DNA from: Candidatus Pacearchaeota archaeon
GTDB lineage: Archaea > Nanobdellota > Nanobdellia > Pacearchaeales > GW2011-AR1
Assembly: GCA_041659265.1 (NCBI GenBank)
Contig: JBAZYP010000003.1
Location: 101,221 to 165,220, forward strand
Length of the DNA stretch: 64,000 nt
Direction of reading: 5' to 3'
This document shows, piece by piece, positions 1-64,000 of the stretch (position 1 is the first letter of the stretch; each line of letters starts with the position of its first letter). The notes below the pieces were generated by a model. That model saw nothing but the letters and a program-made list of their open reading frames with translations, had not been told where the DNA came from and searched no databases. A program made the position numbers and the translations under genes.

Positions 1-17
1 AGAACCTTTAAATATAA

Positions 18-36
18 GGTTACCTATTAGGTAACC
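18..36. promoter_or_regulatory. 9-bp perfect inverted repeat (GGTTACCTA-t-TAGGTAACC) next to an AT-rich TATA-like stretch, ending 8 nt before the ATG at 44. Candidate operator for the downstream wHTH/NTase pair.
   Basis: Read directly from bases 18-36. Palindromes immediately upstream of toxin-antitoxin or regulator operons are typical autoregulatory sites. Confidence 0.4.
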
Positions 37-43
37 ATATAAA

Positions 44-646
44 ATGACATCAGAAATACCTCAATACGGCTTGAAAGCATATGCGTTATTTTTTGCAAAA
101 CATAAAGATAAAGAAGAATTTAAACAATCAGAATTAGACTGGATAGTTGGGCAAAGCATGAAAAAGAAAATATTTTCTTTATTGTTAAGGGCGGGGTGGA
201 TTAAAAAACAATCTGATAATACCTACATTTGTATTACCCCTGAAAATGTCATGAAAGGTTTATTGGAATTTAAAGTTCCTAAAATTATAAAAGAGGCAGA
301 AAAAGATTATTCTTTCACAAATTTATCTGCAGTAGAAATTTGGAGCGATTATTCGTATGTTCAAAGAGGAATAGAAAAGTCTCCATACTTTATCAAAGTA
401 TTAAAGAAAGATTTAAAATATTGGAAAAGTTTTTTTAATAAATGTAATATTCCAAATTATGTTAATAGCGGAACAACAATAGGAGAATATATTATTTTAA
501 TTCCTGTAGAAAAGTTAAGTTTTGTAGAAAAAGAAGGTTACAAAGTTGAAAGTTTATATGAAACAATAAAGTTAGCTAAATTAAATGAAATGTATTTGTA
601 TGCTTACAATTACATGAAAAAGAAATATAAAAATGTTACAGCTTAG
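44..646 (+). CDS. Hypothetical 200-aa protein. Possible winged-HTH partner of the downstream NTase-fold protein (AbiEi-like antitoxin/regulator).
   Basis: ORF track. It overlaps the next gene by 14 nt, so the two are probably an operon. No catalytic motifs seen, so the wHTH assignment is a guess from the K-rich region LLLRAGWIKKQ. Confidence 0.3.
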   Translation: MTSEIPQYGLKAYALFFAKHKDKEEFKQSELDWIVGQSMKKKIFSLLLRAGWIKKQSDNTYICITPENVMKGLLEFKVPKIIKEAEKDYSFTNLSAVEIWSDYSYVQRGIEKSPYFIKVLKKDLKYWKSFFNKCNIPNYVNSGTTIGEYIILIPVEKLSFVEKEGYKVESLYETIKLAKLNEMYLYAYNYMKKKYKNVTA

Positions 647-1316
647 AGAAAGAGAAATATTTGAAACTTTAAATAGAATGGAAAAATTTAAGTTTGTAAT
701 TATTGGAGGATATGCAGTAAATGCTTACACACTTCCAAGATTTTCAGTTGATTGTGATATTGTAGTTAAAGATACAAAAGAGTTAAAGGAAATTGAAAAT
801 GTCCTATTAAATTTTGGTTATTCAAGAGAGGAAAATAATAAAGATAAAACTTCTTATTATGGAGATTTCTTAAGAATGGAAAAAAATATTGGGAATGGAA
901 TGAATGTAAGTATCGATATCTTAATTAAAGAGATTTTAGATAGGCAAACAAATTCAATTTTTTCTGCAGAATGGATATTTGAAAATTCTGAAATAAAAAC
1001 ATTAAAGGGAAAAACCATAACTGAAGAATTAAAATTAAGGATCATAAACCTCGATGCACTATTTGTTTTAAAATTTGTAAGCCATAGATTAACTGATATT
1101 AGAGATATCTTTATGTTAGCTCCAAATATTAAAAATAAGAAATTAGTCAAGGAAGAAATCTCAAAAAAATATGATTTTAATAAATTGTTTGAAATAATTA
1201 AAGAAAAAATAACCTCAAAACAGTTTAAGGATAGTTTGCAAGGAGTTTATGGAATTTTAGATGATAAGGTTTTTGAGAAACATAAAAAGGCCATTCTAAA
1301 TTTGGATAAAATTTAG
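633..1316 (+). CDS. Nucleotidyltransferase-fold protein (minimal NTase / AbiEii-like toxin family candidate)
   Basis: N-terminal IIGGYAVNAYTLPRFSVDCDIVV fits the Pol-beta superfamily G[GS]...(R/T)xS(x)DxD motif. Overlaps the upstream gene. Confidence 0.45.
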   Translation: MLQLREREIFETLNRMEKFKFVIIGGYAVNAYTLPRFSVDCDIVVKDTKELKEIENVLLNFGYSREENNKDKTSYYGDFLRMEKNIGNGMNVSIDILIKEILDRQTNSIFSAEWIFENSEIKTLKGKTITEELKLRIINLDALFVLKFVSHRLTDIRDIFMLAPNIKNKKLVKEEISKKYDFNKLFEIIKEKITSKQFKDSLQGVYGILDDKVFEKHKKAILNLDKI

Positions 1317-1442
1317 AAAGTATATCTTTTTTGATATACTTTGTGTAAAAGAGTTTATCCTAAAGGATATACTTTCTTTTAGATAGGTTAATATATTTTA
1401 TTTATTAAATAGAAGAATAAGTAACAGAAAATAATAAAAAAG

Positions 1443-2057
1443 ATGGATTCAAACAGAAAAACAGCGATAATTGTAGGAATATTGTTTCTATTTTCTACAA
1501 TTACATTTATGATAGGAAGTAACCTTATACAATCGTTTTTTACTGATAAAAATCCAAATACTCCTTTATTGATTATTGGAGTGCTCCTTGAGATTTCTTG
1601 CGGTGTAGCAGTTGTTGGTATTGGGCTTTTAATGTTTCCAATCTTAAAAAATCTTAATAAAAATTTAGCTCTTGGATATGTTATTTTCAGGATTATTGAG
1701 TGTTTAATGATTATTATTAGCGGAGTTTATCTATTATCCCTGTTAAAATTAATGTGGAATTACGATATGATAATTTTTATCTTTACTGGCCTTGGTGGTT
1801 TGATATTTTCTTATTTATTATATCAATCAAAACTCATTCCAAGATATTTGTCTGTCCTTGGCATCATTGGATATGCAATATTGTTACTGGGAGTCTTGTT
1901 AACTATGTTGGGCTATGTTGATATAAACACTGGTACAGGAATGCTTTTATTACTTCCAGGGGGTTTATTTGAATTATTTCTGCCAATCTGGCTTTTTGTC
2001 AAGGGATTTAATAAATATGCACTTGCTTCTTCAGAATCAGCAAGTAAATCAAAATAG
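1443..2057 (+). CDS. Integral membrane protein (about 6 TM helices), function unknown
   Basis: Hydrophobic stretches throughout the 204-aa translation. Confidence 0.45.
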   Translation: MDSNRKTAIIVGILFLFSTITFMIGSNLIQSFFTDKNPNTPLLIIGVLLEISCGVAVVGIGLLMFPILKNLNKNLALGYVIFRIIECLMIIISGVYLLSLLKLMWNYDMIIFIFTGLGGLIFSYLLYQSKLIPRYLSVLGIIGYAILLLGVLLTMLGYVDINTGTGMLLLLPGGLFELFLPIWLFVKGFNKYALASSESASKSK

Positions 2058-2315
2058 ATAATCTTAAATTTAATTAATGAAAGATTACAAATGAGAGTGT
2101 ATTGAAAAAATAAAAAATTTGTTTAAGGAAGAAGCAATCGAAATTAATGTTCTTCAAATAGGGGAAGATGAAGAAAAAATAAGACCTTTGCCTTTTTTAT
2201 AAAATCAATATTTATGAAGTAGATTATTTTTGCAAGAAAAAACTTTTATGGTTTTTTCTGCACAGAAAATCCATTGGATTTTATTGTGTTCCATAAAATG
2301 GATAATCCATTTACA

Positions 2316-2693
2316 CTAACTCATTTGTCTTGCTAAAAATTTATGAAAGTCATCAAAATATGAGTTTGGAGAAAGAAATTTTTCTTGATGAATATCAAAA
2401 TAATCCGAAGTCAAATATCCTCCGTCTAAAACAACAGAAAGTTCTGGTCTTTGATCTAATCTTTCAATATAACATAATCTTATATCATCGCTACCTATTT
2501 CATCTAAACTGTCTCCAGGAATTTCTATTGGGCCCCTAACCTTTGGAGTACCAATTTTTCCTTTTGTATAATCTTGATACACACGAGAAACTATCTCTGC
2601 TGCTTCTTGAACCGAAACTTCTGAATCTAAACCTAATAAAAAAGAAGCATTTCTTTTACTTCTCATTATGGATCGTACTTCTTGTATTTTCAT
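2316..2693 (-). CDS. Hypothetical protein, 125 aa
   Basis: ORF track. No motif recognised. Forms a tandem pair with 2706..3077. Confidence 0.35.
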   Translation of the reverse strand: MKIQEVRSIMRSKRNASFLLGLDSEVSVQEAAEIVSRVYQDYTKGKIGTPKVRGPIEIPGDSLDEIGSDDIRLCYIERLDQRPELSVVLDGGYLTSDYFDIHQEKFLSPNSYFDDFHKFLARQMS

Positions 2694-2705
2694 ATTATCT
2701 TTAAA

Positions 2706-3077
2706 TCAGAACTCTTTTTCTTGCCATCTGTATGTAGCATGAAAGAGTTGTTTTTTCTTTTTGTAATCGGGATGTGATGGGTTATAAAAAACAATATCTT
2801 CATCTTTTATTAGAGAAACTGTTACTTCTGCACATCCAATATATTTTCTTCCTGAAAATATCATATTATGCTTATTGATTCTAATACTTAGAATTCTATC
2901 TAAATCTTGTCCATCTTGAATCATAACAGCAAGTTTTCCTTCACATTCCCCTTCATAAGTTACAAAATTTCCTACTCTGTCTCCAAGAAAAGATATTTGA
3001 AAACAATCACCCGGGATAAGTTTCTCTAGATCAGATTCTTTTGTTACTGCAATTGAATTGGGTATCCTTGTTTCCAT
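2706..3077 (-). CDS. Hypothetical protein, 123 aa
   Basis: ORF track. No motif recognised. Confidence 0.35.
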   Translation of the reverse strand: METRIPNSIAVTKESDLEKLIPGDCFQISFLGDRVGNFVTYEGECEGKLAVMIQDGQDLDRILSIRINKHNMIFSGRKYIGCAEVTVSLIKDEDIVFYNPSHPDYKKKKQLFHATYRWQEKEF

Positions 3078-3245
3078 ATTAATATTTTATCTCAGAATCA
3101 GTCTGAGGCAGTTCACCTCAGTTTATATTCAAATTATAAGATTTAAATAACTTTCGAATGGGTCCCCTAAGGATCTCCCCAGAAAAAGAGCTAGGGGTAA
3201 ATAATCTAGACCAAAAAGGTAGCCTTTTGTGAACGAACTACCACT

Positions 3246-3818
3246 TTATGCCTCAAAATATTCTTTTTTTATTAATATTCTTTTATTACATGCTTTCCAA
3301 AGATGATTTGATAATGAAAATGCCGATTTTCTTTTTTTATCTGTAAAATAAGCCAAAATCACTTGCATATTATGCTCTTCCTTTATATCTTTTATAATTG
3401 GAACAAAATCTGTGTCAGAAGTTATAATCATAATCGTACTTACTTTTTTCTGTGCAGCAATTTTTAGCATATCCATTGTCATTAATGTATCAACCCCTTT
3501 TTGTTGAAATAAATTATCTATTTTTTGGCATCTTCCCTCTCTAATAATTATTTTAGGAGTTACTAATTCTAATCTAGAGATAAATTTATCATAATTCCCT
3601 TGTTTTTGTTTTTCACTATCTGTAGGAATAGGACTTTTATATGGTGGTGCGGTGTAGAAATAAATCTCTTCACAAAAAAGATTAAGTTCATTGCAAAGAT
3701 TAACTACTAATTTTTCTATCTTGTATTTTATAGGTTTACCCTCTCCAAAATATTTAGATATGTATGAAAGGTAAGCACTATCAATAAGAACAATTGTTTT
3801 ATTCATATAAAAAAGCAT
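3246..3818 (-). CDS. NYN-domain (LabA/DUF88-like) putative RNase
   Basis: IVLIDSAYL ... GVDTLMTMDML ... IMIITSDTDFVPII matches the NYN/LabA acidic-residue pattern (D...D..D, S/TDxDF). Confidence 0.65.
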   Translation of the reverse strand: MLFYMNKTIVLIDSAYLSYISKYFGEGKPIKYKIEKLVVNLCNELNLFCEEIYFYTAPPYKSPIPTDSEKQKQGNYDKFISRLELVTPKIIIREGRCQKIDNLFQQKGVDTLMTMDMLKIAAQKKVSTIMIITSDTDFVPIIKDIKEEHNMQVILAYFTDKKRKSAFSLSNHLWKACNKRILIKKEYFEA

Positions 3819-3904
3819 CAGGCAACCCTTTCGGATTACCTGGGATTATGTTAATATTATTAATAGTTTATAGTATATAAGATTTTCTATGTTATAAATA
3901 AAAT

Positions 3905-3928
3905 GGACTTAAGAGAGGATCGAACTTA
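3905..3928 (-). other. tRNA 3'-end-like fragment (T-loop TTCGATC + CTCTC + TTAAGTCC). No complementary 5' acceptor strand is found upstream, so it is not a complete tRNA.
   Basis: The reverse complement reads ...AAGTTCGATCCTCTCTTAAGTCC, sharing the T-loop and acceptor 3' strand pattern with the adjacent tRNA-Val. The T-stem 5' strand (ATAAG) cannot pair. Confidence 0.3.
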
Positions 3929-3956
3929 TTCGATCACATTCCTATGAATCCTAGAT

Positions 3957-3977
3957 AGTATTTGCTTTGCAAATACT
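3957..3977. terminator. Perfect 9-bp stem / 3-nt loop hairpin (AGTATTTGC-ttt-GCAAATACT) preceded by oligo-T (minus-strand sense) just 3' of tRNA-Val. Candidate terminator or processing signal.
   Basis: Read directly. On the minus strand the tRNA 3' end is followed by TATATTTT and then the hairpin. Confidence 0.35.
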
Positions 3978-3985
3978 AAAATATA

Positions 3986-4056
3986 TGGACCTAGAGAGGA
4001 TCGAACTCCCGAATTATCGGTGTAAACGATATGGTTTGCCACTAGCCTATAGGTCC
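3986..4056 (-). tRNA. tRNA-Val (anticodon UAC), 71 nt without encoded CCA
   Basis: The reverse complement GGACCTA-TA-GGCT..AACC-TATCG-TTTACAC-CGATA-ATTC-GGGAG-TTCGATC-CTCTC-TAGGTCC-A folds as a cloverleaf. The 7-bp acceptor is perfect and the canonical T-loop is TTCGATC. The anticodon loop TT-TAC-AC gives anticodon TAC. Confidence 0.8.
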
Positions 4057-4148
4057 TTTATTAAGTCTAAAAAAATAGACTTATAAATTATATAAAAGTC
4101 ATGCGTTTTTAAAGCTTTTTAGACCCAAAATTAGCTTAAAAATCAATA

Positions 4149-5666
4149 TTATTCAATTATTTTCTTAGCTAAACCTATTATTTCATCAAAATCTTCTTTA
4201 TTTGCCTTATATTTTGCAAATTCAACCATGCTGCATAAATTTAAGCAGGATTGTATTTTATCATATTGTATTTTTTGAGATTTTAATTCTCTTATTAATT
4301 CAGTATTGGTTATCTCTTTTTTAAGTCCATATCTATGGCTTAGATAGACTCTTATTGCTTCACTTGATTTTCCATAAGCATCTTTAAATCTTTCTTCTTT
4401 AAACAATCTTTTTGATTCTTCTAATAATTTTCTAGCTTCAGCTAGATAATCAAAATGAACCTCTGCCCTTTTTAATGGAACTGCTAATTCTGATTTTTTA
4501 TTTTTAGGATAGATTTTATATATCATTAAAAAACCTAGACTAGCAATTATTGCTAAAATAAATAAATAATATGTAAATGGAAATTGTTTATTTTTATCTA
4601 GTCTTACTTTTATTAATTGACTATTATTAAATTCAGCAATAATTCTTGCACTTTCATTATTTTTATTCATGTAATCAACATTAATATTAGTTAAACTTTC
4701 ATTTATCTTATCCATTGTTATTTCTTTTCTATTATATCCTTCTTTTTTTAATGCCCCTTCATAATTTTTGAATCTTTCATCATTTTCCATTATTTTTTGC
4801 ATTTCTTTTTCCTGAACTGAACTTTCCTTTTTTAAATTTTTAACTTTATTATCCTCTATTTTTCCACTTAAACTAGCTGTTTCAGAATCCTCTCTTTTAT
4901 AATTAATTTTAAAATCTCCATTTGTAGAATTTTCAGGATTTATTTCAACAGATTCTGGTTTATATCCTTGTTCTTGTAATTCTTGATTTTGTTTTTGAAA
5001 TTCAGAATTTTCTTGAATCTTTTTAGCAAGTTCTTTTTTTAATTCCTCATTTTGTTGCATCTCTTTTTGCATCTGTTGTTTTAATGCAGATGTATCTTGG
5101 TTTGCTTGATTATTTTGCATCCTATTCTGTAATTTATTTTGCTCTTGTTGTTGTTTTGCTTGTTCTTCCATTGCTTTTCTTTGCTCTTGTTGTTCTTTTT
5201 GTTGTTGTTTTTCCTTTTCATCTTGGGTTTGAGCTGAACTAGATTGCTGATTTTCTTTGTTTTGTTTTTGATCTTCTTTTTCAACAAAGATTATATTGAT
5301 TTTTGGTAATGTTATATAGATTTCTTTACCATTTTCCTTATATGTAAATTGCATTTCAATTGCCATATTCACAGGTTTATCTGAAGTACCAAAGTTCATT
5401 AAAAAGGGATTTTCTTTTATTGAAAGTTCTTGTGTTTGAGAATTTGAATTACTATAATAAAAGCCTTGTTGTTGGATTTTTTGTAGAACAGTATATGAAA
5501 TATATCCATCAACTTCCTTGAAATTTTCAATATCAGAAGGGATGACAGCATTTTCTCCAATTAAAAAATAATAATCACTCTGATTAGTTATAAATTTTAA
5601 TGGTTCAGCATTTATTGTTGGAACAAAAAGCAATATAAGAAAAAAAATATAATTTATTTTTATCAT
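4149..5666 (-). CDS. Membrane protein with signal peptide, a long Q/E/K-rich low-complexity coiled-coil region, one TM helix and a C-terminal DUF4129-like helical region. Fourth gene of the MoxR operon.
   Basis: N-terminal hydrophobic leader, the QQQEQNKLQNRMQNNQ low-complexity run, TM LFILAIIASLGFLMIY, and a C-terminus AEVHFDYLAEARKLLEESKRLFKEERFKDAYGKSSEAIRVYLSHRYG resembling the DUF4129 pattern seen with MoxR/DUF58 operons. 4-nt overlap with the upstream gene. Confidence 0.45.
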   Translation of the reverse strand: MIKINYIFFLILLFVPTINAEPLKFITNQSDYYFLIGENAVIPSDIENFKEVDGYISYTVLQKIQQQGFYYSNSNSQTQELSIKENPFLMNFGTSDKPVNMAIEMQFTYKENGKEIYITLPKINIIFVEKEDQKQNKENQQSSSAQTQDEKEKQQQKEQQEQRKAMEEQAKQQQEQNKLQNRMQNNQANQDTSALKQQMQKEMQQNEELKKELAKKIQENSEFQKQNQELQEQGYKPESVEINPENSTNGDFKINYKREDSETASLSGKIEDNKVKNLKKESSVQEKEMQKIMENDERFKNYEGALKKEGYNRKEITMDKINESLTNINVDYMNKNNESARIIAEFNNSQLIKVRLDKNKQFPFTYYLFILAIIASLGFLMIYKIYPKNKKSELAVPLKRAEVHFDYLAEARKLLEESKRLFKEERFKDAYGKSSEAIRVYLSHRYGLKKEITNTELIRELKSQKIQYDKIQSCLNLCSMVEFAKYKANKEDFDEIIGLAKKIIE

Positions 5667-6616
5667 GATATTATTCTATATCTCCCATAATTTAGATAAA
5701 TTTGCACTAAAATAATAATAAAAGCGAGTAAGAAAATATAATCCTTAATACTTGTAGGTTCTTTTTCTCTTTTAATATTTTCACTAATTCTTTTATAAAT
5801 CTCTTCTAAAGTATTATCATCAACACTCTTATAATATTCTCCACCTGTATTTTTAGCAATTTTTTGCAAGGTTGCTTCATCAAGTTCAGCATATTGGGCA
5901 TTTCCAAACCAATCATATCCTAGAACAACTTTTCCATTTGAACCCATTCCTATTGTATTAACTTGAATATTATTCAGTTTTGCATAGGCTATAGCTTCAT
6001 CAGGAGAAATAACTCCAGCATTACTAACTCCATCACTCAATAATATAACAACTTTTTTCTTATTTGGAATACTTGAAGCCATATCAATTGCAAGCGCTAA
6101 ACCATCTCCAATTGCAGTCTGCCCTTGTTTAACTTGTATTCCTCTTAATTTTTCAAGAACTCTATCTTTAAATGGAGATAAATATGCAGAGGTTGTAGCT
6201 CCAGATTCAAATAAAACTATTCCAATCTGATCATTAGCTTTAAGACTTTTTATCAAAACTTCTGCAGATTTTTTAGATGCTTCAACTCTTGTTGGAGTAT
6301 AATCAGTTGCTTGCATACTTCCTGAAACATCTAATGCTAAAACAACATTTACCCCCTCTTTAGTTTGCTTTAAAGGGATATTAGGATCAGCAAAACCAAT
6401 TATCATTAAAGATAGAACTATCATGAATAAGTAAAAATTAAGATGTTCCCTTAAATTAAATCTTTTTTTTGTAGCTTGTTTAATTAAACCGATATTACTA
6501 AATCTAATTGCAGCATCTTTTTTATTTTTATTTGATTTAATATAAAAATAATATAATACAGGTATTATTAATAAAAGATAAAGGTAATATGGTTTAAGAA
6601 ATGTAATATAACTCAT
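5663..6616 (-). CDS. von Willebrand factor A domain membrane protein (BatA-like)
   Basis: MIDAS motif VVLALDVSGSMQATDY plus downstream LSDGVSN. Two N-terminal TM helices and a C-terminal TM. Overlapping stop/start with its neighbours. Confidence 0.8.
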   Translation of the reverse strand: MSYITFLKPYYLYLLLIIPVLYYFYIKSNKNKKDAAIRFSNIGLIKQATKKRFNLREHLNFYLFMIVLSLMIIGFADPNIPLKQTKEGVNVVLALDVSGSMQATDYTPTRVEASKKSAEVLIKSLKANDQIGIVLFESGATTSAYLSPFKDRVLEKLRGIQVKQGQTAIGDGLALAIDMASSIPNKKKVVILLSDGVSNAGVISPDEAIAYAKLNNIQVNTIGMGSNGKVVLGYDWFGNAQYAELDEATLQKIAKNTGGEYYKSVDDNTLEEIYKRISENIKREKEPTSIKDYIFLLAFIIILVQIYLNYGRYRIIS

Positions 6617-7491
6617 CTTATCCTCCTACATCTTAATCTAAAGAATTTTTTTAAAGGGATTTCATAAGGTTCATCTGATAATAAGTTAATAATATCAATA
6701 TTTAGTTTTTTTAAAGTTTTTTCTAAATTCTTATTTTTTTCTTTTAAAATATTTGAATAATTAGCTCTAAATACAGGATCATTTGTATTAACTAGGATTC
6801 TTTCACCGGTTTCTTCATCTTCTAATCTAATATAACCAATTCTAGGAATTTCTTGTTCTCTGATATCATTTAAATTAATGCAAATAATATCATTTCTTGA
6901 TTTTAACATCTTTAATGATTTGCTAAAATCATTAGTCATAAAATCTGAAACAATAAAAACAACACTTCTTTTTTTTATAATTCTTGAAATGAACTTTAAT
7001 GAATTATCAAGATCAGTTGTTTTTTCTTTTGGTTTATATAATAAAATTTCTCTTAATATTTTAAAAGCATGTCTTTTTCCTTTTCTAGCTGGAATATATC
7101 TTTCGATTTTATTTGTAAATAAGAATAAACCAGTATTATCATTATTTTTCATTGCAGAAAATAATAATGAAGCAATAAGTTCAATTGCCGCTTCTTTTTT
7201 TCTTTTTGTACTTCCAAATTCATTGCTTGATGAAATATCAAAAACAAAATATACTGTTAAATCTCTTTCTTCAATATATTCTTTTACATATGGAAAACCC
7301 ATTCTAGCTGTAACATTCCAATCAATAGACCTAATATCATCACCTGGATTATATTCCCTTACTTCAGAAAATTCAATTCCCCTTCCCTTAAAAGTTGAAT
7401 GATATGCTCCTTGTAATAATCCATCTACTAATATTTTTGTTTTAATCTCTAATTTCCTTACTTGTTTTATAATTTCATTTGGATTTTCCAT
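6613..7491 (-). CDS. DUF58-family protein (MoxR-associated)
   Basis: Conserved DUF58 core VYFVFDISSSNEFGS and a position immediately downstream of the MoxR ATPase. Confidence 0.7.
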   Translation of the reverse strand: MENPNEIIKQVRKLEIKTKILVDGLLQGAYHSTFKGRGIEFSEVREYNPGDDIRSIDWNVTARMGFPYVKEYIEERDLTVYFVFDISSSNEFGSTKRKKEAAIELIASLLFSAMKNNDNTGLFLFTNKIERYIPARKGKRHAFKILREILLYKPKEKTTDLDNSLKFISRIIKKRSVVFIVSDFMTNDFSKSLKMLKSRNDIICINLNDIREQEIPRIGYIRLEDEETGERILVNTNDPVFRANYSNILKEKNKNLEKTLKKLNIDIINLLSDEPYEIPLKKFFRLRCRRIR

Positions 7492-7493
7492 TT

Positions 7494-8480
7494 TTATGGA
7501 ACTCTTATCTTAGAAAGTATTTTATCAATTATTGATTCTGTTGATATTCCTTCTGCTTCAGCTTCATAGGTTAACATTATTCTATGTCTTAATACATCAT
7601 GAGCTATTTCTTGAATATCTTCAGGAATAACATATCCTCTTCCATTTAGTAGTGCATTAGCTTTACCAGCCATTATAAGCCATATTAAAGCTCTTGGTGA
7701 AGCACCATATTCAATCATAGAATCCAAATCTAACTTATATTCATGAGGTTTTCTAGTTGCTTCAACTATTTCACTAACATAATTCTCAATTTTTTCATCA
7801 CAATAAATATTTTTAAGAAAATTTTGTATTTTTATTATCTCTTTAGGAGATAATTTTTCTTTAACATCAAATTTCATTCCAGTGGTCATTCTATTGATTA
7901 TCTCAATTGAATCTTTTTTATTAGGATAATCAATAATTAATTTAAACATGAATCTATCAACTTGAGCTTCAGGTAATCTATAAGTTCCTTCTGTTTCTAT
8001 TGGATTTTGAGTAGCAAGAACCAAGAAGGGAAGTTCAAGTTTATAACTTTCTTCACCAATAGTTATTTGTTTTTCTTGCATTGCTTCAAGTAATGCAGAC
8101 TGTACCTTTGGCGGAGCCCTATTAATTTCATCAGCTAAAATAAAATTTGCAAATAGAGGCCCTTTTTTTGTTGTAAATTCACCGGTTTTATTATTATAGA
8201 TTTTAGTTCCAATAATATCTGCGGGTAATAAATCAGGAGTAAATTGAATCCTTTGAAATTTAGCACTTAATGTTTCTGATAATGTTTTTATCATCATGGT
8301 TTTAGCTAGTCCAGGTACTCCTTCTAATAATACATTGCCATCAGCAATTAAGGCCATAATTAATCTATCAATTATTTTCTCTTGACCAACAATAACTTTA
8401 CTAATTTCTTTTTTAACTAAATCTAATGTTTTTGATAATTCTTCAGCTTCTTTATTTAATTTTTTTATATCCGCATCCAT
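7494..8480 (-). CDS. MoxR-family AAA+ ATPase
   Basis: Walker A GNVLLEGVPGLAKT, Walker B LLADEINRAPPKVQSALLEAM, and typical MoxR length and C-terminal region. Confidence 0.9.
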   Translation of the reverse strand: MDADIKKLNKEAEELSKTLDLVKKEISKVIVGQEKIIDRLIMALIADGNVLLEGVPGLAKTMMIKTLSETLSAKFQRIQFTPDLLPADIIGTKIYNNKTGEFTTKKGPLFANFILADEINRAPPKVQSALLEAMQEKQITIGEESYKLELPFLVLATQNPIETEGTYRLPEAQVDRFMFKLIIDYPNKKDSIEIINRMTTGMKFDVKEKLSPKEIIKIQNFLKNIYCDEKIENYVSEIVEATRKPHEYKLDLDSMIEYGASPRALIWLIMAGKANALLNGRGYVIPEDIQEIAHDVLRHRIMLTYEAEAEGISTESIIDKILSKIRVP

Positions 8481-8653
8481 CTTTTAATTTTAACCCATAA
8501 AGATAGATTTGGTTATCTAATTTATAAAAGTTGCGAATTCTAATTCCATAAATGATCTTTTATAAGTTTAGATAATAATTTCATTCTTAATTTTTACTTT
8601 TTATCCCACTCAAGAGAGGAGAAACAAGTAAATAAGTTAAGATGAATTATCAC

Positions 8654-9163
8654 CTATATATCTTCAACATGAGTTACTAGTTTGTATAAAGCCTCTTCAA
8701 TATATTTTTGGCGTTCTTTTCCACTAATAGATTTATGAGGATCTTTTGCATCTTTGATATATCCATTTTCAGCCATAACTTTACCAACAGTTATTCTTCC
8801 AAAACCAATTTGTCTTGCTATTTCAACATATTTTTGAGGAAAAATAACTCCATCACTAAATACTATATATTCTCTTTCTCCATGTGGATCTTGTAACATT
8901 ATTACCGCTATATCCGTCCAGCCATCATCTTCATCAAAAATTCCATTTTCTATTGAGATAATTCTATCAAGTCCATTAATTCTTTTTTTAAGATCAGTTA
9001 TTCTATTTCTAGCTCCTTCCATAGTTGATTCATTTACAGGTTGTGCACCAACTCCAGAATCCGTTGAATAACCCGTGACTTCAGCATGAATGCCTAAAGA
9101 AGCATAAACATTTTTTACAGCATCAACTTTAAAACCATTGTTAGAAGTAACACCAATTTTCAT
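8654..9163 (-). CDS. Non-canonical purine NTP phosphatase (YjjX/DUF84, inosine/xanthosine triphosphatase family)
   Basis: MKIGVTSNN ... TDSGVGAQPVNESTMEGARNRI ... ISIENG ... FSDGVIFPQ aligns by eye with E. coli YjjX ([22 protein letters not shown]). Confidence 0.5.
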   Translation of the reverse strand: MKIGVTSNNGFKVDAVKNVYASLGIHAEVTGYSTDSGVGAQPVNESTMEGARNRITDLKKRINGLDRIISIENGIFDEDDGWTDIAVIMLQDPHGEREYIVFSDGVIFPQKYVEIARQIGFGRITVGKVMAENGYIKDAKDPHKSISGKERQKYIEEALYKLVTHVEDI

Positions 9164-9235
9164 AAATTAAAAAATCAAATTTTATTTAAAAATCTTTATA
9201 TAGTCAAGAACTACTATTTTCTTCCATTTTCTAGA

Positions 9236-9433
9236 TTATACTCCGCAACTTGGACAATAAGATGTTCTTGGTGTACCTATTACATAATCTTTATATAAAT
9301 GAGCATGTTCTTTAGAACAAAATGGTTTTTCTCTTAATCCAGTAAATTCTGGAACTTTAACTAGTTCAATAATCTCTTTTCCTCTTTCAATCTTATTAGA
9401 ACAGTACTGACATTTTTGTTTAAATAATTTCAT
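9236..9433 (-). CDS. Small zinc-ribbon protein (CxxC ... CxxC)
   Basis: CQYCSNK ... CSKEHAH ... CPSCGV. Confidence 0.4.
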   Translation of the reverse strand: MKLFKQKCQYCSNKIERGKEIIELVKVPEFTGLREKPFCSKEHAHLYKDYVIGTPRTSYCPSCGV

Positions 9434-9611
9434 TATATCAAGAACTGATATTTATATATAAACATTTTTTAGTATTGATAGAAATTAATTCAATTTAGCA
9501 GTACTTAAAAGAAAAACAGTTTTGCTAATTTTTTTCATTCTCTTAAAAAATATTTAATTTGCTTTTTGTTTAATAAGTTAGCTGCTGTAATAATTACCGA
9601 GACTTTATTCA

Positions 9612-10427
9612 CTATTCCAATTTTCCTTCTAAAGTTTGTTTAAACCAATTAAGAAATTTTTCATAATTCGTTCCTCTCTTATGCCAATCATGCATCTTAG
9701 CTACAATAAAAGAGAGATATAAAAATTGTTTGTATTCATCTGTAAAAAAACTTGGATCTGCAACTTCTTTATATCCTTCTAAAAATTCTTTTCTTGAATC
9801 AGGGCAAGTGAACCATTTTAAATATGCCTTAGCAAATCCCCTCCCTTTGGTTAAATGCCATATTGCATCAATATCAACAAGATAAGTATCACAATTATTA
9901 TCCATTCTAAAGTTTCTTGGAATAGAATCAGTTAATTCACTAACAATCTCAATTTTTTCAGGCCGGTAATTTGCATACCTATGACAAGCAGTTTTAAACT
10001 CTTCTTCACTTATAACTTTATTTTCTACTAAATAAATTGCTCCATTAAAAAAACTACCATCTACATCTTTTACAATATCATTTGGAATCTGGTTGACTAT
10101 AGCTTGCATTCTACCTATCTTTCTAGCTTGATTTTTATCTTCATAAGATAAATCTCTTCCTTCAATAAATTCATACAATATATCTCTTCCATCAATTTCA
10201 TACATAGTTGGAATAATGCCTGAATTTGATAAAGCTAAAGAATATTTTTTATATCTTTCAAGATTTTCAGAACTATTACATCTTCTTAAGATATATTTTT
10301 GATTATCAAGTATAGCTAAATGCACTTCTTTTGTCATTCCTCCACCTCCTTTAGGACATTCAAGTAATTTAACTTCCCCAAATTCAAGAATCTCTTTTAT
10401 TGTAGGAATGGTTCGGATTTGACTCAT
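9612..10427 (-). CDS. Protein-kinase-like fold protein (APH/choline-kinase/RIO-like small-molecule or protein kinase candidate)
   Basis: Gly-rich loop ECPKGGGGMTKEVHL, hinge-like YEFIEG, and YLVDIDAIWH resembling the kinase DFG-region IDxD/LVDID. Confidence 0.35.
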   Translation of the reverse strand: MSQIRTIPTIKEILEFGEVKLLECPKGGGGMTKEVHLAILDNQKYILRRCNSSENLERYKKYSLALSNSGIIPTMYEIDGRDILYEFIEGRDLSYEDKNQARKIGRMQAIVNQIPNDIVKDVDGSFFNGAIYLVENKVISEEEFKTACHRYANYRPEKIEIVSELTDSIPRNFRMDNNCDTYLVDIDAIWHLTKGRGFAKAYLKWFTCPDSRKEFLEGYKEVADPSFFTDEYKQFLYLSFIVAKMHDWHKRGTNYEKFLNWFKQTLEGKLE

Positions 10428-10715
10428 TTTTAATATATAATTTTATTATACAATACATTATAAATGTTACTATTATATAGTTACACCTATAGAAAGATTT
10501 ATATACTTGATTGAATTATATATAATATTAGTTGTCAAGGTATGGATATATTTCTAAATTATTATAATGAATTTTTTTATTAAATTTTACTTTCTCCCCC
10601 TCAATAATAGGGGCGAGTAAAGATAAAATATTAATTAAATAAGTAAGATTATGTCTTTTTCAAAGGCTATATTTTTCACCAAAAGTATTAAAAATAGATT
10701 TAGACAAATAATATT

Positions 10716-11651
10716 ATGGGTTTATTAAAAAAAATAGGTTTATTATTAATTTCAATTTTATTGATATTTACTCTTAGTTTTGCAGTAATACTTTATGGAT
10801 TTGGAGAAGTTTTCAATAAAGAGGTTTATTTTGATTCATGTGAAAAAAATAATGTATATTCTTCAATTGAATTTCAATTAAAAAATGAGTCTATGTCTGA
10901 ATTTTTTATTTTAGAAGGCGGAGTTAAACCTTTTGTTCAGGATAAAATTGTTAATTTCTTGGATTATATGAAAAATGAAAGAGATGATCTTGATTTAAAA
11001 ATTAAAGTTAATAAAACACTTCTCTATAAACAATTTGGCGAACAAATAAAAGATATTCCTTTATGTCCTGAAGAAGTTAAAGTTTTCAATAAAGAAAATA
11101 TCTGTAAACCGATTAATATGGGTAATGAGGAATTTATAGATAAAATTCTAGATTCTCAAAACATGTCCGGACTTATTACTGATAGTATTGATTTAAAAGA
11201 AACCTTTAATCAAGATGGTAATCTGGATAAAAATTTAAAAAATCTTAGACAAATTTATCCAATGTATCAAAAGATATTACTTGCTTTATTCATATTATCA
11301 ATTTTTTTTATTCTAATGATAATATTCATGGATTTAAACACAATTAAACCATTATTAAGGACCTTAGGAATTGTTTTAATTATTGTTTCAATAAATCTTT
11401 ACACATTTAGTTCAATACTTATTTCAACTTATGATAAAGAATCTGCTAAAATGATTTCTGAATTTAGTTCAGAAATTGATTTAACTATGTTTATAGGTCT
11501 TGTTAGGGATTTATTCGTTGCAATAACTTTAAAGATTAAACCTCTTGGTATTGGATTTTTAATTATAGGTTTAATATTTGTAATATTATCAATATTGATT
11601 AAAACAGATAGACCTATTATAAAAAGAAAAAAAGATATTCATAAAAAATAA
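10716..11651 (+). CDS. Membrane protein (N-terminal TM, several C-terminal TM helices), function unknown
   Basis: Hydrophobic segments in the ORF translation. Confidence 0.4.
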   Translation: MGLLKKIGLLLISILLIFTLSFAVILYGFGEVFNKEVYFDSCEKNNVYSSIEFQLKNESMSEFFILEGGVKPFVQDKIVNFLDYMKNERDDLDLKIKVNKTLLYKQFGEQIKDIPLCPEEVKVFNKENICKPINMGNEEFIDKILDSQNMSGLITDSIDLKETFNQDGNLDKNLKNLRQIYPMYQKILLALFILSIFFILMIIFMDLNTIKPLLRTLGIVLIIVSINLYTFSSILISTYDKESAKMISEFSSEIDLTMFIGLVRDLFVAITLKIKPLGIGFLIIGLIFVILSILIKTDRPIIKRKKDIHKK

Positions 11652-11714
11652 AATAATTCTTTTATTTTTTATTCAAGTTCTCTTAATAAATATTCATAAA
11701 TATCAAGTAGGCCA

Positions 11715-13565
11715 TTAATTTGGTTTAACTTTAAAATCCTTGACATAATTAATGGTTCTTGTAAATTCTTTTTTAAATTCATGAAATTCAGGTATATTTC
11801 GAGTTGATGTAACCAAATAATCATATAAATCTCCTATATCCTTTAAATGGACCAATGAATATCCTAAATATTGTGAATTATCAATATCTCTTTTTCTCTT
11901 ATCATAATAATTCATAGCTAAGACACAACTAAAATCATTTTGAAACTCTTTTCTTTCAGTTTCATCTAGAGAATGACATATTTTAAAATAACTTGGACAA
12001 TCAGAAATTGGAATATCTCCTCTTTTTTTATCATTACCAGAAAGAATAATTGGATGCCACTCTAAAAATTGTTCATTAACTAAAAAGTCTATTCCTCCAT
12101 TATTAAGATTTTTATCATTTACTTGAAAATTAACTTTTTCAATGATTCTATAACTTGGAATATATTTTTCAAGTAGTAAAGCTACAGCTCCTTCTTGTTG
12201 TGAGGAACAATAAAACCTTCCTTCTACATGATATGAATTTTTTCTATGTAATTCTACTGTCCTTTTTCCATTTATCCTGCCCATTCTTTTTCCGTTATCT
12301 TTTTGAATTTCTTTTAGTTCTTCTTCAGTTACTCCGGGAAAATAAGTTCCAAATCTTTCATATTTTGTTTTAGCAGATTTTTTACATATATCTGATATTT
12401 CTTCAGGAGTTTTATCCTTCCAAGGAAGTCCTTGATCTCTTATCCTATTTCTACCAATTTCTTTCTTTCTTTCTTTCGTGATATTTTTAGCTGGATTTCC
12501 ATTTACCTCGATATTTCTTTTTCCAGCTTTACTTCTTATTTGATAAGCTAATTCAGGATCAAGAGCTTGCTGTCTTTGTAGAGATTTACGACTTGTGATA
12601 ATTCTTTTTCTTTCAAATTTTTCCTCCGAGGTTAAAAATCTTGAAATATATTTTGTAATCATTTCTTTTGTTACTCCAAGAATTATAGCCAACTCAATAT
12701 TTTCAGTCATATTATAATCTTCTTGTTTTCTTGCGATTTCTAATTCCTCTTTAATAAGTTCAATCATAGCCACTCTATCTTCTATACTTGTTTTGCCATT
12801 TTTTGTTGCTGAACAAGCCGTTGATCTTTGTTTAGATTTTGTTTGATCATGTTCTTTTAAATACTTTCTAATAGAATTAACCGACCATCCTGTAAGGATT
12901 TTTAGTTCATCATGTGTTGGAAGTGAATATATTTTACCTTTTTCATAAAGTTCATATTGTTCATTTAAAAGTCCATTAAATGCTTTTATATCTTCAGGAT
13001 CAATCTGGCGTTCTTGAGAATGTAACACTCTGCTTCTAAAAGTTCTATCTATTTCATTTAATGAGGGTATAATATTATGTGAAATATATGTCCCTGAAGA
13101 ATCTATTATCTCTGCAAGTTCGTAATTAGGTGTTAATCTTTTAATTTTTCCTTGCCTATACATCTCAATTTCATCAGAGATTAATTCAACAAACGCTTCT
13201 TTATCTACATCATTTAGTAAAGTATTTTTTTTAATAATTTTTTCTATAGTTTCTTTAGAAAGTGGCTTTCCTTTTTTTAATTGAGATAATGTTTTTATTG
13301 GAAAACCCATTTTTTTTAAAATCTTTAAAGAAGTATCTTTCCTTATGTTAAGTTCTTTATCAAGATCATTTGCTGAAGCATCGCTTTGATGATATCTAAA
13401 TAAATAAAATTCATCAAGACTTGTTGCAAGTCCTCTTTCAATAACTTGTTTTTCAATATCAAGCCAATTTCTATAATTTGGTCTGGATCGAGGATCAGCA
13501 TCATTAATAATATCTTGAAGAGACCTTATTTCAAGTCCAGAAATATGATCAATAACCGTTGTCAT
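11715..13565 (-). CDS. Large 616-aa protein with repeated helix-turn-helix-like modules and a C-terminal possible nuclease-like domain. Last gene of an 11-gene operon.
   Basis: Three similar segments (ELAEIIDSSGTYISHNI, LKILTGWSVNSIRKYL, ELAIILGVTKEMITKYI). C-terminal GGIDFLVNEQFLEWH. No confident family assignment. Confidence 0.4.
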   Translation of the reverse strand: MTTVIDHISGLEIRSLQDIINDADPRSRPNYRNWLDIEKQVIERGLATSLDEFYLFRYHQSDASANDLDKELNIRKDTSLKILKKMGFPIKTLSQLKKGKPLSKETIEKIIKKNTLLNDVDKEAFVELISDEIEMYRQGKIKRLTPNYELAEIIDSSGTYISHNIIPSLNEIDRTFRSRVLHSQERQIDPEDIKAFNGLLNEQYELYEKGKIYSLPTHDELKILTGWSVNSIRKYLKEHDQTKSKQRSTACSATKNGKTSIEDRVAMIELIKEELEIARKQEDYNMTENIELAIILGVTKEMITKYISRFLTSEEKFERKRIITSRKSLQRQQALDPELAYQIRSKAGKRNIEVNGNPAKNITKERKKEIGRNRIRDQGLPWKDKTPEEISDICKKSAKTKYERFGTYFPGVTEEELKEIQKDNGKRMGRINGKRTVELHRKNSYHVEGRFYCSSQQEGAVALLLEKYIPSYRIIEKVNFQVNDKNLNNGGIDFLVNEQFLEWHPIILSGNDKKRGDIPISDCPSYFKICHSLDETERKEFQNDFSCVLAMNYYDKRKRDIDNSQYLGYSLVHLKDIGDLYDYLVTSTRNIPEFHEFKKEFTRTINYVKDFKVKPN

Positions 13566-13570
13566 TTTCC

Positions 13571-15667
13571 TTAATCTCCATTTTTAATATCAGCATTATA
13601 AAGATCACTTAGTTCTTTTCCAGTAGGAATCTTTCTATGAATCAGATATTTTAGTTTTATATCTTGGCTAAATGTTTCAAGATCACTCATTTGGGGTCTT
13701 GAATCTCTGTTCCTAAATCTATTTGGAAATCTTGCTTCACTTAGAGATTTTGAAAAAAGTTCAATCTCTTGACAGTCATAACCCGTACTAGTTATATCTT
13801 CAACTAAATAATTAATCCAAGGTTCATAACCAGAAAAATGATGGGAATGACAGTTAACTATGGAATCTCTTAAGAGAGTTTCAGGAATATTAATAATTTG
13901 AGTATTATCAGTTTTTTCAGGAGCGACTATACTAGAATTATTAACTTTTGGTTTAGTCTCATTTGGGAATTTTTCTTCATAATTAACAACTAAATTATCA
14001 AAAATACTTTTATAAAAATCATGATCATGCAGAAAATAAGAGACAATTATATCATAAGATAATTCAATGTTTCCTTCACTATTAGGTTCAAACATTCCTA
14101 AAGGTTCAAACAAAAATCCAGGACTATGACAAAAATAAGCCATTGATAGATTAGGATCAATATTATCAAGCACTTCAAGTCTTTTTAATTTTAATCTATT
14201 AAAATCATTTATAGCTCTATTCATAAAATGTTTATGATCAAAATATAATCCTTTTGATATTTTAGCAACTAGATTATTTTCAATATCATTTTCTTCAGCT
14301 TTTTTTATACAATCTAATAGGACACCCCTATATTTCTTTATATCCTTATCTATATATGACACTTCATTTAATAGTTCTGTTAAGTTTTCAACTGTTTCCT
14401 TGAACAATTTTCTTAGAACACCGTATCTTTCTTTAACATTTTGATTTGCATGTGCCTGAAGAGATATTTCTCTTGAAATCAGTTTTGTTATATCAACATT
14501 CAATCTAAATGACTTATCATATCCTTTATCAAATTCTCTTCTTTTTTTAGGATCTTTAACTGACATAATTGATTTTGTCATTATCTCTTCCATTGTTTTT
14601 GCTGGAATAAACCAATATTTATATTTGTTAAGTTCTTCATAAGATTCTTGTGTTTCAGGGCTCGAGACTAATCCTTCAAGCATTGACAATTGTTTTCTTG
14701 AAACTTGGATAGGTCTTTTATATTTCTCTCTTTCTTCTTGATTTTCAAAAATATCATAATATTCCATTAATTGATAGAATAATGGTGCTCCTTGTGTAAA
14801 TTTTCTTTCTACATTCTCATTTATACTTCCAGTAGAAATTCTTTCACAATCTTCAAAGGAAAATTCATTATTATCTTCAGATATCGTATTGAAAATAAGT
14901 CCTGTTTTTTGTTTTTCATCTGAATCATTTTTTTCAACATTTTTCTTTTCTCTTCTTCCAGAATTTCCAGAATCTACAATTCCAGTATCGACTTTTCTTT
15001 TTTTTCTTTCTCTAGGTCTTTCTGCTTCCTTTCTATCTTGATCATTAAAGATAATTGGATCAAACTGGTTTATTTGATAGTCTTGTCCTCTTGAGATTTC
15101 ATTTACAGTATATAAACTAAGGCGATTATTTTCAATATCCCTTTCAAAAGTATAATAAATTCTTGGTTTAATCTCAGGAGAGACAAAAATTATTCTTGAT
15201 TCTTTGTCACCATTAAGATGCCTATGAATTTCCCTTATTTGACTTTCAACATCTTCTTCATTAATCTTTAATTCAATATAAACTCTATTTCCGTTTTTAT
15301 CTATCGCTTTAATATCCGGTCTTCCTGATTTTAATCTAGACTGCCTTTCAATAAAAACTAATCCAGGTTCAATTTGTTCTATATTATAGTCTCTTGCAAT
15401 ATAAGTTTCAAAATCATCTTCTCTTCTATCTTTCTCAACCTTTTCTCTTTTAGAATGTGCATTTGCTTTTCCAATCCTTTGATATATTTTTCCTATTCTT
15501 TCAACTAGGTCTCTAAAACCAAACTTTTCACTAAACTCTTCAAAGACTTCAAGTTCTCTATGATATTTGCCTCCTGAAAGTTCTTCATTTTCTCTAACAA
15601 GTTCTTCAAGATCCGGCCTCAATAGAAATTTTATATCTTGATCAGGATCTATCATTGCTTGACTCAT
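13571..15667 (-). CDS. 698-aa protein with an N-terminal PD-(D/E)xK (restriction-endonuclease-like) motif and a large uncharacterised C-terminal region
   Basis: FIERQ ... GRPDIKAIDKNGNRVYIELK is the classic E ... PD ... (E)xK arrangement. K/R/E-rich linker. Confidence 0.45.
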   Translation of the reverse strand: MSQAMIDPDQDIKFLLRPDLEELVRENEELSGGKYHRELEVFEEFSEKFGFRDLVERIGKIYQRIGKANAHSKREKVEKDRREDDFETYIARDYNIEQIEPGLVFIERQSRLKSGRPDIKAIDKNGNRVYIELKINEEDVESQIREIHRHLNGDKESRIIFVSPEIKPRIYYTFERDIENNRLSLYTVNEISRGQDYQINQFDPIIFNDQDRKEAERPRERKKRKVDTGIVDSGNSGRREKKNVEKNDSDEKQKTGLIFNTISEDNNEFSFEDCERISTGSINENVERKFTQGAPLFYQLMEYYDIFENQEEREKYKRPIQVSRKQLSMLEGLVSSPETQESYEELNKYKYWFIPAKTMEEIMTKSIMSVKDPKKRREFDKGYDKSFRLNVDITKLISREISLQAHANQNVKERYGVLRKLFKETVENLTELLNEVSYIDKDIKKYRGVLLDCIKKAEENDIENNLVAKISKGLYFDHKHFMNRAINDFNRLKLKRLEVLDNIDPNLSMAYFCHSPGFLFEPLGMFEPNSEGNIELSYDIIVSYFLHDHDFYKSIFDNLVVNYEEKFPNETKPKVNNSSIVAPEKTDNTQIINIPETLLRDSIVNCHSHHFSGYEPWINYLVEDITSTGYDCQEIELFSKSLSEARFPNRFRNRDSRPQMSDLETFSQDIKLKYLIHRKIPTGKELSDLYNADIKNGD

Positions 15668-16302
15668 TTTCTTTCCTCCTCATCTTTTCTTTCCTGAATT
15701 TGCTTTTTCTCCCATTCTTCATTTCTTTTTTTAAGAGACTGATTTATTTCATCAATCTTAGTTTTTATTAGATTAGGTAGATTTGTTGGTTCTTGATAAA
15801 TCTCTGATATCTTTACTAAAGGTATATCTCCAGCATATTTTAAAAAAAGTTTTTTCCCAGGTTTATGAGAGGGCCCATAACCAAAGGTTATAACAGATAA
15901 ATCTTGAGGAACAATTTCTTCATCTGGTTTTGAGGTATATAGAATAAGTCCATCACTATTTTGATCAAGTTCAATTATTTTAGCTTGTTCAAGTTCCATT
16001 CTAAGAATTTCCACTTGTTTTTCAAGATTATAATAACAAGTGCTTGCTGTTTCTTCTAATGCAAGTTTTTTTACTGTTTCATATTGATATGGCTTTAATT
16101 CTCCATTATAATTAAATTGAACAAAGTTTTTATCATCTGTTCGCAATTCTAGACCTAATAAAAATAATCCGGGTTTTGATATATCAGGTATTTTTGCATA
16201 ACTTACAGGAGTTACTACAATAGGATCTTGTTGAAGTTTTAAAGTTAAATGATATATTCTTCTATCAAAATTTCTTGATCCATTTTCAATTGAGGGTTTC
16301 AT
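15664..16302 (-). CDS. Hypothetical protein with K/E-rich C-terminus
   Basis: ORF track. 4-nt overlaps with both neighbours. Confidence 0.4.
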   Translation of the reverse strand: MKPSIENGSRNFDRRIYHLTLKLQQDPIVVTPVSYAKIPDISKPGLFLLGLELRTDDKNFVQFNYNGELKPYQYETVKKLALEETASTCYYNLEKQVEILRMELEQAKIIELDQNSDGLILYTSKPDEEIVPQDLSVITFGYGPSHKPGKKLFLKYAGDIPLVKISEIYQEPTNLPNLIKTKIDEINQSLKKRNEEWEKKQIQERKDEEERK

Positions 16303-17657
16303 TTTAATCCTCCAAAGTCACTTGTTTTTGAACCAAAAATAATTCCATTAGATTCTAAAAAATCATTAACTCCCCTTGTAGGAAGTTTTGGATCTCCTTC
16401 TCTATATCTTTTATCAAATAGTTTTAGAGAATCATTGAATATTTTGGCATTAATTGGATCTTCAAAATCTTTTTCATAAATATCAATAATGGCAGATAAA
16501 GCACTTCTATAATTACTATAATCTTTGAAAGAAGAATCTAAAACTAATTTATATTCAGCTAATACTGGTTCTAATTTTTTATTTACTAATCCATCATAAG
16601 TTCCATTAATTCCATTTTTTTCATTAATAACACTTTCTTCAATTGCATCTGTTAAAGCCTTTGATTTTAAACACCATGCCCTTGGAAATCTTATATCACA
16701 TTCATATAATGTTTTAGGATATTTATTCAAGAATTCTTCGCTTTTTTTAAGATATTCTTCAGGACTAATTGTTTTAGTTCTGTTACTTCCATGTTCAAAT
16801 AAAATAGTTTTTACTTCACTTTCAGCTTTTTTAAGGGAAATATATTCTTCAAATTCTTTTGGTATTAAACCTGCTTCTTGTGCTAATCTTATTTTTCCTA
16901 TAATTTTTTGATTTGGCTTAATTTGATTTCCATTTAAATCTTTACTACCATAAAAAAAATCGACAAATAAATTTGGATTTATTTCTGCTTCAGAACATGT
17001 TTCTGCAATATCTTCACCAATATTAGATCTAGCATAATCCGAGATAAAACCCTGTCTTTGAAATTCTTCCCTTCCAATAATATCTTCTAAATAATGACCA
17101 ACAAATTTTAATCGGGATAGTTCGCTTTTTATCTTTCCTATATATAGGCTATCTCCATTTTCATCTTTAGCTAATTCATTCCATTTTTTATAAAAATCAT
17201 TATCACAATATTCTGAAGCCTTATTATGTTTGATTTCATGTATTAAAGTATCATTTCCAGATGATTTGTTTACTTCAATTTTTCCTTTTCCAAAAGGTAT
17301 AAAAACTCCTTCGTTTCTTTTTAAAAAACAAAATTCAAATTGATTAATAACATCCTTTTTAAGATAATTATTTGATCTTATGGTTATATTAGACAAATCA
17401 AAATAATTTTCTTGTTGTTCTCTTTCAAAAATATATGATAATTGAGAAACTAAACCTTCATTATCCTCAACATCATCCCTAAATCCTCTTAAGGAGAGAT
17501 CATATTCTTCTTCAAACTCTCTTCTTACTTGGCTAGGATTATTTGAATTATTTATATTATTTATTGTGTAATTTGCTTGAGTTCCAAGGTGCAATAATAT
17601 TGTTGGAACAATCAAGAGTTTTGCTAATCCTTTTAATAATGTTTTAAATTTTTTCAT
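16299..17657 (-). CDS. Secreted protein with an HExxH motif (putative zinc metallopeptidase)
   Basis: Signal-peptide-like N-terminus MKKFKTLLKGLAKLLIVPTILL. HEIKH at about residue 150. Downstream GEDIAE supplies a possible third ligand. Confidence 0.4.
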   Translation of the reverse strand: MKKFKTLLKGLAKLLIVPTILLHLGTQANYTINNINNSNNPSQVRREFEEEYDLSLRGFRDDVEDNEGLVSQLSYIFEREQQENYFDLSNITIRSNNYLKKDVINQFEFCFLKRNEGVFIPFGKGKIEVNKSSGNDTLIHEIKHNKASEYCDNDFYKKWNELAKDENGDSLYIGKIKSELSRLKFVGHYLEDIIGREEFQRQGFISDYARSNIGEDIAETCSEAEINPNLFVDFFYGSKDLNGNQIKPNQKIIGKIRLAQEAGLIPKEFEEYISLKKAESEVKTILFEHGSNRTKTISPEEYLKKSEEFLNKYPKTLYECDIRFPRAWCLKSKALTDAIEESVINEKNGINGTYDGLVNKKLEPVLAEYKLVLDSSFKDYSNYRSALSAIIDIYEKDFEDPINAKIFNDSLKLFDKRYREGDPKLPTRGVNDFLESNGIIFGSKTSDFGGLK

Positions 17658-18532
17658 TTTCTTTCCTCCTGTGTTTTAGTGCATGCAACATAACTGAATT
17701 TACCTATATCAAAACCCATATCAAGTTTTGATTCATCAGGTTGAAAATAAGCTAAACCGCATTTGTATAATGAATTAGGTTTATATCGCTTGAATTTAAA
17801 ATTAGGAGCTAAAAAATTTATTAGTTCAACTGATCTCTTAACTAAAACTCTTTCTCTTGAAGTTTTTTTCTTTTTATTGAAATAATATTCATTAGCATAT
17901 TTTCTCGCTTCTTCTCTATCTATATCAATTGGTGGAGTTGATTTTTCTTGAAAAAATAATATAGGATAACTTCCTTTTCTTTTTTGTTTATCGCATGTTC
18001 CAATTATTACCATAATAGGTTTAACATATAGTCCGCTTTTATGATATTGGCTTCTTAAACTAGTCATAACTTCAGTATCTGCAATTGAAGGAGTCGGTTC
18101 TCCTGAAGGATGAGTATGAAAATGAAATAAAGTATAATATTTATCAAGTTCATCAGGAACTTCTGAAAATTCAGGTTCTATCTTTGGATAAGATTCTAAT
18201 AATAATCTGTTTTCAGAACAAAAATCAGTAAATTCAAAATCATCTTCTGGATTTATTTGTCCAAATTTTTTATAAAGTTGATTAGCAAAGTCATAACTAG
18301 TAGGTAAACTTACACTTTTTTCGTCTCCTATGATTATTGTGTCTGGATAATATAATCTTGAACCAAATACTTCTTTTTTAATTTCATATAATATCTCTAA
18401 ATCTCCAACCCCTAGATTACTCCTATCATAAGTTGATATTTCTATAGCTCTTTCTAAACCTGAAATAAATCTCTTGCTAGTTATTTCTCTTTCTAAAAGT
18501 TCTCTATCTACAATTTCAAATTGCTCAGTCAT
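17654..18532 (-). CDS. JAB/MPN (JAMM) metalloprotease-domain protein
   Basis: FHFHTHPSGEPTPSIAD fits the JAMM motif HxHx7Sx2D. Confidence 0.55.
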   Translation of the reverse strand: MTEQFEIVDRELLEREITSKRFISGLERAIEISTYDRSNLGVGDLEILYEIKKEVFGSRLYYPDTIIIGDEKSVSLPTSYDFANQLYKKFGQINPEDDFEFTDFCSENRLLLESYPKIEPEFSEVPDELDKYYTLFHFHTHPSGEPTPSIADTEVMTSLRSQYHKSGLYVKPIMVIIGTCDKQKRKGSYPILFFQEKSTPPIDIDREEARKYANEYYFNKKKKTSRERVLVKRSVELINFLAPNFKFKRYKPNSLYKCGLAYFQPDESKLDMGFDIGKFSYVACTKTQEERK

Positions 18533-19229
18533 TATTAATCTCCATATTTTTTGTTATAAAATTTTTATAATCATTTGGCTTCAACCAGTTAATTCTTGGA
18601 ATTTTTCCAGATAATAAATAAGATATTCTCAATAATTTTGATCTTTTTTTTAATTCTTCTTGAGTTAAATTTTTATATTCAATTAATTTTACTTCACTAT
18701 CTTCAATATCAAAACCAGTTTGATTTTTTTTCAAAACTATACTTTGACTGGCACATGATATAGATAAATAACCTTTAGATTTAACAAGCCGGGTTATTCC
18801 TTGAAGTATACTTCTATAATCTTTATCACTAATATTATCTCCAACATTATCAAAAGTTAAATTATTCATTAAAACAACCATATCAAAGGATTCATCCATG
18901 AATGGAGGTTGATTTGGAAGCCTATATCCATGTTCTCGATAAAATTTAGGGGATCTATTTAATATTTCTGCAAATTGAATTACCTCAGGATTTATATCAA
19001 TTCCAACGACTTCTGAATCCGGATAAAGTTTTTGAATTTCTTGAGTAGTTAATCCATATGAGCATCCCCAATCTAAAATTCTTGAATCTTTTGGTAATAG
19101 TGGTAATTTTCCAAAGGTTTCTTTAACTCTTCCATTCCATGTTGAATTAGATATCCAATATGATCTTTCTTCAAGACAATCTTGAGGAATATATTCAGCT
19201 GTTAATTTTGTTTCTAATTTTTCAGTCAT
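18525..19229 (-). CDS. Class I SAM-dependent methyltransferase
   Basis: Motif I ILDWGCSYGLTT plus acidic motif II VVGIDINPEV. Confidence 0.65.
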   Translation of the reverse strand: MTEKLETKLTAEYIPQDCLEERSYWISNSTWNGRVKETFGKLPLLPKDSRILDWGCSYGLTTQEIQKLYPDSEVVGIDINPEVIQFAEILNRSPKFYREHGYRLPNQPPFMDESFDMVVLMNNLTFDNVGDNISDKDYRSILQGITRLVKSKGYLSISCASQSIVLKKNQTGFDIEDSEVKLIEYKNLTQEELKKRSKLLRISYLLSGKIPRINWLKPNDYKNFITKNMEINND

Positions 19230-19837
19230 TTTATTCTACCTCCACATACTTTTTTTATTCTTCTTTTCATCTTTATTTTAGTAAATGGACTCCAAAAATC
19301 ACTAGCTTTTTCAATTCTACCCATAATCCCATATCCAATTGAAGAATCATTTGCTCCAAATAAATGGCTTAATTCATGTAAAATTGATCTGTATCTTAAA
19401 TCCTCATTTGTTGCTATATTTACAACAGCAAGTTTTTCATCTTCATCGCTTGATCCTAAACAAATATTTCCAAAATGATTATTTCCATTTCTATTAATTA
19501 AAATTAATTTGTATCTATCTATTAAATCTCCAGAAAAAATTTGTTTGTAATCCATTAATATTTTTCCACACCTTGTAGCATCAACATAATCGTCCAATAA
19601 TTTTTTATCTGATTTATTTGAAGTGGATAATTTTCCTAATACAAATAACTCAGGAATTGATTGAGCATAAGGTGCTTTAATTATTCTCATATTAAAACTT
19701 GTATCAAATTCATCATTAAATTTATCATTAACTCTTCCTAATAAATTAAATAATCTAACTCTACTTTCGGAATTATCATAAATATCATGCATCTCAGGAG
19801 TCAAATATACTCCAAGTTCTAAATTAAATTTACTCAT
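19226..19837 (-). CDS. Putative zincin-like metallopeptidase (HExxHxxG; archaemetzincin-like signature without the Cys motif)
   Basis: RSILHELSHLFGANDSS. Confidence 0.4.
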   Translation of the reverse strand: MSKFNLELGVYLTPEMHDIYDNSESRVRLFNLLGRVNDKFNDEFDTSFNMRIIKAPYAQSIPELFVLGKLSTSNKSDKKLLDDYVDATRCGKILMDYKQIFSGDLIDRYKLILINRNGNNHFGNICLGSSDEDEKLAVVNIATNEDLRYRSILHELSHLFGANDSSIGYGIMGRIEKASDFWSPFTKIKMKRRIKKVCGGRIK

Positions 19838-20094
19838 TCTCTTTCCTCCAAAACTTCAATTGTTAGTTTAGTTAAAGTCCCAGGTTTTAATTGCAATTCA
19901 AGAATTTTTGGTATAACTATAATTGCTTGTTTTCCATGTTTAGCTACTCGTTTAGTTATTGTAAATTCTTTGTTTTGATTATTTGAATTTACTAGACTAG
20001 AAAAATTTTTATTGGATTTTTCTTGGATAGTAAATTCTTTGTTGTTTTTTTTAGAATTTTCAAGATTTGAAGTTTGAGAGATAGATTCTTCCAT
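19834..20094 (-). CDS. Small protein, possible AbrB/SpoVT-like swapped-hairpin DNA-binding fold
   Basis: KHGKQAIIVIPKILELQLKPGTLTKLTIEV resembles the AbrB/MazE beta-hairpin region. Weak. Confidence 0.25.
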   Translation of the reverse strand: MEESISQTSNLENSKKNNKEFTIQEKSNKNFSSLVNSNNQNKEFTITKRVAKHGKQAIIVIPKILELQLKPGTLTKLTIEVLEERE

Positions 20095-20096
20095 TT

Positions 20097-20411
20097 TTAT
20101 CTCCTAAATCTTGAGTATAAGATTATTATAGAAATATCAATAAAAAAAATACTAATTAGTGCAATAATTGGATAATAAATGGTTTTTATCATACTTACTC
20201 CATTTCCAATACTAAAATTATAAACAATAAAAAATCCTAGAATCATTAACCCAATTAAAGAAAATGCAACTAGTGCTGGAAAAGTTCTAGCGAGAGTATT
20301 ATAAAACGAATATTTATCTTGTTTTTTCCTACTATAATTTAATTCTACAACTATATCTCCTTGTTTCTTGTAACTTTTAATTAATTGTTGATTCATTTTG
20401 CTTCCTTCCAT
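20097..20411 (-). CDS. Small membrane protein (2 TM helices)
   Basis: Hydrophobic segments. Confidence 0.35.
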   Translation of the reverse strand: MEGSKMNQQLIKSYKKQGDIVVELNYSRKKQDKYSFYNTLARTFPALVAFSLIGLMILGFFIVYNFSIGNGVSMIKTIYYPIIALISIFFIDISIIILYSRFRR

Positions 20412-20752
20412 TCCTTTGCTCTTAATTCATCAAGAACAATTCTTACTAGTTCTCTATCATCAGATCTTAAATCAGAGGGTTCAACTTTTTCAAGTTCAAC
20501 TTTTCCATCAATTGATTTTTCTCTAACAAAAACTTTTGGACAGATTAATCCCCCAGGAATTTTTATTGAACTTTCTTTTGAATATGATCCTTCATTAGAT
20601 TTTTGATAAAATGAAATTCCTAGATTTTGATATTTACTAGCAACTTCTGAAAAATCTTCTTGAGTTTCATCTATTCTTCCTGAATAGAACCTAATGTCAT
20701 ATTGTTTTCCATTAGGTACAACTTTAACTTCTTTTAAATTTGGATTTAACAT
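20393..20752 (-). CDS. Hypothetical protein, 119 aa
   Basis: ORF track. Overlaps both neighbours. Confidence 0.35.
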   Translation of the reverse strand: MLNPNLKEVKVVPNGKQYDIRFYSGRIDETQEDFSEVASKYQNLGISFYQKSNEGSYSKESSIKIPGGLICPKVFVREKSIDGKVELEKVEPSDLRSDDRELVRIVLDELRAKEWKEAK

Positions 20753-21300
20753 TTTTCTGTACCTCCTTCTATATGTATAACAGTGTCATCAGGTCTAATA
20801 TCTCCAATATAAGCCCCATCATGAGTATAATATAATGTCTTTTCATCAAATCTTTCAAAACCATTATTTTCTAATAATTCAACTAAAGGATCAAGTCTAG
20901 ATTCCATTCCAGGTATGCATTTTATTTTTTGAACTATTCCTACTTTGCTAACTCTTGCAAAATTTGTTAATCTATCAACTAAAACTTTTTCAAAACCTTT
21001 TCCTCTAAATTCAGGTTCAATATAAAAATCGGAGATTATATACCATTTATGTTCCATATCAAGATTATCATCACTTCCTAATTTTATTTCTCTGAGTTCA
21101 GAATTACCAACCATTCTATTTCCTTTTTGAAGATAACCGCAATACTTTCTTTTACTTTTTACAATATTATTATATTCATCAATTTCAAATTTTGGAAACT
21201 CTCCAGTATATTCTAAATCTGGTACTATATTCTTTTCTTTTACTTCTTCTTTTCTTACTAATTTATATTGTTGAACTTCCATTTTGTATGTTTTATACAT
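20746..21300 (-). CDS. GNAT-family N-acetyltransferase. First gene of the operon.
   Basis: GNAT motif A, RGKGFEKVLVDRL. Confidence 0.5.
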   Translation of the reverse strand: MYKTYKMEVQQYKLVRKEEVKEKNIVPDLEYTGEFPKFEIDEYNNIVKSKRKYCGYLQKGNRMVGNSELREIKLGSDDNLDMEHKWYIISDFYIEPEFRGKGFEKVLVDRLTNFARVSKVGIVQKIKCIPGMESRLDPLVELLENNGFERFDEKTLYYTHDGAYIGDIRPDDTVIHIEGGTEKC

Positions 21301-21506
21301 ATAATATGTATATACTATACAGTAACAACATATATTTAAAGCTTTCGATTTTGTTACCCTTATAAAGTGATACTAATAAAACCTTTATAAATTGGTTTAA
21401 ATTAAGAAAAAAGGCATTTTTAAGCCTTATTAAGGCAATTTATTAGATAATTATATAATATTTATATTTACAAGAATTATTTATTATCCTTCTTCATAAA
21501 CTAATT

Positions 21507-21992
21507 ATGGAGAACTCAAGTTATGATTTTTTAAAAAATGGATATAGAAATCCCAATGATCCTGTATATTTCGATATTCTAACTCCCATCAATAAGGGTT
21601 TAACTATTGAACAAAGTGAGGAAATATTCAAGAATTTTGCTTTAGATAATTCTTTTGAACTTATCGTCCCACAAAAAAGATTTTGGAAAAATAATGGTTT
21701 GGATACAAAAGAATTTGATTCAATTCAGGAGATTCATAAAAATGGCAATCTAATTTATGAGATAAATTCTATAAGAAAGATAGAGGAATTAATTAAATAT
21801 GATCTTGAAGAGAGTTTTGGAATTAATATCTATAAGTTAGAAGAAGATAAAAGAAAAAAAGTATTTACAAGTTTTATATGCTTATATTCAACATTGATAA
21901 ATCCAGATAGCGAATATTATGGGTCTGGTATTAGTTTAGCTGATAAAAATGATGAACTAGGAGAATTTCTTTATAGAAATATTATAAGATAA
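21507..21992 (+). CDS. Hypothetical protein, 161 aa
   Basis: ORF track. Its stop overlaps the start of the next gene. Confidence 0.4.
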   Translation: MENSSYDFLKNGYRNPNDPVYFDILTPINKGLTIEQSEEIFKNFALDNSFELIVPQKRFWKNNGLDTKEFDSIQEIHKNGNLIYEINSIRKIEELIKYDLEESFGINIYKLEEDKRKKVFTSFICLYSTLINPDSEYYGSGISLADKNDELGEFLYRNIIR

Positions 21993-22465
21993 TGTATAAT
22001 CTCCCTCATTTTAATAAATCTAAATTAATTAGTTTTCTTGATAATGTAAATTCAAATAAAGAAATAATAAAAGATCTTAATTGTTTGGAGTTCTCATGTG
22101 CATTTATTTATCATTGTTGTAATGAACCAATTCTTGATTCTTATGAAAAAGTTAAACAATCAAATAAGGTTTTAGACAAGATGTATAATTATTTTATTAG
22201 TCAATTAATGTATGAAGATGAAATCACTTTTGAAAAAATCAAATCATTAGCTAATCTTACCTTAATTCAACAAGCAAAGCATAAAAGGGCAATTCCCATG
22301 CATGCAACTACTTTAATTATAGACGAAAATAAGGATAAATATATTATTGAAAAAGATGGAGATTCCTTAGTTTCTTTAATTGCTTTAGAAGATTGGAATA
22401 CATATAAGGAAGATTTTCCAGTTTATTCTGCATATGGTTCAAGAGTTTATGAGATGTTTTTTTAA
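21992..22465 (+). CDS. Hypothetical protein, 157 aa
   Basis: ORF track. Confidence 0.4.
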   Translation: MYNLPHFNKSKLISFLDNVNSNKEIIKDLNCLEFSCAFIYHCCNEPILDSYEKVKQSNKVLDKMYNYFISQLMYEDEITFEKIKSLANLTLIQQAKHKRAIPMHATTLIIDENKDKYIIEKDGDSLVSLIALEDWNTYKEDFPVYSAYGSRVYEMFF

Positions 22466-22483
22466 TATTATTTAATAAAGTTT

Positions 22484-22507
22484 ATAAGTAAGAAAATTCT
22501 TACTTAT
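22484..22507. promoter_or_regulatory. Perfect 11-bp inverted repeat (ATAAGTAAGAA-aa-TTCTTACTTAT) 13 nt upstream of the mazE-like start. Candidate operator.
   Basis: Read directly. Confidence 0.45.
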
Positions 22508-22519
22508 TATATTAATAAT

Positions 22520-22753
22520 ATGGAAACAAAAATAATTAGGGTTACTGATAAAGGTCAAATATCTATTCCAGTTGAGATAAGAAATGCTATGGGAATCTTA
22601 GCTGGTGATGAACTTATTGCTGTTAGGGAAGGAGAATCAATATTTTTAAGAAAAATTAAAAAAGACGATTTTAAAGATCTACTAAAACATTCAGAAGCGG
22701 TTGCAAATAAACTTTGGAATAATAAAGAAGATGATATCTGGGATAAAGTTTAA
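22520..22753 (+). CDS. mazE: AbrB/MazE/SpoVT-family antitoxin
   Basis: IIRVTDKGQISIPVEIRNAMGILAGDELIAVREGESIFL is the swapped-hairpin signature. Confidence 0.65.
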   Translation: METKIIRVTDKGQISIPVEIRNAMGILAGDELIAVREGESIFLRKIKKDDFKDLLKHSEAVANKLWNNKEDDIWDKV

Positions 22754-23078
22754 TCAAGGAGATATTTTATTAGTACCCTTTCCATTTTCTAATTTAAAAG
22801 GTATAAAAAAAAGACCTGTATTAGTTATATCTAAAATAAATTATCAAAAACAATGTGATGATATTGTTACTTGTGGCATTACTGCTAATCTTAAAGATTC
22901 AAGATATTCAATATTAATTGATAATTCTAATTTAATTGAAGGAAACATTCCTGTGAAAAGTAGAATTAAAGTGGATAAGATATTTACCTTAGATAAGAAT
23001 ATTGTTATTAAAAAGATTGGAAGAATTAATGAAGTTACTTTTAATCTGGTTAAAACTGAATTTTTTAATCTTATATAA
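22731..23078 (+). CDS. mazF: MazF/PemK-family toxin (endoribonuclease)
   Basis: GDILLVPFPFSNLKGIKKRPVLVIS. The start is probably the ATG at 22731, which overlaps the antitoxin end; the ORF-track start at 22701 is a TTG. Confidence 0.7.
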   Translation: MISGIKFNQGDILLVPFPFSNLKGIKKRPVLVISKINYQKQCDDIVTCGITANLKDSRYSILIDNSNLIEGNIPVKSRIKVDKIFTLDKNIVIKKIGRINEVTFNLVKTEFFNLI

Positions 23079-23211
23079 TTATTATTAAATTAGTTCTAAC
23101 AACATTCTTCATTTTCAGCCCTAATATTAATATTAAACTTCCATATTTTTTTTCTTTAATAATTAGTGACATTAGAAAACCTTTAAATAGAATGTTTTTT
23201 TAATTTAAATT

Positions 23212-25017
23212 ATGGAAAAGAAATCTCATGATAAAAAACCCGAAGAAACTTTAGATTCTAAAAATTATCAAAATTCTGAGATTAAAGGTCAACCTACTAA
23301 TCAACTTACTCCAGAACAAACAAAAGAAATGGAAAAAGTTAGGGAAAAGTTAGATGAATTGAAAAAATTGATTATTGATAAATACGGAAAATCTGTTGAA
23401 GCAATAGGTATTATTCCTCCTCAAGCTGCTGATGCATTTGATGATGAAAACGAACTTAATGAAGAAGAGCGAAAGAAAAAACCTATGCACTTAGTTGTTG
23501 TTATGGACGATGATAAAGAAAAAGAATATAATGAGATTAGGTCTCATATTGTTAAACAAATAGCAGAATCAAAACAAAATATCTGGTTAAATTTATTATT
23601 GACAAAGGACTTATGGGATTTATGCCAAGATTCAAAATATGCAATTATTGAAGCAATTGGAATGTCTTATCCCTTGCATGATAAAGGAAAATTAGCAGCC
23701 TTAAGAGTTGCTCAGATCCATAAATCTCTTGTATTAAAAAAATTCGAGAAATATGTTTATTCTTATGTTATTGGCGGAAGTCTTGTTAGAGGAGATGCAA
23801 TAAAAACTAGCGATGTAGATACTTATGTTATAATTGATGATACAGATGTAAAAAGAATGCCAAGATTAGAATTAAAGGAAAAATTAAGAAATATTATCTA
23901 TTCATATATAATGCAGGCAGGTGAACTTGCTGGAGTAAAAAATACTCTTAATGTTCAGGTTTATTTACTTACAGAATTCTGGGAAGGGGTTAAAGATGCT
24001 AATCCTATTTTCTATACTTTCTTAAGAGATGGAGTCCCATTATATGATAGAGGCGGATTCTTGCCATGGAAATTATTATTAAAAATGGGTAAGATTAAAC
24101 CATCTCCAGAATCTATTGATATGTTTATGTCAATGGGAGATAAGACTTCTGAAATTGTAAAAAGAAGATTACTTGATATTGTTATTGGTGATATTTATTG
24201 GGGAGTTATTACTCCAAGTCAGGCTATTCTTATGTTATATGGTCTTCCACCAACAACCGTTAAAGAAACAGTTCCAGAAATGAAAAGAATTTTTGTTGAT
24301 AAGGAAAAACTTTTAGAACAAAAATATGTTGATATTTTAGAAGAAATTTTAATAAAATATTACAAAGGATATGAACACCAGAAAATTAAAGAAGTTTCAG
24401 GTAAAGATGTTGATAGACTTCTTAAGAATGCTGAAGATTATTTGAAAAGATTAAAAGAATTAAGGGAAGATTTAGAAAAACAAATGCAGAAGAAAACTTT
24501 TGAAGAAATATACACAAATGTATTTAAGATAATGGGTTCTATTTACGGTGAAAAATCTGAAAGCGAATTAATAAAAACATTTGAAAAAGAAATGGTTAAT
24601 ACCGGAAAAATCCATCCAAAATTCTTGCATACAGTTAATGAACTTCTTTCAATAAAAAAAGATTACAAAAACAAAAAACTTCCAACTAAATATGCTTTTG
24701 AAACATTAAGAAAAGATTCAGTTTATCTAATTGAAAGTTTGGTTGAATATTCTCAAAGAAAAGAATTAGGTCTTTTGGAAAAAACAAAAATAACTTTGAC
24801 ATTTAAAGATAAACATGCTGAATTATTCTTAACTAAACCCTCATTCTTAGTTCATGATAATAAAGTTAAGAAGATAACTGATAAAATTGAAAATTCTGAC
24901 ATGAATGAATTCAATAAAGTTTTAACTGAACATAAAGGTTCCAAAACCAAATTAGATAATCACATGATGAATCTTCTTAGAGCAGAGTTAGGCGAATTCG
25001 ATATTGTAATGGGTTAA
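23212..25017 (+). CDS. 601-aa nucleotidyltransferase-superfamily protein (Pol-beta-like NTase domain plus long helical C-terminal region)
   Basis: YVIGGSLVRGDAIKTSDVDTYVIID matches the GS...S.DxD NTase motif. The remainder is unassigned. Confidence 0.5.
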   Translation: MEKKSHDKKPEETLDSKNYQNSEIKGQPTNQLTPEQTKEMEKVREKLDELKKLIIDKYGKSVEAIGIIPPQAADAFDDENELNEEERKKKPMHLVVVMDDDKEKEYNEIRSHIVKQIAESKQNIWLNLLLTKDLWDLCQDSKYAIIEAIGMSYPLHDKGKLAALRVAQIHKSLVLKKFEKYVYSYVIGGSLVRGDAIKTSDVDTYVIIDDTDVKRMPRLELKEKLRNIIYSYIMQAGELAGVKNTLNVQVYLLTEFWEGVKDANPIFYTFLRDGVPLYDRGGFLPWKLLLKMGKIKPSPESIDMFMSMGDKTSEIVKRRLLDIVIGDIYWGVITPSQAILMLYGLPPTTVKETVPEMKRIFVDKEKLLEQKYVDILEEILIKYYKGYEHQKIKEVSGKDVDRLLKNAEDYLKRLKELREDLEKQMQKKTFEEIYTNVFKIMGSIYGEKSESELIKTFEKEMVNTGKIHPKFLHTVNELLSIKKDYKNKKLPTKYAFETLRKDSVYLIESLVEYSQRKELGLLEKTKITLTFKDKHAELFLTKPSFLVHDNKVKKITDKIENSDMNEFNKVLTEHKGSKTKLDNHMMNLLRAELGEFDIVMG

Positions 25018-25214
25018 TTAAACTAGTCGATTTTATCGACTAAGATTTCATTTGATGAATCTTCTTAAGATGTAGAGTTAGGCGAATTCTAAATTTTAAT
25101 TAAGTTAAACCTAGTAGATTTTATCGACTAAGATTTCATTTGATGAATCTTCTTAAGAGAGAGTTAGGCGAATTCGATATTGTAATTAAGTTAATTAAAC
25201 TAGTCGAATTTTTC
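24964..25214. repeat. Three tandem copies of about 87 bp, the first of which contains the last 18 codons and the stop of the 601-aa gene. Each copy carries the hairpin TAGTCGAT-ttt-ATCGACTA (degenerate in copies 2 and 3).
   Basis: Read directly: GATGAATCTTCTTA(A)GAGNAGAGTTAGGCGAATTC ... TTAATTAAACTAGTCGATTTTATCGACTAAGATTTCATTT repeated at about 24964, 25050 and 25138. Confidence 0.7.
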
Positions 25215-25278
25215 TTTTAAAATATTCATTATTCTCATCAATCTAAATATTTATAATATATTTAATATCAGCTTTTTC

Positions 25279-25815
25279 ATGAATCCCCGATTTTTTTATG
25301 AATTTTTTAAACATCCTTTAGAACTTGGTGCTATTTTTGAATCAGGTCCAATTCTTATTAAAGCAGTCTGCGATGAGATTCATGGAAAAAGGATTTTAGA
25401 ATTAGGTGCAGGTAGAGGCCCTATAACAAAGGGCATATTGAAAAACCTCCCAGAAGATGGAAAACTTATTTCTCTTGAAATAAATCCCTATTTATATTCC
25501 CATTTAGAAGAAATAAAAGATAACAGATTTACTCCATTATTAGCTGATGCTACTGATCTTGAAGAATTAGCTATTGAAAATCATTTTGATTGCATTATTT
25601 CTGGCTTGCCTTTAAGCAACATGGATTATTCATCGATAGATAAGATTTTAGGATTTTCATCATTAAGAGATCGTTTTATTCAATATAAATATAAATCAAG
25701 CGATCATATCTTAAATCATTATTTTAATTCAGTTAAATCCAAAAATATCTGGTTAAATTTGCCTCCAGCAGTGGTATATACTTGTTCAAATATAGACATG
25801 GATATTTTATCATAA
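25279..25815 (+). CDS. Small class I SAM-dependent methyltransferase-like protein
   Basis: ILELGAGRGPITKGIL (motif I) and LISLEINPYL (motif II). Confidence 0.45.
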   Translation: MNPRFFYEFFKHPLELGAIFESGPILIKAVCDEIHGKRILELGAGRGPITKGILKNLPEDGKLISLEINPYLYSHLEEIKDNRFTPLLADATDLEELAIENHFDCIISGLPLSNMDYSSIDKILGFSSLRDRFIQYKYKSSDHILNHYFNSVKSKNIWLNLPPAVVYTCSNIDMDILS

Positions 25816-25864
25816 TTTGTAACTACTATTTAATAAGAACAATAAAAAGATTTATAAACCCTTT

Positions 25865-26347
25865 TTGTTATGGACTTTTATGATAAAATGTATAACTAGT
25901 AAACCTCTAGATGAAATAGATTATGATGATCTAGTTAGAGAAGCAATTAAATCTGGAAAAAATAAAGCTTCTTTATTCAGTATAGAGGATTATTCAAATA
26001 TTGCTCAAGCTAACTTTAAAAGAGCTTCAGAATACGAGTCTGTTGCTAATGATTTTAATAATAATCCTATAAGAAATACCTTTTTAATCGATAGTTATAC
26101 TGCAGCTGCTATTTATTTTGATAAAGCAGGATATCTTGCTCTTTCTCAAGATATGCCTGAAAAAGCCGAGGAATATTTTTCTTTAGCATCTTTATCTTAT
26201 AAAAGACTTGCTAATCAAGTTAGAGATGATAAATTTTTAAGCAAATCTCTTGATAAAGATATGGTAGATGCAACTAAAAAATCATTAGAATGTTTAATTG
26301 AAAGAGTAAAAAGAGATAAAAGGCCTGAATTATTAAGTCTTGTTTAA
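25865..26347 (+). CDS. Hypothetical protein, 160 aa
   Basis: ORF track. Confidence 0.35.
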   Translation: MLWTFMIKCITSKPLDEIDYDDLVREAIKSGKNKASLFSIEDYSNIAQANFKRASEYESVANDFNNNPIRNTFLIDSYTAAAIYFDKAGYLALSQDMPEKAEEYFSLASLSYKRLANQVRDDKFLSKSLDKDMVDATKKSLECLIERVKRDKRPELLSLV

Positions 26348-26349
26348 AA

Positions 26350-26580
26350 ATGAAAAAAAATTATAGTTTAAGCAATATGGTTTCTGATGCAGTTATTGGT
26401 GCAGCAACAACTTCAGTAATTTATTTTGGAATGGATTATCTATTATCTTCAACTAATTTCCCACTTTATGAACGTAATCCATCAGATCCCTTCATAAGTA
26501 CTATAGCGGGTGCAGGTTTATTCATTTTTCTAAATAGGCAGAATAAAAAACTGGAAAATTCATTTAATCAATCTAGATAG
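26350..26580 (+). CDS. Small membrane protein, 76 aa
   Basis: Two hydrophobic segments. Confidence 0.3.
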   Translation: MKKNYSLSNMVSDAVIGAATTSVIYFGMDYLLSSTNFPLYERNPSDPFISTIAGAGLFIFLNRQNKKLENSFNQSR

Positions 26581-26642
26581 TAAAATTAAATCACTTGTTA
26601 TATATAAAAAGCTTTAAAAACCCAGTATTCTCAATACTAACT

Positions 26643-26653
26643 ATATATAAAAT
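26643..26653 (+). promoter_or_regulatory. TATA box (TATATATAAAA) about 20 nt upstream of the L35Ae start codon; archaeal leaderless-type promoter
   Basis: Read directly. The spacing is consistent with archaeal TATA-to-start distance for leaderless mRNAs. Confidence 0.35.
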
Positions 26654-26668
26654 TATTGATTAATTAAA

Positions 26669-27004
26669 ATGTCACAAAAAGGAACAGTCCAACAATTCAG
26701 ACGTGGAAGAAGAAGAATACATGAAAAACATTTTATCTTAGATGTTCATGCTAAATCTATTGCTGATGCTTCTAAATATGTCGGTAAAACAGTTATTTGG
26801 ACTAGTCCATCTGGTAAAAAAATTCAGGGTAAAATTTCTTCACCTCATGGATCAAAAGGTATGGTTAGAGCAATTTTTGAAAAAGGACTTCCAGGTCAAG
26901 CAAGAAATACAGATATTGAAATAACAGAAACAAGCTCTTCAACAAAAGAAAAAGTAAAAACAGAACCAAAAGTAAAAAAAGTAAAGGTTCAAGAGGATAA
27001 ATAA
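26669..27004 (+). CDS. rpl35ae: Ribosomal protein L35Ae (eL33)
   Basis: GTVQQFRRGRRRIHEKHFILDV ... GKTVIWTSPSGKKIQGKISSPHGSKGMVRAIF is the archaeal/eukaryal L35Ae pattern. Confidence 0.75.
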   Translation: MSQKGTVQQFRRGRRRIHEKHFILDVHAKSIADASKYVGKTVIWTSPSGKKIQGKISSPHGSKGMVRAIFEKGLPGQARNTDIEITETSSSTKEKVKTEPKVKKVKVQEDK

Positions 27005-27005
27005 A

Positions 27006-27572
27006 ATGGCAGTAAAAAGAAGAGCAAAAGCATATTCTAAAAGAAAACCTATTACAAATTGTAGAAAATCAAAAAAGACTCAATTCAGTTATGTTAAGCA
27101 AGTTCCAACCCAAAAAATTGTAAAATTCAATATGGGTGATGTTAATGGTTATAGATTAGGTAAATATACTATAAAAATGGGTATTTATACAGAAGAACCA
27201 ATTCAGATAAGAGATTTATCTTTAGAAGCAGTTAGACAATCTTTAATAAAAGATATGGCTGTAATATTCCAAAAATCTTTCTTCCTAAGATGTAATGTTT
27301 ATCCTCATAATATTTTAAGAAATAATAGAGTTTACTCAGGTGGAAGTAAAGGAGAAAGAATCCAAACAGGAATGTCAAAATCATTCGGAAGTCCTGAAGG
27401 TAGAGCAGCAACATTAAGAAAACATGATGCTATTTTTACAGCATATTTTAATGGCGAAGAAAGTATCCCTAAAGTTAGAGCTTCTTTTTCAAAATGCAAT
27501 TCAAAACTTCCTTGTAAAACAAGAACTGTTACAGAAATTTTGAATAGACCAGCTAATACTCATACTTCTTAA
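27006..27572 (+). CDS. rpl10e: Ribosomal protein L10e (uL16)
   Basis: MAVKRRAKAYSKRKP ... RLGKYTIKMGIYTEEPIQIRDLSLEAVRQ. Confidence 0.8.
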   Translation: MAVKRRAKAYSKRKPITNCRKSKKTQFSYVKQVPTQKIVKFNMGDVNGYRLGKYTIKMGIYTEEPIQIRDLSLEAVRQSLIKDMAVIFQKSFFLRCNVYPHNILRNNRVYSGGSKGERIQTGMSKSFGSPEGRAATLRKHDAIFTAYFNGEESIPKVRASFSKCNSKLPCKTRTVTEILNRPANTHTS

Positions 27573-27617
27573 ATCTGTATATAAATATTTTTAAACAATC
27601 CTTTTTAGCATTTATTC

Positions 27618-27947
27618 ATGAGTTTGCATGATTTATTAATTAAGACAATCATTAATTCACCAGTTGTTCTCGAATCTAATCTAGGAATGCAAGTTAGTAA
27701 AATTACTCATAAAATATCCTTAGGAAAAAATGGAGATATTGATATTAAAGTTGATGGAATTAATTCATTAACTCATGAACCATGTTTAGCTATAGTTGAA
27801 GTCAAAACTCATGATGGATTAATTCCTCATTATCTAAGAAAACAACTTCCAAAATATCAAGAAAGATACCCTGACGCTATGCAGTATGTAGCTTATTCAT
27901 TATCAGGAAAATCAACACAAGATATTGCTTTTAAAAGAATTCGATAA
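27618..27947 (+). CDS. Hypothetical 109-aa protein with a possible minimal PD-(D/E)xK-like motif
   Basis: GDIDIKVDG ... LAIVEVKT. Weak. Confidence 0.3.
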   Translation: MSLHDLLIKTIINSPVVLESNLGMQVSKITHKISLGKNGDIDIKVDGINSLTHEPCLAIVEVKTHDGLIPHYLRKQLPKYQERYPDAMQYVAYSLSGKSTQDIAFKRIR

Positions 27948-27948
27948 A

Positions 27949-28389
27949 TTATTTTTCTAAAGAAATTTTTCCATCAGAAATAAGATATTCTGATAACATT
28001 ATCGGATATTTTTTATAGAATCTATTAATAAACTCATTTGATGTTCTAGCTCCATCATTTATTCGTTCTTCAAGAGTGCTTTTAATATCTGGATCAATCA
28101 TATCATTTGAGACTCCGAGTTCATATAATACTTTAGCCCTTTCAATCAATTTCATTGATTCTATTAAATTTTTTAAGAATTCTGTTTGATCATTTATATA
28201 ACTAGTAGCTTCGCTTGTAGTTATAGGGGCCCTATTATCAGGTTCTTTTCTTTTATTTAACTCAGATTTCATATCATGCCAATCTGAATATAATATCATT
28301 TTTTGCAAAACAAGATTATATTTATTAAATTCAGAGATAATTTTTTTACTTAATTCTAGAGCAGTAATCACTCCATTATATTCTTGCAT
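27949..28389 (-). CDS. Hypothetical protein, 146 aa
   Basis: ORF track. Confidence 0.35.
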   Translation of the reverse strand: MQEYNGVITALELSKKIISEFNKYNLVLQKMILYSDWHDMKSELNKRKEPDNRAPITTSEATSYINDQTEFLKNLIESMKLIERAKVLYELGVSNDMIDPDIKSTLEERINDGARTSNEFINRFYKKYPIMLSEYLISDGKISLEK

Positions 28390-28547
28390 TTTTTTTAATA
28401 TTCAAGGTCATTTAAAATATTAGCTATCTATCAAAATAGTATTTTCAAATATATAATAAAATATATGAAAAATAATTATTAAATTTTTAGAAAAATACAC
28501 TTTTCTTTTTTCATAACCTTTAAATACTTATTTTGTATTAATATTTT

Positions 28548-29123
28548 ATGGCTATTGAAACATTAACAATAATTATTCTTGCAATTGCTGCTTTGTTAGG
28601 TGTATTAGTAATCATGTTCATATTCTATTATAATCGATTTACAGTTCTTGAGAATAGAATCGATAACAGTTTAGCGCAGATTGATGTACAATTAAAGAAA
28701 AGAGCAGATTTGATTCCAGCTTTGATTAAGACTGTATCAGGTTATGCAAAGCATGAGAAAAAAATAATGGAAGCAGTTACTCATGCTAGAGCATCAATGT
28801 TAAAGGGCGGAAATCTTGATAAGAGATTAAAAGCAGGCGATGAATTACAATCAGCATTAGGAAGATTATTTGCTATAGCTGAGAACTATCCTAATTTAAA
28901 AGCTAATGAAAATTTCTTGCATATGCAAACAGAATTATCTGCTATTGAAGATAAAGTAGCTTATTCAAGACAATTCTATAATGACTCAGTAATGTCATAT
29001 GAAAACGCAACTGAATTATTCCCTGGTGTATTCTTCTTTAAAATGATGGGCAAATCAAAGAAAGAATACTTGAAGATTTCAGAAGCAGATAAGAATATGC
29101 CTAAGATAGAGTTCGAAGAATAA
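28548..29123 (+). CDS. lemA: LemA-family membrane protein
   Basis: N-terminal TM, then NRFTVLENRIDNSLAQIDVQLKKRADLIPALI ... YPNLKANENFLHMQTEL ... YNDSV, which is typical of LemA. Confidence 0.75.
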   Translation: MAIETLTIIILAIAALLGVLVIMFIFYYNRFTVLENRIDNSLAQIDVQLKKRADLIPALIKTVSGYAKHEKKIMEAVTHARASMLKGGNLDKRLKAGDELQSALGRLFAIAENYPNLKANENFLHMQTELSAIEDKVAYSRQFYNDSVMSYENATELFPGVFFFKMMGKSKKEYLKISEADKNMPKIEFEE

Positions 29124-29266
29124 ATAGTTAGATTTATTTTTATTTTTTTTAGTCCTCAAATTCCCTAAGAATTTGAATGTCCAATATGCCTAAGATAGAG
29201 TTCGAAGAATAAATAGTTAGATTTATTTTTATTTTTTTTAACCCTCAAATTCCCTAAGAATTTGAT
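29097..29266. repeat. Two tandem copies of about 89 bp spanning the lemA stop codon (last 9 codons + stop + 3' flank duplicated)
   Basis: ATGCCTAAGATAGAGTTCGAAGAATAAATAGTTAGATTTATTTTTATTTTTTTTA(G/A)(T/C)CCTCAAATTCCCTAAGAATTTGA occurs at 29097 and again at 29186. Confidence 0.75.
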
Positions 29267-29314
29267 TTTATCAACTATAATAAATATTTTATAATAATTA
29301 TCTAATTTAAATAA

Positions 29315-29614
29315 TTGGAAAAAGCATTTAATAATATTCTAATTCCTAATATTATGGAAGATAAAACTTTGGAAATATTGGTCGATAGGATAAAGGGAGC
29401 AAAAATTGTACCAATATCTGCTGGTGGACAAGTTGATTGCAGATATTGTAAACATTATTCATATGAACAAGATGTTGAATTAGAATCTTGTAAATGTGAA
29501 AAAGGCTATTTTAACAGTCCATTTGGAGATATGAATCCTAATATTAATTTTGGAGCCTGTAAGGGTAAGGATTTTGAATTTAATAATTATTTCATTGTAT
29601 CTAAAAAAGAATAA
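29315..29614 (+). CDS. Small Cys-rich protein, 99 aa
   Basis: CRYCKHY ... CKCEKG ... CKGK. Confidence 0.3.
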   Translation: MEKAFNNILIPNIMEDKTLEILVDRIKGAKIVPISAGGQVDCRYCKHYSYEQDVELESCKCEKGYFNSPFGDMNPNINFGACKGKDFEFNNYFIVSKKE

Positions 29615-29619
29615 TTTTC

Positions 29620-30222
29620 CTATTTTTTTCTATATAAAATATTACCAATACTTTTCTTGTTCCTAATCTTTTGACCATTATGTAAAATTTTATTAATTTC
29701 TTCAGATATTAATTCAAGATTAGGTTTCCTTATCTTTCCATTAGTGTGCTGATAATTAGGGTCTTTAGAACATTTGAATACAAGTTCAATTTCGTCTTTT
29801 GTTATCGGTTTAACTCCTCGTTTTTCTAAAGCCATTTTACATATTACCTTTCTAGTTTCTGTATCTTGAGAATATAATCCAGCAGATCTTAAATAAATCT
29901 CTTCATTTCTTCTTGCAACATGATCTTTTTCAAGTTTTTCAAGTATAGATTCTTCAAATAATCCATCAAAAGCTTCATATAATCCTCCATAATATCCCCT
30001 TATTGCAAAACCAACTGCAGTTACAGCGACTCTATCCGATACATCAAATCTTCTTGCAATATCTAGATTTTGAGCAATTTCTTTTTGATATAACAATTGT
30101 GAATATTGGGTCTTTATTTTTTCACAATCCTGCACATTTCCAAGTATAGAACAAGCTAGTTCTAAGCCCTTTCTAATGGCTGCATATCTTCTTTGTTGAT
30201 TATCGCAACTTTTATCTAGCAT
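29620..30222 (-). CDS. Hypothetical protein, 200 aa
   Basis: ORF track. No family recognised. Confidence 0.4.
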   Translation of the reverse strand: MLDKSCDNQQRRYAAIRKGLELACSILGNVQDCEKIKTQYSQLLYQKEIAQNLDIARRFDVSDRVAVTAVGFAIRGYYGGLYEAFDGLFEESILEKLEKDHVARRNEEIYLRSAGLYSQDTETRKVICKMALEKRGVKPITKDEIELVFKCSKDPNYQHTNGKIRKPNLELISEEINKILHNGQKIRNKKSIGNILYRKK

Positions 30223-30443
30223 AGTATAATCCTTTCTAATACTTTATAGAAATCCTTTAAAAACTTATTGATTCTAATACTCTTCTCCTAATTGAACCTC
30301 ATTTTCATTTTATTAACCTTAATTAAGTCTTAAATCGTGGCGTTCTTGTTCAAAGTAATAGAACTTTGGACATAGCTCTAATCTAAAGCTTTTTATACCC
30401 TACTAATCCTATAAGAATCTCTTAAATTACTTAAAATATTATC

Positions 30444-31670
30444 ATGGAAACTTCATTAGCATTTGTTTTAGCAGGTGGAAAGGGAGATAGGCTCTCACCA
30501 CTAACAGATTTTAGGGCAAAACCAGCTGTGCCTTTTTCAAGATATAGGATAATTGACCATAATGTAAGTTCATTAATTAATGCAGGTGTAGCTAAGATTT
30601 TCCTTCTTCCACAATATCAACCACTATCTCTTGATGTTCATTCTGATAAAGCTTATCCTCATACAGATATGCGCCTTGAAAAAATAGTTAGATTAGCTTA
30701 TCCAAGGGAAATAAGAAAAGAAAGAGGAGAGACTGAATTTGCATGGTATTTAGGTACTGCTCATGCAGTTAAACAAAATATTGAATTAATAGAAAAATAT
30801 ACTCCAGATCATGTATTAGTTTTTGCTGGAGACCATGTCTGTTCAGTGAATGTAGCAGATATGCTTGATAAACATCATAAGGAAAAAAGAGATTTAACAA
30901 TAGCTGTTGAAGTAAGACAATTAAAAGAATCTGATTTTGAAATAGGAAAAGATAAGCAATTAAGATATAAATATGGAATAATTGACAGCGATAAAAATAA
31001 TAGAATTTTAGGGTTTAGGGAAAAACCATTAAGAAATGAAATGGGTAAACCTGGTGATGAAGTCCTTGTATCAATGGGAAATTATGTTTTTCATACAGAT
31101 CCATTAATGGACGCATTAAATGAAGTTAATGAAAAATTTAATGATTTTGGAAAAAATGTAATTCCAAGCATGTTAAATAAGAAAATGGATTTATTTATTT
31201 ACAGATTTAATGGTTATTGGAGAGATGTCGGAGATGTGGTTTCTTATTTTAATGCATGTATGGATTTAAATCAAATTCATCCACCATTAGACTATAAACA
31301 ATTAAGAAAAGAAAAAAGACCCATTATAACTGAAGGTGGAGAAATTCCTCCAACAAGGTTTGAAAGTCAAGGTAAAATTTCAACTGTTTCAGAAGGTAGT
31401 GAGATTTACGGAACAATTGAAAATTGTGTATTAGGTCAAAATGTCTATATTGGAAAAGGAAGTATTGTTAGAGATTCTATAATCTTTCCAGGAGTTATTA
31501 TTGAAGAAGGTGTTAATATAAGAAATGCAATAATTGATAAAAATAATACAATTCCTAGGGGTATAACTATTGGATGTTATGATCAACCGGGAGATAGATT
31601 AAAGCAATTCTATACTATTCCAAAAGATAATGATTACATAGCTGTTGTTCCTAAGGGTTTATTAAAATAA
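30444..31670 (+). CDS. glgC: NDP-sugar pyrophosphorylase, glucose-1-phosphate adenylyltransferase (GlgC)-like, with C-terminal left-handed beta-helix
   Basis: FVLAGGKGDRLSPLTDFRAKPAVPF ... YRIIDHNVSSLINAGV matches the GlgC N-terminal signature. The C-terminal hexapeptide-like repeats run GQNVYIGKGSIVRDSIIFPGVIIEEGVNIRNAII. Confidence 0.65.
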   Translation: METSLAFVLAGGKGDRLSPLTDFRAKPAVPFSRYRIIDHNVSSLINAGVAKIFLLPQYQPLSLDVHSDKAYPHTDMRLEKIVRLAYPREIRKERGETEFAWYLGTAHAVKQNIELIEKYTPDHVLVFAGDHVCSVNVADMLDKHHKEKRDLTIAVEVRQLKESDFEIGKDKQLRYKYGIIDSDKNNRILGFREKPLRNEMGKPGDEVLVSMGNYVFHTDPLMDALNEVNEKFNDFGKNVIPSMLNKKMDLFIYRFNGYWRDVGDVVSYFNACMDLNQIHPPLDYKQLRKEKRPIITEGGEIPPTRFESQGKISTVSEGSEIYGTIENCVLGQNVYIGKGSIVRDSIIFPGVIIEEGVNIRNAIIDKNNTIPRGITIGCYDQPGDRLKQFYTIPKDNDYIAVVPKGLLK

Positions 31671-31766
31671 AATAATGGGATTCTAATATTATTCTATGTT
31701 GGTTTATTATTCTTTTTTAAAATAATTATAATTTCATAATTTACTTTTGAAATTATAACAAAATGA

Positions 31767-32504
31767 TTATTGTTCTCTTCTATAAAATCTAATGATAGCT
31801 ATAATCATTAATATCTCTCCAAGAATAAATATTAACCAATTATAACTAACCGGAATAAAACTAGATACTAATTGATTAAATTCTATATTAGTTAGAAGAT
31901 TAAAATAATCTCCTAAAAATCCATTTTTATAAATTAAATTAAAATAATCTTTCATCCAAGTATAAAGCATCAAAATTCCTCCACTAAAAAGCAATATCCA
32001 TTCAGACTTCATAATTTTTATTTTTTTACCCTTATCTTCAAAATTAATTATTAAAAAAGAAAAAACAATCATGGTTATTGAACATATGATAGGTGCAGCA
32101 ACAGGGCCTAACCAGGGTATAGGTATTAAAAATAATATATCCCATGTAAATAATGAACTTGGCCAATCTAATATCACCTTTAGCCATATATAATAGAATA
32201 TATCCCAAATAGCAAAGCTAAACATAAAGTATGCAAATCTTTCATGAAACTTTTTAGCAGCTAGTATTGCAATAGTTACTAACATAACTATTGTAAAAAA
32301 TTCTCTAATAACTTCAAGACTATAAATATTAGAATCCATATTTGGATTTAATGGAAAATTAAATCCCTTTGGATAATACATCATTCGTAGATAAACTACA
32401 ATTATGGTTTCTAAAAAAGCCATTGCAATAGCAAATATACCAATTGTCAAAAATTTCTTAACACTATCTTTTTTCATGATTAAATTCTTGTATTTACTAT
32501 GCAC
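31767..32504 (-). CDS. Polytopic membrane protein, function unknown
   Basis: Multiple hydrophobic helices. Confidence 0.4.
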   Translation of the reverse strand: MHSKYKNLIMKKDSVKKFLTIGIFAIAMAFLETIIVVYLRMMYYPKGFNFPLNPNMDSNIYSLEVIREFFTIVMLVTIAILAAKKFHERFAYFMFSFAIWDIFYYIWLKVILDWPSSLFTWDILFLIPIPWLGPVAAPIICSITMIVFSFLIINFEDKGKKIKIMKSEWILLFSGGILMLYTWMKDYFNLIYKNGFLGDYFNLLTNIEFNQLVSSFIPVSYNWLIFILGEILMIIAIIRFYRREQ

Positions 32505-32652
32505 TTATTACTGGTTTATGAGGTCTCTTCAGATGAAATTCGCAATTAGGTTTCTTGCAAGCTCTTCCAAGCCATTCTTCGCACTTATCACAATAATAGG
32601 AATCAAATTCCTTATTGTAAGTGTCTTCGTTTCCACAATATTTGCATTTCAT
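32497..32652 (-). CDS. Small zinc-ribbon protein, about 51 aa, not in the ORF track
   Basis: Manual minus-strand translation gives MKCKYCGNEDTYNKEFDSYYCDKCEEWLGRACKKPNCEFHLKRPHKPVISA, with two CxxC pairs. Confidence 0.35.
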   Translation of the reverse strand: MKCKYCGNEDTYNKEFDSYYCDKCEEWLGRACKKPNCEFHLKRPHKPVISA

Positions 32653-32829
32653 TTATTTATCAAGTTTATCTAGTTATTATATCTTACTTATTTTTGTTAC
32701 TATTTTAAAGGCTAAAAAAGAATTTTATAGGGTTTTTAAGGCTTAAAAAACCATAATTTAAAATAATGATTTTCACTATGAAGTAGTAATATTTATATAA
32801 TCTTATATAATATATTTCCTAGATTAAAA

Positions 32830-33480
32830 ATGAATAGACAAATATTGACTGAATTTACTCTTGAAAACTTAGATTTAATCGCAAATCTATATGGGGCTAT
32901 TAGAAGGTTATCATCTAAAGATGGTGCTGAGGGTTTAATCTATGAACCAATTATTGATAAAGAAAATAATCTCCAGAGTATAAATTATAATATTGAAAGA
33001 TTGACTGAATATCTCTCTTTTTTTGCAGAAGACTCAAAAAGATTATCAGAAAAACTTAAGTTAGAAATGATTAAAAAAAAATCCTTATTTTTTGATTTTC
33101 ATCCATCAAAAACCTATAAAGAAGGTCAATTATCCGGCCGCCCATTGATATATCTTGGGCATATTACTGATAAAAGAACTGTTAATATTTATGGAAAAGA
33201 TCATGAATTTTTTGAATGCAGATCTAATGAAGACTCGTACCCTGGTTTTCAGTATCCTAAAGAAATGTATAATGCGAGTGGAGTATATACAAATGGAGAA
33301 TATACCTGGTTTGATAATCCTAATGTATTTGAGCATAATAGTATTGAAGAAGAAACGTTCTATCTTGATAATGGCATTGAACTGCCCCTAAGATCTCATA
33401 TGAAAGTTTTGGATAGGTTTAGTCTTGAAGAACTTATTGTATTCAAAAGATTAGGTGAAAAAAACTATAAAATTTCTTAG
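32830..33480 (+). CDS. Hypothetical protein, 216 aa
   Basis: ORF track. Confidence 0.4.
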   Translation: MNRQILTEFTLENLDLIANLYGAIRRLSSKDGAEGLIYEPIIDKENNLQSINYNIERLTEYLSFFAEDSKRLSEKLKLEMIKKKSLFFDFHPSKTYKEGQLSGRPLIYLGHITDKRTVNIYGKDHEFFECRSNEDSYPGFQYPKEMYNASGVYTNGEYTWFDNPNVFEHNSIEEETFYLDNGIELPLRSHMKVLDRFSLEELIVFKRLGEKNYKIS

Positions 33481-33530
33481 ACCCCTTAAATTCTTTGATT
33501 AGTATTTTTTCTTATAAAAATTTACTTGTT

Positions 33531-36500
33531 TTATTCAGTAAAAATTCTTGTCTTGATAAATTGCCGCATTGCATCAGGATTTCTATATTCTGTGAATGCA
33601 GCAGGAGTGAAGGTATCTTCTACAAATGTTTCAGGGTTTCTTATGACTAAAGAAACTGTACCATCAGATTCTAATCTATAAAGTTCATGATAAATTGGTC
33701 CAGATGGGGTATTTTGTATAGTATAAAACGCAGGATTTCGTTCACTAATTGGTTTTGCAAGTTCTGCAATTACTCTGTCAGTTACATCAAATGCACCAGC
33801 ATTATCAATATTAGTATACTTCTTTACTAATGCCGGATCAAGCATACCAATATATGCTCTCTGGTGCTCAGGTAATGTAACTGAAATCATTTTGGAATAT
33901 TCCTTGCCTGAAACAGGATTTAAAACTGATTCAGACAATATTTCATCAAACATTCCATACATTTCATTTCTTCTTATAATTAAACTTGCATCTTTTGATG
34001 TACCCCATCTTCCAATTTCTCTAAGGTTACCAAAAAAGTCTCCTGTTGGAGAATCAAAAGTGCTCATTGAACCTGCAACTTTTCCATCAATCTGGATATT
34101 ATAAGTTTCAGCACGGCCAACTTTATTCAAAATCTTTTGTTTTGTATAAACTGCATAGGGTCTTAGTTTTTCATTTGCAGCATTAGCATAATCAATAAAA
34201 ACAACTTCTGCATTCTCAACAAGATCTGCTGAAGCAACAACTCGTGATTGTGATATTGGATGTATTGCAGATTGAGAAAATCTTGCAGCAGGTTCTGAGT
34301 TATAATATTTCATCAAGGCACGTCTTGCATCCGGATGTTCTCTTATGAATGCATTTGTCATTTCTTCAGGATTAAATATATCTACAATATCTGCACTATC
34401 AATATCAGATAAAATTTTTGATAATTCCTCACCTTGATAATTATTTAAGACATAATCTTTAAAATCCTCGGTAAGTGCGCTAACATCTGTCAACTTTTTT
34501 GAACCAAACTGCATTCTTCTAGCTCTATCAGTTAAAGTCTTAAGTTCTTTGAAATATACCTTTTCTAATTCACGTTCAACTCCAGTGTCATCAATTAGGT
34601 TACGTAGAGCTGTTGTTCCATCAGGATTCTTTACTCTTACTTTAATATCAGGAAAAGTTATTGTTCCACCATTTGCAGCTGGTTCGAATTTAAGATTAGA
34701 GAAATCAGCATGATTCCTTAAAATATTCTCAGCTCTTGTTGGATATTTTCTTTTTAATCCAGAATTAATCTTTACAATATCTGCTTCTTCAATAATTATT
34801 GTTCCTGATTTTCTTACTTGGAGTGATGGATTATTAAAAAAACCAGTACCTGTTGGTGTTTCTAATAAGTTCTTTAATTGATTTGTTGCTGCAAACGGAT
34901 CTTCCATGTTCCTTATAACTTTCATAGCATCATATTGTTTATAGAAAATATCTGCCTCAGCCTTTGTAAGCTTGGATAGACTTCTGTACATTTTTTCAGC
35001 ATGAGTCCTTTCAACAAGATCAATTATTTCCTCTGCAACATCAACAGCTGAACTTTCAATTTCTGCAGCTGTAGCTGTAGATTTGCCTCTAAAAATCCTC
35101 CATCTTGATGTTCCGTCAGGAGCAGGAGTTGTTTTTAAAACAAGAATAACTTCATCTGCAACCTTGCTTTCTAATACTCCAACCCTGGTAAGGATATTTG
35201 TTCCTACTCTTTTTATAATCCTCAATGTAAAAGGAAGAGCTTTAGAAAGTACAGCTCCTGTAGCAATATTAAAAAGACCTTCTCCAACATCTGTAAGGAC
35301 AGCATCAGTCATACTATCATATTCTTCAGGGTTTAATTTGTATCTTATTGCATTTACTCCACCTGTAAAATAAAATGGCAGTTCCAACATTGTTTGCATC
35401 AATGCAGCATTTCCATTATAACCATTTGCCATTTCAATATAATCAGAACCAACAGTTTCATCAGATACTGAAACAATTTGACTGTCATGAACATACCAAC
35501 CAACTATCACGAGATGATATGCACCATGACCACCTTCATAGACTTTATCTTTTTTTGCTTTAAAAGAAGTCTTAACCTTAAGATTCTCATGGATATAAAC
35601 ATCTTCTGGTGTTGTTCTTTTTCCTGCTGCAACCTGAAGGTCTTTAAAAAAACTAAAGCACATAGAGAAAATAGTCTTAGGGTCAGCTACCCCATAATCA
35701 TTTACAATAGGATAACTTATCTGTACTTTTCTTACAATTTTTAATTTCTCTAATGCTTTCATCTCTGCATCTGAGATAAGATTGTAGTTCCTGATATATT
35801 CAAATTTCTGTTCCTTGGTAATATCAGTTCTTAATGCAGTTTTCGATGAAAGATCAATCGCTTTCATTAATTTTGCCCATGCATCTTTTGGATGAATATT
35901 ATAATCCACAAATCTTCCTTGCATATTTTGTGCATTTACTTTTATTATAGGTAACCTAGAAAAATAATAATCTGCAATTTCTTGATATGTTGCACCATCA
36001 GGACCATAATTAAAACTTCTCGGTTTATCATCAAACTCTTTATAGACCGAGTAATAGTTTATCGGGCAAACCTCCGGATCAGTTATAACTTTTCCTGTAA
36101 ATCCAACATCGTATAAATAACCAGTGCCACATGAAAATTCCAGACTAGGATTTAGTTTAAGATCTGTTATGCATAAAGCTTTTTCACTATTGCAAGTCGG
36201 ACATTTGAGTGTTAACATTTTTTTTGAAAAATAACCATTAAATATCTCACGAAAGTAACCATTAGGATTATTTGATAGGGATTTTGTTGTAATAGTATTA
36301 TCAGAATTAGTTAATAATAGAGAACAAGAGCCAGCTGACTTTGTTGCTCCACGCAAGACAAAAATATTATATTCATTATAAGGTAGGAAGAAGACATCTT
36401 TTTCACTTGTAGTGGGACTAACTAAAAACTCAATATTTGTCCATGTTAGTTCAGGTGTAATATTGCATGTACCAGTTTGGCAAGAATTTATACGAGGACT

Positions 36501-39500
36501 TTTAAGGAGCTTTATTTCTGTTGACTTGCTTGTAAAAGTTGTGCATAATTGGTTTGTTTTTAGATAATCATTGATAAGAGTAAAGATTTCAGCTCCAGCA
36601 GATGTTTGAGTACCGTTAATAGCTGTATATGTTAAGCTGTTGCAATCATTATAAAAATCCAATCTTGGCTGATAACTTGAATTTGTCTCATTAGTAGTAT
36701 ATTTAATTATGACTGAAATAGAACTTGAATACAATGATAAATTATTCAATAAAGGAATTATTCTGTTGCAAAGTGTACAATCACTTGGATTGTCTGTTGT
36801 GAAGATAATATTTCCACAAGACTGTGGAACTGAATAAATATAATTAACATTAAATGTACTTGTTGTTTCTATAGAGGGCATTACTGATGTAAAATTCATG
36901 TACCTAGTTTCATTAGGTTTTAGAGTAACATTATAGTCTCCAATAATGAATGAACCCGTAGGAGGATGGATATGATATGTTAAGTTTATATCAAGATAAT
37001 TGAACAATTCAATTGACCCATTGAATAATTTACCTACTTCAAAATTTCTTGCATAAATCCATTGAACACTAGTCCCATTAGAGCCATTTTTCCACATGTT
37101 TCTGACATAACTTTCTCCTTTGTTGCAATATTGATTGCATCCACATTGAGAGTTCGAAGTGCACGAATCATTGATTATCTTGCATGAGGATCTTGTTGAT
37201 TCACTTCCATTACAACATCCGATTTTTCCAGATATTGAGCAATTATTAAAAATTGGTACTTTTAAACAAGTTCCATTGAAACTTTCTTTTGGTTCAGCTT
37301 TAAAGACAAAATTATATGTATCAGATATATCTGAACTAATACTACATTCAAGAGGATTATTATTTATATAATTATTTACACATGATTCAAATCCAACAGT
37401 ACCAGAGCAGACTTTTCTATTATCTCTATTTAATGCAACCGGATAGTTTGATAAGCCATATCTTGTTTCAAATCTTGTTTTACAATATTTCTGTATATAT
37501 CCATTATAACTAGAGGTTGCAAAGTCAAAAATATTAAAAGATCTAAAAGGTAGGGGATATATGTTCTGCATTATTTTTATGATATGATTAATTGTTTTTT
37601 GTCTTGTTAAACAAACACTTTCAGCTTTTGAATCATATAATATTTTTATGCAATTCATTCCACCAGGTACTGAGAGATCTAATTTATTTATACCTTTTTG
37701 AGGTATTGATTTTTTAATCTCAAAAACAAAACTATAATCTAAAAAATTAGTAGCATAATTAAAATTAATTATTTTATTCTGTTTAGCTAAAATTGTTCCT
37801 TTAATGGGTTCATTAATAAAATTTGAAGCTTCTACTCCAATTAAAATCTGACTAGTATCATAATAAACACTTTTTAAGATTACTTCATACTTTATTGGCA
37901 CATCAAAAGGATTTGATATGACTATAGGTTCTGTAATAAGTTTTCCAGGTTTAATGTTCAAATATACAAAATCATTACCTTTTTTTATGATTTTTTCACT
38001 ATTATAATACTTGCAATATTCACAACTTGAACAGGCTTGATTATTTTGAGAACAAGTTTTTCCAATGACTTTTGTACAAATTCCAGATGAACATTTTCCA
38101 GATTTTATTACTCCTTTTCCATTATAAGGATCTTTTTCATAAAATGTACATGACTTTCCATTTTTAGTCGAGTCAGCAATACAACCTGCATTTGGATTAT
38201 TAATATCGCATGTTTCACATTCAGAACAAACTTTAGAAATTCTATCAGCTCTTAAATATGCCCAATCAAAAATACCTGAATATGAATCTCTTAGGACAAG
38301 ATCAGGAAGAAAGGAGTATTCAACAATTATATCTCTGTTGGAAATAACTCCAAGACTATCCTGTTTATAACATTTTTTTGGGGGATTAGCGGGTGGAGAA
38401 CATTTATTTCCTGATTGAGAACAAACATAGGATGTTGTATATTGATCTGTTCTAGAATGTACAGTAACTTTATACCATCCAGAAGTATTGAAAATTTTGC
38501 ATGTATTGCTTGCAGTGCAAGGTATTTCAGTTCTTTCATAATTATATATTGGAGGGTAAGAGATATCACATCTATAGGTTTTTGTTTCAGTCTGAGTACA
38601 TTTTTTTGGTACAGGGCAGATTGGATTAGGAGTATTACAAGTACTAATATTAGAACAATAAGCCATACCCCAACATTGATGAATGCACGCCCCATTAGAG
38701 CATTGCTGACAATTATTTTTTTGTTTACATTGATCTATTATAGAACTAGTTAATGATGTTTGATTATAATAACATGATTCGCAAAGGTTTGGATTAGGAC
38801 TTTCACTTAAAGATTGACCATTAAAACAAAATGAACAGCTGCCATTAATAGCAGGCATAGTTGATGAACAATTTCCATTAGAACATGTTTGACAAGCTGT
38901 ATAATTGCATTTTGATTTGCATGCACCACCATTGCATGTCTGACATCCAGTGCAGGTTGAAGTGCAATTCTTTTTTGAAGAATCATATTGTAAACAATTA
39001 CTTTCACTGCAAGTAGAACACTGAGTGCCATTCCAAGGAAGTCCTTTCTTGCAATCAAATGAACAATTTCCAGGATCATCAACAATAGCAAAACCAGTTA
39101 TTGCATCAGCGGTTATAGTTGGTTTTTCTTTTCCAAGAAATAATCCTTTAATGAATTTATTAAAGCCTACTAACCTTTCTCCAAAAGATTTTTCATTAGG
39201 TTCTTTTTGTGTTATTATTACTTCTGGTTTAATTTCTTCATTTTCTTCTACGGGTTTTAATGAACTTAATGTACCTAAATTATCTATTTCATATTCACAT
39301 TGACATTCATCTTTTATTGAACTTACAAGAGTCCAGGTTCCACATCTTCCTCCGCATCCATCTTCACTGCATGAATATATATTATTTGAACAATGAGGGA
39401 CACAGGTTCCATCGCATACTCCATTAGTACATGTTTGACCTACTTGACAAGTTCCACATGTTCCAGAACATCCATCTGATCCACAAGTCTTTCCAGCACA

Positions 39501-40937
39501 ATTTGGAATGCAACTTCCAACACATTGTCCATTAGTGCATGTTTGACCTACTTGACAAGTTCCACATGTTCCTCCACATCCATTATCTCCACAAGTCTTT
39601 CCAGCACAATTTGGAATGCAACTTCCAACACATTGTCCATTAGTACATGTTTGACCTACTTGACAAGTTCCACATGTTCCTCCGCATTCATTATCTCCGC
39701 AAGTCTTTCCAAAACAATTAGGTAAACATGATGGCCCACAAACTCCATTATTGCAAAAATTACCAATCATACAAGTCCCACAGCTTCCTGAACATCCATC
39801 AGATCCACAATTTTTTCCAGCACAATTAGGTAGACAACTTTGATAACATAAACCTGATTTACATTCATAATTAGTTGGACATGTTCCGCATGTTCCTCCA
39901 CATCCATTATCTCCACAATATTTTCCAGAACAACTAGGAATACATGATGGATTAGAACATTGATAATTAGAATTACAAACTAATGGAGAAGTGCATGTTC
40001 CACAAAATCCAGAACAACCATCTGGACCACATTGTTTATTGGTGCACGATGGAGTGCAGGTAGTTATACAGTTGCCATTTGAACAGGTTTGACCAATTGG
40101 ACATATTCCACAAGTTAGATAAGATCCACATCCATCAGACCATGAGCCACAAGATTTTCCAAGTATAGGACATGTTGTTGGAGTGCATGGATTAATTGGA
40201 GGAAGAATTGGATTAGTGATTGGTGTTGTAGGGTTTGTTGGATATGAAGGAGGAGTTAATATTGGAAGAGTAAAAATATAATTATAATCAGAAGTTATAT
40301 CACTTGCAGATATTGCAGAATTATATACTCTAACTTCATCTATAGCACCTTTAAATGGATACCATAAACTACTTCTTCCATCACCAAAAGAAAATTTATA
40401 TGTTGAATAATAAGTTACAGTTCCAGGAGCATTTAATGTATTATCTAAAACTCCATCAATATAAATCTTCATAGATGTTCCATCATAAGTAAAGACTAGA
40501 TTATACCAAGTGTTATCAAGAAGTTTTTTTATTGAATAGACTGATTTTTGGGTTCCAGCAATATTCATTGAAAATATTATCCTTCCATCAGACATGAAAC
40601 CAAAATAAGGTAAATGCTGACCCATAAACATATTATATGTATTCAGTGAAGAATATCTTTTAACCCATAAAGAATAAGTCATCTGATTACCTTTTCCTGT
40701 AAGTAAATCTTTTGTTTCTAATCTGGATAAACCATCAAATGACAAGGCTTTTCCATTCTTGCCTTCAATAAAAGTTGTTGTACCAACAACTGTAGCAGGA
40801 TTTGTTGGATTATAAAAATCAATTATGCTATCATCAAATTTATAATGAATTATAGGACTAACAGCGCTAATATTTAAAATATTAGCTAATATTATCCCTA
40901 ATAAGATTACGAATATCCACACTCTTTTACTTGTCAT
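33531..40937 (-). CDS. Giant 2468-aa secreted/surface protein: signal peptide, LamG/concanavalin-A-like jelly-roll domain, Pro/Thr linker, about 8 tandem 36-aa Cys-rich repeats, a long Cys- and N-x-S/T-rich region, and a roughly 1100-aa Cys-poor C-terminal region
   Basis: N-terminal MTSKRVWIFVILLGIILANILNISA. LamG-like WYNLVFTYDGTSMKIYIDGVL. Repeats CxPNCAGKTCGxDGCxGTCGTCQVGQTCTNGQCVGS. Single uninterrupted ORF. Confidence 0.8.
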   Translation of the reverse strand: MTSKRVWIFVILLGIILANILNISAVSPIIHYKFDDSIIDFYNPTNPATVVGTTTFIEGKNGKALSFDGLSRLETKDLLTGKGNQMTYSLWVKRYSSLNTYNMFMGQHLPYFGFMSDGRIIFSMNIAGTQKSVYSIKKLLDNTWYNLVFTYDGTSMKIYIDGVLDNTLNAPGTVTYYSTYKFSFGDGRSSLWYPFKGAIDEVRVYNSAISASDITSDYNYIFTLPILTPPSYPTNPTTPITNPILPPINPCTPTTCPILGKSCGSWSDGCGSYLTCGICPIGQTCSNGNCITTCTPSCTNKQCGPDGCSGFCGTCTSPLVCNSNYQCSNPSCIPSCSGKYCGDNGCGGTCGTCPTNYECKSGLCYQSCLPNCAGKNCGSDGCSGSCGTCMIGNFCNNGVCGPSCLPNCFGKTCGDNECGGTCGTCQVGQTCTNGQCVGSCIPNCAGKTCGDNGCGGTCGTCQVGQTCTNGQCVGSCIPNCAGKTCGSDGCSGTCGTCQVGQTCTNGVCDGTCVPHCSNNIYSCSEDGCGGRCGTWTLVSSIKDECQCEYEIDNLGTLSSLKPVEENEEIKPEVIITQKEPNEKSFGERLVGFNKFIKGLFLGKEKPTITADAITGFAIVDDPGNCSFDCKKGLPWNGTQCSTCSESNCLQYDSSKKNCTSTCTGCQTCNGGACKSKCNYTACQTCSNGNCSSTMPAINGSCSFCFNGQSLSESPNPNLCESCYYNQTSLTSSIIDQCKQKNNCQQCSNGACIHQCWGMAYCSNISTCNTPNPICPVPKKCTQTETKTYRCDISYPPIYNYERTEIPCTASNTCKIFNTSGWYKVTVHSRTDQYTTSYVCSQSGNKCSPPANPPKKCYKQDSLGVISNRDIIVEYSFLPDLVLRDSYSGIFDWAYLRADRISKVCSECETCDINNPNAGCIADSTKNGKSCTFYEKDPYNGKGVIKSGKCSSGICTKVIGKTCSQNNQACSSCEYCKYYNSEKIIKKGNDFVYLNIKPGKLITEPIVISNPFDVPIKYEVILKSVYYDTSQILIGVEASNFINEPIKGTILAKQNKIINFNYATNFLDYSFVFEIKKSIPQKGINKLDLSVPGGMNCIKILYDSKAESVCLTRQKTINHIIKIMQNIYPLPFRSFNIFDFATSSYNGYIQKYCKTRFETRYGLSNYPVALNRDNRKVCSGTVGFESCVNNYINNNPLECSISSDISDTYNFVFKAEPKESFNGTCLKVPIFNNCSISGKIGCCNGSESTRSSCKIINDSCTSNSQCGCNQYCNKGESYVRNMWKNGSNGTSVQWIYARNFEVGKLFNGSIELFNYLDINLTYHIHPPTGSFIIGDYNVTLKPNETRYMNFTSVMPSIETTSTFNVNYIYSVPQSCGNIIFTTDNPSDCTLCNRIIPLLNNLSLYSSSISVIIKYTTNETNSSYQPRLDFYNDCNSLTYTAINGTQTSAGAEIFTLINDYLKTNQLCTTFTSKSTEIKLLKSPRINSCQTGTCNITPELTWTNIEFLVSPTTSEKDVFFLPYNEYNIFVLRGATKSAGSCSLLLTNSDNTITTKSLSNNPNGYFREIFNGYFSKKMLTLKCPTCNSEKALCITDLKLNPSLEFSCGTGYLYDVGFTGKVITDPEVCPINYYSVYKEFDDKPRSFNYGPDGATYQEIADYYFSRLPIIKVNAQNMQGRFVDYNIHPKDAWAKLMKAIDLSSKTALRTDITKEQKFEYIRNYNLISDAEMKALEKLKIVRKVQISYPIVNDYGVADPKTIFSMCFSFFKDLQVAAGKRTTPEDVYIHENLKVKTSFKAKKDKVYEGGHGAYHLVIVGWYVHDSQIVSVSDETVGSDYIEMANGYNGNAALMQTMLELPFYFTGGVNAIRYKLNPEEYDSMTDAVLTDVGEGLFNIATGAVLSKALPFTLRIIKRVGTNILTRVGVLESKVADEVILVLKTTPAPDGTSRWRIFRGKSTATAAEIESSAVDVAEEIIDLVERTHAEKMYRSLSKLTKAEADIFYKQYDAMKVIRNMEDPFAATNQLKNLLETPTGTGFFNNPSLQVRKSGTIIIEEADIVKINSGLKRKYPTRAENILRNHADFSNLKFEPAANGGTITFPDIKVRVKNPDGTTALRNLIDDTGVERELEKVYFKELKTLTDRARRMQFGSKKLTDVSALTEDFKDYVLNNYQGEELSKILSDIDSADIVDIFNPEEMTNAFIREHPDARRALMKYYNSEPAARFSQSAIHPISQSRVVASADLVENAEVVFIDYANAANEKLRPYAVYTKQKILNKVGRAETYNIQIDGKVAGSMSTFDSPTGDFFGNLREIGRWGTSKDASLIIRRNEMYGMFDEILSESVLNPVSGKEYSKMISVTLPEHQRAYIGMLDPALVKKYTNIDNAGAFDVTDRVIAELAKPISERNPAFYTIQNTPSGPIYHELYRLESDGTVSLVIRNPETFVEDTFTPAAFTEYRNPDAMRQFIKTRIFTE
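39422..39745. repeat. Three near-identical 108-bp tandem DNA repeats inside the giant gene, each encoding one 36-aa Cys-rich module
   Basis: Read directly: CATTAGT(R)CATGTTTGACCTACTTGACAAGTTCCACATGTTCC ... CACAAGTCTTTCCAGCACAATTTGGAATGCAACTTCCAACACATTGTC repeated at 39422, 39530 and 39638. Confidence 0.8.
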
Positions 40938-41034
40938 CCATTATTTTAAAAGATAGACTAATATTTAAATTCTATTATAATAAAATAAAAAAAGATTCAC
41001 AACACTTAAAAATATCAATTACCTTAAATAGATT

Positions 41035-41937
41035 ATGGAACAAATGAATCGAACCTCTTTTTATGATCAAATTTCTTCGAATAAATGGAAATCTGTTGTT
41101 TTAATGTCATTAGTATTTATTGTTTTAATTGCAATTGGAGCTATTATTGGTTTAGTTTTAGGTCCAGATTATTTTTTCTTTATAATGATTATTTCAATAA
41201 TAATTTCTATTGTCTATATCTGGATGGGTTATTTTCATTCAGCAGATTTAGCAATAGCTTCTGTTGGAGCAAAGATTGCAGATAGGGTTCATTACAAACA
41301 ATATTATCATTCAGTTGAAGGTTTAACTATGGCTTCAGGTTTACCAATGCCAAAATTATATGTTATGGAAGATAATAATATTAATGCATTTGCTTCAGGA
41401 AGAGACCCAGAACATGCTGTTATTTGTATAACTACTGGTGCTTATAATAAACTTTCAAAACAAGAATTAGAAGGAGTTTTAAGTCATGAACTTTCTCACA
41501 TAGCTAATTATGATATAAGGTTCATGACTCTAACTGCAATATTAGTTGGAATGATTGCAATAATTTCTGAAATATTTTTAAGAAGTTTATGGTTTAAAGA
41601 TTCAGGTTCAGATGATAATGGTTGGAATTTAGCATTAATAATAATTGGTATTGCTATGGCAATAATTGCCCCTATCATTGTTAAATTAGTTCAATTAGCA
41701 ATCTCTAGAAAAAGGGAATACATGGCAGATGCTTCCGCAGTTAAATTCACAAGATTCCCAACTGGTTTAGTTGGTGCATTAAAAAAAATAAAGACTGAAA
41801 CATCCGCTCCTGCTGAAAAAGTATCTTCAGCTATTGCTCCATTATTTATGGCAGACCCATTCAAGAGAAATTTCGATGGCCTTTTTTCAACTCATCCACC
41901 TCTTGAAAAAAGAATAGCAATGTTGGAACGTATGTAG
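41035..41937 (+). CDS. htpX: HtpX-like M48 zinc metalloprotease (membrane)
   Basis: LEGVLSHELSHIANYD contains the HExxH site within the typical HtpX membrane topology. Confidence 0.8.
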   Translation: MEQMNRTSFYDQISSNKWKSVVLMSLVFIVLIAIGAIIGLVLGPDYFFFIMIISIIISIVYIWMGYFHSADLAIASVGAKIADRVHYKQYYHSVEGLTMASGLPMPKLYVMEDNNINAFASGRDPEHAVICITTGAYNKLSKQELEGVLSHELSHIANYDIRFMTLTAILVGMIAIISEIFLRSLWFKDSGSDDNGWNLALIIIGIAMAIIAPIIVKLVQLAISRKREYMADASAVKFTRFPTGLVGALKKIKTETSAPAEKVSSAIAPLFMADPFKRNFDGLFSTHPPLEKRIAMLERM

Positions 41938-41979
41938 TTATATAACATCAAAACCATTCTGGTTTTGAATTTTATAGAT

Positions 41980-42168
41980 TCAGAAGAACATAATAAAACA
42001 TCCACCAAAAAATATTAAAAATATCAAAACCGCAATTATTTGAAACCCAATTTTAATATACCTTCTTCTAATAATAAATATACCATAATGTCTATAAATA
42101 AAGAAATATGTTACAGGAATAAGTAACGTTAATACAATTGTATATTCGCCAATTCTTAAAGAATCCAT
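41980..42168 (-). CDS. Small membrane protein, 62 aa
   Basis: Hydrophobic. Confidence 0.25.
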   Translation of the reverse strand: MDSLRIGEYTIVLTLLIPVTYFFIYRHYGIFIIRRRYIKIGFQIIAVLIFLIFFGGCFIMFF

Positions 42169-42289
42169 AATAACTATTAATAAAAATTAGAATATCACTA
42201 ATAAGAAAAATATCCCAATACCAATAAATATATCTAATATCCTTTTCTTATTAGAATCATAATAATCTAAACCTTGTTCTTCAAACATT

Positions 42290-42706
42290 TCAAATCTTTC
42301 CTTTCATTATTCTATTGACATAATAAGCCCAAACAATAGTAATTAAAAGTATTAAATAAGCAATTGAAAAATACATATGAGGTTTAGTATAGGCCATTGC
42401 CTTGAATACAACAATCAATAGTAATAATAATGGTGATATGAATGCAAGACTAAAACTACCTAGTAAAATAAATTCACTTTTCTTATATAAAAATAAACCT
42501 ATTAATAATACGATAGTTAAACCAATTGAAGAAGGAATTCCTGTAATATTCATATTCATTCTTTTTTCTAAAATCATTCCACCAAACATAAATAATGATT
42601 GGATTATAACTACAATAACAATACCAATAAAGAAATATTTTAAGACATTATTTTCTTCAGATTTATTTTTTGAAACTGGTTTCTTATTTACAACCTTCTT
42701 TTTCAT
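42290..42706 (-). CDS. Membrane protein, 138 aa
   Basis: K-rich N-terminus followed by 3-4 TM helices. Confidence 0.35.
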   Translation of the reverse strand: MKKKVVNKKPVSKNKSEENNVLKYFFIGIVIVVIIQSLFMFGGMILEKRMNMNITGIPSSIGLTIVLLIGLFLYKKSEFILLGSFSLAFISPLLLLLIVVFKAMAYTKPHMYFSIAYLILLITIVWAYYVNRIMKGKI

Positions 42707-42751
42707 TTAATAATAAGGAGAATTTTATTTAAATACCTTTCTAAAAGATTT

Positions 42752-43543
42752 CTAATATTTTTTTATTAACTTTAAACAATTTCTAAAAATTTCTTTTTCT
42801 CTATTGAAAAATATAACAAAATATATCACACATATTAATGAAAATATCTGGAAAAAGGTTAGTCCGAATAATATTACTTTTTCAATTCTAATAAATTCAA
42901 TAAAAAATCTAAAAGTAAAATAACTTATCATTAATTGTCTGAATAATTCACCAGGTTTAGGATTTTGTCTTTTTGCATATAATAAATAAAAAAACATTAT
43001 TAACATAAAAATAGATTCATATATTTGAGTAGGATGTCTTAAGATCTTATCACCAAAATCAACCCCCCAAGGTAATGTTGTTGGTTTCCCATAACAACAT
43101 CCTCTCAAAAAACAACCAATTCTTCCAATTGCTACACCTAATGCAATTGCAGGAGCAAATAAATTTCCTTTTCTTTCTTTTAATTTTAAATGTTTTTTAG
43201 CTATAAAAACTCCAATCATTCCACCGATTAATCCTCCGGTTATTGTCCTTCCAGAAAGAATCACCATGGGGTTTGTTATATTCGCAAGTATAAACTTATA
43301 ATTTAATATCCATATTGGTAATTTAGCACCAATTGCTCCACCAACTATTGCCGCAAGAGCAATATAAAATGTATTTTCATTTGCACTTTTATTTTTTCTA
43401 GCTTCAAGATAATAAATATAAGAACCAACAACAATTGCTAAAAGCATAAATGTCCCATAAGAAGGAATTTTTATTCCAAAAAAATTAAATAAATAAGGAT
43501 AAACTCCCCAATCATCTCCAGGAATTAAATGTTCATCAATCAT
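42752..43543 (-). CDS. lgt: Prolipoprotein diacylglyceryl transferase (Lgt) homolog
   Basis: AIGRIGCFLRGCCYGK vs the E. coli Lgt signature GLGRLGNFINGELWGR. ILRHPTQIYESIFML vs LPRHPSQLYELLLEG. SYFTFRFFIEFIRIE vs GYGAFRIIVEFFRQP. Confidence 0.85.
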   Translation of the reverse strand: MIDEHLIPGDDWGVYPYLFNFFGIKIPSYGTFMLLAIVVGSYIYYLEARKNKSANENTFYIALAAIVGGAIGAKLPIWILNYKFILANITNPMVILSGRTITGGLIGGMIGVFIAKKHLKLKERKGNLFAPAIALGVAIGRIGCFLRGCCYGKPTTLPWGVDFGDKILRHPTQIYESIFMLIMFFYLLYAKRQNPKPGELFRQLMISYFTFRFFIEFIRIEKVILFGLTFFQIFSLICVIYFVIFFNREKEIFRNCLKLIKKY

Positions 43544-44085
43544 TTTTTATGTTTAAAGACACAACATCCAGTTGTCATGCAATTATATATTTTTATTCCA
43601 CCACAAAAACCAAAACTTGATGCTGTCTTTAACAAAGCTAAAAAGAATAATATAACAAATCCAATTCTTTCATTAATATAATACAAAAATATTAATGCAA
43701 TAAAACTAAATATTGCCCCTAATAGATTAGCAAAAATAACAGCCTTTCTATCATAAGTATCTTTTTTAGATTTCATTAATTTTTCTACTGTATTTTCAAA
43801 TAATAATACAAATGGATTATATTCAGTTTTTAATGTAACTGCAATAAGAATTAAAACAAATCCTAATAAAGCAATTTCTTTAATTTGAAAAATTATTGCA
43901 AGGAAGTATAAAATAGCTATTATAATTTTTGAAAATCCTAGCGAATATCTTGATATTGAAAAAAATCTTTCATTAGTAAATCCGCCAGCTTTAATAATAG
44001 TATCAACAATTCTTTTTTTATCATCGCAAAGATCTTTATAAGACTCTTGATATACTCTTTTTGCTATTTTTTCTCTATCACTCAT
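43540..44085 (-). CDS. Membrane protein (4 TM) with a Cys-rich C-terminal tail
   Basis: C-terminus FGFCGGIKIYNCMTTGCCVFKHKK. Start overlaps the lgt stop. Confidence 0.4.
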   Translation of the reverse strand: MSDREKIAKRVYQESYKDLCDDKKRIVDTIIKAGGFTNERFFSISRYSLGFSKIIIAILYFLAIIFQIKEIALLGFVLILIAVTLKTEYNPFVLLFENTVEKLMKSKKDTYDRKAVIFANLLGAIFSFIALIFLYYINERIGFVILFFLALLKTASSFGFCGGIKIYNCMTTGCCVFKHKK

Positions 44086-44090
44086 TTTTA

Positions 44091-44738
44091 TTATCTTTTA
44101 TAAAATATCTTATTTAAATTAGGAAAAAACATTCCTACATTATTCTGATATTCTTTATAATTTTTAAACTCTTCTTTCAATAATTTCTCTTCTTGTTTAG
44201 CCCTATAATACATGAATGGAACAAATACAAATGTATTTATTAAAAAACACATGTAATTAGAATAAGCTAGACTTCCTCCATAAAACATCCAGATTAATGA
44301 AGCATATAATGGATGCCTTACAATAGAATATAATCCACTTGTTACAAGGGTATGATCTTTATAGATTTTAATTTGATTGGACCAGTTTTTTCCTAGATTA
44401 AATCTACCTTTAACATTAAAATAAGCACCAAAGACAATCAAGAAAGTTCCAAATATAAGCATAATTAATCTTAGATTAACATTCTTTATTTCAAAATTAC
44501 CTATTCCAAACCTAATAAGGTTTGAATATATAAAAAAGAATAAGAACATGCTTCCTGTTTCAACAATAGATTTCTTTTTCTTTTTTTCATTCTTTCTTGG
44601 ATGAAATTCAATAAAATCAATTATTATAGCAACAATAACAACTAACATTGATAACATAATTAATAATGACATGGATAATGTAAATATTCCAATAGGAGTT
44701 TTTACAAGTTCTTTAACAATCTCAATATTTTTTATCAT
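44091..44738 (-). CDS. Isoprenylcysteine carboxyl methyltransferase (ICMT)/phospholipid methyltransferase-family membrane methyltransferase
   Basis: LVTSGLYSIVRHPLYASLIWMFYGG ... EEKLLKEEF is the C-terminal ICMT-family signature (RHPxY ... E). Confidence 0.65.
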   Translation of the reverse strand: MIKNIEIVKELVKTPIGIFTLSMSLLIMLSMLVVIVAIIIDFIEFHPRKNEKKKKKSIVETGSMFLFFFIYSNLIRFGIGNFEIKNVNLRLIMLIFGTFLIVFGAYFNVKGRFNLGKNWSNQIKIYKDHTLVTSGLYSIVRHPLYASLIWMFYGGSLAYSNYMCFLINTFVFVPFMYYRAKQEEKLLKEEFKNYKEYQNNVGMFFPNLNKIFYKR

Positions 44739-44739
44739 A

Positions 44740-45021
44740 TTAATTATATTTTTTATTGATCTGCTCTATTCTCTTTTTAATTATATAATAAGTTATTAAG
44801 AATATTATAAGAAAAATTGAAAAAACAAAAATCATTGATAGGGATTGATTATCAAACATATTTTTTAAATAGGGATTTGTTTCAGCAAAATCTACTAATA
44901 TTACTCCAACAAAACCAACAGGAATGCACGAACCAACAAAAACTAATGGTCCTACAATAAATATTGTCAATAAAATTAATATCATTCTTGTTACAGGCCT
45001 CTTAATTTTTTCTTCATCCAT
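44740..45021 (-). CDS. Small two-TM protein, paralog 1 of a six-member tandem family (lipobox-like VGSC motif, C-terminal KKYN)
   Basis: MDEEKIKRPVTRMILILLTIFIVGPLVFVGSCIPVG ... KKYN. Confidence 0.5.
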   Translation of the reverse strand: MDEEKIKRPVTRMILILLTIFIVGPLVFVGSCIPVGFVGVILVDFAETNPYLKNMFDNQSLSMIFVFSIFLIIFLITYYIIKKRIEQINKKYN

Positions 45022-45490
45022 ATTTTTCTTTGATAAATTTAATTGTTTTTATTACAACAAAAAATGCTAAAATAGTCCCTATTACTAATCCTGCTAGAAG
45101 ATATACCTCTGCTTTTGTGCTATAAATGTTCTGAGTAGTTACACCATAAAATCCAATAGGAAAACATGATCCAACAAAAACTAATGGTCCCAATATAAAA
45201 ATAGTTATTAAAATTCTTATTTTAATTTCAATTCCACTTTTTGTTTCTCTATTTTTGCTATTAGCATAAATATTATCAAAATGGAAATATAATCCACTTA
45301 ATACAAGAATAATCGATATAATAAAAATTAGAATCTGAATTAATTTTAAAATAAAATAAAAATCACGGAATTGACTAGTTCTAATAAACTCAATAATTAA
45401 AAATAAAATTAAATTTATAAATAAAATTAAAAAAAAATAATTTAATAATTTGCCTTTTTGTCCTTGATTATTAATATTTTTTTCATCCAT
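45014..45490 (-). CDS. Paralog 2, with an extra N-terminal TM region and an internal GPLVFVGSCFP motif
   Basis: ILGPLVFVGSCFPIGFYG ... IKEKYG. Confidence 0.45.
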   Translation of the reverse strand: MDEKNINNQGQKGKLLNYFFLILFINLILFLIIEFIRTSQFRDFYFILKLIQILIFIISIILVLSGLYFHFDNIYANSKNRETKSGIEIKIRILITIFILGPLVFVGSCFPIGFYGVTTQNIYSTKAEVYLLAGLVIGTILAFFVVIKTIKFIKEKYG

Positions 45491-45923
45491 TTTTTAAATC
45501 TTTAATAAATTTATATATAAAAAATAATGCTAGAAAACAAAATAGGAAAAATGACAGATATCCAGTTATCTCTTCTCTTGATTCTTTTGGAAATATTGAA
45601 GAATAGGTAAAAAAAGGAATTAATACTAATAACATATATCCTATAAAAAAATAAATAATATAATTATTAAAGAACTTTTTAATTATATATTTGGATTTTG
45701 TTGGATCCTGTTTATAGAATTTTAATATTTTTAAAATCAAAAATGCAGATATTAAGCCACAAAATAATGAAAGAAAAGGTAAAATTAAATCATAATTATT
45801 AAAATACGTGCTAGAGATTCCTAGGGGTAAGCAAGAACCTAAAAATATTAAAGGACCAATTAAAAATAAAATTAAGATAACAAATAAAACTTTTGATATT
45901 TTAGATTTTTTTCCTTCATCCAT
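45483..45923 (-). CDS. Paralog 3, with a C-terminal extension
   Basis: MDEGKKSKISKVLFVILILFLIGPLIFLGSCLPLG. Confidence 0.45.
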   Translation of the reverse strand: MDEGKKSKISKVLFVILILFLIGPLIFLGSCLPLGISSTYFNNYDLILPFLSLFCGLISAFLILKILKFYKQDPTKSKYIIKKFFNNYIIYFFIGYMLLVLIPFFTYSSIFPKESREEITGYLSFFLFCFLALFFIYKFIKDLKNG

Positions 45924-46164
45924 ATTTTTTATTAATTAACTTAATCAAATAAAAAACAACTAATATTCCTAAACCTAATCCAACTATCCATGACCCATAA
46001 AAGATTATCATTCCAAAGAATTCAGAACTTCCGCCTTCAGATAAAGTAAAACCAAATAAACCTAAAGGAAAACATGCCCCAACAAAAACTAATGGTCCTA
46101 CAATAAATATTGTCATTAATATTAAAATTATCTTCAATCCCGAACTTTTTTTATTCTTAACCAT
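45916..46164 (-). CDS. Paralog 4
   Basis: MVKNKKSSGLKIILILMTIFIVGPLVFVGACFPLG ... INKKYG. Confidence 0.5.
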   Translation of the reverse strand: MVKNKKSSGLKIILILMTIFIVGPLVFVGACFPLGLFGFTLSEGGSSEFFGMIIFYGSWIVGLGLGILVVFYLIKLINKKYG

Positions 46165-46624
46165 ATTTTCTAATAATTTTATTTATTATAATATAAGCTA
46201 TAGATAATATAACTATAACTCCAAAAGATCCGATAATTAGGGTTGGTGAGGAAATAATCCTAAAAATATCTTGAAAAGATATAACTTCTCTAAGTAAATA
46301 AAAAAAGATTATTAATAAAACCAATAATAATAAACCAAAAATTATTTTTATATGAAGATCAATTTTACCAACTTCATAATATTTTTTTATAGCTTTAATT
46401 GTTTTTATTACAACGTATATAGCTAAACCTAATCCAATTATCCATGATGCAAAAAATAATCCAATCCATAAATTTGCTATAGTTCCTCCTCTTTCATAAG
46501 AATTCATAAAACCAAGCATACCTACAGGAAAACATGCTCCAAAAAAAACAAGTGGCCCTACAATAAAAATTGCAAGGAATATGAGAACAATTCTACTGGT
46601 TGGAATTTTTTCACTTTTACCCAT
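46157..46624 (-). CDS. Paralog 5, with a C-terminal extension
   Basis: MGKSEKIPTSRIVLIFLAIFIVGPLVFFGACFPVG ... IIRKYG. Confidence 0.5.
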   Translation of the reverse strand: MGKSEKIPTSRIVLIFLAIFIVGPLVFFGACFPVGMLGFMNSYERGGTIANLWIGLFFASWIIGLGLAIYVVIKTIKAIKKYYEVGKIDLHIKIIFGLLLLVLLIIFFYLLREVISFQDIFRIISSPTLIIGSFGVIVILSIAYIIINKIIRKYG

Positions 46625-46697
46625 AAATACTAATATGCATTTGAGCTTATAAATATTGTTTATTTTATAATCTTAATAATTTTCTTTTTATTTTCTA

Positions 46698-46937
46698 TTA
46701 ACTAGTTTCATTAGAATTTTTATTAATTAAATAGAATAAACCAATAATGATTAAAGCAGTTATTAATATGGCTATCAGGACAGCTATTGAGAGATTTTCC
46801 GGGAATTGAACTCCTCCGTCCGAATATAAACTTAATCCAAATAAAACCGGAATACAAGATCCAACAAATACAATAGGTGCAATTATGAATAATACTAAAA
46901 TCATCAAAATTAGTTCTTTTAATTTTTTATTCATCAT
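46698..46937 (-). CDS. Paralog 6
   Basis: MMNKKLKELILMILVLFIIAPIVFVGSCIPV. Confidence 0.45.
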   Translation of the reverse strand: MMNKKLKELILMILVLFIIAPIVFVGSCIPVLFGLSLYSDGGVQFPENLSIAVLIAILITALIIIGLFYLINKNSNETS

Positions 46938-46962
46938 TTTTATGATATTTAAATAATTTAAT

Positions 46963-48330
46963 CTATCTCTCCATTTTCCTATAAATCATATTATACGTTG
47001 AAAATGGAATTTTTTTCAAATCTGGTGTTAAGATATGCACACATTCTTTTTGTATGGATTTCATATCAAAATTATATCTATCAACAAAAGAAGTTATACT
47101 TATCCTAAATGTATTATTATTATAATATTCTTTTCTTTCAGATTCTGATTTTTTATCTAATCCTTTAGGAATAAGAAACTTTAATTCACTTAAAAAATTA
47201 AAATAATTACAGCAAGAACCAGAACAACTCTTTAATTTTTCTTTTAATTCATCTGCATTAAAATTAAATGTATTATTTATTATCCCTAAATATTTTTTAG
47301 GATCAAATTTCCTTGTTAAAGGAACAACTCTATTTTTATCCCTGTACATATAATTTACACTGACTCTATCAACATCACAAGGTAGTGGAAAAAAATCACT
47401 TTTTTTTAATAATCCATTAGTTTGTTTTTCTATTTCTGAAATTATTCCAGTTATAGTTATTCTATTTTTTGTATTAATTTCATTTATTCTACCAAAATAA
47501 GCTACGGGTTGAAAATTTATTCCTCTTATTCCAGGCTTATTTAAAGAAAATTCAACTATTTTTCCTATTTCCTTATCATTAACCCCCCTTTCTATTGTAG
47601 AAACAATTGTTATTGGTATCTTATGTTCAATTAAATTAGTCATTGCTTTTAATTTCATTTCAATAATATTTTTCCCTCTTAATTTTTTTGTTGCAATATC
47701 ATCAAAACCATCAAATTGCAAATATATTTCAAAACCTGATTTAAATTTAGCTAGTTCATTAACAAATTCCTTATCCTGTGAAATTCTTAACCCATTTGTA
47801 TTAAGCATTACATACTTGAATTTTTTTTCAAGAGCCATTTTAATTATTTTTAATATATCTTTATGCATGGTTGGTTCTCCACCAGATATCTGTAAGACTT
47901 CTGCAGAATTATTTTCACTTGTTTGATAAAAATCCATCATTTTTTCTAATATCTTTAAATCTAAATAATTCTTTTTTCCAGAATTAGCATAACATACTGG
48001 ACAATTTAAGTCACAATCATTAGTTACTTCAATTAAACCAATGCAAGTGTGCTGATCATGACTATTGCATAAACCGCAATCATAAGGACAACCCCTAACT
48101 ATTTTTGTCTGGATTAGGCTTTTTGTTCCAGGTTTAGTATATTCATTTCTCGTTTTGTAATAATTACTATCCTCTTCCAATAGTTCTTCATGTTCACCAT
48201 GTGTAAAACAATGTTTTAAAACAAATATTTTACCTTCTTTTTCAATAATCTTTCCAGGGATTCTTTTTTCACATATTGAACAAAGAGTTGTAGTTGATTC
48301 TAAAAACAAATATCCTCTTTCTCTATCCAT
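46963..48330 (-). CDS. Radical SAM enzyme with an N-terminal Cys/His zinc-ribbon-like region and a C-terminal Cys cluster
   Basis: CxxxCxxC at TNDCDLNCPVCYA, followed by QISGGEPT (SAM glycine-rich motif). N-terminal CSICEK ... HCFTH. C-terminal CSGSCC. Confidence 0.75.
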   Translation of the reverse strand: MDRERGYLFLESTTTLCSICEKRIPGKIIEKEGKIFVLKHCFTHGEHEELLEEDSNYYKTRNEYTKPGTKSLIQTKIVRGCPYDCGLCNSHDQHTCIGLIEVTNDCDLNCPVCYANSGKKNYLDLKILEKMMDFYQTSENNSAEVLQISGGEPTMHKDILKIIKMALEKKFKYVMLNTNGLRISQDKEFVNELAKFKSGFEIYLQFDGFDDIATKKLRGKNIIEMKLKAMTNLIEHKIPITIVSTIERGVNDKEIGKIVEFSLNKPGIRGINFQPVAYFGRINEINTKNRITITGIISEIEKQTNGLLKKSDFFPLPCDVDRVSVNYMYRDKNRVVPLTRKFDPKKYLGIINNTFNFNADELKEKLKSCSGSCCNYFNFLSELKFLIPKGLDKKSESERKEYYNNNTFRISITSFVDRYNFDMKSIQKECVHILTPDLKKIPFSTYNMIYRKMER

Positions 48331-48389
48331 TATTTTTTATAATAACTGATATTTATAAATTAGATTATAATTTATGTATAATTTTTTCC

Positions 48390-49040
48390 CTAAAATATCC
48401 CTTGATTATATAGCTGATTTATCAAATATTCTTGATCTGGATTATGTTTTAATATAGCTTCTTTAATTTTATCTTTATCAGGAGTTTCAATAACTCCACT
48501 TACAAACTTATCATTTTTTCGAGTTGTTGCAGCATCATAAAAATCAATTACAGATAAGATTCTTGCAGATATCATAATCATGGCTTCAGAACCTTTTGAC
48601 CAGTCTACATCAGGATGAGGAATATGCTCTGGATAACCATGTTCCTGGAACCAGTGATGATATAATAAGACTCTAGCAGAAAAATCATGCACTCCCCTTA
48701 AGATTCTATATCCATCTATTGGATGTTTTTTTAATTCTTTCTTGTCCTTATCATCAAATCCTATTTTTTTCTTTAATGATTTAGGATTTGTTAATGCTTT
48801 ACCTACATCATGCAATAAACCTGGATAAAATAATCCCTTTGGTTCAATAATATGAGTAAATTCAGCAACTTCTTCGCCCTTTAAACCTACTCTAATGGAA
48901 TGTTCATAGGTTTCAATATCTCTATATTTTATCAAGTTTAGATATGTATTTATCGATTCTCTTTGTTCATTAGAAATTTCCAAATATTCATAACTTTTCA
49001 ATAATCTAGCTTCTAAACTATCATTTTCCATATTTTTCAT
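48390..49040 (-). CDS. HD-domain phosphohydrolase (HD-GYP-like)
   Basis: H ... GLLHDVGK (HD motif) and LLYHHWFQEHGYPEH (HH ... GYP). Confidence 0.55.
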   Translation of the reverse strand: MKNMENDSLEARLLKSYEYLEISNEQRESINTYLNLIKYRDIETYEHSIRVGLKGEEVAEFTHIIEPKGLFYPGLLHDVGKALTNPKSLKKKIGFDDKDKKELKKHPIDGYRILRGVHDFSARVLLYHHWFQEHGYPEHIPHPDVDWSKGSEAMIMISARILSVIDFYDAATTRKNDKFVSGVIETPDKDKIKEAILKHNPDQEYLINQLYNQGIF

Positions 49041-49150
49041 AAATATAAACCGCTTTTAAATTTTTCTAAAAATAACCCTTTAAAATCTATTTTTCATTAA
49101 ATATATCTTTATAAATAAAATCTTGTATTTTAGATTATAAAAAAGAGAAA

Positions 49151-50131
49151 ATGTCAGATCACAAAGTTAGTATATTAGCAAATCCTGAAGGAAATGCATG
49201 GGAATATGCAGAAGAGATTTTTAATTACTTAAATAAAAAAGATGATTGCTATGAATTAAATAGGGTGATAATTGAGTCTTTTAGAAATGGAGAAATTAAG
49301 CCCAAGATTGAAGATAATATTAGGGATAGAAAATGTTTCTTTATTCACGATTCAACACTTGATCCTAACAAATGGTTAGCTCAATTATCTCTAATTAACG
49401 AGACAATGCATAATTCTTCATCTTATAATATCACAGATATATTACCTATGTATTTATTTGCAAGACAAGATAGGAAAGATGATTCAAGGGTTCCAAAAAG
49501 TGCAAAAGTTGTTGCAGATATTGCACAAAAATATGGAAATAGATTAATGACATTAGATATTCACTGTCCACAGATAGAACTGGCATTTGATACACCTTTT
49601 GAAAACTTGCCTTCTTATCCAGTGGTATCTTCTTATTTAAAAAAGAATCACCCAAAAATACTCGATGATCTTGTAATTATGAGTCCAGATGAAGGCGGTG
49701 TGAAAAGAGCAGTTGCATTTGGAAAATATTTGCAAAATAATGAACTTGTTGTTGCATATAAAATTAAAGATAAAAATGGAAAAATTATAGATTTAAGGAT
49801 TTTAGGGGATGTTAAAGATAGAAAAGTAATGATGATTGATGATATCGTAGATTCAGGTAATACTTTAATTACAGCTGCAAGAAGAGCAAGAGATCTAGGA
49901 GCAAGTGAAGTTTATGCCTATGCAACTCACGGGTTATTTACTGAAGGTTCAGATAAAGTTACAAGAGAATTTGATAAATTTTTTGTAGGAGACACATTTA
50001 AACAAAAACAAGGAATTAACGCAGAAATTATCAAATTACCCTTATTCATTGGTGAGGCTATATACAGAAATATTACTGGTTTAAGTTTAAGCGAGATGTT
50101 CAGATACGATTTTGTTTTTGATGCAGTTTAA
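49151..50131 (+). CDS. prs: Ribose-phosphate pyrophosphokinase (PRPP synthetase)
   Basis: PRPP-binding loop KVMMIDDIVDSGNTLITAA. Overall Prs length and layout. Confidence 0.8.
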   Translation: MSDHKVSILANPEGNAWEYAEEIFNYLNKKDDCYELNRVIIESFRNGEIKPKIEDNIRDRKCFFIHDSTLDPNKWLAQLSLINETMHNSSSYNITDILPMYLFARQDRKDDSRVPKSAKVVADIAQKYGNRLMTLDIHCPQIELAFDTPFENLPSYPVVSSYLKKNHPKILDDLVIMSPDEGGVKRAVAFGKYLQNNELVVAYKIKDKNGKIIDLRILGDVKDRKVMMIDDIVDSGNTLITAARRARDLGASEVYAYATHGLFTEGSDKVTREFDKFFVGDTFKQKQGINAEIIKLPLFIGEAIYRNITGLSLSEMFRYDFVFDAV

Positions 50132-50217
50132 TCAATGCAGAATTGATAGATTCTGCAGGTCTGTTACTGGTTTAAGTTTAAGCGAGATGTTCAGATACGA
50201 TTTTGTTTTTGATGCAG
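50074..50217. repeat. Two identical 53-bp copies (last 19 codons of prs) separated by a 38-bp spacer containing an 8-bp inverted repeat; period 91 bp
   Basis: TACTGGTTTAAGTTTAAGCGAGATGTTCAGATACGATTTTGTTTTTGATGCAG at 50074 and 50165. The spacer holds TGCAGAAT-tgatag-ATTCTGCA. Confidence 0.75.
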
Positions 50218-50259
50218 ATTAAGAATAAATCAAAAAGGACATTATTTCAAAAATCAATT

Positions 50260-50592
50260 CTATCCTTTGATAATATTACAAATTTTATCTTCTACTTCTT
50301 TAATTTTATTTTTATTAATTTTTCCAGCCTTGTATAGGATTATTGATTCTCTAAGTGTAAATAAGATTGAAGGTTTTATATGACTATTAATTTTTAATCC
50401 GCCATTTGAAAAGTCATTATCTGTTAAATCTATCTGATAAGGATCAGGATGATATTTTGAAGTAATTTGACAAAGAATAATATCTTCTCCTTTTAAATTT
50501 GCAACAACAAGAGCAGGTCTTTTTATTGAAGATTTTAAGTCTGAAAAAGGGAATGGTGTTACAACGACATCACCTTTTACAAATTTTTCCAT
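50260..50592 (-). CDS. mazF: MazF/PemK-family toxin, second copy
   Basis: GDVVVTPFPFSDLKSSIKRPALVVA. Confidence 0.7.
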   Translation of the reverse strand: MEKFVKGDVVVTPFPFSDLKSSIKRPALVVANLKGEDIILCQITSKYHPDPYQIDLTDNDFSNGGLKINSHIKPSILFTLRESIILYKAGKINKNKIKEVEDKICNIIKG

Positions 50593-50786
50593 GCGATTTC
50601 ATCCTCTTTACTTAACCAATTTTTGGAAAGAAGATCTTCATCAGCATAAATATTGGATTTTATGCTTTCAAGTTCTTCAATTCTTTTTTGCACACATCTT
50701 CGGACAAACTCACTCCATTTAATTTCAGAATATTTTCGCATTTTTTTATAAACTTCATCATCAATTGATAATGTAATATTAGTCAT
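50577..50786 (-). CDS. Antitoxin, ribbon-helix-helix-like
   Basis: MTNITLSIDDEVYKKMRKY. Overlaps the toxin start by 16 nt. Confidence 0.45.
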   Translation of the reverse strand: MTNITLSIDDEVYKKMRKYSEIKWSEFVRRCVQKRIEELESIKSNIYADEDLLSKNWLSKEDEIAWKNL

Positions 50787-50793
50787 TCTTTAT

Positions 50794-50809
50794 TAAGTGA
50801 GCTCACTTA
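50794..50809. promoter_or_regulatory. Perfect 16-bp palindrome TAAGTGAGCTCACTTA 8 nt upstream of the antitoxin start. Candidate operator.
   Basis: Read directly. Confidence 0.45.
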
Positions 50810-50921
50810 TTTAAATCTTACGAATAAAAATATTAAGTTAATTTAAAAGATCAATATTTTTTTTATCATTATAAATAATATTATCCCAAACCTTTTTTAA
50901 TACTGCAAAATATATATTATA

Positions 50922-51851
50922 ATGATAAAAAGAGGAAATATTTGCTTAATTATAATTTCAATCATATTACTTATAGCTCTAGTTTCTTCCCAGGACAATT
51001 CAACTGAACTTGAAACTCCTTCAAATATAACTAATTATACAAATGATACTTCAAATATCACCATTGTAAATAACATTACTTCAATTAATATATCAATAAT
51101 TAATTTCTTTCCAACAGAATTTAAAATAGGAGATGCTCAAATTAATATCAGATTATATAACTCTGGAACTATTGAAGCATTAAATTTAATACCAATAGTT
51201 ACTGGAAAGGGATTTTCAACTTACGATGTTAAACCAATAGAATCTCTTGCTCCAAATGGAAAAGATTATTTAATTGTTTTTGGAAATTTTAAGGATTCAG
51301 GAATATTTAATTTAACAATTAAATTAGATGATAAAATATTTTATCAAGAGGTTATTGTTATTGATCCGAATTTAGATACTAAAAAAATTGAAGAAGAAAA
51401 AAAAGAATTATTAAATAATCTTTCAATTAAATTAAAAGATTTAAAAGAAAAATATTCGCTATTAGAAACTGATTATCTAAATAAAAAAGAAAATGAATTC
51501 GATTTAACAAATGTTAATCTAGACCCTTTAAAAAATTACATTAATACAATTGAATACGATATTTATATAGAAAATATTATTGATGGAGAAGCAAAATCAA
51601 GACTCGCTTATAATGAATATGAAAGTCAAAAATCAAAATTATTATCTTCAAAAAAGAAATCATTAATTACAAGAATGAAGGAAAATGCTTTAATTTTTTC
51701 AGCAATTGCAGGTTCATTATTAACATTCTTTGCTCTTTCAGAATTATTAAAAAAGAAAGGTTCTAGTATTCTAGGTTCAGTTAAAGGTAAAGTTGAAAAA
51801 GAAGAAGTAAAAAAGAATTCTAAAAAGAAAATTTCTAAAAAGAAAAAATAA
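50922..51851 (+). CDS. Type I membrane/surface protein (signal peptide, N-x-S/T-rich ectodomain, C-terminal TM + K-rich tail)
   Basis: N-terminal hydrophobic leader and many NxT/NxS sequons. TM ALIFSAIAGSLLTFFAL is followed by KKKGS ... KKKK. Confidence 0.4.
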   Translation: MIKRGNICLIIISIILLIALVSSQDNSTELETPSNITNYTNDTSNITIVNNITSINISIINFFPTEFKIGDAQINIRLYNSGTIEALNLIPIVTGKGFSTYDVKPIESLAPNGKDYLIVFGNFKDSGIFNLTIKLDDKIFYQEVIVIDPNLDTKKIEEEKKELLNNLSIKLKDLKEKYSLLETDYLNKKENEFDLTNVNLDPLKNYINTIEYDIYIENIIDGEAKSRLAYNEYESQKSKLLSSKKKSLITRMKENALIFSAIAGSLLTFFALSELLKKKGSSILGSVKGKVEKEEVKKNSKKKISKKKK

Positions 51852-52062
51852 AATAATTTTTAAAAATAAGTATATACTCGATAAACGTTAAATATATAAA
51901 CTAGTGTTAACTCTAATTAGTATGAAAACAAATAGATCCGGGTCCGATTGGCAAATGAATTCTATTAATTATAGACCGGTCAAATTTATTTGTTTTAAAC
52001 ATACGCTGATTTAAGGTTTCATCATTGTTTCTTAGGCCTTTGAATTTTAGCGGATTTTTACG

Positions 52063-52446
52063 ATGTTACAAAAAAACTACACTGCTTCTGAAACGCATTA
52101 TTTATGCGATGAATGTAGTGAGGCAATTACTAATCCATTATGTCCTTATTGTCTTACTGAAGAAGTTGAAGCTTGGTTAACTCTTTATCCTAATCTAAAG
52201 CATGAGATAAAGCCGCATATAGATAGGTATCTTCACCGTGGATTCATGAATTTCTCGACAATATGTATCAAATGTAGAAATCCTTCTGCATTCCTGTGTC
52301 CATATTGTTTCACAAATCATGTATTAATATCATTAAAGAAAATTAATGCAAGTAAGTTAATATTAAAAGAATTCTTTGATTTCTTTAATTTTGATTTTGA
52401 TCATACCGGTTATACTCATGAAGCAGAGAGGTTAGGAGTAATTTGA
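52063..52446 (+). CDS. Cys-rich zinc-finger protein, 127 aa
   Basis: CDECSE ... CPYCLTEE ... CIKCRN ... CPYCFTNH. Confidence 0.4.
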   Translation: MLQKNYTASETHYLCDECSEAITNPLCPYCLTEEVEAWLTLYPNLKHEIKPHIDRYLHRGFMNFSTICIKCRNPSAFLCPYCFTNHVLISLKKINASKLILKEFFDFFNFDFDHTGYTHEAERLGVI

Positions 52447-52598
52447 TGACAATCAGTTTAAAGTTAAATCCACTAACTCAAATATCTTCGATATTTGATC
52501 TAGTTAAGAGGTTAGGAGTAATATGATAATGTTAAATAAAATTTCAAATTCATCTTCTCAAAAATCAAAAAGATTTTTGATATGTAAGGAGGGAAATC

Positions 52599-52808
52599 AT
52601 GATAGGTAAATGTCCTAGTTGTGGAATTAGTTTAATTACACCACCATTTAATGGAAGAAATACTAATGAAGTTCTTCTGACTTTAGCATATCGTAGAATA
52701 GTTGAAACAAATACTATTCTTAGATCTATTGATGAACTTGGTTATTGTGAATTATGTGATGCTAAATTGAAAGATTTAGAAGAACAAGGTTTAACACTTC
52801 ATATTTAA
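52599..52808 (+). CDS. Small zinc-ribbon protein, 69 aa
   Basis: CPSCG ... CELCD. Confidence 0.35.
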   Translation: MIGKCPSCGISLITPPFNGRNTNEVLLTLAYRRIVETNTILRSIDELGYCELCDAKLKDLEEQGLTLHI

Positions 52809-52829
52809 CATTTTAGTGCTGTAAAACAC

Positions 52830-52879
52830 GTCCAGCTTAGCTATAGCTTTACATCCCAGTTAGTTTAGCTAAGCTGGAC
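52830..52879. repeat. 13-bp perfect inverted repeat (GTCCAGCTTAGCT ... AGCTAAGCTGGAC) with a 24-nt loop, directly after the 52599..52808 gene
   Basis: Read directly. The GCTGGAC core recurs at 52935. Confidence 0.5.
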
Positions 52880-52911
52880 AATTATATTTAACAGTTGTTA
52901 AGTATGTACTT

Positions 52912-53027
52912 CCTAATCAGAATGATTAATCTTCTTAGCTGGACTAGTATATTCATTTAGGTATTTGGAATTAGAGGTCCTAATCACTTTAGTGATTAAT
53001 TTCAAGCGGGTCTAGTATATTCATTTT
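52912..53027. repeat. Two direct repeats of about 47 bp (period 67 bp), each with an internal 6-7 bp palindrome (TAATCA..TGATTA) and ending CTAGTATATTCATTT, in the intergenic region upstream of the GH77 gene
   Basis: Read directly: CCTAATCAGAATGATTAATCTTCTTAGCTGGACTAGTATATTCATTT and CCTAATCACTTTAGTGATTAATTTCAAGCGGGTCTAGTATATTCATTT. Confidence 0.5.
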
Positions 53028-53141
53028 TTATTTAGAATTAACTCTAATCCAGGATGTATTAAGTTCAATTCTAGACCAGGTGATTTTTTATAATCAAAAT
53101 ATATACTAAATATTTATAAGTAGTTTCTAGATATTGAAATT

Positions 53142-54713
53142 ATGACAAAACGAACAAGTGGAATAATCATGCCAATTTTTTCCTTTCCTAGTTCTGATGC
53201 TATTGGAACTTTAACAGATGCTCAAAGATATTTGGGATATATTAAAGAAGCAGGGTTATCAAGAATTCATATTCTTCCAACAAATCCAACTATTGAACAT
53301 GATTCTCCGTTTCAAGGCCCAAGTTTATTGTATGGTAATCCAAATTTAATTAATATAGAAAAATTATTTACTATAGGAGATTTATCACAAAAAGATTTTT
53401 TTTCATATTTAAGCAAATCTTATGAAATAAGCTATAAAGAAAAATCTATAAATTATGGTTTTTTATGGAATGAAAAAATTGGATTTGGTGAAGATACATC
53501 AGGTTTTGAAAATGGTCCCTTAAGAAAGGCCTATCAGGGTTTAATTAAAAATGGTGGAAAGAGATTAGATGAATTTAATGAATTTAAAGCTAAAGAAGGT
53601 AGGGATTTAGAAGATTATTCTGATTTTATGACTTTAAAACAAAAATTAGGATTTTCTTTACAATGGTCAAGTTGGCCTGAAAAATTTAGATTAAGAAAAA
53701 ATGGGTATAGCGAAGAGTTACCTAAAGAAGAAAAAGAATTTTACAAATATGTTCAATTTGTTTTTAATGATCAATTAAAATCTTTATCAAATTCTGCTAA
53801 AGAAAACGAATTAACTTTATCAGGTATAATGCCCTTATATCCTTGTTTTGATTGTGCTGATGTTTGGGCAAATAAAGATTTATTTTTATTAGATGCTTCT
53901 GGTTTTCCTGTAAAAGTAGCATGCGTTCCTCCTGATTTTTTTGAACCAGTTAAAGGTCAATTATGGGGAAATCCCTTATGGAAATATGGAAAACTTAGTT
54001 CCAATAACAAGGAAAAAGTTTATGAGGCCTTTGCTAATCGTTTAGAAAGATTATTAGAAAACTTAGATATAATTGAAATTGATCATTACAGGGGATTAAC
54101 TGCATTTGGTGCAGTTGATTTTGGAGCTTCAGATGCAAGAGATGGTAAATGGATTCAAGGTCCTGGAAATGAATTATTCCATTATTTGGAAGAGAGATTA
54201 GGAAAATCTAGATTACCCTTCGAAGCAGAAGATTTAGGTTTAATTACTCCAAAAGTGCATAGAGATAGAATTAAAATGGGTTATCCAGGTATGAAAGTAT
54301 TTCAAATTGCTAATATAAATGATAAAACTGATATTCATCATCCAGAGCATAATGAACCTAATTCTGTTTATTATCTTGGAACCCATAATAACACCACATT
54401 AAAAGATTTTTTATTTGGAAAAAAAGATAATCTGGAAAGTGGATCTCAGCAAGATTATATAAATTATTTAGAAGCAAATTCATCTGAAGAAGGATATAAT
54501 TGGAAAGCAATTGACGTTGCTTTGTCAACAAAATCCAATACTACTTTATTAACAATATCTGATATAAGAAATTATGGAAATGAAAAAAGATTTAATAGGC
54601 CTGGTTCAGTTGGTTGGTGGAAAGTTAATTTATCTGAAAATGAAATGGAAAAATTCAAGTATGAAGATGCACCTATTTTAAAAGAATTGATTGAACAACA
54701 TAAAAGGATTTAA
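53142..54713 (+). CDS. malQ: 4-alpha-glucanotransferase (amylomaltase, GH77)
   Basis: N-terminal SGIIMPIFSFPSSDAIGTL (equivalent to the GH77 GILLHPTSLPG..GIGD start), the acidic catalytic-region segments of the TIM barrel, and a length of about 520 aa. Confidence 0.7.
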   Translation: MTKRTSGIIMPIFSFPSSDAIGTLTDAQRYLGYIKEAGLSRIHILPTNPTIEHDSPFQGPSLLYGNPNLINIEKLFTIGDLSQKDFFSYLSKSYEISYKEKSINYGFLWNEKIGFGEDTSGFENGPLRKAYQGLIKNGGKRLDEFNEFKAKEGRDLEDYSDFMTLKQKLGFSLQWSSWPEKFRLRKNGYSEELPKEEKEFYKYVQFVFNDQLKSLSNSAKENELTLSGIMPLYPCFDCADVWANKDLFLLDASGFPVKVACVPPDFFEPVKGQLWGNPLWKYGKLSSNNKEKVYEAFANRLERLLENLDIIEIDHYRGLTAFGAVDFGASDARDGKWIQGPGNELFHYLEERLGKSRLPFEAEDLGLITPKVHRDRIKMGYPGMKVFQIANINDKTDIHHPEHNEPNSVYYLGTHNNTTLKDFLFGKKDNLESGSQQDYINYLEANSSEEGYNWKAIDVALSTKSNTTLLTISDIRNYGNEKRFNRPGSVGWWKVNLSENEMEKFKYEDAPILKELIEQHKRI

Positions 54714-55423
54714 TTTATATTTTTTATAAAACTATATTCTTCAGGTAGATCCTTAGATCCGGATTTTCTATCATAACCTTCTAATATTCTTGGAATTCCC
54801 TTGCATTCGCTTATAAAAGAACTGATTATTTCCCTGTTATGGGATTTATAGGTTGGAAAATGTGCATTAGTTGGACTATTGCCACTTATATGTAATTCAG
54901 CTAATCTATCTCCCATAGCATCTTTTAGTTCTCTTGCAAGATTCATAGATGGATCATCATCATAAGCATGCTGGATATCTAAAACAAAATTAAATCCAAA
55001 TTTTCTTTTTATATCATTAAAAAATTTAGGTTCAGACTTATAGCAGATCTTCAAACTCATGTTTTCTATTAATATGGGTAATCCTGATTTTTCAAGAACT
55101 GAATAATCTTTTATTTTATGTGGATGTATTACAATTCCATCGAGTTTAGTCCTTGAATTAATCTCTTTTAATATTCCTATTACTTTTTCACTTTCGGAAT
55201 TATTTCCATAATTTAGATCCCATGGCGCATGAATAGAAACATAATTAAAACTCTTAAGATCTTCTTTTATAACAAAATCAAATACTATACCTTCAAGTTC
55301 TTCAGTTCTTCCAAATCCAAGTTCAATAGCAGTGCAATTTAGTTTTTTAAATAACTTGATCTTCTCTTTTTCTTTTAATGATGAAGAATGCAAAATTCCT
55401 GTAGAGAAACCTATTTTATTCAT
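54710..55423 (-). CDS. Sugar-phosphate isomerase/epimerase-like TIM-barrel protein (xylose isomerase-like fold)
   Basis: MNKIGFSTGIL ... LNCTAIELGFGR ... VSIHAPWD ... IHPH pattern. Confidence 0.45.
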   Translation of the reverse strand: MNKIGFSTGILHSSSLKEKEKIKLFKKLNCTAIELGFGRTEELEGIVFDFVIKEDLKSFNYVSIHAPWDLNYGNNSESEKVIGILKEINSRTKLDGIVIHPHKIKDYSVLEKSGLPILIENMSLKICYKSEPKFFNDIKRKFGFNFVLDIQHAYDDDPSMNLARELKDAMGDRLAELHISGNSPTNAHFPTYKSHNREIISSFISECKGIPRILEGYDRKSGSKDLPEEYSFIKNIN

Positions 55424-55573
55424 GAGAATGAATAAAAATTAGGATTTATAATTATTTATATTCTTTATGCTCTTCTCTGGAAAGAACATTTTTGAATATT
55501 TAATTTAGTTATTAATTCTTAACAATGGAGTTCTTGTTCGAAATTTTAGAACTTCGCTAGCAAAGCTAATTCA

Positions 55574-58500
55574 TTAAACTAGTTTATCAGCAGCATGTTT
55601 TTCTATACTTCCAACCTCTATAACCGTTGGAATAAGGTCTGGATTAATGATTATTATTTTATTATCAATGATTTCAATTTGTTTATTAGGATCATTAGAA
55701 CTTCCAAGAGTTATTATTCCATCATTAGATGGAACAAATACAGCCCCATCTTGACTGCCAAAATAATATTTTTCAGATTTATAGACAGTTCCAATTGTTA
55801 AAGGCTTTCCTGATTCTTTTGCATTATTTAATCCATAAACATATTGACTATAAATTCCAGATTTTTGGGCTTCAAGAGTTTCGGGTGCAAAACTATATCC
55901 ACTTTTTCCTCTATTCGTTTCAGTAGTAATAATTGGGTAATCTTTAACACTCTCCCTTCCATTTTCTTTCAGATAAGAATATAAATTTTTTGTAAAATCG
56001 TATGAATAGCATGAATCTATCATTATATTTAAATTAGATAAACTTTCCCCATTTTTTGATCTTTCAATTAATGAATCTCCCAGCTCTTGGAAACTGATTG
56101 CTAAAGGATTATTAAAATCATCTGATGTCTCACTGCCAATTTGTCCTTCCCCCAACCATTGATGTTCAGGCCCCCCATGATTATTGAAATATATTGTTGT
56201 AGACCCTTTGCTTTGTTCAATAGTTTCAAGAATTTTGGTTTTAGCTGCCGGGCCTTTTAATCCGCTTTTTATTGCTTCAGGTTTAACCCCTGAATCAGTA
56301 GCTAATTTAGTAAGTACATCTTCCTGGAATCTATAAACTCCCTCATCTCCGTTTGTTGTTGACCATCTCTCATCATTAGTTATAGGAATAAATGTATCTG
56401 TTTCAGGACCTAAAAGAACTCTGTCTTCATAATTTTTTCTATAATTCATTATTTCATTAGCAGTATTTTGAATATTTGTCTCTCCACTCTCTAAGCTTTT
56501 TTGTTCCAATCTTCGAGATATTGATAAAGCTATAGACCATTTTTCTTCACCTTCTAAACCTTCTGTTAAACTATTAAACTCCTTATTGGAATAGATTTCA
56601 GATAATGAATTTGAATCAAACCAGGGTTTATCGCTTTTTCTTACCATTAATTTTGCATATTCATTATAAACTTTTAAAAGATCTCTTGCAACAGTTGGTT
56701 CAAGATTAGTTACTGCTTGAGCAATATCAGTTGGAACTATTCCCCCTCCTTTTAAAAATGAAGCTGAATAATAATCAAAAAGCATATTTTGAAGATCTTC
56801 ATTTCCTTTTGATTGTTTAATTAGATTTATGAAATCTTCAGAATTTGTGATATCTCCTTTCATATTGTTTAATATTAGTGTCTTAATCTCATCATTTTTT
56901 GCATTTTCATAAGCATTTTTCAAAGAATCGCTTGTATAAAATCTGCTTGTTTCTAAAATTTTCATCTGGCTATCTGCATCCATTTTTCCAAATTCATCTA
57001 AATTCTCAATTCCATTAGCTTTTTGTTTAATCATTTTTTCAATTTCATCAAGATTTGGACTATTTTTTAAATGATCTCTAATAAGATCTATATCTTGATA
57101 TTCCAGATATCCTTCATATTTTTCTAATAATTTTTTCTGGACATCAAAACTATCTGCAGCAGTTATAAGATCAGCTACCATCCAGGAACTATATTTTTTT
57201 ATATCAACATTATCAATGATTCTTTTTTGTAAATCCGGATTATTTTTAGCCATAATAAAAATAAGATTATTGTATTTGGGTTCATAAAAAGTATTTAGGA
57301 CCTGATCAGCTAAAAAATTCTGTAAATCTGGTTTATCTATAAGATTCATAAAAGCAGAATCAAATAACATATTCATATTTATATTATTGAAATCTAATGT
57401 TTTTATATAAAGTTTTTTTAAATCTTCACTTTTTAGATTCTCAAGATTATTTAAAATTGCATTATTATCAATCTGTCCTATGGCTTTTCCATCAATGACC
57501 TCTCCTTTATAAAGCATCCAAGCTTCACTTTTTTCATCCTTTATTCCATACATATTTGCTATATTTGATTTTAAATTTGCTAGATTACCCTTAGCTATTG
57601 GAGCTTTATCTTTTGAAAATTCAAAACTAACTTTTTTTATTTTATTATTCTCTTTTGTTAAAAGTTCAAGATTTATTTTTGCAGCTTCATCAGCAACTTC
57701 TGGAATAATAATATTATCATAACTTCCATCTTTAGCAGATATTCCAATTTCATTAGTTTTAGATCTTACAACATTTGCTAAATTATTTTTTTTAGAAGTA
57801 GTGATTTTTAGATCTCCATTATATTCTATCCTATTCATTTCTATATTTTCTTGATCAGGGCATTTTCCATTAGGGCATATTTCTGTCGGTTCTTTAAGTG
57901 TGAATTTTGTTTCTTTATTATTGATAAAAACCCCTGTTTTTCCTTCATTTGGAGAGAATATCATCCTTTTTCCATTTTCTTCAATATCTATCCAACCCTC
58001 GCTAAATCTTCCAACTATCTTTCCATCAGGTCCGGTTATAACACTTTCTTTATCAGAACGGACCCCTTCATATACAATAGCGAAAGATCCATCTTTTGAT
58101 GTTGAATATTTAAAACCATCATAGAATACATCTTTACCCTTTGCGGTGAATATATCTCCAGTGTCTCTATTATAATTTTTTATATTGCCACTAAAACTAT
58201 GGCTATTGATAAAACTCCCTTTTTTTAATTCAACATTATCTAAAATAACTTCGCCATCAAATATTGTCACCTTTGCACCTTTGTTGAATACATATGTATC
58301 TGGATTTTCTTTTTTTCCTTTATTTATCAAATCTTTAATAATCCCTCCTTCAGGAAATTCAATTATCATCTTTCCTTTAACTTTTGATACATCAATTGGT
58401 TTGGTTGATCCTGTTTTTTTAACAATTAGCTTATGATCAGATAAAATATCTATATCCGGATCTTCAAAATTATTCTGATCAAGTAATAATCCTAGTTTTG

Positions 58501-58594
58501 TCAATTGATTGAATTTCTCACTATTATTGCCTTCTTGAGCAGCAATAATATTAATGGAGATTATTATAAAAATAAAAATGAATATTTTCTTCAT
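55574..58594 (-). CDS. 1006-aa secreted protein with a C-terminal clan-CD cysteine-peptidase-like region (C11/C13-like His-Gly ... Cys dyad)
   Basis: Signal peptide MKKIFIFIFIIISINIIAAQ. C-terminal NNHGGPEHQW ...(about 50 aa)... IMIDSCYSYD resembles the HG ... D(A/S)C dyad of clostripain and legumain. Confidence 0.45.
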   Translation of the reverse strand: MKKIFIFIFIIISINIIAAQEGNNSEKFNQLTKLGLLLDQNNFEDPDIDILSDHKLIVKKTGSTKPIDVSKVKGKMIIEFPEGGIIKDLINKGKKENPDTYVFNKGAKVTIFDGEVILDNVELKKGSFINSHSFSGNIKNYNRDTGDIFTAKGKDVFYDGFKYSTSKDGSFAIVYEGVRSDKESVITGPDGKIVGRFSEGWIDIEENGKRMIFSPNEGKTGVFINNKETKFTLKEPTEICPNGKCPDQENIEMNRIEYNGDLKITTSKKNNLANVVRSKTNEIGISAKDGSYDNIIIPEVADEAAKINLELLTKENNKIKKVSFEFSKDKAPIAKGNLANLKSNIANMYGIKDEKSEAWMLYKGEVIDGKAIGQIDNNAILNNLENLKSEDLKKLYIKTLDFNNINMNMLFDSAFMNLIDKPDLQNFLADQVLNTFYEPKYNNLIFIMAKNNPDLQKRIIDNVDIKKYSSWMVADLITAADSFDVQKKLLEKYEGYLEYQDIDLIRDHLKNSPNLDEIEKMIKQKANGIENLDEFGKMDADSQMKILETSRFYTSDSLKNAYENAKNDEIKTLILNNMKGDITNSEDFINLIKQSKGNEDLQNMLFDYYSASFLKGGGIVPTDIAQAVTNLEPTVARDLLKVYNEYAKLMVRKSDKPWFDSNSLSEIYSNKEFNSLTEGLEGEEKWSIALSISRRLEQKSLESGETNIQNTANEIMNYRKNYEDRVLLGPETDTFIPITNDERWSTTNGDEGVYRFQEDVLTKLATDSGVKPEAIKSGLKGPAAKTKILETIEQSKGSTTIYFNNHGGPEHQWLGEGQIGSETSDDFNNPLAISFQELGDSLIERSKNGESLSNLNIMIDSCYSYDFTKNLYSYLKENGRESVKDYPIITTETNRGKSGYSFAPETLEAQKSGIYSQYVYGLNNAKESGKPLTIGTVYKSEKYYFGSQDGAVFVPSNDGIITLGSSNDPNKQIEIIDNKIIIINPDLIPTVIEVGSIEKHAADKLV

Positions 58595-59640
58595 GTTGAT
58601 GTTAAATTAAACCCCGTTTCAATAGTTTTTTCAATATTAATATACAAAATAAAAATTTCTTCATTACCTTTATTATCAATTGCTTTAATCAATATCTCAT
58701 GTTCTCCACTATCTTCTGGACCAGGAGTGAATTCAATTTTTCCAGAATTTTCATCTATATCAAATAAACCAGTATAATCTTCAAATCTTATATTACTTCC
58801 ATTAGCTTTAACTTGATAACTAAATTTTTTATTTGTATAAGCATTTAATAAGGGAGCATTTTCAAATGAAATTAAACTACTTTCATTATATGTAGGTATT
58901 ATATCAATCCATTTATATTTAGCTCCAAAATTATATATTATTGTATTATTTTTTCCTAGTATTTCTGGAAAAATAAATGAATACACTAGTTCATTTTCAG
59001 TTATATAATTAATATTATATAAAAATTCTTTTTCATTAGCAATTAAAGACAAATATCCAATTGGAATATGATCTGGATTTTTTTGATGCTCCAAAGCAAA
59101 TTGATTTATTATATTATCTATTTTTTCAAAATCTAATGGATTTGAATATGAAAAATCTTTAATCAGGATATTTTTATTGTCTTTACTAACCGTTATTGGG
59201 TAATTAATTTTTAAAATTGATTCTTTACCTAAAGTGGTTTTTAATATTATTTCTTTTTTTTCAAATTTATAACCTTGATTTTCATAATGTGAGAAATTTA
59301 AGCATTTTGGAAGTTCTTTTATTATATATTTTGATAATTCATTTTCAATAGTCTTTTTATCAGGAACTTTTGTTTCCCCCTCCTTAAAATAATAAGGTAT
59401 GCTAAACATCATAAAATTAACAGATTCTTTTGGAGCTTCATAATATCCTCCTTGAAAAAGAATATATCTTATCCCTTCTTTAAAAGTTATATCAATACAC
59501 TCATTTATCCTTTGATTTATGGGATTAGTTATTTCATTATTTTTATTGCTATTATTTTTTAAAACTAAAAATATTATTAGAGAAATAAAAACTATAATTC
59601 CAATTATAATAAATACACTCAACTGCCCCCTTTTATCCAT
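58591..59640 (-). CDS. Membrane-anchored extracellular protein with a C-terminal cadherin-like/He_PIG-type Ig domain
   Basis: N-terminal TM LSVFIIIGIIVFISLIIFLVL. C-terminal FSYQVKANGSNIRFEDYTGLFDIDENSGKIEFTPGPEDSGEHEILIKAIDNKGN. 4-nt overlap with the downstream gene. Confidence 0.4.
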   Translation of the reverse strand: MDKRGQLSVFIIIGIIVFISLIIFLVLKNNSNKNNEITNPINQRINECIDITFKEGIRYILFQGGYYEAPKESVNFMMFSIPYYFKEGETKVPDKKTIENELSKYIIKELPKCLNFSHYENQGYKFEKKEIILKTTLGKESILKINYPITVSKDNKNILIKDFSYSNPLDFEKIDNIINQFALEHQKNPDHIPIGYLSLIANEKEFLYNINYITENELVYSFIFPEILGKNNTIIYNFGAKYKWIDIIPTYNESSLISFENAPLLNAYTNKKFSYQVKANGSNIRFEDYTGLFDIDENSGKIEFTPGPEDSGEHEILIKAIDNKGNEEIFILYINIEKTIETGFNLTST

Positions 59641-59701
59641 TATTATACGAGATATTTATTATATATAAAGATTTTTAAATATCATTTTTTATTTTATTAT
59701 T

Positions 59702-59989
59702 ATGGATGATATTTTGGCTTTAATTGAAGCACAAAAAAATGAATTGAAAAAGAGATTTAATGATCATGCTTTAGCTAATAATATTAGTTTAAATAATGAT
59801 TCTCTAGTTGTAGATGAACTTATAGATAAATTAATGGTTAGAAAAAGGAAATTTGGTGATTTATACTGCCCTTGCAGGTTTGTTACAGGCGATGAAACAA
59901 AAAATAAGGAGATTATTTGTCCATGCATATTCCATTTAGAGGATATTAATGCTAAGGGTTCTTGTTTATGCGGATTATTTATTAACTAG
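59702..59989 (+). CDS. Ferredoxin-thioredoxin reductase catalytic-subunit-like protein (CPC ... CPC ... CxC)
   Basis: CPCRFVTGDETKNKEIICPCIFHLEDINAKGSCLCGLF. Confidence 0.5.
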   Translation: MDDILALIEAQKNELKKRFNDHALANNISLNNDSLVVDELIDKLMVRKRKFGDLYCPCRFVTGDETKNKEIICPCIFHLEDINAKGSCLCGLFIN

Positions 59990-60006
59990 GAAATTATCAT
60001 AATAAT

Positions 60007-61182
60007 ATGGCATTTTTTGATTTTTTAAAGAAAAAAGTTGAGATAGTAAAAGAAACCATTCATTTTGCTGATATTCCTAATTGGATTGATAAATCCAATA
60101 AAGAATTTAAAATAAAGGATAATGTTATTTCTCAAGAAATAACTTTAAGGTTAAAAACTCTCATTATAAATTTAGAAGAAAATATTCCTGTAATAAAAAA
60201 TATAGATTTATCTAAAAAAAAGATTGAAGATAGGGTTAGATTTATAGTAAAAGAAAATCTTGATAAATATATTGAAAATCTTGAAAGATTCATATCTAAT
60301 CTTAGGGATATTTCAGAATATAATACAGATTCTTTGATAAAAAAAATTAATTTTACTGTTTTTTCTTTTGAAGATAGAACTAAACTTCAATATGAAAAAG
60401 CCACTTATTTAATTGGTGAAGATTTGGAAAAAATTAAAAAGGAAATTTCCAATTTTTTTAAGGATACAAAAGTGATTCTAGAAGTTAATAAATCAACTCT
60501 TGAAATGTTTAAGGCAATTGGAGATATAGAAATAATTTTAATTAAAATTAAACAGCAAGAATCTTTGGAAAAACATTCCGAAGAAATTATTGAAGAAGCT
60601 AATAAAGAGATAGCAAAAATAAATAAATCAATAGAAGATATTGTTAAGAAAATTTCTGAAGTTAAATCTTCTGAGTTATATTCAAATGAAAAGAAAATTA
60701 GGCAAGATATTGATTTAAAAAATTATGAACTTGAAAAAGATATAATATCCTTAAGAGAATTTATAGATTTTAAGTCTCTTATTAAGTCCTATCATACTGA
60801 TTCAAAAAAAATGGAGATAATTAAGGATTATAAGGATGATTTCAAGGAAAATTTTAAAAAAGACAAATTAGAAAAAATCCTTTATTTATTGATAGGAATA
60901 AATATAGAAACAAAAAATATTAATGATAAGATTAAAGCAATAAATGAAAAAAAAGATAATATTCTAGAGTTTGAGAAAAATATCTCTAAAGAATCTCAAT
61001 TTGAAAAAGTCATTATTTATGAAAAAGATACAAAAAGCCTTTTAGTTCAAATTGAAGATATAAAAGAAGAAATTGATAGGGAAAAAAACAAATTATCAAA
61101 ATTTAAAATAGATAAGCTTGAAGCAATGCATTCTTTAGAAAATGAGTTCTCTAAGATAAATTATCAAGTTATTTATACTTAG
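60007..61182 (+). CDS. K/E-rich coiled-coil protein, 391 aa
   Basis: Heptad-like K/E/I-rich composition throughout. Confidence 0.4.
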   Translation: MAFFDFLKKKVEIVKETIHFADIPNWIDKSNKEFKIKDNVISQEITLRLKTLIINLEENIPVIKNIDLSKKKIEDRVRFIVKENLDKYIENLERFISNLRDISEYNTDSLIKKINFTVFSFEDRTKLQYEKATYLIGEDLEKIKKEISNFFKDTKVILEVNKSTLEMFKAIGDIEIILIKIKQQESLEKHSEEIIEEANKEIAKINKSIEDIVKKISEVKSSELYSNEKKIRQDIDLKNYELEKDIISLREFIDFKSLIKSYHTDSKKMEIIKDYKDDFKENFKKDKLEKILYLLIGINIETKNINDKIKAINEKKDNILEFEKNISKESQFEKVIIYEKDTKSLLVQIEDIKEEIDREKNKLSKFKIDKLEAMHSLENEFSKINYQVIYT

Positions 61183-61270
61183 GATTTTTTTTTATAATCT
61201 CTTATTTTTAACTTTATAGAAAAATTTTTTTAAGAAAGTTTTAAAACATCTTACTTCTTGATAGATTATT

Positions 61271-62077
61271 ATGACAAATAAAAAAGGAGTAGCCTTAGTT
61301 CTAGGCGGAGGTACAGCTAGAGGCCTAGCTCATATTGGCGTTCTAGAGGTTTTAGAAGAGAATCACGTGAAAATTGATGCTATTGTTGGAACAAGTATGG
61401 GTGCACTTATTGGAGGGTTATATGCTTCAGGAGATCTTAATAAATTCAAGGAAAAAATGATAAAATTATCTAAAAACAAGATTTCTTTGTTCTTTATGAC
61501 TAAAAAACTTAAATCCATGAAAAATATTTCAGATTCAGCTATGGATGATTTCTTAAAAGATATTATGAAAGATAAAAAAATAGAAAAATTGCCAATAGAT
61601 TATACTGCTATTGCTACAGATATTGATTCAGGTGAAGAAGTTTATCTTAAGGAAGGTAGTTTATTAAAAGCAATTTCCGCAAGCACTTGCATTCCAGGAG
61701 TTTTTAAGCCTGTTTTTTTAAATAATCGGTATTTAGTTGATGGAGGTGTTGTTGACCCCCTGCCTCAAAAATATGCTTCAGAAATCGCAACTAAAATTAT
61801 AATTGTAAACGCAATGCCAAAAGAATACAAATATGCTAGAGAATCTAATGATGTTTTTGAAGTATTATCAAAAGCAACTTCAATAATGGCTAATACTTTA
61901 TTAAATCTAAAAAATATTATAAATATTCAAGCTAATAAGGATGATTATGTATTTATTCAATTAGAAACTGATAAGATAGGTCCTTTTGATTTTTCAGATG
62001 TTCAAGGTTTAATTGATTTAGGCAGAAAAGAAGCTAAAAAAATGCTTCCAAAAATTTTAGAACTTGTTAAAGAATAA
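61271..62077 (+). CDS. Patatin-like phospholipase
   Basis: Oxyanion GGGTARG, nucleophile elbow GTSMG, catalytic Asp in VDGGVVD. Confidence 0.85.
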   Translation: MTNKKGVALVLGGGTARGLAHIGVLEVLEENHVKIDAIVGTSMGALIGGLYASGDLNKFKEKMIKLSKNKISLFFMTKKLKSMKNISDSAMDDFLKDIMKDKKIEKLPIDYTAIATDIDSGEEVYLKEGSLLKAISASTCIPGVFKPVFLNNRYLVDGGVVDPLPQKYASEIATKIIIVNAMPKEYKYARESNDVFEVLSKATSIMANTLLNLKNIINIQANKDDYVFIQLETDKIGPFDFSDVQGLIDLGRKEAKKMLPKILELVKE

Positions 62078-62079
62078 AC

Positions 62080-64000
62080 TTATCTTTTCTTTTTCTTAGT
62101 TTTAACTTGTTCTTGTTGATGCATTTTATTTTTGTAAACCTGAGCTAAAATAAACATTATTACTATAAGTGCAAGGGAAACAATATTAAGCACAATAAAT
62201 AATGGAATATTGCTTTTTTTAGGTTTAGGTGCAGATGTAGTTGATTTTTTTGTTTCTAGTTTTATAGCTTCATTTGCAGTTACTTCCTTAATCTCAGTTT
62301 TTTCATTCTTACATTCACCAATATTAACCTTATATTCATTGGTTGTAACAATTCCTTCGTAAATTATGCTTGTTTTAAAAGTATAACTATTTGCTTTTGT
62401 TTTTTCAGGAATTTTAAAACTAAATGTTTTTTTGAAATTATCATCTTCATCATAACTTTCTAGTTTGAAAAATTCTGTTTTTTCATTAATATTTAAATTA
62501 GTATTTTCAATTTTTAATTGAGTCATAGCTGTTGATTTTCCATAATTTTTTACTATAACATTAACATCCAAATAATCTCCGCAAACAGCTCCTTCTAATG
62601 GAGTTATATCAAATGTTTCTATCCTAACATCATTGCTTTTTCTTGTTACATCGATAGTAACAAAAGCACTATTGTAATATTTTCTTTTTCCATCTTCTTT
62701 AGCAATTGCTCTAAAAAAGACAACATAATTCCTATCTTCATTTGCATCTTCATCTACTTTTAGATTCATATTAATGGTTTTAATTCTATTATCAGATATT
62801 CTTACATCTAATTCTTCTTTAACCATTACTTTTTCCTTATCAATATCATAAATATAACCTTCTATTACAAAGGACTTTTCATCATCAAATTGATTTTCAA
62901 TTTCAACTTCTGCTTCTATTGTTTCACCAGTATCAACTGATTCCCATGAAACAGGCTGTTTTATATTTACTTTAATTAAATCTGATTTTTCTATTGAATA
63001 ATTCTTTATTGCGCTAAATCTAGGTGGTGCTTTTGTGCATGTTGAAGCACAGCATCTTGCTGAATCATAAACGCCTAGGAAATCTTCAGAACATGTTTGA
63101 TTTTCAAAGCAAATATTTCCATTAACTTCACTGCAAGAGAATTCATTTATATTTCCAGAAACAATATTCCATGTATGACTAGCATTAAATTCTCCATCAC
63201 TATTATATGCTTTTAAGGTATATGATCCTTTTGTTAGATTAATAGTTTGGCTGCTTCCTTCACCGAATCTTTCATCATCAAGATACCAAATTACATTAAT
63301 TGGACTATCAGAATCAGCAATAAATATAGTAAATCTTGTGGGTACATTAGCAATTATTTTAGAACTATCTGATTTTGGAAAATAATCTTTAATTACAGGA
63401 GCATCATTAATATTATATATTTGTGTAACAAATAATTTTTCAGTATATCCGCCTAATGAATCACTAGCTCTAATCAAGCATGATGCAGGACCATAATAGT
63501 CTTTTGTTGAAACATAGGTTAGAATATTATCTTCAAAAGAACAATTTAGATTATCTTGTCTTTCAATTGAAAATATTATTTCTTGATTTTCAGGATCAAT
63601 TGCTTCTAATTCACAACTATATTGATTATCTTCAAAAATATCATCCTGACAAGTCATGTTTCCAATTACAGGAGGTTTATCTTTATATGCAACGTTTAGT
63701 ATCACATCATTAGATTCTTTAATATATTCATTATCACTTGCACTAAATCTTACAGTTTCACTTCCAGACCAAGTAGGATCATTAGTAAAACTTACTATTC
63801 CATTATTGATTTCTATAATTATTTCATTATTTCCACTAACATTGAATTTAATAGGACTATCAACATCTTTGAAAAAATCATTTAGATCAAATGCTTCAAG
63901 TAGATTTTCACCCTCATTCCAGGTGAAATCTGGAATATCTTCTTCAAAACTAGGTTCATCATTAACAGGTTTAACTAAAACATTTATATCATTACTAACT
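62080..64000 (-). CDS. Surface/adhesin-like protein with C-terminal TM and K-rich tail. The reading frame remains open upstream to the window edge, so it is 5'-partial here and longer than the 541 aa in the ORF track.
   Basis: C-terminus PLFIVLNIVSLALIVIMFILA + KKKKR. Manual minus-strand translation of 63706-64000 shows no stop (...DEPSFEEDIPDFTWNEGENLLEAFDLNDFFKDVDSPIKFNVSGNNEIIIEINNG...). The ORF-track start at 63705 is a GTG. Confidence 0.45.
   Translation of the reverse strand, partial: VSNDINVLVKPVNDEPSFEEDIPDFTWNEGENLLEAFDLNDFFKDVDSPIKFNVSGNNEIIIEINNGIVSFTNDPTWSGSETVRFSASDNEYIKESNDVILNVAYKDKPPVIGNMTCQDDIFEDNQYSCELEAIDPENQEIIFSIERQDNLNCSFEDNILTYVSTKDYYGPASCLIRASDSLGGYTEKLFVTQIYNINDAPVIKDYFPKSDSSKIIANVPTRFTIFIADSDSPINVIWYLDDERFGEGSSQTINLTKGSYTLKAYNSDGEFNASHTWNIVSGNINEFSCSEVNGNICFENQTCSEDFLGVYDSARCCASTCTKAPPRFSAIKNYSIEKSDLIKVNIKQPVSWESVDTGETIEAEVEIENQFDDEKSFVIEGYIYDIDKEKVMVKEELDVRISDNRIKTINMNLKVDEDANEDRNYVVFFRAIAKEDGKRKYYNSAFVTIDVTRKSNDVRIETFDITPLEGAVCGDYLDVNVIVKNYGKSTAMTQLKIENTNLNINEKTEFFKLESYDEDDNFKKTFSFKIPEKTKANSYTFKTSIIYEGIVTTNEYKVNIGECKNEKTEIKEVTANEAIKLETKKSTTSAPKPKKSNIPLFIVLNIVSLALIVIMFILAQVYKNKMHQQEQVKTKKKKR

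Follow-up and report, generated by a model that had tools for sequence, protein, structure and literature searches.

An apparently undescribed membrane gene cassette of five parts in anaerobic bacteria and archaea

A five-part membrane gene cassette, apparently undescribed so far, is common to hundreds of anaerobic bacteria and archaea, and the 64,000-nucleotide stretch of Pacearchaeota DNA analysed here (hereafter the window) very probably holds one copy of this widely conserved unit. With equally high confidence, its components can be assigned as a Tes-like radical SAM enzyme (rSAM), an ICMT-family methyltransferase, a DUF4395 protein, a specialised Lgt paralog and one or more Cys mini-proteins. 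No description of this cassette was found in the literature. The window, part of a metagenome-assembled genome, is archaeal, and the same contig encodes ribosomal protein L35Ae. The order rSAM, ICMT-like, DUF4395, Lgt-like, all on the same strand, is found in 70 of 80 related loci; most of the other ten end at contig ends, while L072 and L077 are rearranged and L056 lacks DUF4395. Approximately 67 of the loci are bacterial and 13 archaeal, with 50-60% identity, and their hosts (CPR bacteria, Clostridia, Bacteroidales, Chlorobi, Omnitrophota, Woese- and Nanoarchaeota, and Methanosarcinales) are all anaerobes. Conservation of the cluster, on which a preliminary description of this DNA had made its reading depend, is therefore strong across the 80 loci, but the arrangement is not the archaeal peculiarity it was taken for, since the same cassette occurs mostly in bacterial loci.

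Table 1. Genes of the window's cassette and its codirectional neighbour (window coordinates)
Feature	Position	Strand	Pfam family or basis
HD-domain protein, codirectional neighbour outside the cassette	48390..49040	-	PF01966
Radical SAM enzyme, 455 aa, Tes/GDGT-MAS superfamily	46963..48330	-	
Mini-protein 1, 79 aa, 2 TM, Cys28 in ...APIVFVGSCIP	46698..46937	-	
Mini-protein 2, 155 aa, N-terminal Cys module (Cys31) and 2-TM C-terminal extension	46157..46624	-	
Mini-protein 3, 82 aa, 2 TM, Cys31	45916..46164	-	
Mini-protein 4, 146 aa, Cys module (Cys31) and 2-TM extension	45483..45923	-	
Mini-protein 5, 158 aa, 2-TM N-terminal extension, then Cys module (Cys109)	45014..45490	-	
Mini-protein 6, 93 aa, Cys32	44740..45021	-	
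ICMT/PEMT-family integral-membrane methyltransferase, 215 aa	44091..44738	-	PF04140, PF04191
DUF4395 membrane protein, 181 aa, C-terminal Cys cluster on the cytoplasm side	43540..44085	-	PF14340
Lgt-family transferase, 263 aa, 'GRIGCFLRGCCYG' clade	42752..43543	-	PF01790
138-aa 4-TM protein without Cys, relative of the fifth family	42290..42706	-	
Fifth-family gene with in-frame TAA	41980..42288	-	sequence, translation, HMM

All eleven minus-strand open reading frames listed in the preliminary description are present at the coordinates it gave, although its text spoke of "ten genes". The tight packing it reported holds for seven junctions (-8, -8, -8, -8, +1, +5 and -4 nt) and fails at three wider ones, namely HD/rSAM (59 nt), rSAM/mini-protein 1 (25 nt) and mini-proteins 1/2 (73 nt). 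The operon is also longer than proposed and reaches position 41980. The domain calls (HD, Radical_SAM, ICMT, DUF4395 and LGT) were all matched by profile. A patatin-like phospholipase is also encoded in the window.

The window rSAM matches Radical_SAM (77.9 bits) and Zn_ribbon_HMPTM (49.2 bits) in profile searches. Rather than a housekeeping RNA-modifying enzyme, which would have spoken against the preliminary interpretation, it is a Tes/GDGT-MAS homolog. Specifically, homology to GDGT-MAS (MJ0619, PDB 7TOL) extends over its full length (E=1.9e-77, residues 6-452 covered), and the rubredoxin-type CX2CX20CX2H, the [4Fe4S]N CX3CX2C plus His and the radical SAM CX3CX2C have identical spacing (C17x2C20x20C41x2H44, C81x3C85x2C88 and C106x3C110x2C113). 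However, the C-terminal cluster domain differs: Met439 and the adjacent Cys are not kept in cassette rSAMs, which have invariant C318, C374 and C430 instead, so tail-to-tail coupling cannot be taken for granted. The best-scoring curated NCBIfam model is TrsS (NF045646), covered end to end over 441 positions at 363 bits (cut-off 490), with Tes at 324 bits (cut-off 450). Ten cassette rSAMs of other phyla show the same scoring pattern, with TrsS below 490 in 11 of 11 proteins tested; no in-frame TGA was found in these 11, and NCBIfam companion models did not match any of the cassette partners. TrsS, a radical SAM (seleno)protein, reportedly goes back to Haft and Tolstoy in 2025. Unlike Tes, the cassette enzyme is present in bacteria and among lipid-scavenging CPR and DPANN organisms, in every case inside the cassette. 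Within the Tes/GDGT-MAS superfamily, the enzyme is a member of a third clade that has no name yet.

The Lgt-like protein scores 143.2 bits against PF01790 (cut-off 24.9) and aligns with the E. coli Lgt structure 5AZB at E=4e-8. In an alignment of 70 cassette copies (E. coli Lgt numbering), Y26 is kept in 68, R143 and G154 in all 70, Y235 and R239 in 69 and E243 in 67, while N146, E151 and L152 are replaced by Cys in 70/70 and position 103 is His in 0/70. The family assignment of the preliminary description is thus confirmed by the HMM and by the equivalents of Y26, R143, R239, Y235 and E243. A role as general lipoprotein enzyme is not, because the protein falls below the NCBIfam Lgt equivalog cut-offs (TIGR00544, 83.6 bits against 118.9); it belongs to a specialised paralog clade. 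H103 and N146, both essential in E. coli Lgt, are replaced, and therefore the reaction may differ from diacylglyceryl transfer; N146C variants can nevertheless stay active, as the L. interrogans enzyme complements in part (PMC13251419). The putative clients also resemble those of bacterial Lgt (PDB 5AZB/5AZC), in that a basic n-region precedes a hydrophobic helix and a small residue plus Cys, predicted at the outer leaflet. In contrast to the bacterial system, the protein lacks the periplasmic head region, its clients are dedicated polytopic mini-proteins encoded in the same cassette (with the module C-terminal in bacteria), the gene is always linked to rSAM, ICMT and DUF4395 and is present on archaeal contigs, and neither an Lsp-type peptidase nor an Lnt partner is linked to the cassette. 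The earlier remark that archaeal enzymes of lipoprotein biogenesis are essentially unknown no longer holds, as AliA and AliB of Haloferax volcanii were described in 2025 (PMC12462473). These also modify a lipobox Cys in an archaeon and have a proposed remote Lgt-like architecture, but PF01790 membership is not detectable for them (HHpred probability 29%; PMC12462473), whereas the window protein clearly belongs to that family and sits in a cross-domain cassette.

The ICMT-like gene lies directly 3' of the rSAM gene in 76 loci. Its window product matches PF04140 (59.6 bits), PF04191 (42 bits) and, below the cut-off of 160, NF040696 (81 bits), and has Ma-ICMT (4A2N, E=1.8e-14) as its nearest solved structure, with the RHPxY...EE motif kept; PEMT, LmtA and MddA are matched as well. 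Ma-ICMT as the cassette enzyme was rejected, at only 45-57 bits. In eukaryotic and archaeal CaaX processing, a Cys is lipidated through a thioether, the tail is removed and ICMT methylates the product. The cassette resembles this in encoding an ICMT-family methyltransferase together with a Cys-lipidating type of enzyme, and in the bacterial clients, whose target Cys is 4-15 residues away from the C-terminus. It differs in that the lipid transferase is of the Lgt type and not a prenyltransferase, that no protease is linked, and that the Cys is predicted to be extracytoplasmic, whereas ICMT works from the cytoplasmic side. The DUF4395 protein (PF14340, 52.7 bits) gave no solved relative in a structure search. 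Its C-terminal motif G[FY]C-x8-C-x3-7-CC is kept in 74 cassette copies and reads GFC...KIYNC...GCC plus a basic tail in the window.

The fifth component, a small membrane protein often present as two tandem copies, has P-x4-G-x-C at the end of its last helix. By sequence clustering it lies 3' of Lgt in 56 loci, and in approximately 62 of 64 evaluable loci when the motif and inspection by eye are added. Conservation is limited to the module around the Cys, that is, a basic n-region, a helix of approximately 20 residues with Pro at -7, and G-x-C, followed by a tail of 4-15 residues; such a pattern is substrate-like. In some Bacilli the Cys is preceded by L or V, both disallowed in the canonical lipobox. 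Two genes downstream of Lgt in the window are related to this family. The 138-aa Cys-less protein matches the fifth-family HMM (E=8e-7) and has homologs inside the cassette in L007, L062 and L083. The gene beyond it (...RRRYIKIG...FFGGCFIMFF) carries one in-frame TAA at 42187-42189, and its read-through product gives a full-length fifth-family match (46.7 bits, E=3e-16); it is the window's ancestral fifth gene.

The six small proteins between rSAM and ICMT are true paralogs, as the preliminary description had it: they share an invariant P-x2-F-x-G-x-C-x-P motif, and their genes form an 80-nt DNA repeat family with 61-84% identity. Both NCBI and JGI annotate them as genes. The family is rare and DPANN-specific (30 clusters in 5.8 billion proteins), and every cluster with readable gene context lies inside the cassette, between rSAM and ICMT. 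All 35 known members have the Cys, and hydropathy and the positive-inside rule predict it at the outer leaflet. Five window copies out of six, in which the Cys is residue 28-32, conform to a PROSITE-type lipobox pattern. In profile-profile alignment the mini-proteins and the fifth family are in register (probability 86.8%, E=4e-6; controls at most 1%). In one DPANN sublineage, the fifth component was very probably replaced by a 2-TM version 3' of the rSAM gene, which was amplified. The mini-proteins are most likely Lgt substrates. Indeed, the earlier substrate-plus-machinery idea is now stronger, because a Cys-module mini-protein is the universal fifth member of the cassette. Taken as a whole, the preliminary interpretation was partly right: it holds on the Lgt family, the conservation, the Cys and the rSAM class, but has to be revised on archaeal novelty and the HD gene, and its RiPP reading is weak.

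From the observed gene content, conservation, motifs and residue patterns we infer, in every chemical step and in their order, a tentative scheme that we hold at somewhat below an even chance: dedicated thioether lipidation of the mini-protein Cys combined with radical chemistry on lipid tails and methylation. The Lgt paralog would take a glycerolipid moiety from a phospholipid and attach it to the invariant Cys; a thioether-lipidated mini-protein is the expected product because the Cys is predicted at the outer helix end, where the Lgt active site is located. With the Cys predicted outside and the SAM for rSAM and ICMT in the cytoplasm, these two enzymes cannot act directly on the Cys, and would act from the cytoplasmic side on the lipid, before or after transfer. 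The Tes-like rSAM could act by radical chemistry on the unactivated end of an acyl or isoprenoid tail, resulting in C-C coupling as in Tes or in C-S capture, the ICMT-like enzyme could methylate a carboxylate or phosphate, and DUF4395 may be a membrane-anchored Cys-rich partner. Against the lipidation scheme speak this topology conflict, the replaced H103 and N146, the L or V next to the Cys in some Bacilli, the lack of a linked Lsp-type peptidase and the divergent C-terminal cluster domain of the rSAM. Moreover, a cassette with 50-60% identity would have to handle both bacterial ester and archaeal ether lipids, unless these DPANN archaea carry bacterial-type lipids.

The topology problem would disappear if all three enzymes acted only on free membrane lipids. 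The rSAM would then couple or functionalise tails, the ICMT/PEMT-like enzyme would methylate head groups or carboxyls and the Lgt-like one would transfer glyceryl groups, and mini-proteins and DUF4395 would be structural or regulatory subunits. Such pure phospholipid remodelling, which we consider rather unlikely, fits the lipid-acting members of each family (Tes/GDGT-MAS; PEMT, LmtA and MddA; Lgt, which uses phosphatidylglycerol), the lipid-scavenging CPR and DPANN hosts and the patatin-like phospholipase. It accounts poorly for Cys-module proteins in 1 to 6 copies per locus that keep only the n-region, helix and G-x-C in lipobox-like geometry, as is typical of substrates and not of subunits, and to our knowledge Lgt-family enzymes act only as protein-Cys modifiers. 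That the window Lgt is a housekeeping enzyme for all lipobox proteins of the organism is very improbable: PF01790 membership and the many lipoproteins predicted in DPANN archaea (PMC12462473) would agree with it, but genes of this paralog clade are always accompanied by the cassette, even in bacteria, a domain for which a universal canonical Lgt is reported (PMC13251419). Moreover, the window protein scores under the equivalog cut-offs, serves dedicated clients and is without H103, N146 and the head domain, and archaea use AliA/AliB (PMC12462473).

Direct modification of the mini-proteins by rSAM, for instance through a Cys-sulfur-to-carbon thioether, with Lgt and ICMT as tailoring enzymes, would explain why the DPANN genes are multiplied like precursor genes directly 3' of rSAM, and the auxiliary clusters of the enzyme, possibly with an open site from the three invariant Cys, are compatible with it. 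Yet this RiPP-like reading, raised in the preliminary description, has a low probability. It is weak as a classical maturase because the rSAM lacks SPASM, twitch and RRE domains and its peptide-maturase matches are limited to the core; in addition, the protein is homologous over its full length to a lipid-binding enzyme, the bacterial small gene sits after Lgt instead of after rSAM, and a cytoplasmic rSAM would not reach the Cys at its predicted position on the outer face. We regard as similarly improbable a membrane thiol, metal or sulfur (selenium) relay, in which the Cys sets (three in the Lgt-like protein, four in the DUF4395 tail, one per mini-protein) would form a redox or metal complex serving the rSAM, with no lipidation. 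The striking invariance of Cys in three membrane components, the (seleno)protein TrsS as nearest named rSAM relative and the anaerobic hosts are in its favour, but the Lgt-like protein still has the catalytic-cavity residues of a transferase, among them those that bind phosphate, the Cys sets are located on opposite sides of the membrane, and we know of no precedent for such a relay.

The HD gene, previously counted as a cassette partner, is better regarded as a neighbour, since its homologs adjoin the cassette only in L001 and L002, which are from the same organism. Its product matches PF01966 at 42.9 bits and HD_5 at 19.9 bits (below the cut-off of 27.2), and HD...GYP-like residues are readable in it.

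The eleven minus-strand open reading frames listed in the preliminary description are all present at the positions claimed for them (see the table below), and profile searches back each of the domain identities that it had proposed (HD, Radical_SAM, ICMT, DUF4395 and LGT). The tight packing that it had reported holds at seven junctions (four 8-nt overlaps between small genes, and spacings of +1, +5 and -4 nt), while three are wider, namely those between the HD and radical SAM (rSAM) genes (59 nt), between the rSAM gene and the first of the six small paralogs (sp1; 25 nt) and between sp1 and sp2 (73 nt). Relatives of the window rSAM protein number in the thousands at 50-60% identity. When one genome was scanned for each GTDB species, 285 relatives were returned, of which the best 80 loci were kept, inspected, subjected to ORF calling and searched with the window proteins. 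Conserved synteny, which had been proposed as a check, was recovered in 70 of these 80 loci, where the rSAM, ICMT-like, DUF4395 and Lgt-like genes follow one another in this order on one strand and mostly overlap. Contig ends truncate most of the other ten, and the rest are rearranged or incomplete. Variant arrangements include a Verrucomicrobiae locus (L072, 11331-12404) in which the ICMT and DUF4395 parts are fused in one ORF and the Lgt gene has moved upstream, a locus in which an Lgt-like gene of another type ('GRIGCFLAGLNDGTYG') lies upstream of the rSAM gene (L077, 2217-2969), and a Moranbacteria locus without DUF4395 and with a split Lgt (L056, 11374-12755).

The bacterial hosts comprise CPR bacteria, Clostridia, Bacilli, Bacteroidales, Chlorobi, Ignavibacteria, Cloacimonadales, Omnitrophota, Elusimicrobia, Actinobacteria, Desulfobacterales and Verrucomicrobia, some of them cultured isolates. 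Thirteen of the 80 loci are archaeal (Woese-/Nanoarchaeota, Methanosarcinales MAGs and one unclassified archaeon). Clustering of the unassigned neighbours added one further conserved gene, a fifth component that codes for a small membrane protein, and otherwise yielded antisense ORF artefacts only. A five-part cassette with strong conservation across domains is described with little doubt. The HD gene is a neighbour rather than a member, contrary to its earlier inclusion, because it recurs beside the cassette in no more than two contigs, both from one organism. It matches the generic Pfam HD model (42.9 bits) and has readable HD and HHW.QEHGYP residues, and at 19.9 bits it stays below the HD_5 (PF13487) cut-off of 27.2 that would mark it as HD-GYP.

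Features of the window and of two related loci (window positions unless a locus is named)
Feature	Position	Strand	Remarks
MoxR AAA ATPase + DUF58 + VWA/BatA operon	5663-8480	-	
Long overlapping operon, mostly unannotatable proteins	13571-21300	-	Weak NucS_C, Peptidase_Mx1 and RadC/JAB matches; clear SAM methyltransferase
Giant secreted protein, 2468 aa	33531-40937	-	N-terminal LamG-like region; >10 Cys-rich 'C..C..GxCGxC' repeats; just upstream of HtpX
HtpX (M48) zinc metalloprotease	41035-41937	+	NCBIfam 311 bits, cut-off 355; divergently adjacent to cassette end
Fifth-family gene, full-length with one in-frame TAA at 42187-42189	41980-42288	-	Same-frame N-terminal 33 codons + 62-aa ORF
Cys-less fifth-family relative	42290-42706	-	Homologs inside cassette in loci L007, L062 and L083
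Lgt-like gene	42752-43543	-	
DUF4395 gene	43540-44085	-	
ICMT-like gene	44091-44738	-	
Six small paralogs (sp1-sp6)	44740-46937	-	
rSAM gene	46963-48330	-	
HD gene	48390-49040	-	
Two small overlapping ORFs, 110 + 69 aa	50260-50786	-	By eye PemK/MazF-type toxin + antitoxin-like
Patatin-like phospholipase	61271-62077	+	106.8 bits
Presenilin/signal-peptide-peptidase family gene (PF06550), locus L085	8229-9116	as Lgt-like gene	Directly after Lgt-like gene
Presenilin/signal-peptide-peptidase family gene (PF06550), locus L086	3585-4472	as Lgt-like gene	Directly after Lgt-like gene

In 49 loci the fifth component is a membrane protein of 95-140 aa encoded directly downstream of Lgt, neighbour clustering revealed a clostridial variant in seven more, and with clustering, motif and manual inspection combined it is present in about 62 of the 64 evaluable loci. 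Its members, which are not covered by any Pfam or NCBIfam model, carry an N-terminal 'YYTTxGKKVxDFxxGF' motif, three TM helices and a basic loop ('[KR][KR]R[FY]IAIG'); the last helix ends in P(-7)...G(-2)-x-C with 4-15 residues beyond the Cys, and two tandem copies are frequent. As for the six small window ORFs, their description as paralogs is borne out by an invariant P-x2-F-x-G-x-C-x-P motif and by an 80-nt DNA repeat of 61-84% identity. The family is small, with 30 clusters among 5.8 billion proteins, and all relatives with readable context lie between the rSAM and ICMT genes of the cassette, in one to three copies. The Cys itself is kept in all 35 unique sequences, as the preliminary description had anticipated of orthologs. 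Profile-profile comparison places the n-region, helix and G-[SA]-C of the mini-proteins in register with those of the fifth family (probability 86.8%, E=4e-6), against at most 1% probability in control comparisons with other membrane families. By this comparison the six paralogs of the window are the DPANN version of the fifth-component module.

For the lipobox we used a PROSITE PS51257-type rule with K/R in the n-region, an uncharged h-region and [LIVMFWSTAG]2-[LIVMFYSTAGCQ]-[AGS]-C, with the Cys at residues 15-35. Five of the six window paralogs fit this rule, with the Cys at residues 28-32, and in the sixth an N-terminal extension precedes the motif; 48 of 55 fifth-family members contain the pattern, at the C-terminus. 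A simple hydropathy and positive-inside rule predicts the mini-protein Cys at the outer helix end, and the sequence beyond it is hydrophobic, either as a second TM helix or as a tail that is 4-15 residues long. The window also retains a fifth-family gene of the ancestral type, whose read-through product matches the family at 46.7 bits (E=3e-16). Since this full-length gene is interrupted by an in-frame TAA and the new type has reached six copies, the ancestral client gene looks to be decaying while its successor expanded, and the stop itself could reflect a pseudogene, a sequencing error or read-through.

The Lgt assignment withstands the HMM check that had been proposed for it, with PF01790 matching at 143.2 bits (gathering score 24.9) over model positions 1-238 of 240. 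The NCBIfam equivalog cut-offs are not reached either by the window protein (TIGR00544, 83.6 bits against 118.9; NF000778, 138.4 against 334) or by the cassette Lgt of Clostridium bowmanii (78.7 and 113.5 bits). Seventy cassette copies, that of the window included, were aligned to an E. coli Lgt sequence whose residue numbers match those of the literature and which is consistent with the 5AZB alignment. The R and E equivalents whose alignment the preliminary description had made a condition of its reading are in place, and conservation of the catalytic residues as a whole proved partial: Y26, R143, G154, Y235, R239 and E243 are kept in 67-70 of the 70 copies (in the window as Y29, R141, G152, Y208, R212 and E216), whereas H103 and N146 are replaced. 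Position 103 is never His, being T in the window and V, T, I or L family-wide, and N146C, E151C and L152C occur in 70/70 copies (motif GRIGCFLRGCCYG). About 28 E. coli residues (roughly 165-192) are unmatched in the window protein, which lacks the periplasmic head. According to a 2026 study, E. coli Lgt cannot do without Y26, H103, R143, N146, G154 and R239, while 'distantly related' Lgts may have N146C and E151C/D and a Leptospira N146C enzyme is partly functional (PMC13251419). The Cys substitutions therefore mark a special Lgt clade, which need not be inactive. One possible rationale for the Cys triad would be a Zn-thiolate site for thiol alkylation. When 1.84 billion representatives were searched, 76 of the best 150 matches, and 45 of the top 50, had the C...CC form. 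Next in rank (P0197-P0259 in the match list) comes another, apparently large clade of the family with N146C and 'GR.GCFL.GL.D.TYG.P', which differs from canonical Lgt as well as from the cassette clade.

The window ICMT-like protein scores 59.6 bits against Pfam ICMT (cut-off 24) and keeps the RHPxY...EE cofactor motif, its VRHPLYA and RAKQEEKLL stretches aligning to Ma-ICMT (4A2N), the nearest solved relative; against the NCBIfam protein-S-isoprenylcysteine O-methyltransferase equivalog it reaches 81.1 bits, below the required 160. Ma-ICMT is not itself the cassette methyltransferase, as a Methanosarcinales cassette ICMT scores only 45 bits. The DUF4395 protein of the window is found at 52.7 bits.

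The rSAM protein combines a Radical_SAM match (77.9 bits) with an HMPTM-type zinc ribbon (49.2 bits) and aligns at full length (residues 6-452, E=1.9e-77) to the tetraether synthase GDGT-MAS (MJ0619, 7TOL). The two share an identical CX2CX20CX2H rubredoxin-type spacing (C9X2C12X20C33X2H36 in GDGT-MAS), the CX3CX2C+His [4Fe4S]N motif (C73/C77/C80) and the radical SAM motif. The window protein differs from GDGT-MAS in a shorter C-terminal domain and in the absence, at the aligned positions, of the labile Met439 and the adjacent Cys. At the [4Fe4S]C site a manual count on the HMMER alignment gives I-T for C-M, E-C for C-C and S for C, and the cassette proteins have C318, C374 and C430 as invariant Cys instead. 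Scores against NCBIfam Tes are 324 bits for the window protein, with the best stretch at model positions 2-313 of 486, and 294-338 bits for ten cassette orthologs of other phyla (cut-off 450). TrsS can be rejected likewise, at 363 bits for the window and 335-374 for the same ten (cut-off 490). Because the cassette orthologs stay below both cut-offs, they are, judged by these profiles, an unnamed third clade beside Tes and TrsS. The bacterial membrane-spanning lipid synthase Mss was also set aside, being a separate rSAM lineage by its authors' own BLAST. The second 'Tes homolog' of M. acetivorans, MA_1114, gave upon expression no GDGT and trace macrocyclic archaeol only (PMC8941075), and may belong to the cassette clade, since two Methanosarcinales MAGs (L044 and L061) carry the cassette. 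Taken by their scores, then, the cassette enzymes are divergent members of known superfamilies, each outside the curated bounds of a characterised family, and neither the mini-proteins nor the gene combination has a match in Pfam, NCBIfam or the searchable literature.

As regards function, the Lgt paralog is of transferase type and the mini-proteins are co-encoded with it in variable copy number; their only conserved feature is the lipobox-like Cys module, predicted at the face where Lgt acts. In the mechanism favoured here, which as a whole is proposed tentatively and at somewhat less than even chances, the Lgt paralog would thioether-lipidate the mini-protein Cys, the Tes-like rSAM and ICMT-like enzymes would modify the lipid from the cytoplasmic side, before or after transfer, and DUF4395 would serve as a Cys-rich membrane partner. 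It is weakened because H103 and N146 are replaced, because the residues before the Cys are non-canonical in some Bacilli, because neighbour clustering across the loci found no recurring Lsp gene near the cassette, because a conflict of topology puts the Cys beyond direct reach of the SAM enzymes, and because a single enzyme set would have to serve both ester-lipid and ether-lipid hosts. A more specific version, held with low confidence, envisages a new lipidation pathway of anaerobic bacteria and archaea, in which the dedicated Lgt paralog would thioether-link a membrane glycerolipid to the one in-membrane Cys of each tiny client, the tetraether-synthase-like rSAM enzyme would weld the lipid tail to another lipid or to sulfur, producing a covalent and perhaps membrane-spanning protein-lipid anchor, and the ICMT-like enzyme would add a methyl cap.

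Rival readings were weighed as well. A module that remodels lipids only is rather unlikely. An rSAM-centred pathway of RiPP-like type is improbable; the window enzyme shows neither a SPASM nor a twitch signature, SPASM giving no match in Pfam, and its NCBIfam SPASM-maturase matches span the core only (residues ~99-285). The prospects of a thiol/metal relay are similarly poor; Cys-rich elements are present in DUF4395, whose family-wide C-terminal motif (G[FY]C-x8-C-x3-7-CC) is followed by a basic tail that a simple hydropathy rule predicts to be cytoplasmic, and in Lgt with its Cys triad. Housekeeping lipoprotein biogenesis in archaea is very improbable indeed, and the earlier statement that archaeal lipoprotein enzymes are essentially unknown is outdated, AliA and AliB having been described.

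The window belongs to a 224-kb Pacearchaeota MAG contig that also encodes the archaeal/eukaryotic ribosomal proteins L35Ae and L10e, about 16 kb from the cassette, and the host is therefore an archaeon. With a clear PF01790 member on such a contig, the archaeal cassette is at odds with current statements that archaea have no Lgt, and the lipidation pathway, if true, would supply the first functional Lgt-family enzyme in this domain. To our knowledge, bacterial lipoprotein lipidation, archaeal tetraether synthesis and CaaX-type methylation are not known together, and the cassette joins parts of all three. Gene surveys take 'Tes homologs' of bacteria, CPR and DPANN as a sign of potential GDGT/brGDGT production, for example at E<1e-50 (PMC8941075; PMC11868695). 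The cassette rSAM clade would pass such thresholds (E=1e-77 to MJ0619), and as it is a distinct clade that invariably accompanies Lgt, ICMT and DUF4395 genes, it could inflate the assignment of sources for paleoclimate lipid proxies. The cassette is retained in ultra-small CPR and DPANN genomes, and for lipid-scavenging symbionts the six-fold client expansion in the window suggests that it plays a part in membrane biology. Its function is directly testable, since candidate substrates are obvious and cultured hosts exist.

Two proteases beside the cassette were considered as linked components and rejected. HtpX, whose M48 family also includes the CaaX protease Ste24, adjoins the cassette in the window and does not recur across the other loci; nor does the signal-peptide-peptidase gene that follows Lgt in L085 and L086, two loci of one DPANN relative. 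Its product, seen in that lineage only, is a candidate for an intramembrane protease acting on the Cys-module helix. Elsewhere in the window, the patatin-like phospholipase may bear on lipid scavenging in a DPANN archaeon, and the long operon, most of whose proteins resist annotation, may represent an island for defence or modification.

Follow-up and report, generated by a model that had tools for sequence, protein, structure and literature searches.

What role is served by six small membrane proteins whose genes lie in tandem between a radical SAM gene and a gene of the Lgt family, and in an archaeon? The locus is found in a 64,000-nucleotide stretch of a Candidatus Pacearchaeota genome (assembly GCA_041659265.1, contig JBAZYP010000003.1, positions 101,221 to 165,220 of the forward strand), referred to here as the window. 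The initial annotation, made from the letters of the window, proposed that the proteins carry the lipobox of a type II signal peptide and are lipidated by the neighboring Lgt.

An array of six diverged paralogs

Six tandem, co-directional paralogs had been placed at 44740-46937, and open reading frames (ORFs) do occur at exactly these coordinates on the minus strand, within the following run of genes.

48390..49040, minus strand: HD-domain protein (Pfam HD), directly upstream of the radical SAM gene
46963..48330, minus strand: radical SAM enzyme, 455 aa (Pfam Zn_ribbon_HMPTM and Radical_SAM)
46698..46937, minus strand: paralog 1, Cys-motif membrane protein, 79 aa, Cys28, two TM segments
46157..46624, minus strand: paralog 2, 155 aa, Cys31, a two-TM module and then a second two-TM unit without the motif
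45916..46164, minus strand: paralog 3, 82 aa, Cys31 (ORF and family HMM)
45483..45923, minus strand: paralog 4, 146 aa, Cys31, an extra two-TM unit at the C-terminus
45014..45490, minus strand: paralog 5, 158 aa, Cys109, an extra helix after residue 113 and an EKYG tail
44740..45021, minus strand: paralog 6, 93 aa, Cys32 (family HMM and PS51257)
44091..44738, minus strand: ICMT/PEMT-family membrane methyltransferase, 215 aa (Pfam ICMT 59.6 bits, PEMT 42 bits)
43540..44085, minus strand: DUF4395 membrane protein, 181 aa (Pfam DUF4395 52.7 bits), four invariant C-terminal cysteines
42752..43543, minus strand: LGT-family paralog, 263 aa (Pfam LGT 143 bits)
42290..42706, minus strand: membrane protein without the Cys, 138 aa (bacterial-type HMM E 1e-7, profile positions 6-90)
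41980..42168, minus strand: bacterial-type ORF, 62 aa, ending RRRYIKIGFQIIAVLIFLIFFGGCFIMFF*, with its Cys five residues from the C-terminus

The six proteins share a K-rich start, a helix and the sequence GP(L/I)(V/I)F(V/F/L)G(S/A)C(F/I/L)P, and in a six-way alignment the motif residues F, P, F, G, C and P never vary. A family HMM finds them at E-values from 2e-17 (paralog 1) to 3e-27, with the next window ORF at E 0.06. The description of the family as two-TM proteins holds for three paralogs, and the 155-, 146- and 158-aa proteins have two additional hydrophobic segments. Paralog 2 is probably a fusion of two units; a junction-like DNA block also lies within its gene (46362-46427), where the protein reads KKYYEVGK. 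An AlphaFold2 model of paralog 3 is a helical hairpin of helices 7-43 and 48-81 (pLDDT 79.5). Rfam and tRNA scans returned nothing relevant to this locus.

Two further claims about the array have to be given up. Four of the six proteins were said to end in KKY[GN], but the tails found are KKYG, KKYN, RKYG and EKYG, so that K-Y-[GN] occurs in four paralogs and strict KKY[GN] in two. At four junctions an exact 8-nt overlap, ATGGNTRA, contains the start of the next gene and is coupled to the tail, and homologs in other genomes lack the tail as a conserved element. Thus, since start and stop codons overlap, KKYG is a local by-product and not a conserved feature of the family; the overlaps themselves probably couple translation of the array genes. 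The second claim, recent tandem amplification, is contradicted by protein identities of only 22-42% and by DNA similarity confined to an 80-nt block encoding the motif (61-84% identity). Of the DNA word reported to recur there are indeed two exact copies, but the third has two mismatches. The paralogs are therefore old and diverged, and the array probably arose by ancient duplications and fusions of a two-helix unit. Among the loci seen, the sixfold expansion is peculiar to this genome.

The enzymes encoded with the array

The gene taken for Lgt was thought to lie 700 bp from the array, but the actual distance is about 1.2 kb, with the ICMT and DUF4395 genes intervening. Nor does its product look like the housekeeping enzyme. 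It matches PF01790 over residues 16-246 (143.2 bits, cut-off 24.9) and falls short of both NCBIfam Lgt cut-offs (NF000778, 138 vs 334; TIGR00544, 83.6 vs 118.9). Lgt S-alkylates the lipobox Cys with diacylglyceryl from phosphatidylglycerol (PMC12462473, PMC13251419), and six residues are essential in the E. coli enzyme: Y26, H103, R143, N146, G154 and R239 (PMC13251419). When aligned to 5AZB, the paralog keeps Y26, R143, G154, E243 and R239HPxQxYE, with H103 replaced by Thr and both N146 and E151 by Cys (motif GRIGCFLRGCCYG). The signature of this subfamily is found in about 70 loci, with H103 replaced by T, S, I or V and N146 by C.

By alignment, the radical SAM enzyme is homologous over its whole length to the tetraether lipid synthase GDGT-MAS/Tes (MJ0619). 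It scores 264 bits against PDB 7TOL, with residues 6-452 aligned to chain residues 18-498, and the homology takes in the N-terminal zinc-ribbon/rubredoxin-like domain and the conserved Cys clusters. Unlike GDGT-MAS, however, it cannot be assigned to NCBIfam TrsS or Tes (363 vs a cut-off of 490; 324 vs 450), and 10 other LGT-linked homologs likewise score below both cut-offs. The related TrsS enzyme was reportedly named by Haft and Tolstoy in 2025. The cassette enzyme also differs from GDGT-MAS in always having an LGT paralog and small Cys proteins as its partners, in occurring in many bacteria not known as GDGT makers and in occurring, as here, in a DPANN archaeon without lipid biosynthesis. 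Identity to the enzymes of CPR and other bacteria is 55-62%, and the PF01790 protein of the cassette is thus probably of bacterial origin. The reaction of Tes is the connection of lipid tail ends (PMC8941075).

The methyltransferase passes the Pfam PF04140 cut-off (59.6 vs 24) and misses that of NCBIfam isopcys_mtase (81 vs 160); Ma-ICMT (PDB 4A2N) was rejected as an ortholog, since it gives only 45-57 bits even with a Methanosarcinales cassette copy. A homolog search with the DUF4395 protein returned two proteins only, and the pattern G-x-C-x-G-x-K-x-Y-x-C-x4-CC is conserved in 15 cassette copies. This protein was also considered as a CaaX-like protease acting after the Cys, and set aside, because its conserved residues are F, NP and the four C-terminal cysteines, with no Asp, Glu or His among them. 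The HD-domain gene is possibly co-transcribed with the radical SAM gene but is not a conserved member of the cassette, being missing at this position in loci L003, L005 and L007-L009. An M48 peptidase gene at 41035-41937, on the opposite strand and missing from all other loci, was treated as coincidental.

A cassette shared with bacteria

The archaeal-type family is rare: searches gave 25 matches among 5.8 billion proteins and 40 in a set of 1.84 billion representatives. At least 10 genomes besides this one have homologs, in which the Cys does not vary and the synteny is fixed. Genomic context was available for 11 independent loci, and in every one the family lies between the radical SAM gene and the ICMT-DUF4395-LGT genes; in none was it seen without the LGT-family and radical SAM genes. 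In the fetched loci, radical SAM and LGT genes are paired in many phyla of bacteria and several groups of archaea. About 74 of the 82 non-redundant radical SAM loci contain an LGT-family gene, which directly abuts the radical SAM gene in nearly all of them. In archaea, PF01790 proteins with lipobox-like partners were found in Pacearchaeota, Woesearchaeota, Methanosarcinales and MG-II MAGs.

In bacteria, where the cassette is also widespread, it is followed by a membrane protein of 90-120 aa, with weakly conserved upstream helices, that ends in helix-G-x-C and 5-19 further residues. Of the complete group A loci, 21 of 22 have, next to the cassette, a small ORF on the same strand whose Cys is embedded in a helix, and so do 37 of 52 group B loci; in the other group B loci, about 15, no small Cys ORF was found under the criteria used. 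Such ORFs are strongly concentrated near the cassette (78 of 498, vs 33 of 3665 elsewhere; odds ratio 20, p 2e-48). Profile comparison indicates a relationship between the small proteins of archaea and those of bacteria: hhalign joins the two types at E 1.9e-5, with KK-helix-P-LLxxG[SA]C in register, and the top three matches of the bacterial-type HMM among the 237 window ORFs are all from this operon. Judged by such matches, paralog 5 is a bridge form, with its first 113 residues like the bacterial three-TM type (archaeal HMM E 3e-23 over residues 84-157; bacterial-type HMM E 2e-4 over residues 7-113), and the 138-aa protein is related to the N-terminal and central part of the bacterial type. 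The 62-aa ORF at 41980-42168 (E 3e-8, profile positions 50-98), overlooked earlier, is a seventh candidate acceptor. The architecture is variable: some members have the Cys following helix 1, others following helix 3. Neither Pfam nor NCBIfam gave an above-threshold match for the small proteins of either type.

What does not vary is the Cys, which had been called invariant and is present in every homolog found. P24 and C31 show no variation among 48 aligned sequences, and Pro-7, Gly-2 and Pro+3 very little across the family. The distance from the last K/R to the Cys has a median of 19 residues (IQR 18-21) in archaeal and bacterial types alike. From positive-inside reasoning, the Cys is predicted to lie at the end of the first helix that is across the membrane, the side on which Lgt works. 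Our literature searches found no description of an Lgt/Tes/ICMT cassette. Thus, this widespread combination of a divergent Lgt, a Tes-like radical SAM enzyme and small Cys proteins appears to be previously undescribed, with the proviso that an earlier account of a similar neighborhood may exist.

Acceptors, subunits or precursors

The reading that we favor, at a probability of roughly 45%, is that the six proteins, and probably the 62-aa ORF as well, are dedicated acceptors of a specialized protein-lipid conjugation cassette. Each acceptor would present its one invariant Cys close to where a TM helix ends on the far side of the membrane, about 19 residues past a basic cluster in the cytoplasm, and P at -7, G at -2, a small residue at -1 and P at +3 would form a fixed recognition sequence in the helix. 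Family chemistry and synteny suggest a first step in which the LGT paralog, which retains the phosphate-binding Arg143 and Arg239 of Lgt, would move a glycerolipid moiety from a membrane phospholipid to the Cys thiol; in this lipid-auxotrophic archaeon the donor would presumably be host-derived. By homology, the Tes/GDGT-MAS-like enzyme might then work on the hydrocarbon tails of the Cys-bound lipid, perhaps joining them into a macrocycle or linking them to a lipid of the opposite leaflet. More speculatively, in cassettes of this type the ICMT-family enzyme and the four-Cys DUF4395 protein may add further steps. The N-terminal helix would probably be kept and not discarded as a signal peptide, and the products would be lipid-tethered mini membrane proteins. 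A copy number that varies from 1 to 6, and divergence outside the motif, indicate that the small proteins behave as substrates or precursors and not as fixed enzyme subunits. Several observations argue against the acceptor reading. The LGT paralog lacks both H103 and N146, and the Mycobacterium smegmatis homolog with the Y26H/N146C signature is described as a presumed low-activity Lgt. Some 15 of the 52 group B loci gave no small Cys ORF under the criteria used. The AlphaFold model of paralog 3 sets Cys31 in the interior of a long helix, some 12 residues ahead of the turn, and not at a helix end.

Some features recall eukaryotic CaaX processing, in that the Cys of the bacterial members lies few residues from the C-terminus and an ICMT-family enzyme is co-encoded. 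However, the lipid donor enzyme of the cassette belongs to the Lgt family and is not a prenyltransferase, no protease of the CaaX or any other type is present in the cassette, and the window proteins have about 50 or more residues after the Cys. Moreover, the ICMT active site is expected to be cytoplasmic and the Cys is predicted to be across the membrane from it, and so CaaX-like carboxyl methylation would be topologically awkward.

Somewhat unlikely, in our estimation, is that the small proteins serve as scaffolds or accessory subunits in a membrane complex for lipid remodeling, formed by the LGT paralog and the Tes-like enzyme and sometimes by DUF4395 and ICMT proteins, with a modified free lipid (for example a membrane-spanning one) as the product. 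The Cys would then bind a metal or Fe-S cluster, act as a redox partner or offer a handle for transient covalent attachment. Conserved cysteines are indeed plentiful in the proposed complex, with C146 of the LGT paralog (and CC at positions 150-151 in group A only), four in DUF4395 and one in the small protein, and the GCC motif of the LGT paralog co-occurs with DUF4395. Strong conservation of the Cys-bearing helix is also what a protein-protein interface would give, and membrane-spanning lipids have been suggested in the literature, though not proven by experiment, to be the products of bacterial Tes homologs. Obligate subunits, however, are usually fixed and single-copy, and here a locus has 0 to 6 copies, very divergent outside the motif and varying both in operon position and in whether the Cys follows helix 1 or helix 3.

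Diverged small genes in tandem beside a radical SAM gene, with one segment conserved and the rest variable, also call to mind RiPP precursor arrays. The enzyme would in that case modify the peptides directly, for instance through a C-C or thioether cross-link formed at the invariant Cys or close to it; the conserved N-terminal helix would be the leader and the variable remainder the core, with LGT and ICMT as tailoring enzymes. Conservation that is higher ahead of the Cys than behind it fits such a division. We nevertheless regard this as quite improbable. The radical SAM enzyme is homologous over its full length to a lipid enzyme of the tail-coupling type, its Pfam domains are Radical_SAM, Zn_ribbon_HMPTM and Fer4_12, with no SPASM, twitch or RRE, and the NCBIfam peptide maturases align to its core domain only, at about 40-58 bits. 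The peptides, moreover, are integral membrane helices, and the bacterial members have just 5-19 residues after the Cys and poorly conserved helices before it.

This leaves the lipobox proposal in its ordinary form, in which a type II signal peptide is processed by a housekeeping Lgt and SPase II and lipidated mini-proteins are released. The likeness to the bacterial lipoprotein pathway (Lgt, Lsp, Lnt) lies in a basic n-region, an uncharged stretch, small residues and an invariant Cys, predicted to be extracytoplasmic, with a PF01790 enzyme encoded in the same operon. PROSITE PS51257, which requires {DERK}(6)-[LIVMFWSTAG](2)-[LIVMFYSTAGCQ]-[AGS]-C, the Cys within positions 15-35 and K/R among the first 7 residues, is passed by five of the six paralogs, those with an N-terminal motif (paralogs 1 and 6 among them), and by 22 of 42 homologs. 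The five passing paralogs and the fixed synteny lend support to the Lgt-substrate part of the proposal; the canonical signal peptide with its mature domain, and the housekeeping Lgt, do not stand. The stretch before the Cys, including Pro-7 and Gly-2, is conserved better than the rest of the protein (3.10 vs 1.92 bits per column, before and after the Cys), unlike an ordinary signal peptide. The motif is at residue 109 in the 158-aa paralog and near the C-terminus in the bacterial relatives, whose 5-19 remaining residues mean that a layout of signal peptide plus mature lipoprotein is not general. Thr at -1, disallowed by the lipobox rule, occurs in 11 of 48 family members. The LGT itself is divergent (N146C, H103T), and in about 74 fetched loci its gene accompanies one for a radical SAM enzyme; this coupling appears obligatory, and the cassette contains neither Lsp nor Lnt. 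Among the 105 window ORFs of at least 60 aa, PS51257 reveals no further lipobox protein. Lastly, general lipoprotein lipidation in archaea uses AliA/AliB, which in Haloferax volcanii modify the lipobox Cys with a diphytanylglyceryl group (PMC12462473). The two cases have in common a lipobox Cys in archaeal proteins, but AliA/AliB are not detectable Lgt homologs and have many clients, whereas here a PF01790 protein sits in a dedicated operon with putative mini-substrates of its own. Ordinary lipoproteins are thus a very improbable explanation.

The notion that the motif is a compositional artifact of AT-rich hydrophobic ORFs, or that the ORFs are not genes, might be prompted by the window's GC content of 22-34%, which favors F/I/L/K-rich ORFs, but it is refuted by the HMM E-values of the paralogs, by homologs with invariant Cys and fixed synteny, and by a scan of the 237 window ORFs of at least 35 aa for helix-[GAS][GASTV]-C, in which only the six paralogs and the 62-aa ORF, all from one operon, were matched.

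For the Lgt family, the acceptor reading offers a candidate function and candidate substrates for N146C paralogs, with or without Y26H. An example is MSMEG_5408, the second Lgt homolog of Mycobacterium smegmatis, which has the Y26H/N146C signature of the group B paralogs; such proteins have so far been known only as second copies termed "presumed low-activity" Lgt. The most specific version of the pathway is one that we consider unlikely as a whole: an N146C Lgt paralog links a glycerolipid to a mini membrane protein by a thioether, and a Tes-like enzyme then couples the tails, in an undescribed, widespread pathway that would leave the protein covalently joined to a lipid of macrocyclic or membrane-spanning form. 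If it is true, functional Lgt-family enzymes exist in archaea, contrary to current statements, recent papers having described Lgt as absent from them, and many bacterial "Tes homologs" used as brGDGT markers act on protein-bound lipid. Bacterial Tes homologs have been proposed as brGDGT synthases without experimental proof and used to infer the producers of palaeoclimate biomarkers. Those retrieved here are almost always linked to an Lgt paralog and small Cys membrane proteins, and therefore the inference of brGDGT producers needs re-examination. For the biology of DPANN archaea, the gene content of the cassette points to active remodeling of scavenged host lipids and to lipid-tethered mini-proteins.

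Six small cysteine proteins and their genes

The six tandem genes for small Cys-motif membrane proteins lie exactly where the initial annotation placed them, in a part of a 224-kb contig that carries the source MAG locus tags NCBI WC867_03355-03375; GC content is 22-34% in the window. They belong to a minus-strand cassette, which is listed here with its immediate surroundings:

46963-48330 (-), radical SAM protein
44740-46937 (-), six small Cys-motif ORFs of 79, 155, 82, 146, 158, and 93 aa
44091-44738 (-), ICMT-family protein
43540-44085 (-), DUF4395 protein
42752-43543 (-), LGT-family protein
42290-42706 (-), 138-aa ORF, no Cys
41980-42168 (-), 62-aa ORF, ending FFGGCFIMFF-stop, Cys five residues from the end
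41035-41937 (+), M48-family peptidase (HtpX/Ste24 family), convergent with the cassette end

A six-way alignment gives the motif GP(L/I)(V/I)F(V/F/L)G(S/A)C(F/I/L)P, in which F, P, F, G, C, and P are invariant. That such a motif might be a generic artefact of helix composition, a worry raised in the initial annotation, is ruled out by three results. When the window's 237 ORFs of 35 aa or longer are scanned for [GAS][GASTV]C behind a hydrophobic stretch, the only hits are the six paralogs and the 62-aa ORF of the same operon; the six have family-HMM E-values of 1e-17 to 1e-27, with no other window ORF in that set below 0.06; and of the 105 window ORFs that reach 60 aa, the PROSITE lipoprotein rule accepts just the five paralogs whose motif is N-terminal. 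The description of all six as two-TM proteins holds for three, the other three having four hydrophobic segments. In the AlphaFold2 model of the 82-aa paralog (pLDDT 79.5), two long helices (7-43 and 48-81) form a hairpin, with Cys31 inside helix 1.

The array had also been read as a recent amplification. Since the paralogs are only 22-42% identical and their DNA similarity is restricted to an 80-nt motif-encoding block (61-84% identity), the array is old. At four consecutive junctions (45014-45021, 45483-45490, 45916-45923, and 46157-46164), an exact 8-nt start/stop overlap, ATGGNTRA, encodes with the same bases the K-Y-G-stop tail of one protein and the M-[DVG]-[EK] start of the next, which implies that neighboring genes are translationally coupled. 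The KKYG tail, initially taken for a family feature, is tied to this overlap, and homologs in other genomes do not conserve K-Y-G. Within the 155-aa gene, a DNA block at 46362-46427, in the part coding for KKYYEVGK, is junction-like, sharing 73% identity with the blocks at the gene junctions. This suggests that the 155-aa gene is a fusion product of two two-helix units.

Archaeal and bacterial types

The archaeal-type family, to which the six belong, is small, with 25 clusters in 5.8 billion proteins and 40 representatives in 1.84 billion in two exhaustive searches, and it has no match among Pfam or NCBIfam models. Across 48 aligned sequences, the Cys on which the initial annotation had centered the family is invariant, as is Pro-7; Gly-2 is present in 47 and Pro+3 in 41, and mean information is 3.10 bits over the 20 columns preceding the Cys vs 1.92 bits after it. 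Every member with a readable neighborhood sits in the same operon as a radical SAM and an LGT gene, an association that had been proposed for checking and that is confirmed at 11 loci (the window, three loci via exact-protein look-up, and seven more metagenomic loci). The order is radical SAM, 1-2 small genes, an ICMT/PEMT methyltransferase, sometimes another small gene, DUF4395, and LGT, with flanks that vary from locus to locus; six copies is the largest array among the loci seen. The window LGT, first put 700 bp from the array, lies at a distance of 1.2 kb, with two other genes in between.

Relatives of the radical SAM protein number in the thousands; at 55-62% identity, they are found in CPR bacteria, Chlorobi, Clostridia, and elsewhere. 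Three bacterial loci have radical SAM, ICMT, DUF4395, and LGT in that order, followed by a gene called at 99-114 aa in the source annotation; the C-terminal part of its product consists of a hydrophobic helix, G-[AG]-C, and 8-11 more residues. A scan of one genome per species yielded 80 loci. By jackhmmer annotation, an LGT-family gene is present in about 74 of 82 non-redundant radical-SAM-carrying loci and directly adjoins the radical SAM in nearly all, in two architectures: group A (radical SAM, ICMT, DUF4395, LGT) and group B (LGT, radical SAM). A same-strand small ORF with a helix-embedded Cys adjoins 21/22 complete group A and 37/52 complete group B loci, frequently in tandem arrays of two or three; the helix-Cys feature occurs in 78/498 ORFs near the cassette vs 33/3665 elsewhere (odds ratio 20, p 2e-48). 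In 51 of these 78 the Cys lies 5-19 residues from the C-terminus, and in the remainder at least 40; the median spacing between the last K/R and the Cys is 19 residues (IQR 18-21), as in the archaeal family.

Arrays of two or three small Cys-motif genes are found at loci L060, L062, L075, L076, L017, L019, and L033 of the survey, with L017, from a Methanosarcinales MAG, carrying two such genes in a complete group A cassette. The spread of the arrays over Proteobacteria, Acidobacteria/Bryobacterales, Elusimicrobia, and Methanosarcinales shows that extra copies of the candidate acceptor gene are typical of the cassette in general rather than peculiar to DPANN.

The two types align in hhalign with KK-helix-P-LLxxG[SA]C in register (E 1.9e-5, probability 78%). 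Moreover, the top three of the 237 window ORFs for the bacterial-protein HMM all come from the paralog operon: the 62-aa ORF (E 3e-8), the 138-aa ORF (E 1e-7), and the 158-aa paralog over residues 1-113 (E 2e-4). This match over its first 113 residues makes the 158-aa protein a bridge form linking the two types. The 62-aa ORF is a seventh candidate in the window, missed by the initial annotation. Both it and the 138-aa ORF are bacterial-type relatives downstream of LGT; they may be halves of one former gene, or the 138-aa ORF may be a Cys-less paralog.

Cassette enzymes

The window LGT matches PF01790 with 143 bits but falls short of the equivalog cut-offs in NCBIfam. In E. coli Lgt, residues Y26, H103, R143, N146, G154, and R239 are essential (PMC13251419). 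By that numbering, the window protein keeps Y26, R143, G154, and R239HPxQxYE243, while H103 is changed to Thr and both N146 and E151 to Cys, giving the motif GRIGCFLRGCCYG. N146C is practically invariant over about 70 cassette LGTs, among which only three Ktedonobacteria loci have a canonical GRLGN copy; group A LGTs have an extra GCC and retain Y26, and group B LGTs have Y26H. N146C variants have been noted in "distant" Lgts, and MSMEG_5408, the second homolog in M. smegmatis, is reported to have Y26H and N146C (PMC13251419), which is exactly the group B signature. Lgt itself has been stated to be absent from archaea (PMC13251419, PMC12462473). At the survey loci L028, L029, and L031 (Ktedonobacteria/Chloroflexia), a gap of about 0.4-1.6 kb lies between the radical SAM and the LGT with the canonical GRLGN signature; in L028 and L029, this gap contains a small ORF that the bacterial small-protein HMM hits at E about 1e-5.

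Homology to GDGT-MAS/Tes spans the full length of the radical SAM protein (7TOL, 264 bits). Both this protein and 10 other LGT-linked homologs fall short of the NCBIfam Tes/TrsS thresholds. Bacterial Tes homologs are treated in the literature as untested candidates for brGDGT synthesis, and a second M. acetivorans homolog, MA_1114, yielded no GDGT (Zeng et al.). Pacearchaeota were listed among three archaeal phyla without a Tes homolog (Zeng et al. 2022), whereas this Pacearchaeota contig encodes one, of the LGT-linked branch. Our full-text search found no paper linking Tes homologs with Lgt, ICMT, or DUF4395; an earlier description of a related neighborhood may exist.

The crystallized Ma-ICMT is not the ortholog of the cassette ICMT-family protein. 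The cassette DUF4395 protein carries, in the window and at 14 other loci, an invariant C-terminal four-Cys motif, G-x-C-x-G-x-K-x-Y-x-C-x4-CC; the alignment has no conserved acidic or His residues. DUF4395 occurs together with the extra GCC motif of group A LGTs, a pairing that points, tentatively, to a connection between these proteins through thiols or a metal.

Proposed dedicated acceptors and rival readings

On the reading with the most support, the small proteins would serve as dedicated acceptors: the adjacent LGT paralog would recognize the small protein and S-lipidate its Cys. This fits the 19-residue ruler from the basic cluster, the small residues before the Cys, and the invariant Pro and Gly, as well as the strict co-location with an Lgt-family enzyme that keeps its phospholipid-binding arginines. 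By homology, the Tes-like radical SAM would then act on the lipid tails; roles for ICMT and DUF4395 are likewise putative and drawn from homology.

That the small proteins are instead accessory subunits or redox partners in a lipid-remodelling complex is a minority possibility, at perhaps one chance in four; the variable copy number and paralog divergence fit a substrate better than a subunit. Direct, RiPP-like modification of the peptide by the radical SAM is unlikely, and least likely of the three is a canonical lipoprotein, an idea we consider very improbable even with five paralogs satisfying the PROSITE pattern. A CaaX-like route, with cleavage after the Cys and then carboxyl methylation, is disfavored, since the cassette lacks a protease and the topology fits poorly; the M48 peptidase is tempting in this respect, but none of the other cassette loci has it.

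Other features of the window are as follows:

61271-62077 (+), patatin-like phospholipase (Pfam 107 bits)
33531-40937 (-), 2468-aa protein with an N-terminal Laminin_G_3 domain
62080-63705 (-), putative S-layer protein, PACE-CTERM-type
5663-8480 (-), MoxR AAA ATPase and BatA/VWA gene set
3986-4056 (-), tRNA Val-TAC, the sole tRNA and only Rfam family found in the whole 64 kb

Several long window ORFs (505, 616, and 1006 aa) have no family match. Scavenging of host lipids is expected for this genome, and the phospholipase might bear on how the cassette is supplied with lipid.

On the reading as dedicated acceptors, the cassette would combine Lgt-type Cys lipidation of dedicated mini-substrates with a coupled radical SAM enzyme acting on lipid tails. 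If a protein-tethered, tail-coupled lipid is indeed the product, this would be a new kind of system.

Follow-up and report, generated by a model that had tools for sequence, protein, structure and literature searches.

A hairpin-bearing duplication of the prs gene tail in a Pacearchaeota archaeon as a possible scar of replication template switching

In the genome of a Candidatus Pacearchaeota archaeon, the 3′ end of prs, the gene for ribose-phosphate pyrophosphokinase, recurs a short way downstream of the gene, and the two copies enclose a spacer that carries a perfect palindrome. This tail-hairpin-tail structure is most likely no gene, regulatory device, mobile element or new genetic system. 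Rather, it is best read as the non-functional scar of a local replication error, namely template switching, which was later homogenised by gene conversion, and a probability of roughly 0.55 can be attached to this reading. The structure lies in a stretch of 64,000 nucleotides of contig JBAZYP010000003.1 (the window), which holds similar events at five other loci; an initial annotation of the same sequence, which had treated the prs repeat as one of a series, was correct in this respect.

The prs gene and its duplicated tail

The prs gene occupies positions 49151..50131 of the + strand and encodes a protein of 326 aa that matches the Pfam families PF13793, PF14572 and PF00156. Its best named relatives come from Woese-, Pace- and Nanoarchaeota, and its C-terminal extension, YDFVFDAV, is absent from more distant homologues (54-58% identity), which end ...SLSELF[RKD]. 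Among species-representative genomes, a search for close relatives yielded a single Flavobacteriaceae prs of 32% identity. Looking up the exact protein gave no match, and a metagenome scan recovered one contig, which ends at prs residue 52.

A repeat search located the last 59 nt of the gene, TAA stop codon included, at 50073..50131 (copy 1, or T1; + strand, encoding (I)TGLSLSEMFRYDFVFDAV*) and again at 50164..50222 (copy 2, or T2; + strand, non-coding), with 98% identity and a start-to-start distance of 91 nt. The period of 91 bp and the position across the 3′ end of prs, given in the initial annotation, are thus both upheld, copy 1 being the end of ORF 49151..50131. The sole mismatch is a T/A difference, GTT TAA in copy 1 and GAT TAA in copy 2, the latter copy ending exactly at the stop codon. 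The exactly repeated block measures 54 nt (50073-50126 = 50164-50217), a length that cannot be put down to chance. The 53-bp copies with a 38-bp spacer described previously were therefore off by one, and their stated identity of 100% applies to this block; counted through the stop codon, the copies extend over 59 nt, differ at one site and are separated by 32 nt.

The spacer itself (50132..50163, + strand; TCAATGCAGAATTGATAGATTCTGCAGGTCTG) contains the 8-bp inverted repeat already recognised in the initial annotation, which proves to be a perfect palindrome, TGCAGAAT-tgatag-ATTCTGCA, at 50136..50157 (no strand assigned). This palindrome is situated 4 nt past the stop codon of copy 1 and 6 nt ahead of copy 2, and as DNA it folds with -7.1 kcal/mol (z = -3.4). 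The spacer agrees with the 32 nt upstream at 13/32 positions and with the ancestral downstream sequence, as found in a related contig discussed below (L006), at only 4/29. Because it is homologous to neither flank, the prs repeat is no plain tandem duplication, as it had been called. No microhomology is evident at the junctions, which read aata/TTAC and tctg/TTAC. The start of the spacer, ATGCAGAATTGA, is a near copy of the tail end, which is ATGCAGATTGA in L006 and immediately precedes it there. The left arm of the palindrome, TGCAGAAT, belongs to this near copy, and the right arm, ATTCTGCA, is an inverted copy of the left, so that the spacer looks templated from its surroundings. No significant second copy of it was detected in the window or in viral contigs, and matches to the palindrome pattern with three mismatches are weak and located within coding regions.

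The hairpin stem has a G+C content of 3/8 and is followed by GGTCTGTTAC, with no T-run, and so lacks the form of an intrinsic terminator. Across the whole window Rfam matched only the tRNA-Val, and nothing above chance was returned for 49950-50350. A long-range RNA structure spanning both copies and the spacer was considered (z = -2.7) and set aside, as the fold rests on low-complexity, self-complementary UUUAAG repeats.

Copy 2 lies in the intergenic region ahead of a convergent mazF gene, as first annotated. This gene (mazF/PemK, 50260-50592, PF02452) forms, with an RHH antitoxin gene (50577-50786), a mazEF module on the - strand at 50223..50880. The module, ~650 bp in length, is present in the window and absent from L006 (1765-1790), and the indel begins exactly after the stop codon of copy 2, which marks the site right after copy 2 as unstable. 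A second MazE/MazF pair is found in the window at 22520-23078.

From the end of copy 1 through the spacer and copy 2, an ENA MEGAHIT contig (L003) and a Logan contig (L004), which come from other data sets, are identical to the window. Given these junctions in two other assemblies, together with a diverged version of the structure in L006, which derives from a JGI metagenome of another sample, the prs repeat is no assembly artefact.

Age of the duplication

The prs gene of L006 shares 97% amino acid, 88.3% DNA and 75.8% third-codon-position identity with that of the window. It is called as two overlapping ORFs (722-1676; 74 + 272 aa), a split that stems from a frameshift or else from an error of sequencing, near the 5′ third of prs. 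Its 3′ end has the same tail-hairpin-tail architecture, with the same repeat start and with each copy ending at a stop codon. Copy 1 ends GAT TGA, while copy 2 has the same first base and closes with a TAA of its own, the period being 88 nt. The stems of the palindrome are unchanged relative to the window, and the loop has a G to T change. The GAT TAA ending of copy 2 in the window corresponds to the tail encoded by copy 1 of L006 (DAD*). Following copy 2, L006 continues with a T-rich stretch, TTTTTCTTATTT, which is plausibly the native downstream sequence.

The two tail copies of L006 differ at 10/59 sites, and eight changes in the 59 nt of its copy 2 are private to that copy (13.6%). In a four-way comparison, the two copies of the window share, at five sites, a base found in neither copy of L006, and no site groups the copies by position. 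As the same structure occurs in L006 with diverged copies, the duplication predates the split of the two lineages, and the sequence comparison places its age at no less than ~12% DNA divergence (~24% at third codon positions). What is recent in the window lineage is a gene conversion from copy 1 to copy 2, or else a re-duplication at the same spot. The previous argument from 100% identity to a recent event thus holds for this later step and fails for the duplication itself; the near-identity of nearby repeats is a poor clock, gene conversion having reset the prs copies. Moreover, the 13.6% change in copy 2 of L006 is close to the per-lineage neutral divergence implied by the 24% at third positions, which supports the reading of the structure as a neutral scar.

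Related loci in the window

Local direct repeats of at least 16 nt, with a spacing of 20-250 and outside coding repeats, were counted across the 64-kb window. Only four exist, at ORF 23212..25017, the LemA gene (28548..29123), prs and ORF 52063..52446, and all four span the stop codon of a + strand gene. Two weaker loci, one at the tRNA-Val gene and one in a non-coding region, were added later.

The first of these sister loci (24965..25229, + strand) consists of three 88-nt units across the 3′ end of ORF 23212..25017, with a palindrome, TAGTCGAT-ttt-ATCGACTA, located 10 nt ahead of the next unit; the copies are frameshifted and contain early stops. At the second (29094..29265, + strand), two 83-nt copies (98% identical; period 89) extend across the LemA stop codon, are joined by the 6-nt filler ATGTCC and are each closed by the palindrome TCAAATTC-cctaa-GAATTTGA. 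An independent JGI contig (L011) spans this locus fully and identically.

The third sister locus (52427..52588, + strand) is a diverged 80-nt tandem duplication comprising the tail of ORF 52063..52446 and the first ~60 nt of the next small gene, with the palindromes TCAAATATC-ttc-GATATTTGA and TCAAAAATC-aaaaa-GATTTTTGA. Here an outgroup contig (L010), probably from the same lineage as L006, retains a single copy: a 127-aa gene ends ...GGAGTAATATAG, a 69-aa gene starts two bases on, and the palindrome TCAAAAATC-aaaaa-GATTTTTGA is contained within this intact gene. The window has therefore duplicated 80 nt of contiguous ancestral sequence, ending a few bases past a palindrome that already existed. 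Since that palindrome was part of a coding sequence beforehand, the palindromes are sites where such events end and not the cargo of an element. The upstream unit has diverged, and its palindrome was kept perfect through a paired (compensatory) A/T change. The small gene downstream (52529-52609) encodes 26 aa in the window and 69 aa in L010 (561-770), ~129 nt having been deleted between two TTTTTGAT repeats, and is probably decaying. A microhomology, AGAGG/AGGAGG, is present at this locus, the meaning of which depends on the order of the duplication and the ~129-nt deletion, and it is accordingly given no weight here.

At the fourth sister locus (3904..4008, - strand), the last ~23 nt of tRNA-Val appear again 81-82 nt downstream, with an alignment score of 35 against 14 +/- 2 for shuffles, and the repeat is also found in contig L015. 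An 8-bp palindrome, TAGTATTT-gcaaagc-AAATACTA (3956-3978), lies between the copies, and the start of the second copy contributes to a fold-back, GATCGAA-taag-TTCGATC. The fifth (52938..53026, + strand) is a 21-nt repeat, GC(T/G)GG(A/T)CTAGTATATTCATTT, of period 68 in a structured non-coding region, with the palindrome TAATCACT-tt-AGTGATTA 7 nt ahead of copy 2. The surrounding ~330-nt gene-free stretch (52805-53045) is of higher G+C and has a 12-bp stem, GTCCAGCTTAGC...GCTAAGCTGGAC, an RNA fold z of -4.0 and no Rfam match; its start is conserved in L010, its 3′ part bears the period-68 repeat, and it may be an unannotated RNA gene.

Together with prs, the six loci (three further protein genes, tRNA-Val and one non-coding region) have periods of 68, 80, 81-82, 88, 89 and 91 nt, and all are situated at the 3′ ends of transcription units. 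A perfect palindrome of 8-9 bp is found at 6/6 loci and ends 6-10 nt before the next copy at all of them except tRNA-Val. The palindromes and the duplicated sequences are different at every locus, and so no element is shared among them. Whatever the division between copy and spacer, five of the six periods fall within 80-91 nt, and neither TRF nor a sliding-identity scan detected any period of 31-67 nt in the window; the upper edge of this size range is possibly sharpened artificially, since longer duplications of near-identical units may go unseen in short-read assemblies. The + strand carries five of the six loci (Fisher p = 0.03). GC skew in the window tracks the coding strand only and thus gives no replication direction.

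No such duplications occur in 39 kb of two other Pacearchaeota loci (L007 and L012) or in the 6.8 kb upstream of the window, an absence that is suggestive of lineage-specific scars without being significant. Hairpins of the prs kind also follow the stop codons of non-duplicated genes. After the stop codon of ORF 633..1316, a 10-bp palindrome, AAAGTATATC-tttttt-GATATACTTT, is followed ~36 nt later by a second GATATACTTT (1317-1390), and this may be a small event of the same kind as the six loci.

Origin by template switching

A short series of copying steps could account for the prs structure. The nascent strand would have reached the end of prs and re-copied its last ~12 nt in a stutter, then folded back and copied 8 nt of its own sequence, yielding the palindrome. 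Next it would have paired anew with the template at a point ~60 nt upstream and replicated the gene tail once more before continuing into native downstream sequence, thereby leaving the order T1-spacer-T2-native flank. Later, T1 and T2 would have exchanged sequence by gene conversion in the window lineage. At the palindromes, a hairpin in the nascent or flap strand may be what dislodges the primer terminus.

Several observations are in keeping with these steps. In L006, copy 2 ends at its stop codon and is followed by the T-rich TTTTTCTTATTT, which supports re-alignment and a subsequent return to the native flank. That the palindrome ends 6-10 nt before the next copy, at all loci but tRNA-Val, fits a hairpin that dislodges the primer terminus. 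The ORF and its stop codon remain intact within the T1-spacer-T2 arrangement, and the duplication was accordingly tolerated. No reverse transcriptase, integrase, transposase, Cas1 or HUH nuclease was identified among the 49 of the window's ~72 ORFs that were scanned.

The closest known counterparts are the alternative duplications described in FEN1/Rad27-deficient yeast in work of 2021, in which two units enclose an internal sequence; this sequence arises when 3′ flaps left unprocessed in the maturation of Okazaki fragments form a hairpin or pair with a nearby site and then extend themselves (as summarised in PMC13202174). At prs, direct copies likewise flank an internal sequence absent from either flank, and this sequence bears an inverted repeat, so that the structure fits the class (PMC13202174). 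The scars may also be linked to lagging-strand or Okazaki-flap processing. The known events are also short-range and replication-associated; however, they belong to mutants or stressed eukaryotic cells, whereas the present cases are old scars fixed in a wild DPANN archaeon with no known flap-nuclease defect. The present cases are also concentrated at the 3′ ends of transcription units and have periods of 68-91 nt.

A second parallel comes from rad27-delta mutation-accumulation lines of yeast, where insertions combining a palindrome with a duplication arise via two template switches, and from Saccharomyces genomes, in which quasi-palindromes have repeatedly been perfected in evolution (PMC5677150). 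As in the archaeal window, the yeast insertions create or extend a palindrome and directly duplicate adjacent sequence, and orthologous yeast palindromes stay perfect despite sequence change, as does that of the third sister locus (PMC5677150). The yeast events mostly involve a few to tens of bases, in contrast to the duplicated parts of 20-83 nt and the nearly constant insert size here (PMC5677150).

Simple slipped-strand duplications resemble the present ones in being short, head-to-tail and tolerated where the ORF is unbroken. Such direct-repeat-mediated tandem duplication, in which slippage converts ABA to ABABA, was reportedly described by Tishkoff et al. in 1997. The prs junctions differ in having no microhomology and a 32-nt unrelated spacer (6 nt at LemA), and the first and third sister loci come closer to the slippage pattern.

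Certain features sit less comfortably with template switching. The inverted repeat can be derived from the nascent sequence, but the loop and the 6 nt after the palindrome (GGTCTG) match no nearby template and are not explained. The order of switches given above is a reconstruction from two genomes with no prs outgroup. Simple slippage does not predict the clustering of the periods, and the strand bias calls for an extra assumption, for example a single replication direction; both are unexplained. Neutrality, which we infer from the rate of change in L006, may also be incomplete: some selection is conceivable, as neither lineage has acquired a frameshift or an internal stop in copy 2, and the stems are unchanged.

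Alternative explanations

The alternative with the strongest claim, although an unlikely one, is a plain 91-nt tandem duplication of the tail together with a native hairpin flank. The resulting T-S-T-S order would then have lost its second spacer, and this loss could have accompanied the rearrangements that moved mazEF in or out of the unstable site after copy 2. Such a history, which would still leave a neutral scar of the same class, draws on the first three sister loci, which are full-unit duplications with a palindrome in each unit and have periods like those of prs (91; 88 in L006), and on the similar hairpins that follow the stop codons of non-duplicated genes. It nevertheless requires that precisely the second spacer was lost in a further event before the lineages split, and no remnant of that spacer is seen after copy 2 in L006 (4/29 matches). 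The stutter-like resemblance of the spacer start to the tail end is also left unaccounted for.

An improbable alternative is that the hairpin and the second tail were selected as a functional 3′-end device, such as a terminator or RNA-stability element, or for a +1-frame peptide; the candidate ORF, MQFNQCRIDRFCRSVTGLSLSEMFRYDFVFDAD*, starts at 50121 and would carry the prs C-terminal tail. The structure has indeed survived ~12% DNA divergence despite the risk of deletion between its 59-nt direct repeats, and no stem position of the hairpin differs between the window and L006. With 0/16 changes in stem positions and 3/13 elsewhere, however, the difference is not significant. The frame of copy 2 is open through the spacer in both genomes (91 and 88 are both 3n+1), and copy 2 of L006 retains this frame and its stop codon. 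Against this, the same copy evolves at an approximately neutral rate with 5/8 codon changes non-synonymous, the ATG at 50121 has no Shine-Dalgarno motif ahead of it while neighbouring genes have one, and the ORF is not conserved at the sister loci, where the copies of the first are frameshifted and periods of 80 and 89 nt lead into other frames. A terminator is disfavoured by the lack of a T-run after the hairpin. The compensatory A/T swap that keeps a palindrome perfect at the third sister locus would suit a selected structure, but template switching that perfects quasi-palindromes accounts for such changes with no need of selection (PMC5677150).

A footprint of site-specific recombination is largely refuted and deserves very little credence. 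In this case the prs tail would be an att site duplicated by an element since reduced to 32 nt, or one for which mazEF was the cargo. Duplicated 3′ ends of tRNA and protein genes are the classic mark of integrative elements, the tRNA-Val locus here is of like appearance, and at prs, as at att sites, the gene end is repeated downstream while the gene stays intact; mazEF, moreover, directly follows copy 2 and is missing from L006. Yet only 32 nt separate the repeats, with no element, integrase or cargo between them, mazEF lies outside the pair and is followed by no third copy, and in L006 the site is filled in the same way with mazEF missing. The 49 ORFs scanned include no integrase or transposase, and each of the six loci would need to have lost an element down to a period of 68-91 nt. 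At the third sister locus the duplication arose from contiguous ancestral sequence (L010) with no foreign DNA. Other mobile or repeat systems fit no better: the spacer recurs nowhere else in the window and is not seen in viral contigs, and duplicated lengths of 20-83 nt across the loci do not suit a MITE or IS. A CRISPR-like array is similarly at odds with a repeat of 59 nt here and 20-83 nt at the sister loci, and neither Cas1 nor Cas2 was detected among the scanned ORFs (49/~72).

DPANN archaea carry diversity-generating retroelements (DGRs), and the layout of prs, with a repeat at the gene 3′ end, a hairpin and a second repeat, recalls that of a variable repeat, hairpin and template repeat. 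The single mismatch in the window also has A in the downstream copy. As judged from the substitutions in L006, of which only ~4/10 have A in the downstream copy, a DGR-like pair is nonetheless refuted, and its probability is minute: no reverse transcriptase was found among the scanned ORFs of the window, the repeat is short, the target would be the tail of a housekeeping enzyme, and one sister locus is a tRNA and another is non-coding. Finally, an assembly or amplification artefact is refuted: contigs of other assemblies do break inside the prs repeat, which marks the region as hard to assemble, but the unique spacer is joined to both copies in three assemblies, another sample holds a diverged orthologous version and a JGI contig spans the LemA locus whole.

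Four further candidates were rejected. A C/D-box sRNA was suggested by a TGATGA motif at the first sister locus, which has neither a D box nor Rfam support. An integron attC site was dropped for want of a GTTRRRY core at the junctions. Hairpin ends of the IS200/IS605 type were dismissed on the grounds that no two hairpins are alike and that the window has no Y1 transposase among its scanned ORFs. A programmed +1 frameshift into copy 2 would need a slippery site, which the sequence (GTT TAA / GAT TGA) does not offer, and the frames at the sister loci are different.

Other features of the window

Three further regions of the window were recorded. On the - strand, 11715-21300 holds ~ten co-directional genes (up to 698 aa) with almost no Pfam matches, the exceptions being a methyltransferase and a weak metallopeptidase match. 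Also on the - strand, 44740-46937 encodes six tandem paralogous small membrane proteins (79-158 aa) with the motif IFIVGPLVF(V/L)G(S/A)C. Within ORF 33531..40937, which encodes a 2468-aa protein of the secreted type, four to five Cys-rich coding repeats of 108 nt are located at 39390-39930.

Implications

For prs itself the consequences are slight, since the duplication leaves the ORF whole and the added copy is most likely inert. The wider consequence concerns annotation. Repeated gene tails are usually read as traces of integrated elements, and here they can arise without one; the tRNA-Val repeat, which would normally be taken for the remnant of an att site, has the same anatomy as the duplications at protein genes. 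Annotators of DPANN genomes should thus not call att sites from gene-tail repeats alone.

A more speculative and rather doubtful extension is that the process is lineage-specific and directional, with a 3′-end hairpin triggering an insert of ~80-91 nt and nearly fixed length, irrespective of its make-up (59+32, 83+6, 88, 80 and 23+58). Were this so, an insert of constant length would implicate a physical ruler, for instance Okazaki fragments or flaps of characteristic length in archaea or a ~90-bp histone-wrapped unit, and the strand bias would reveal the direction of replication. For an organism that cannot be cultured, the scars would then be a natural record of how long its lagging-strand fragments are and which way its forks travel. 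That the events recur at palindromes, within a narrow size range and with a strand bias, suggests a specific weakness of replication in this lineage of Pacearchaeota.
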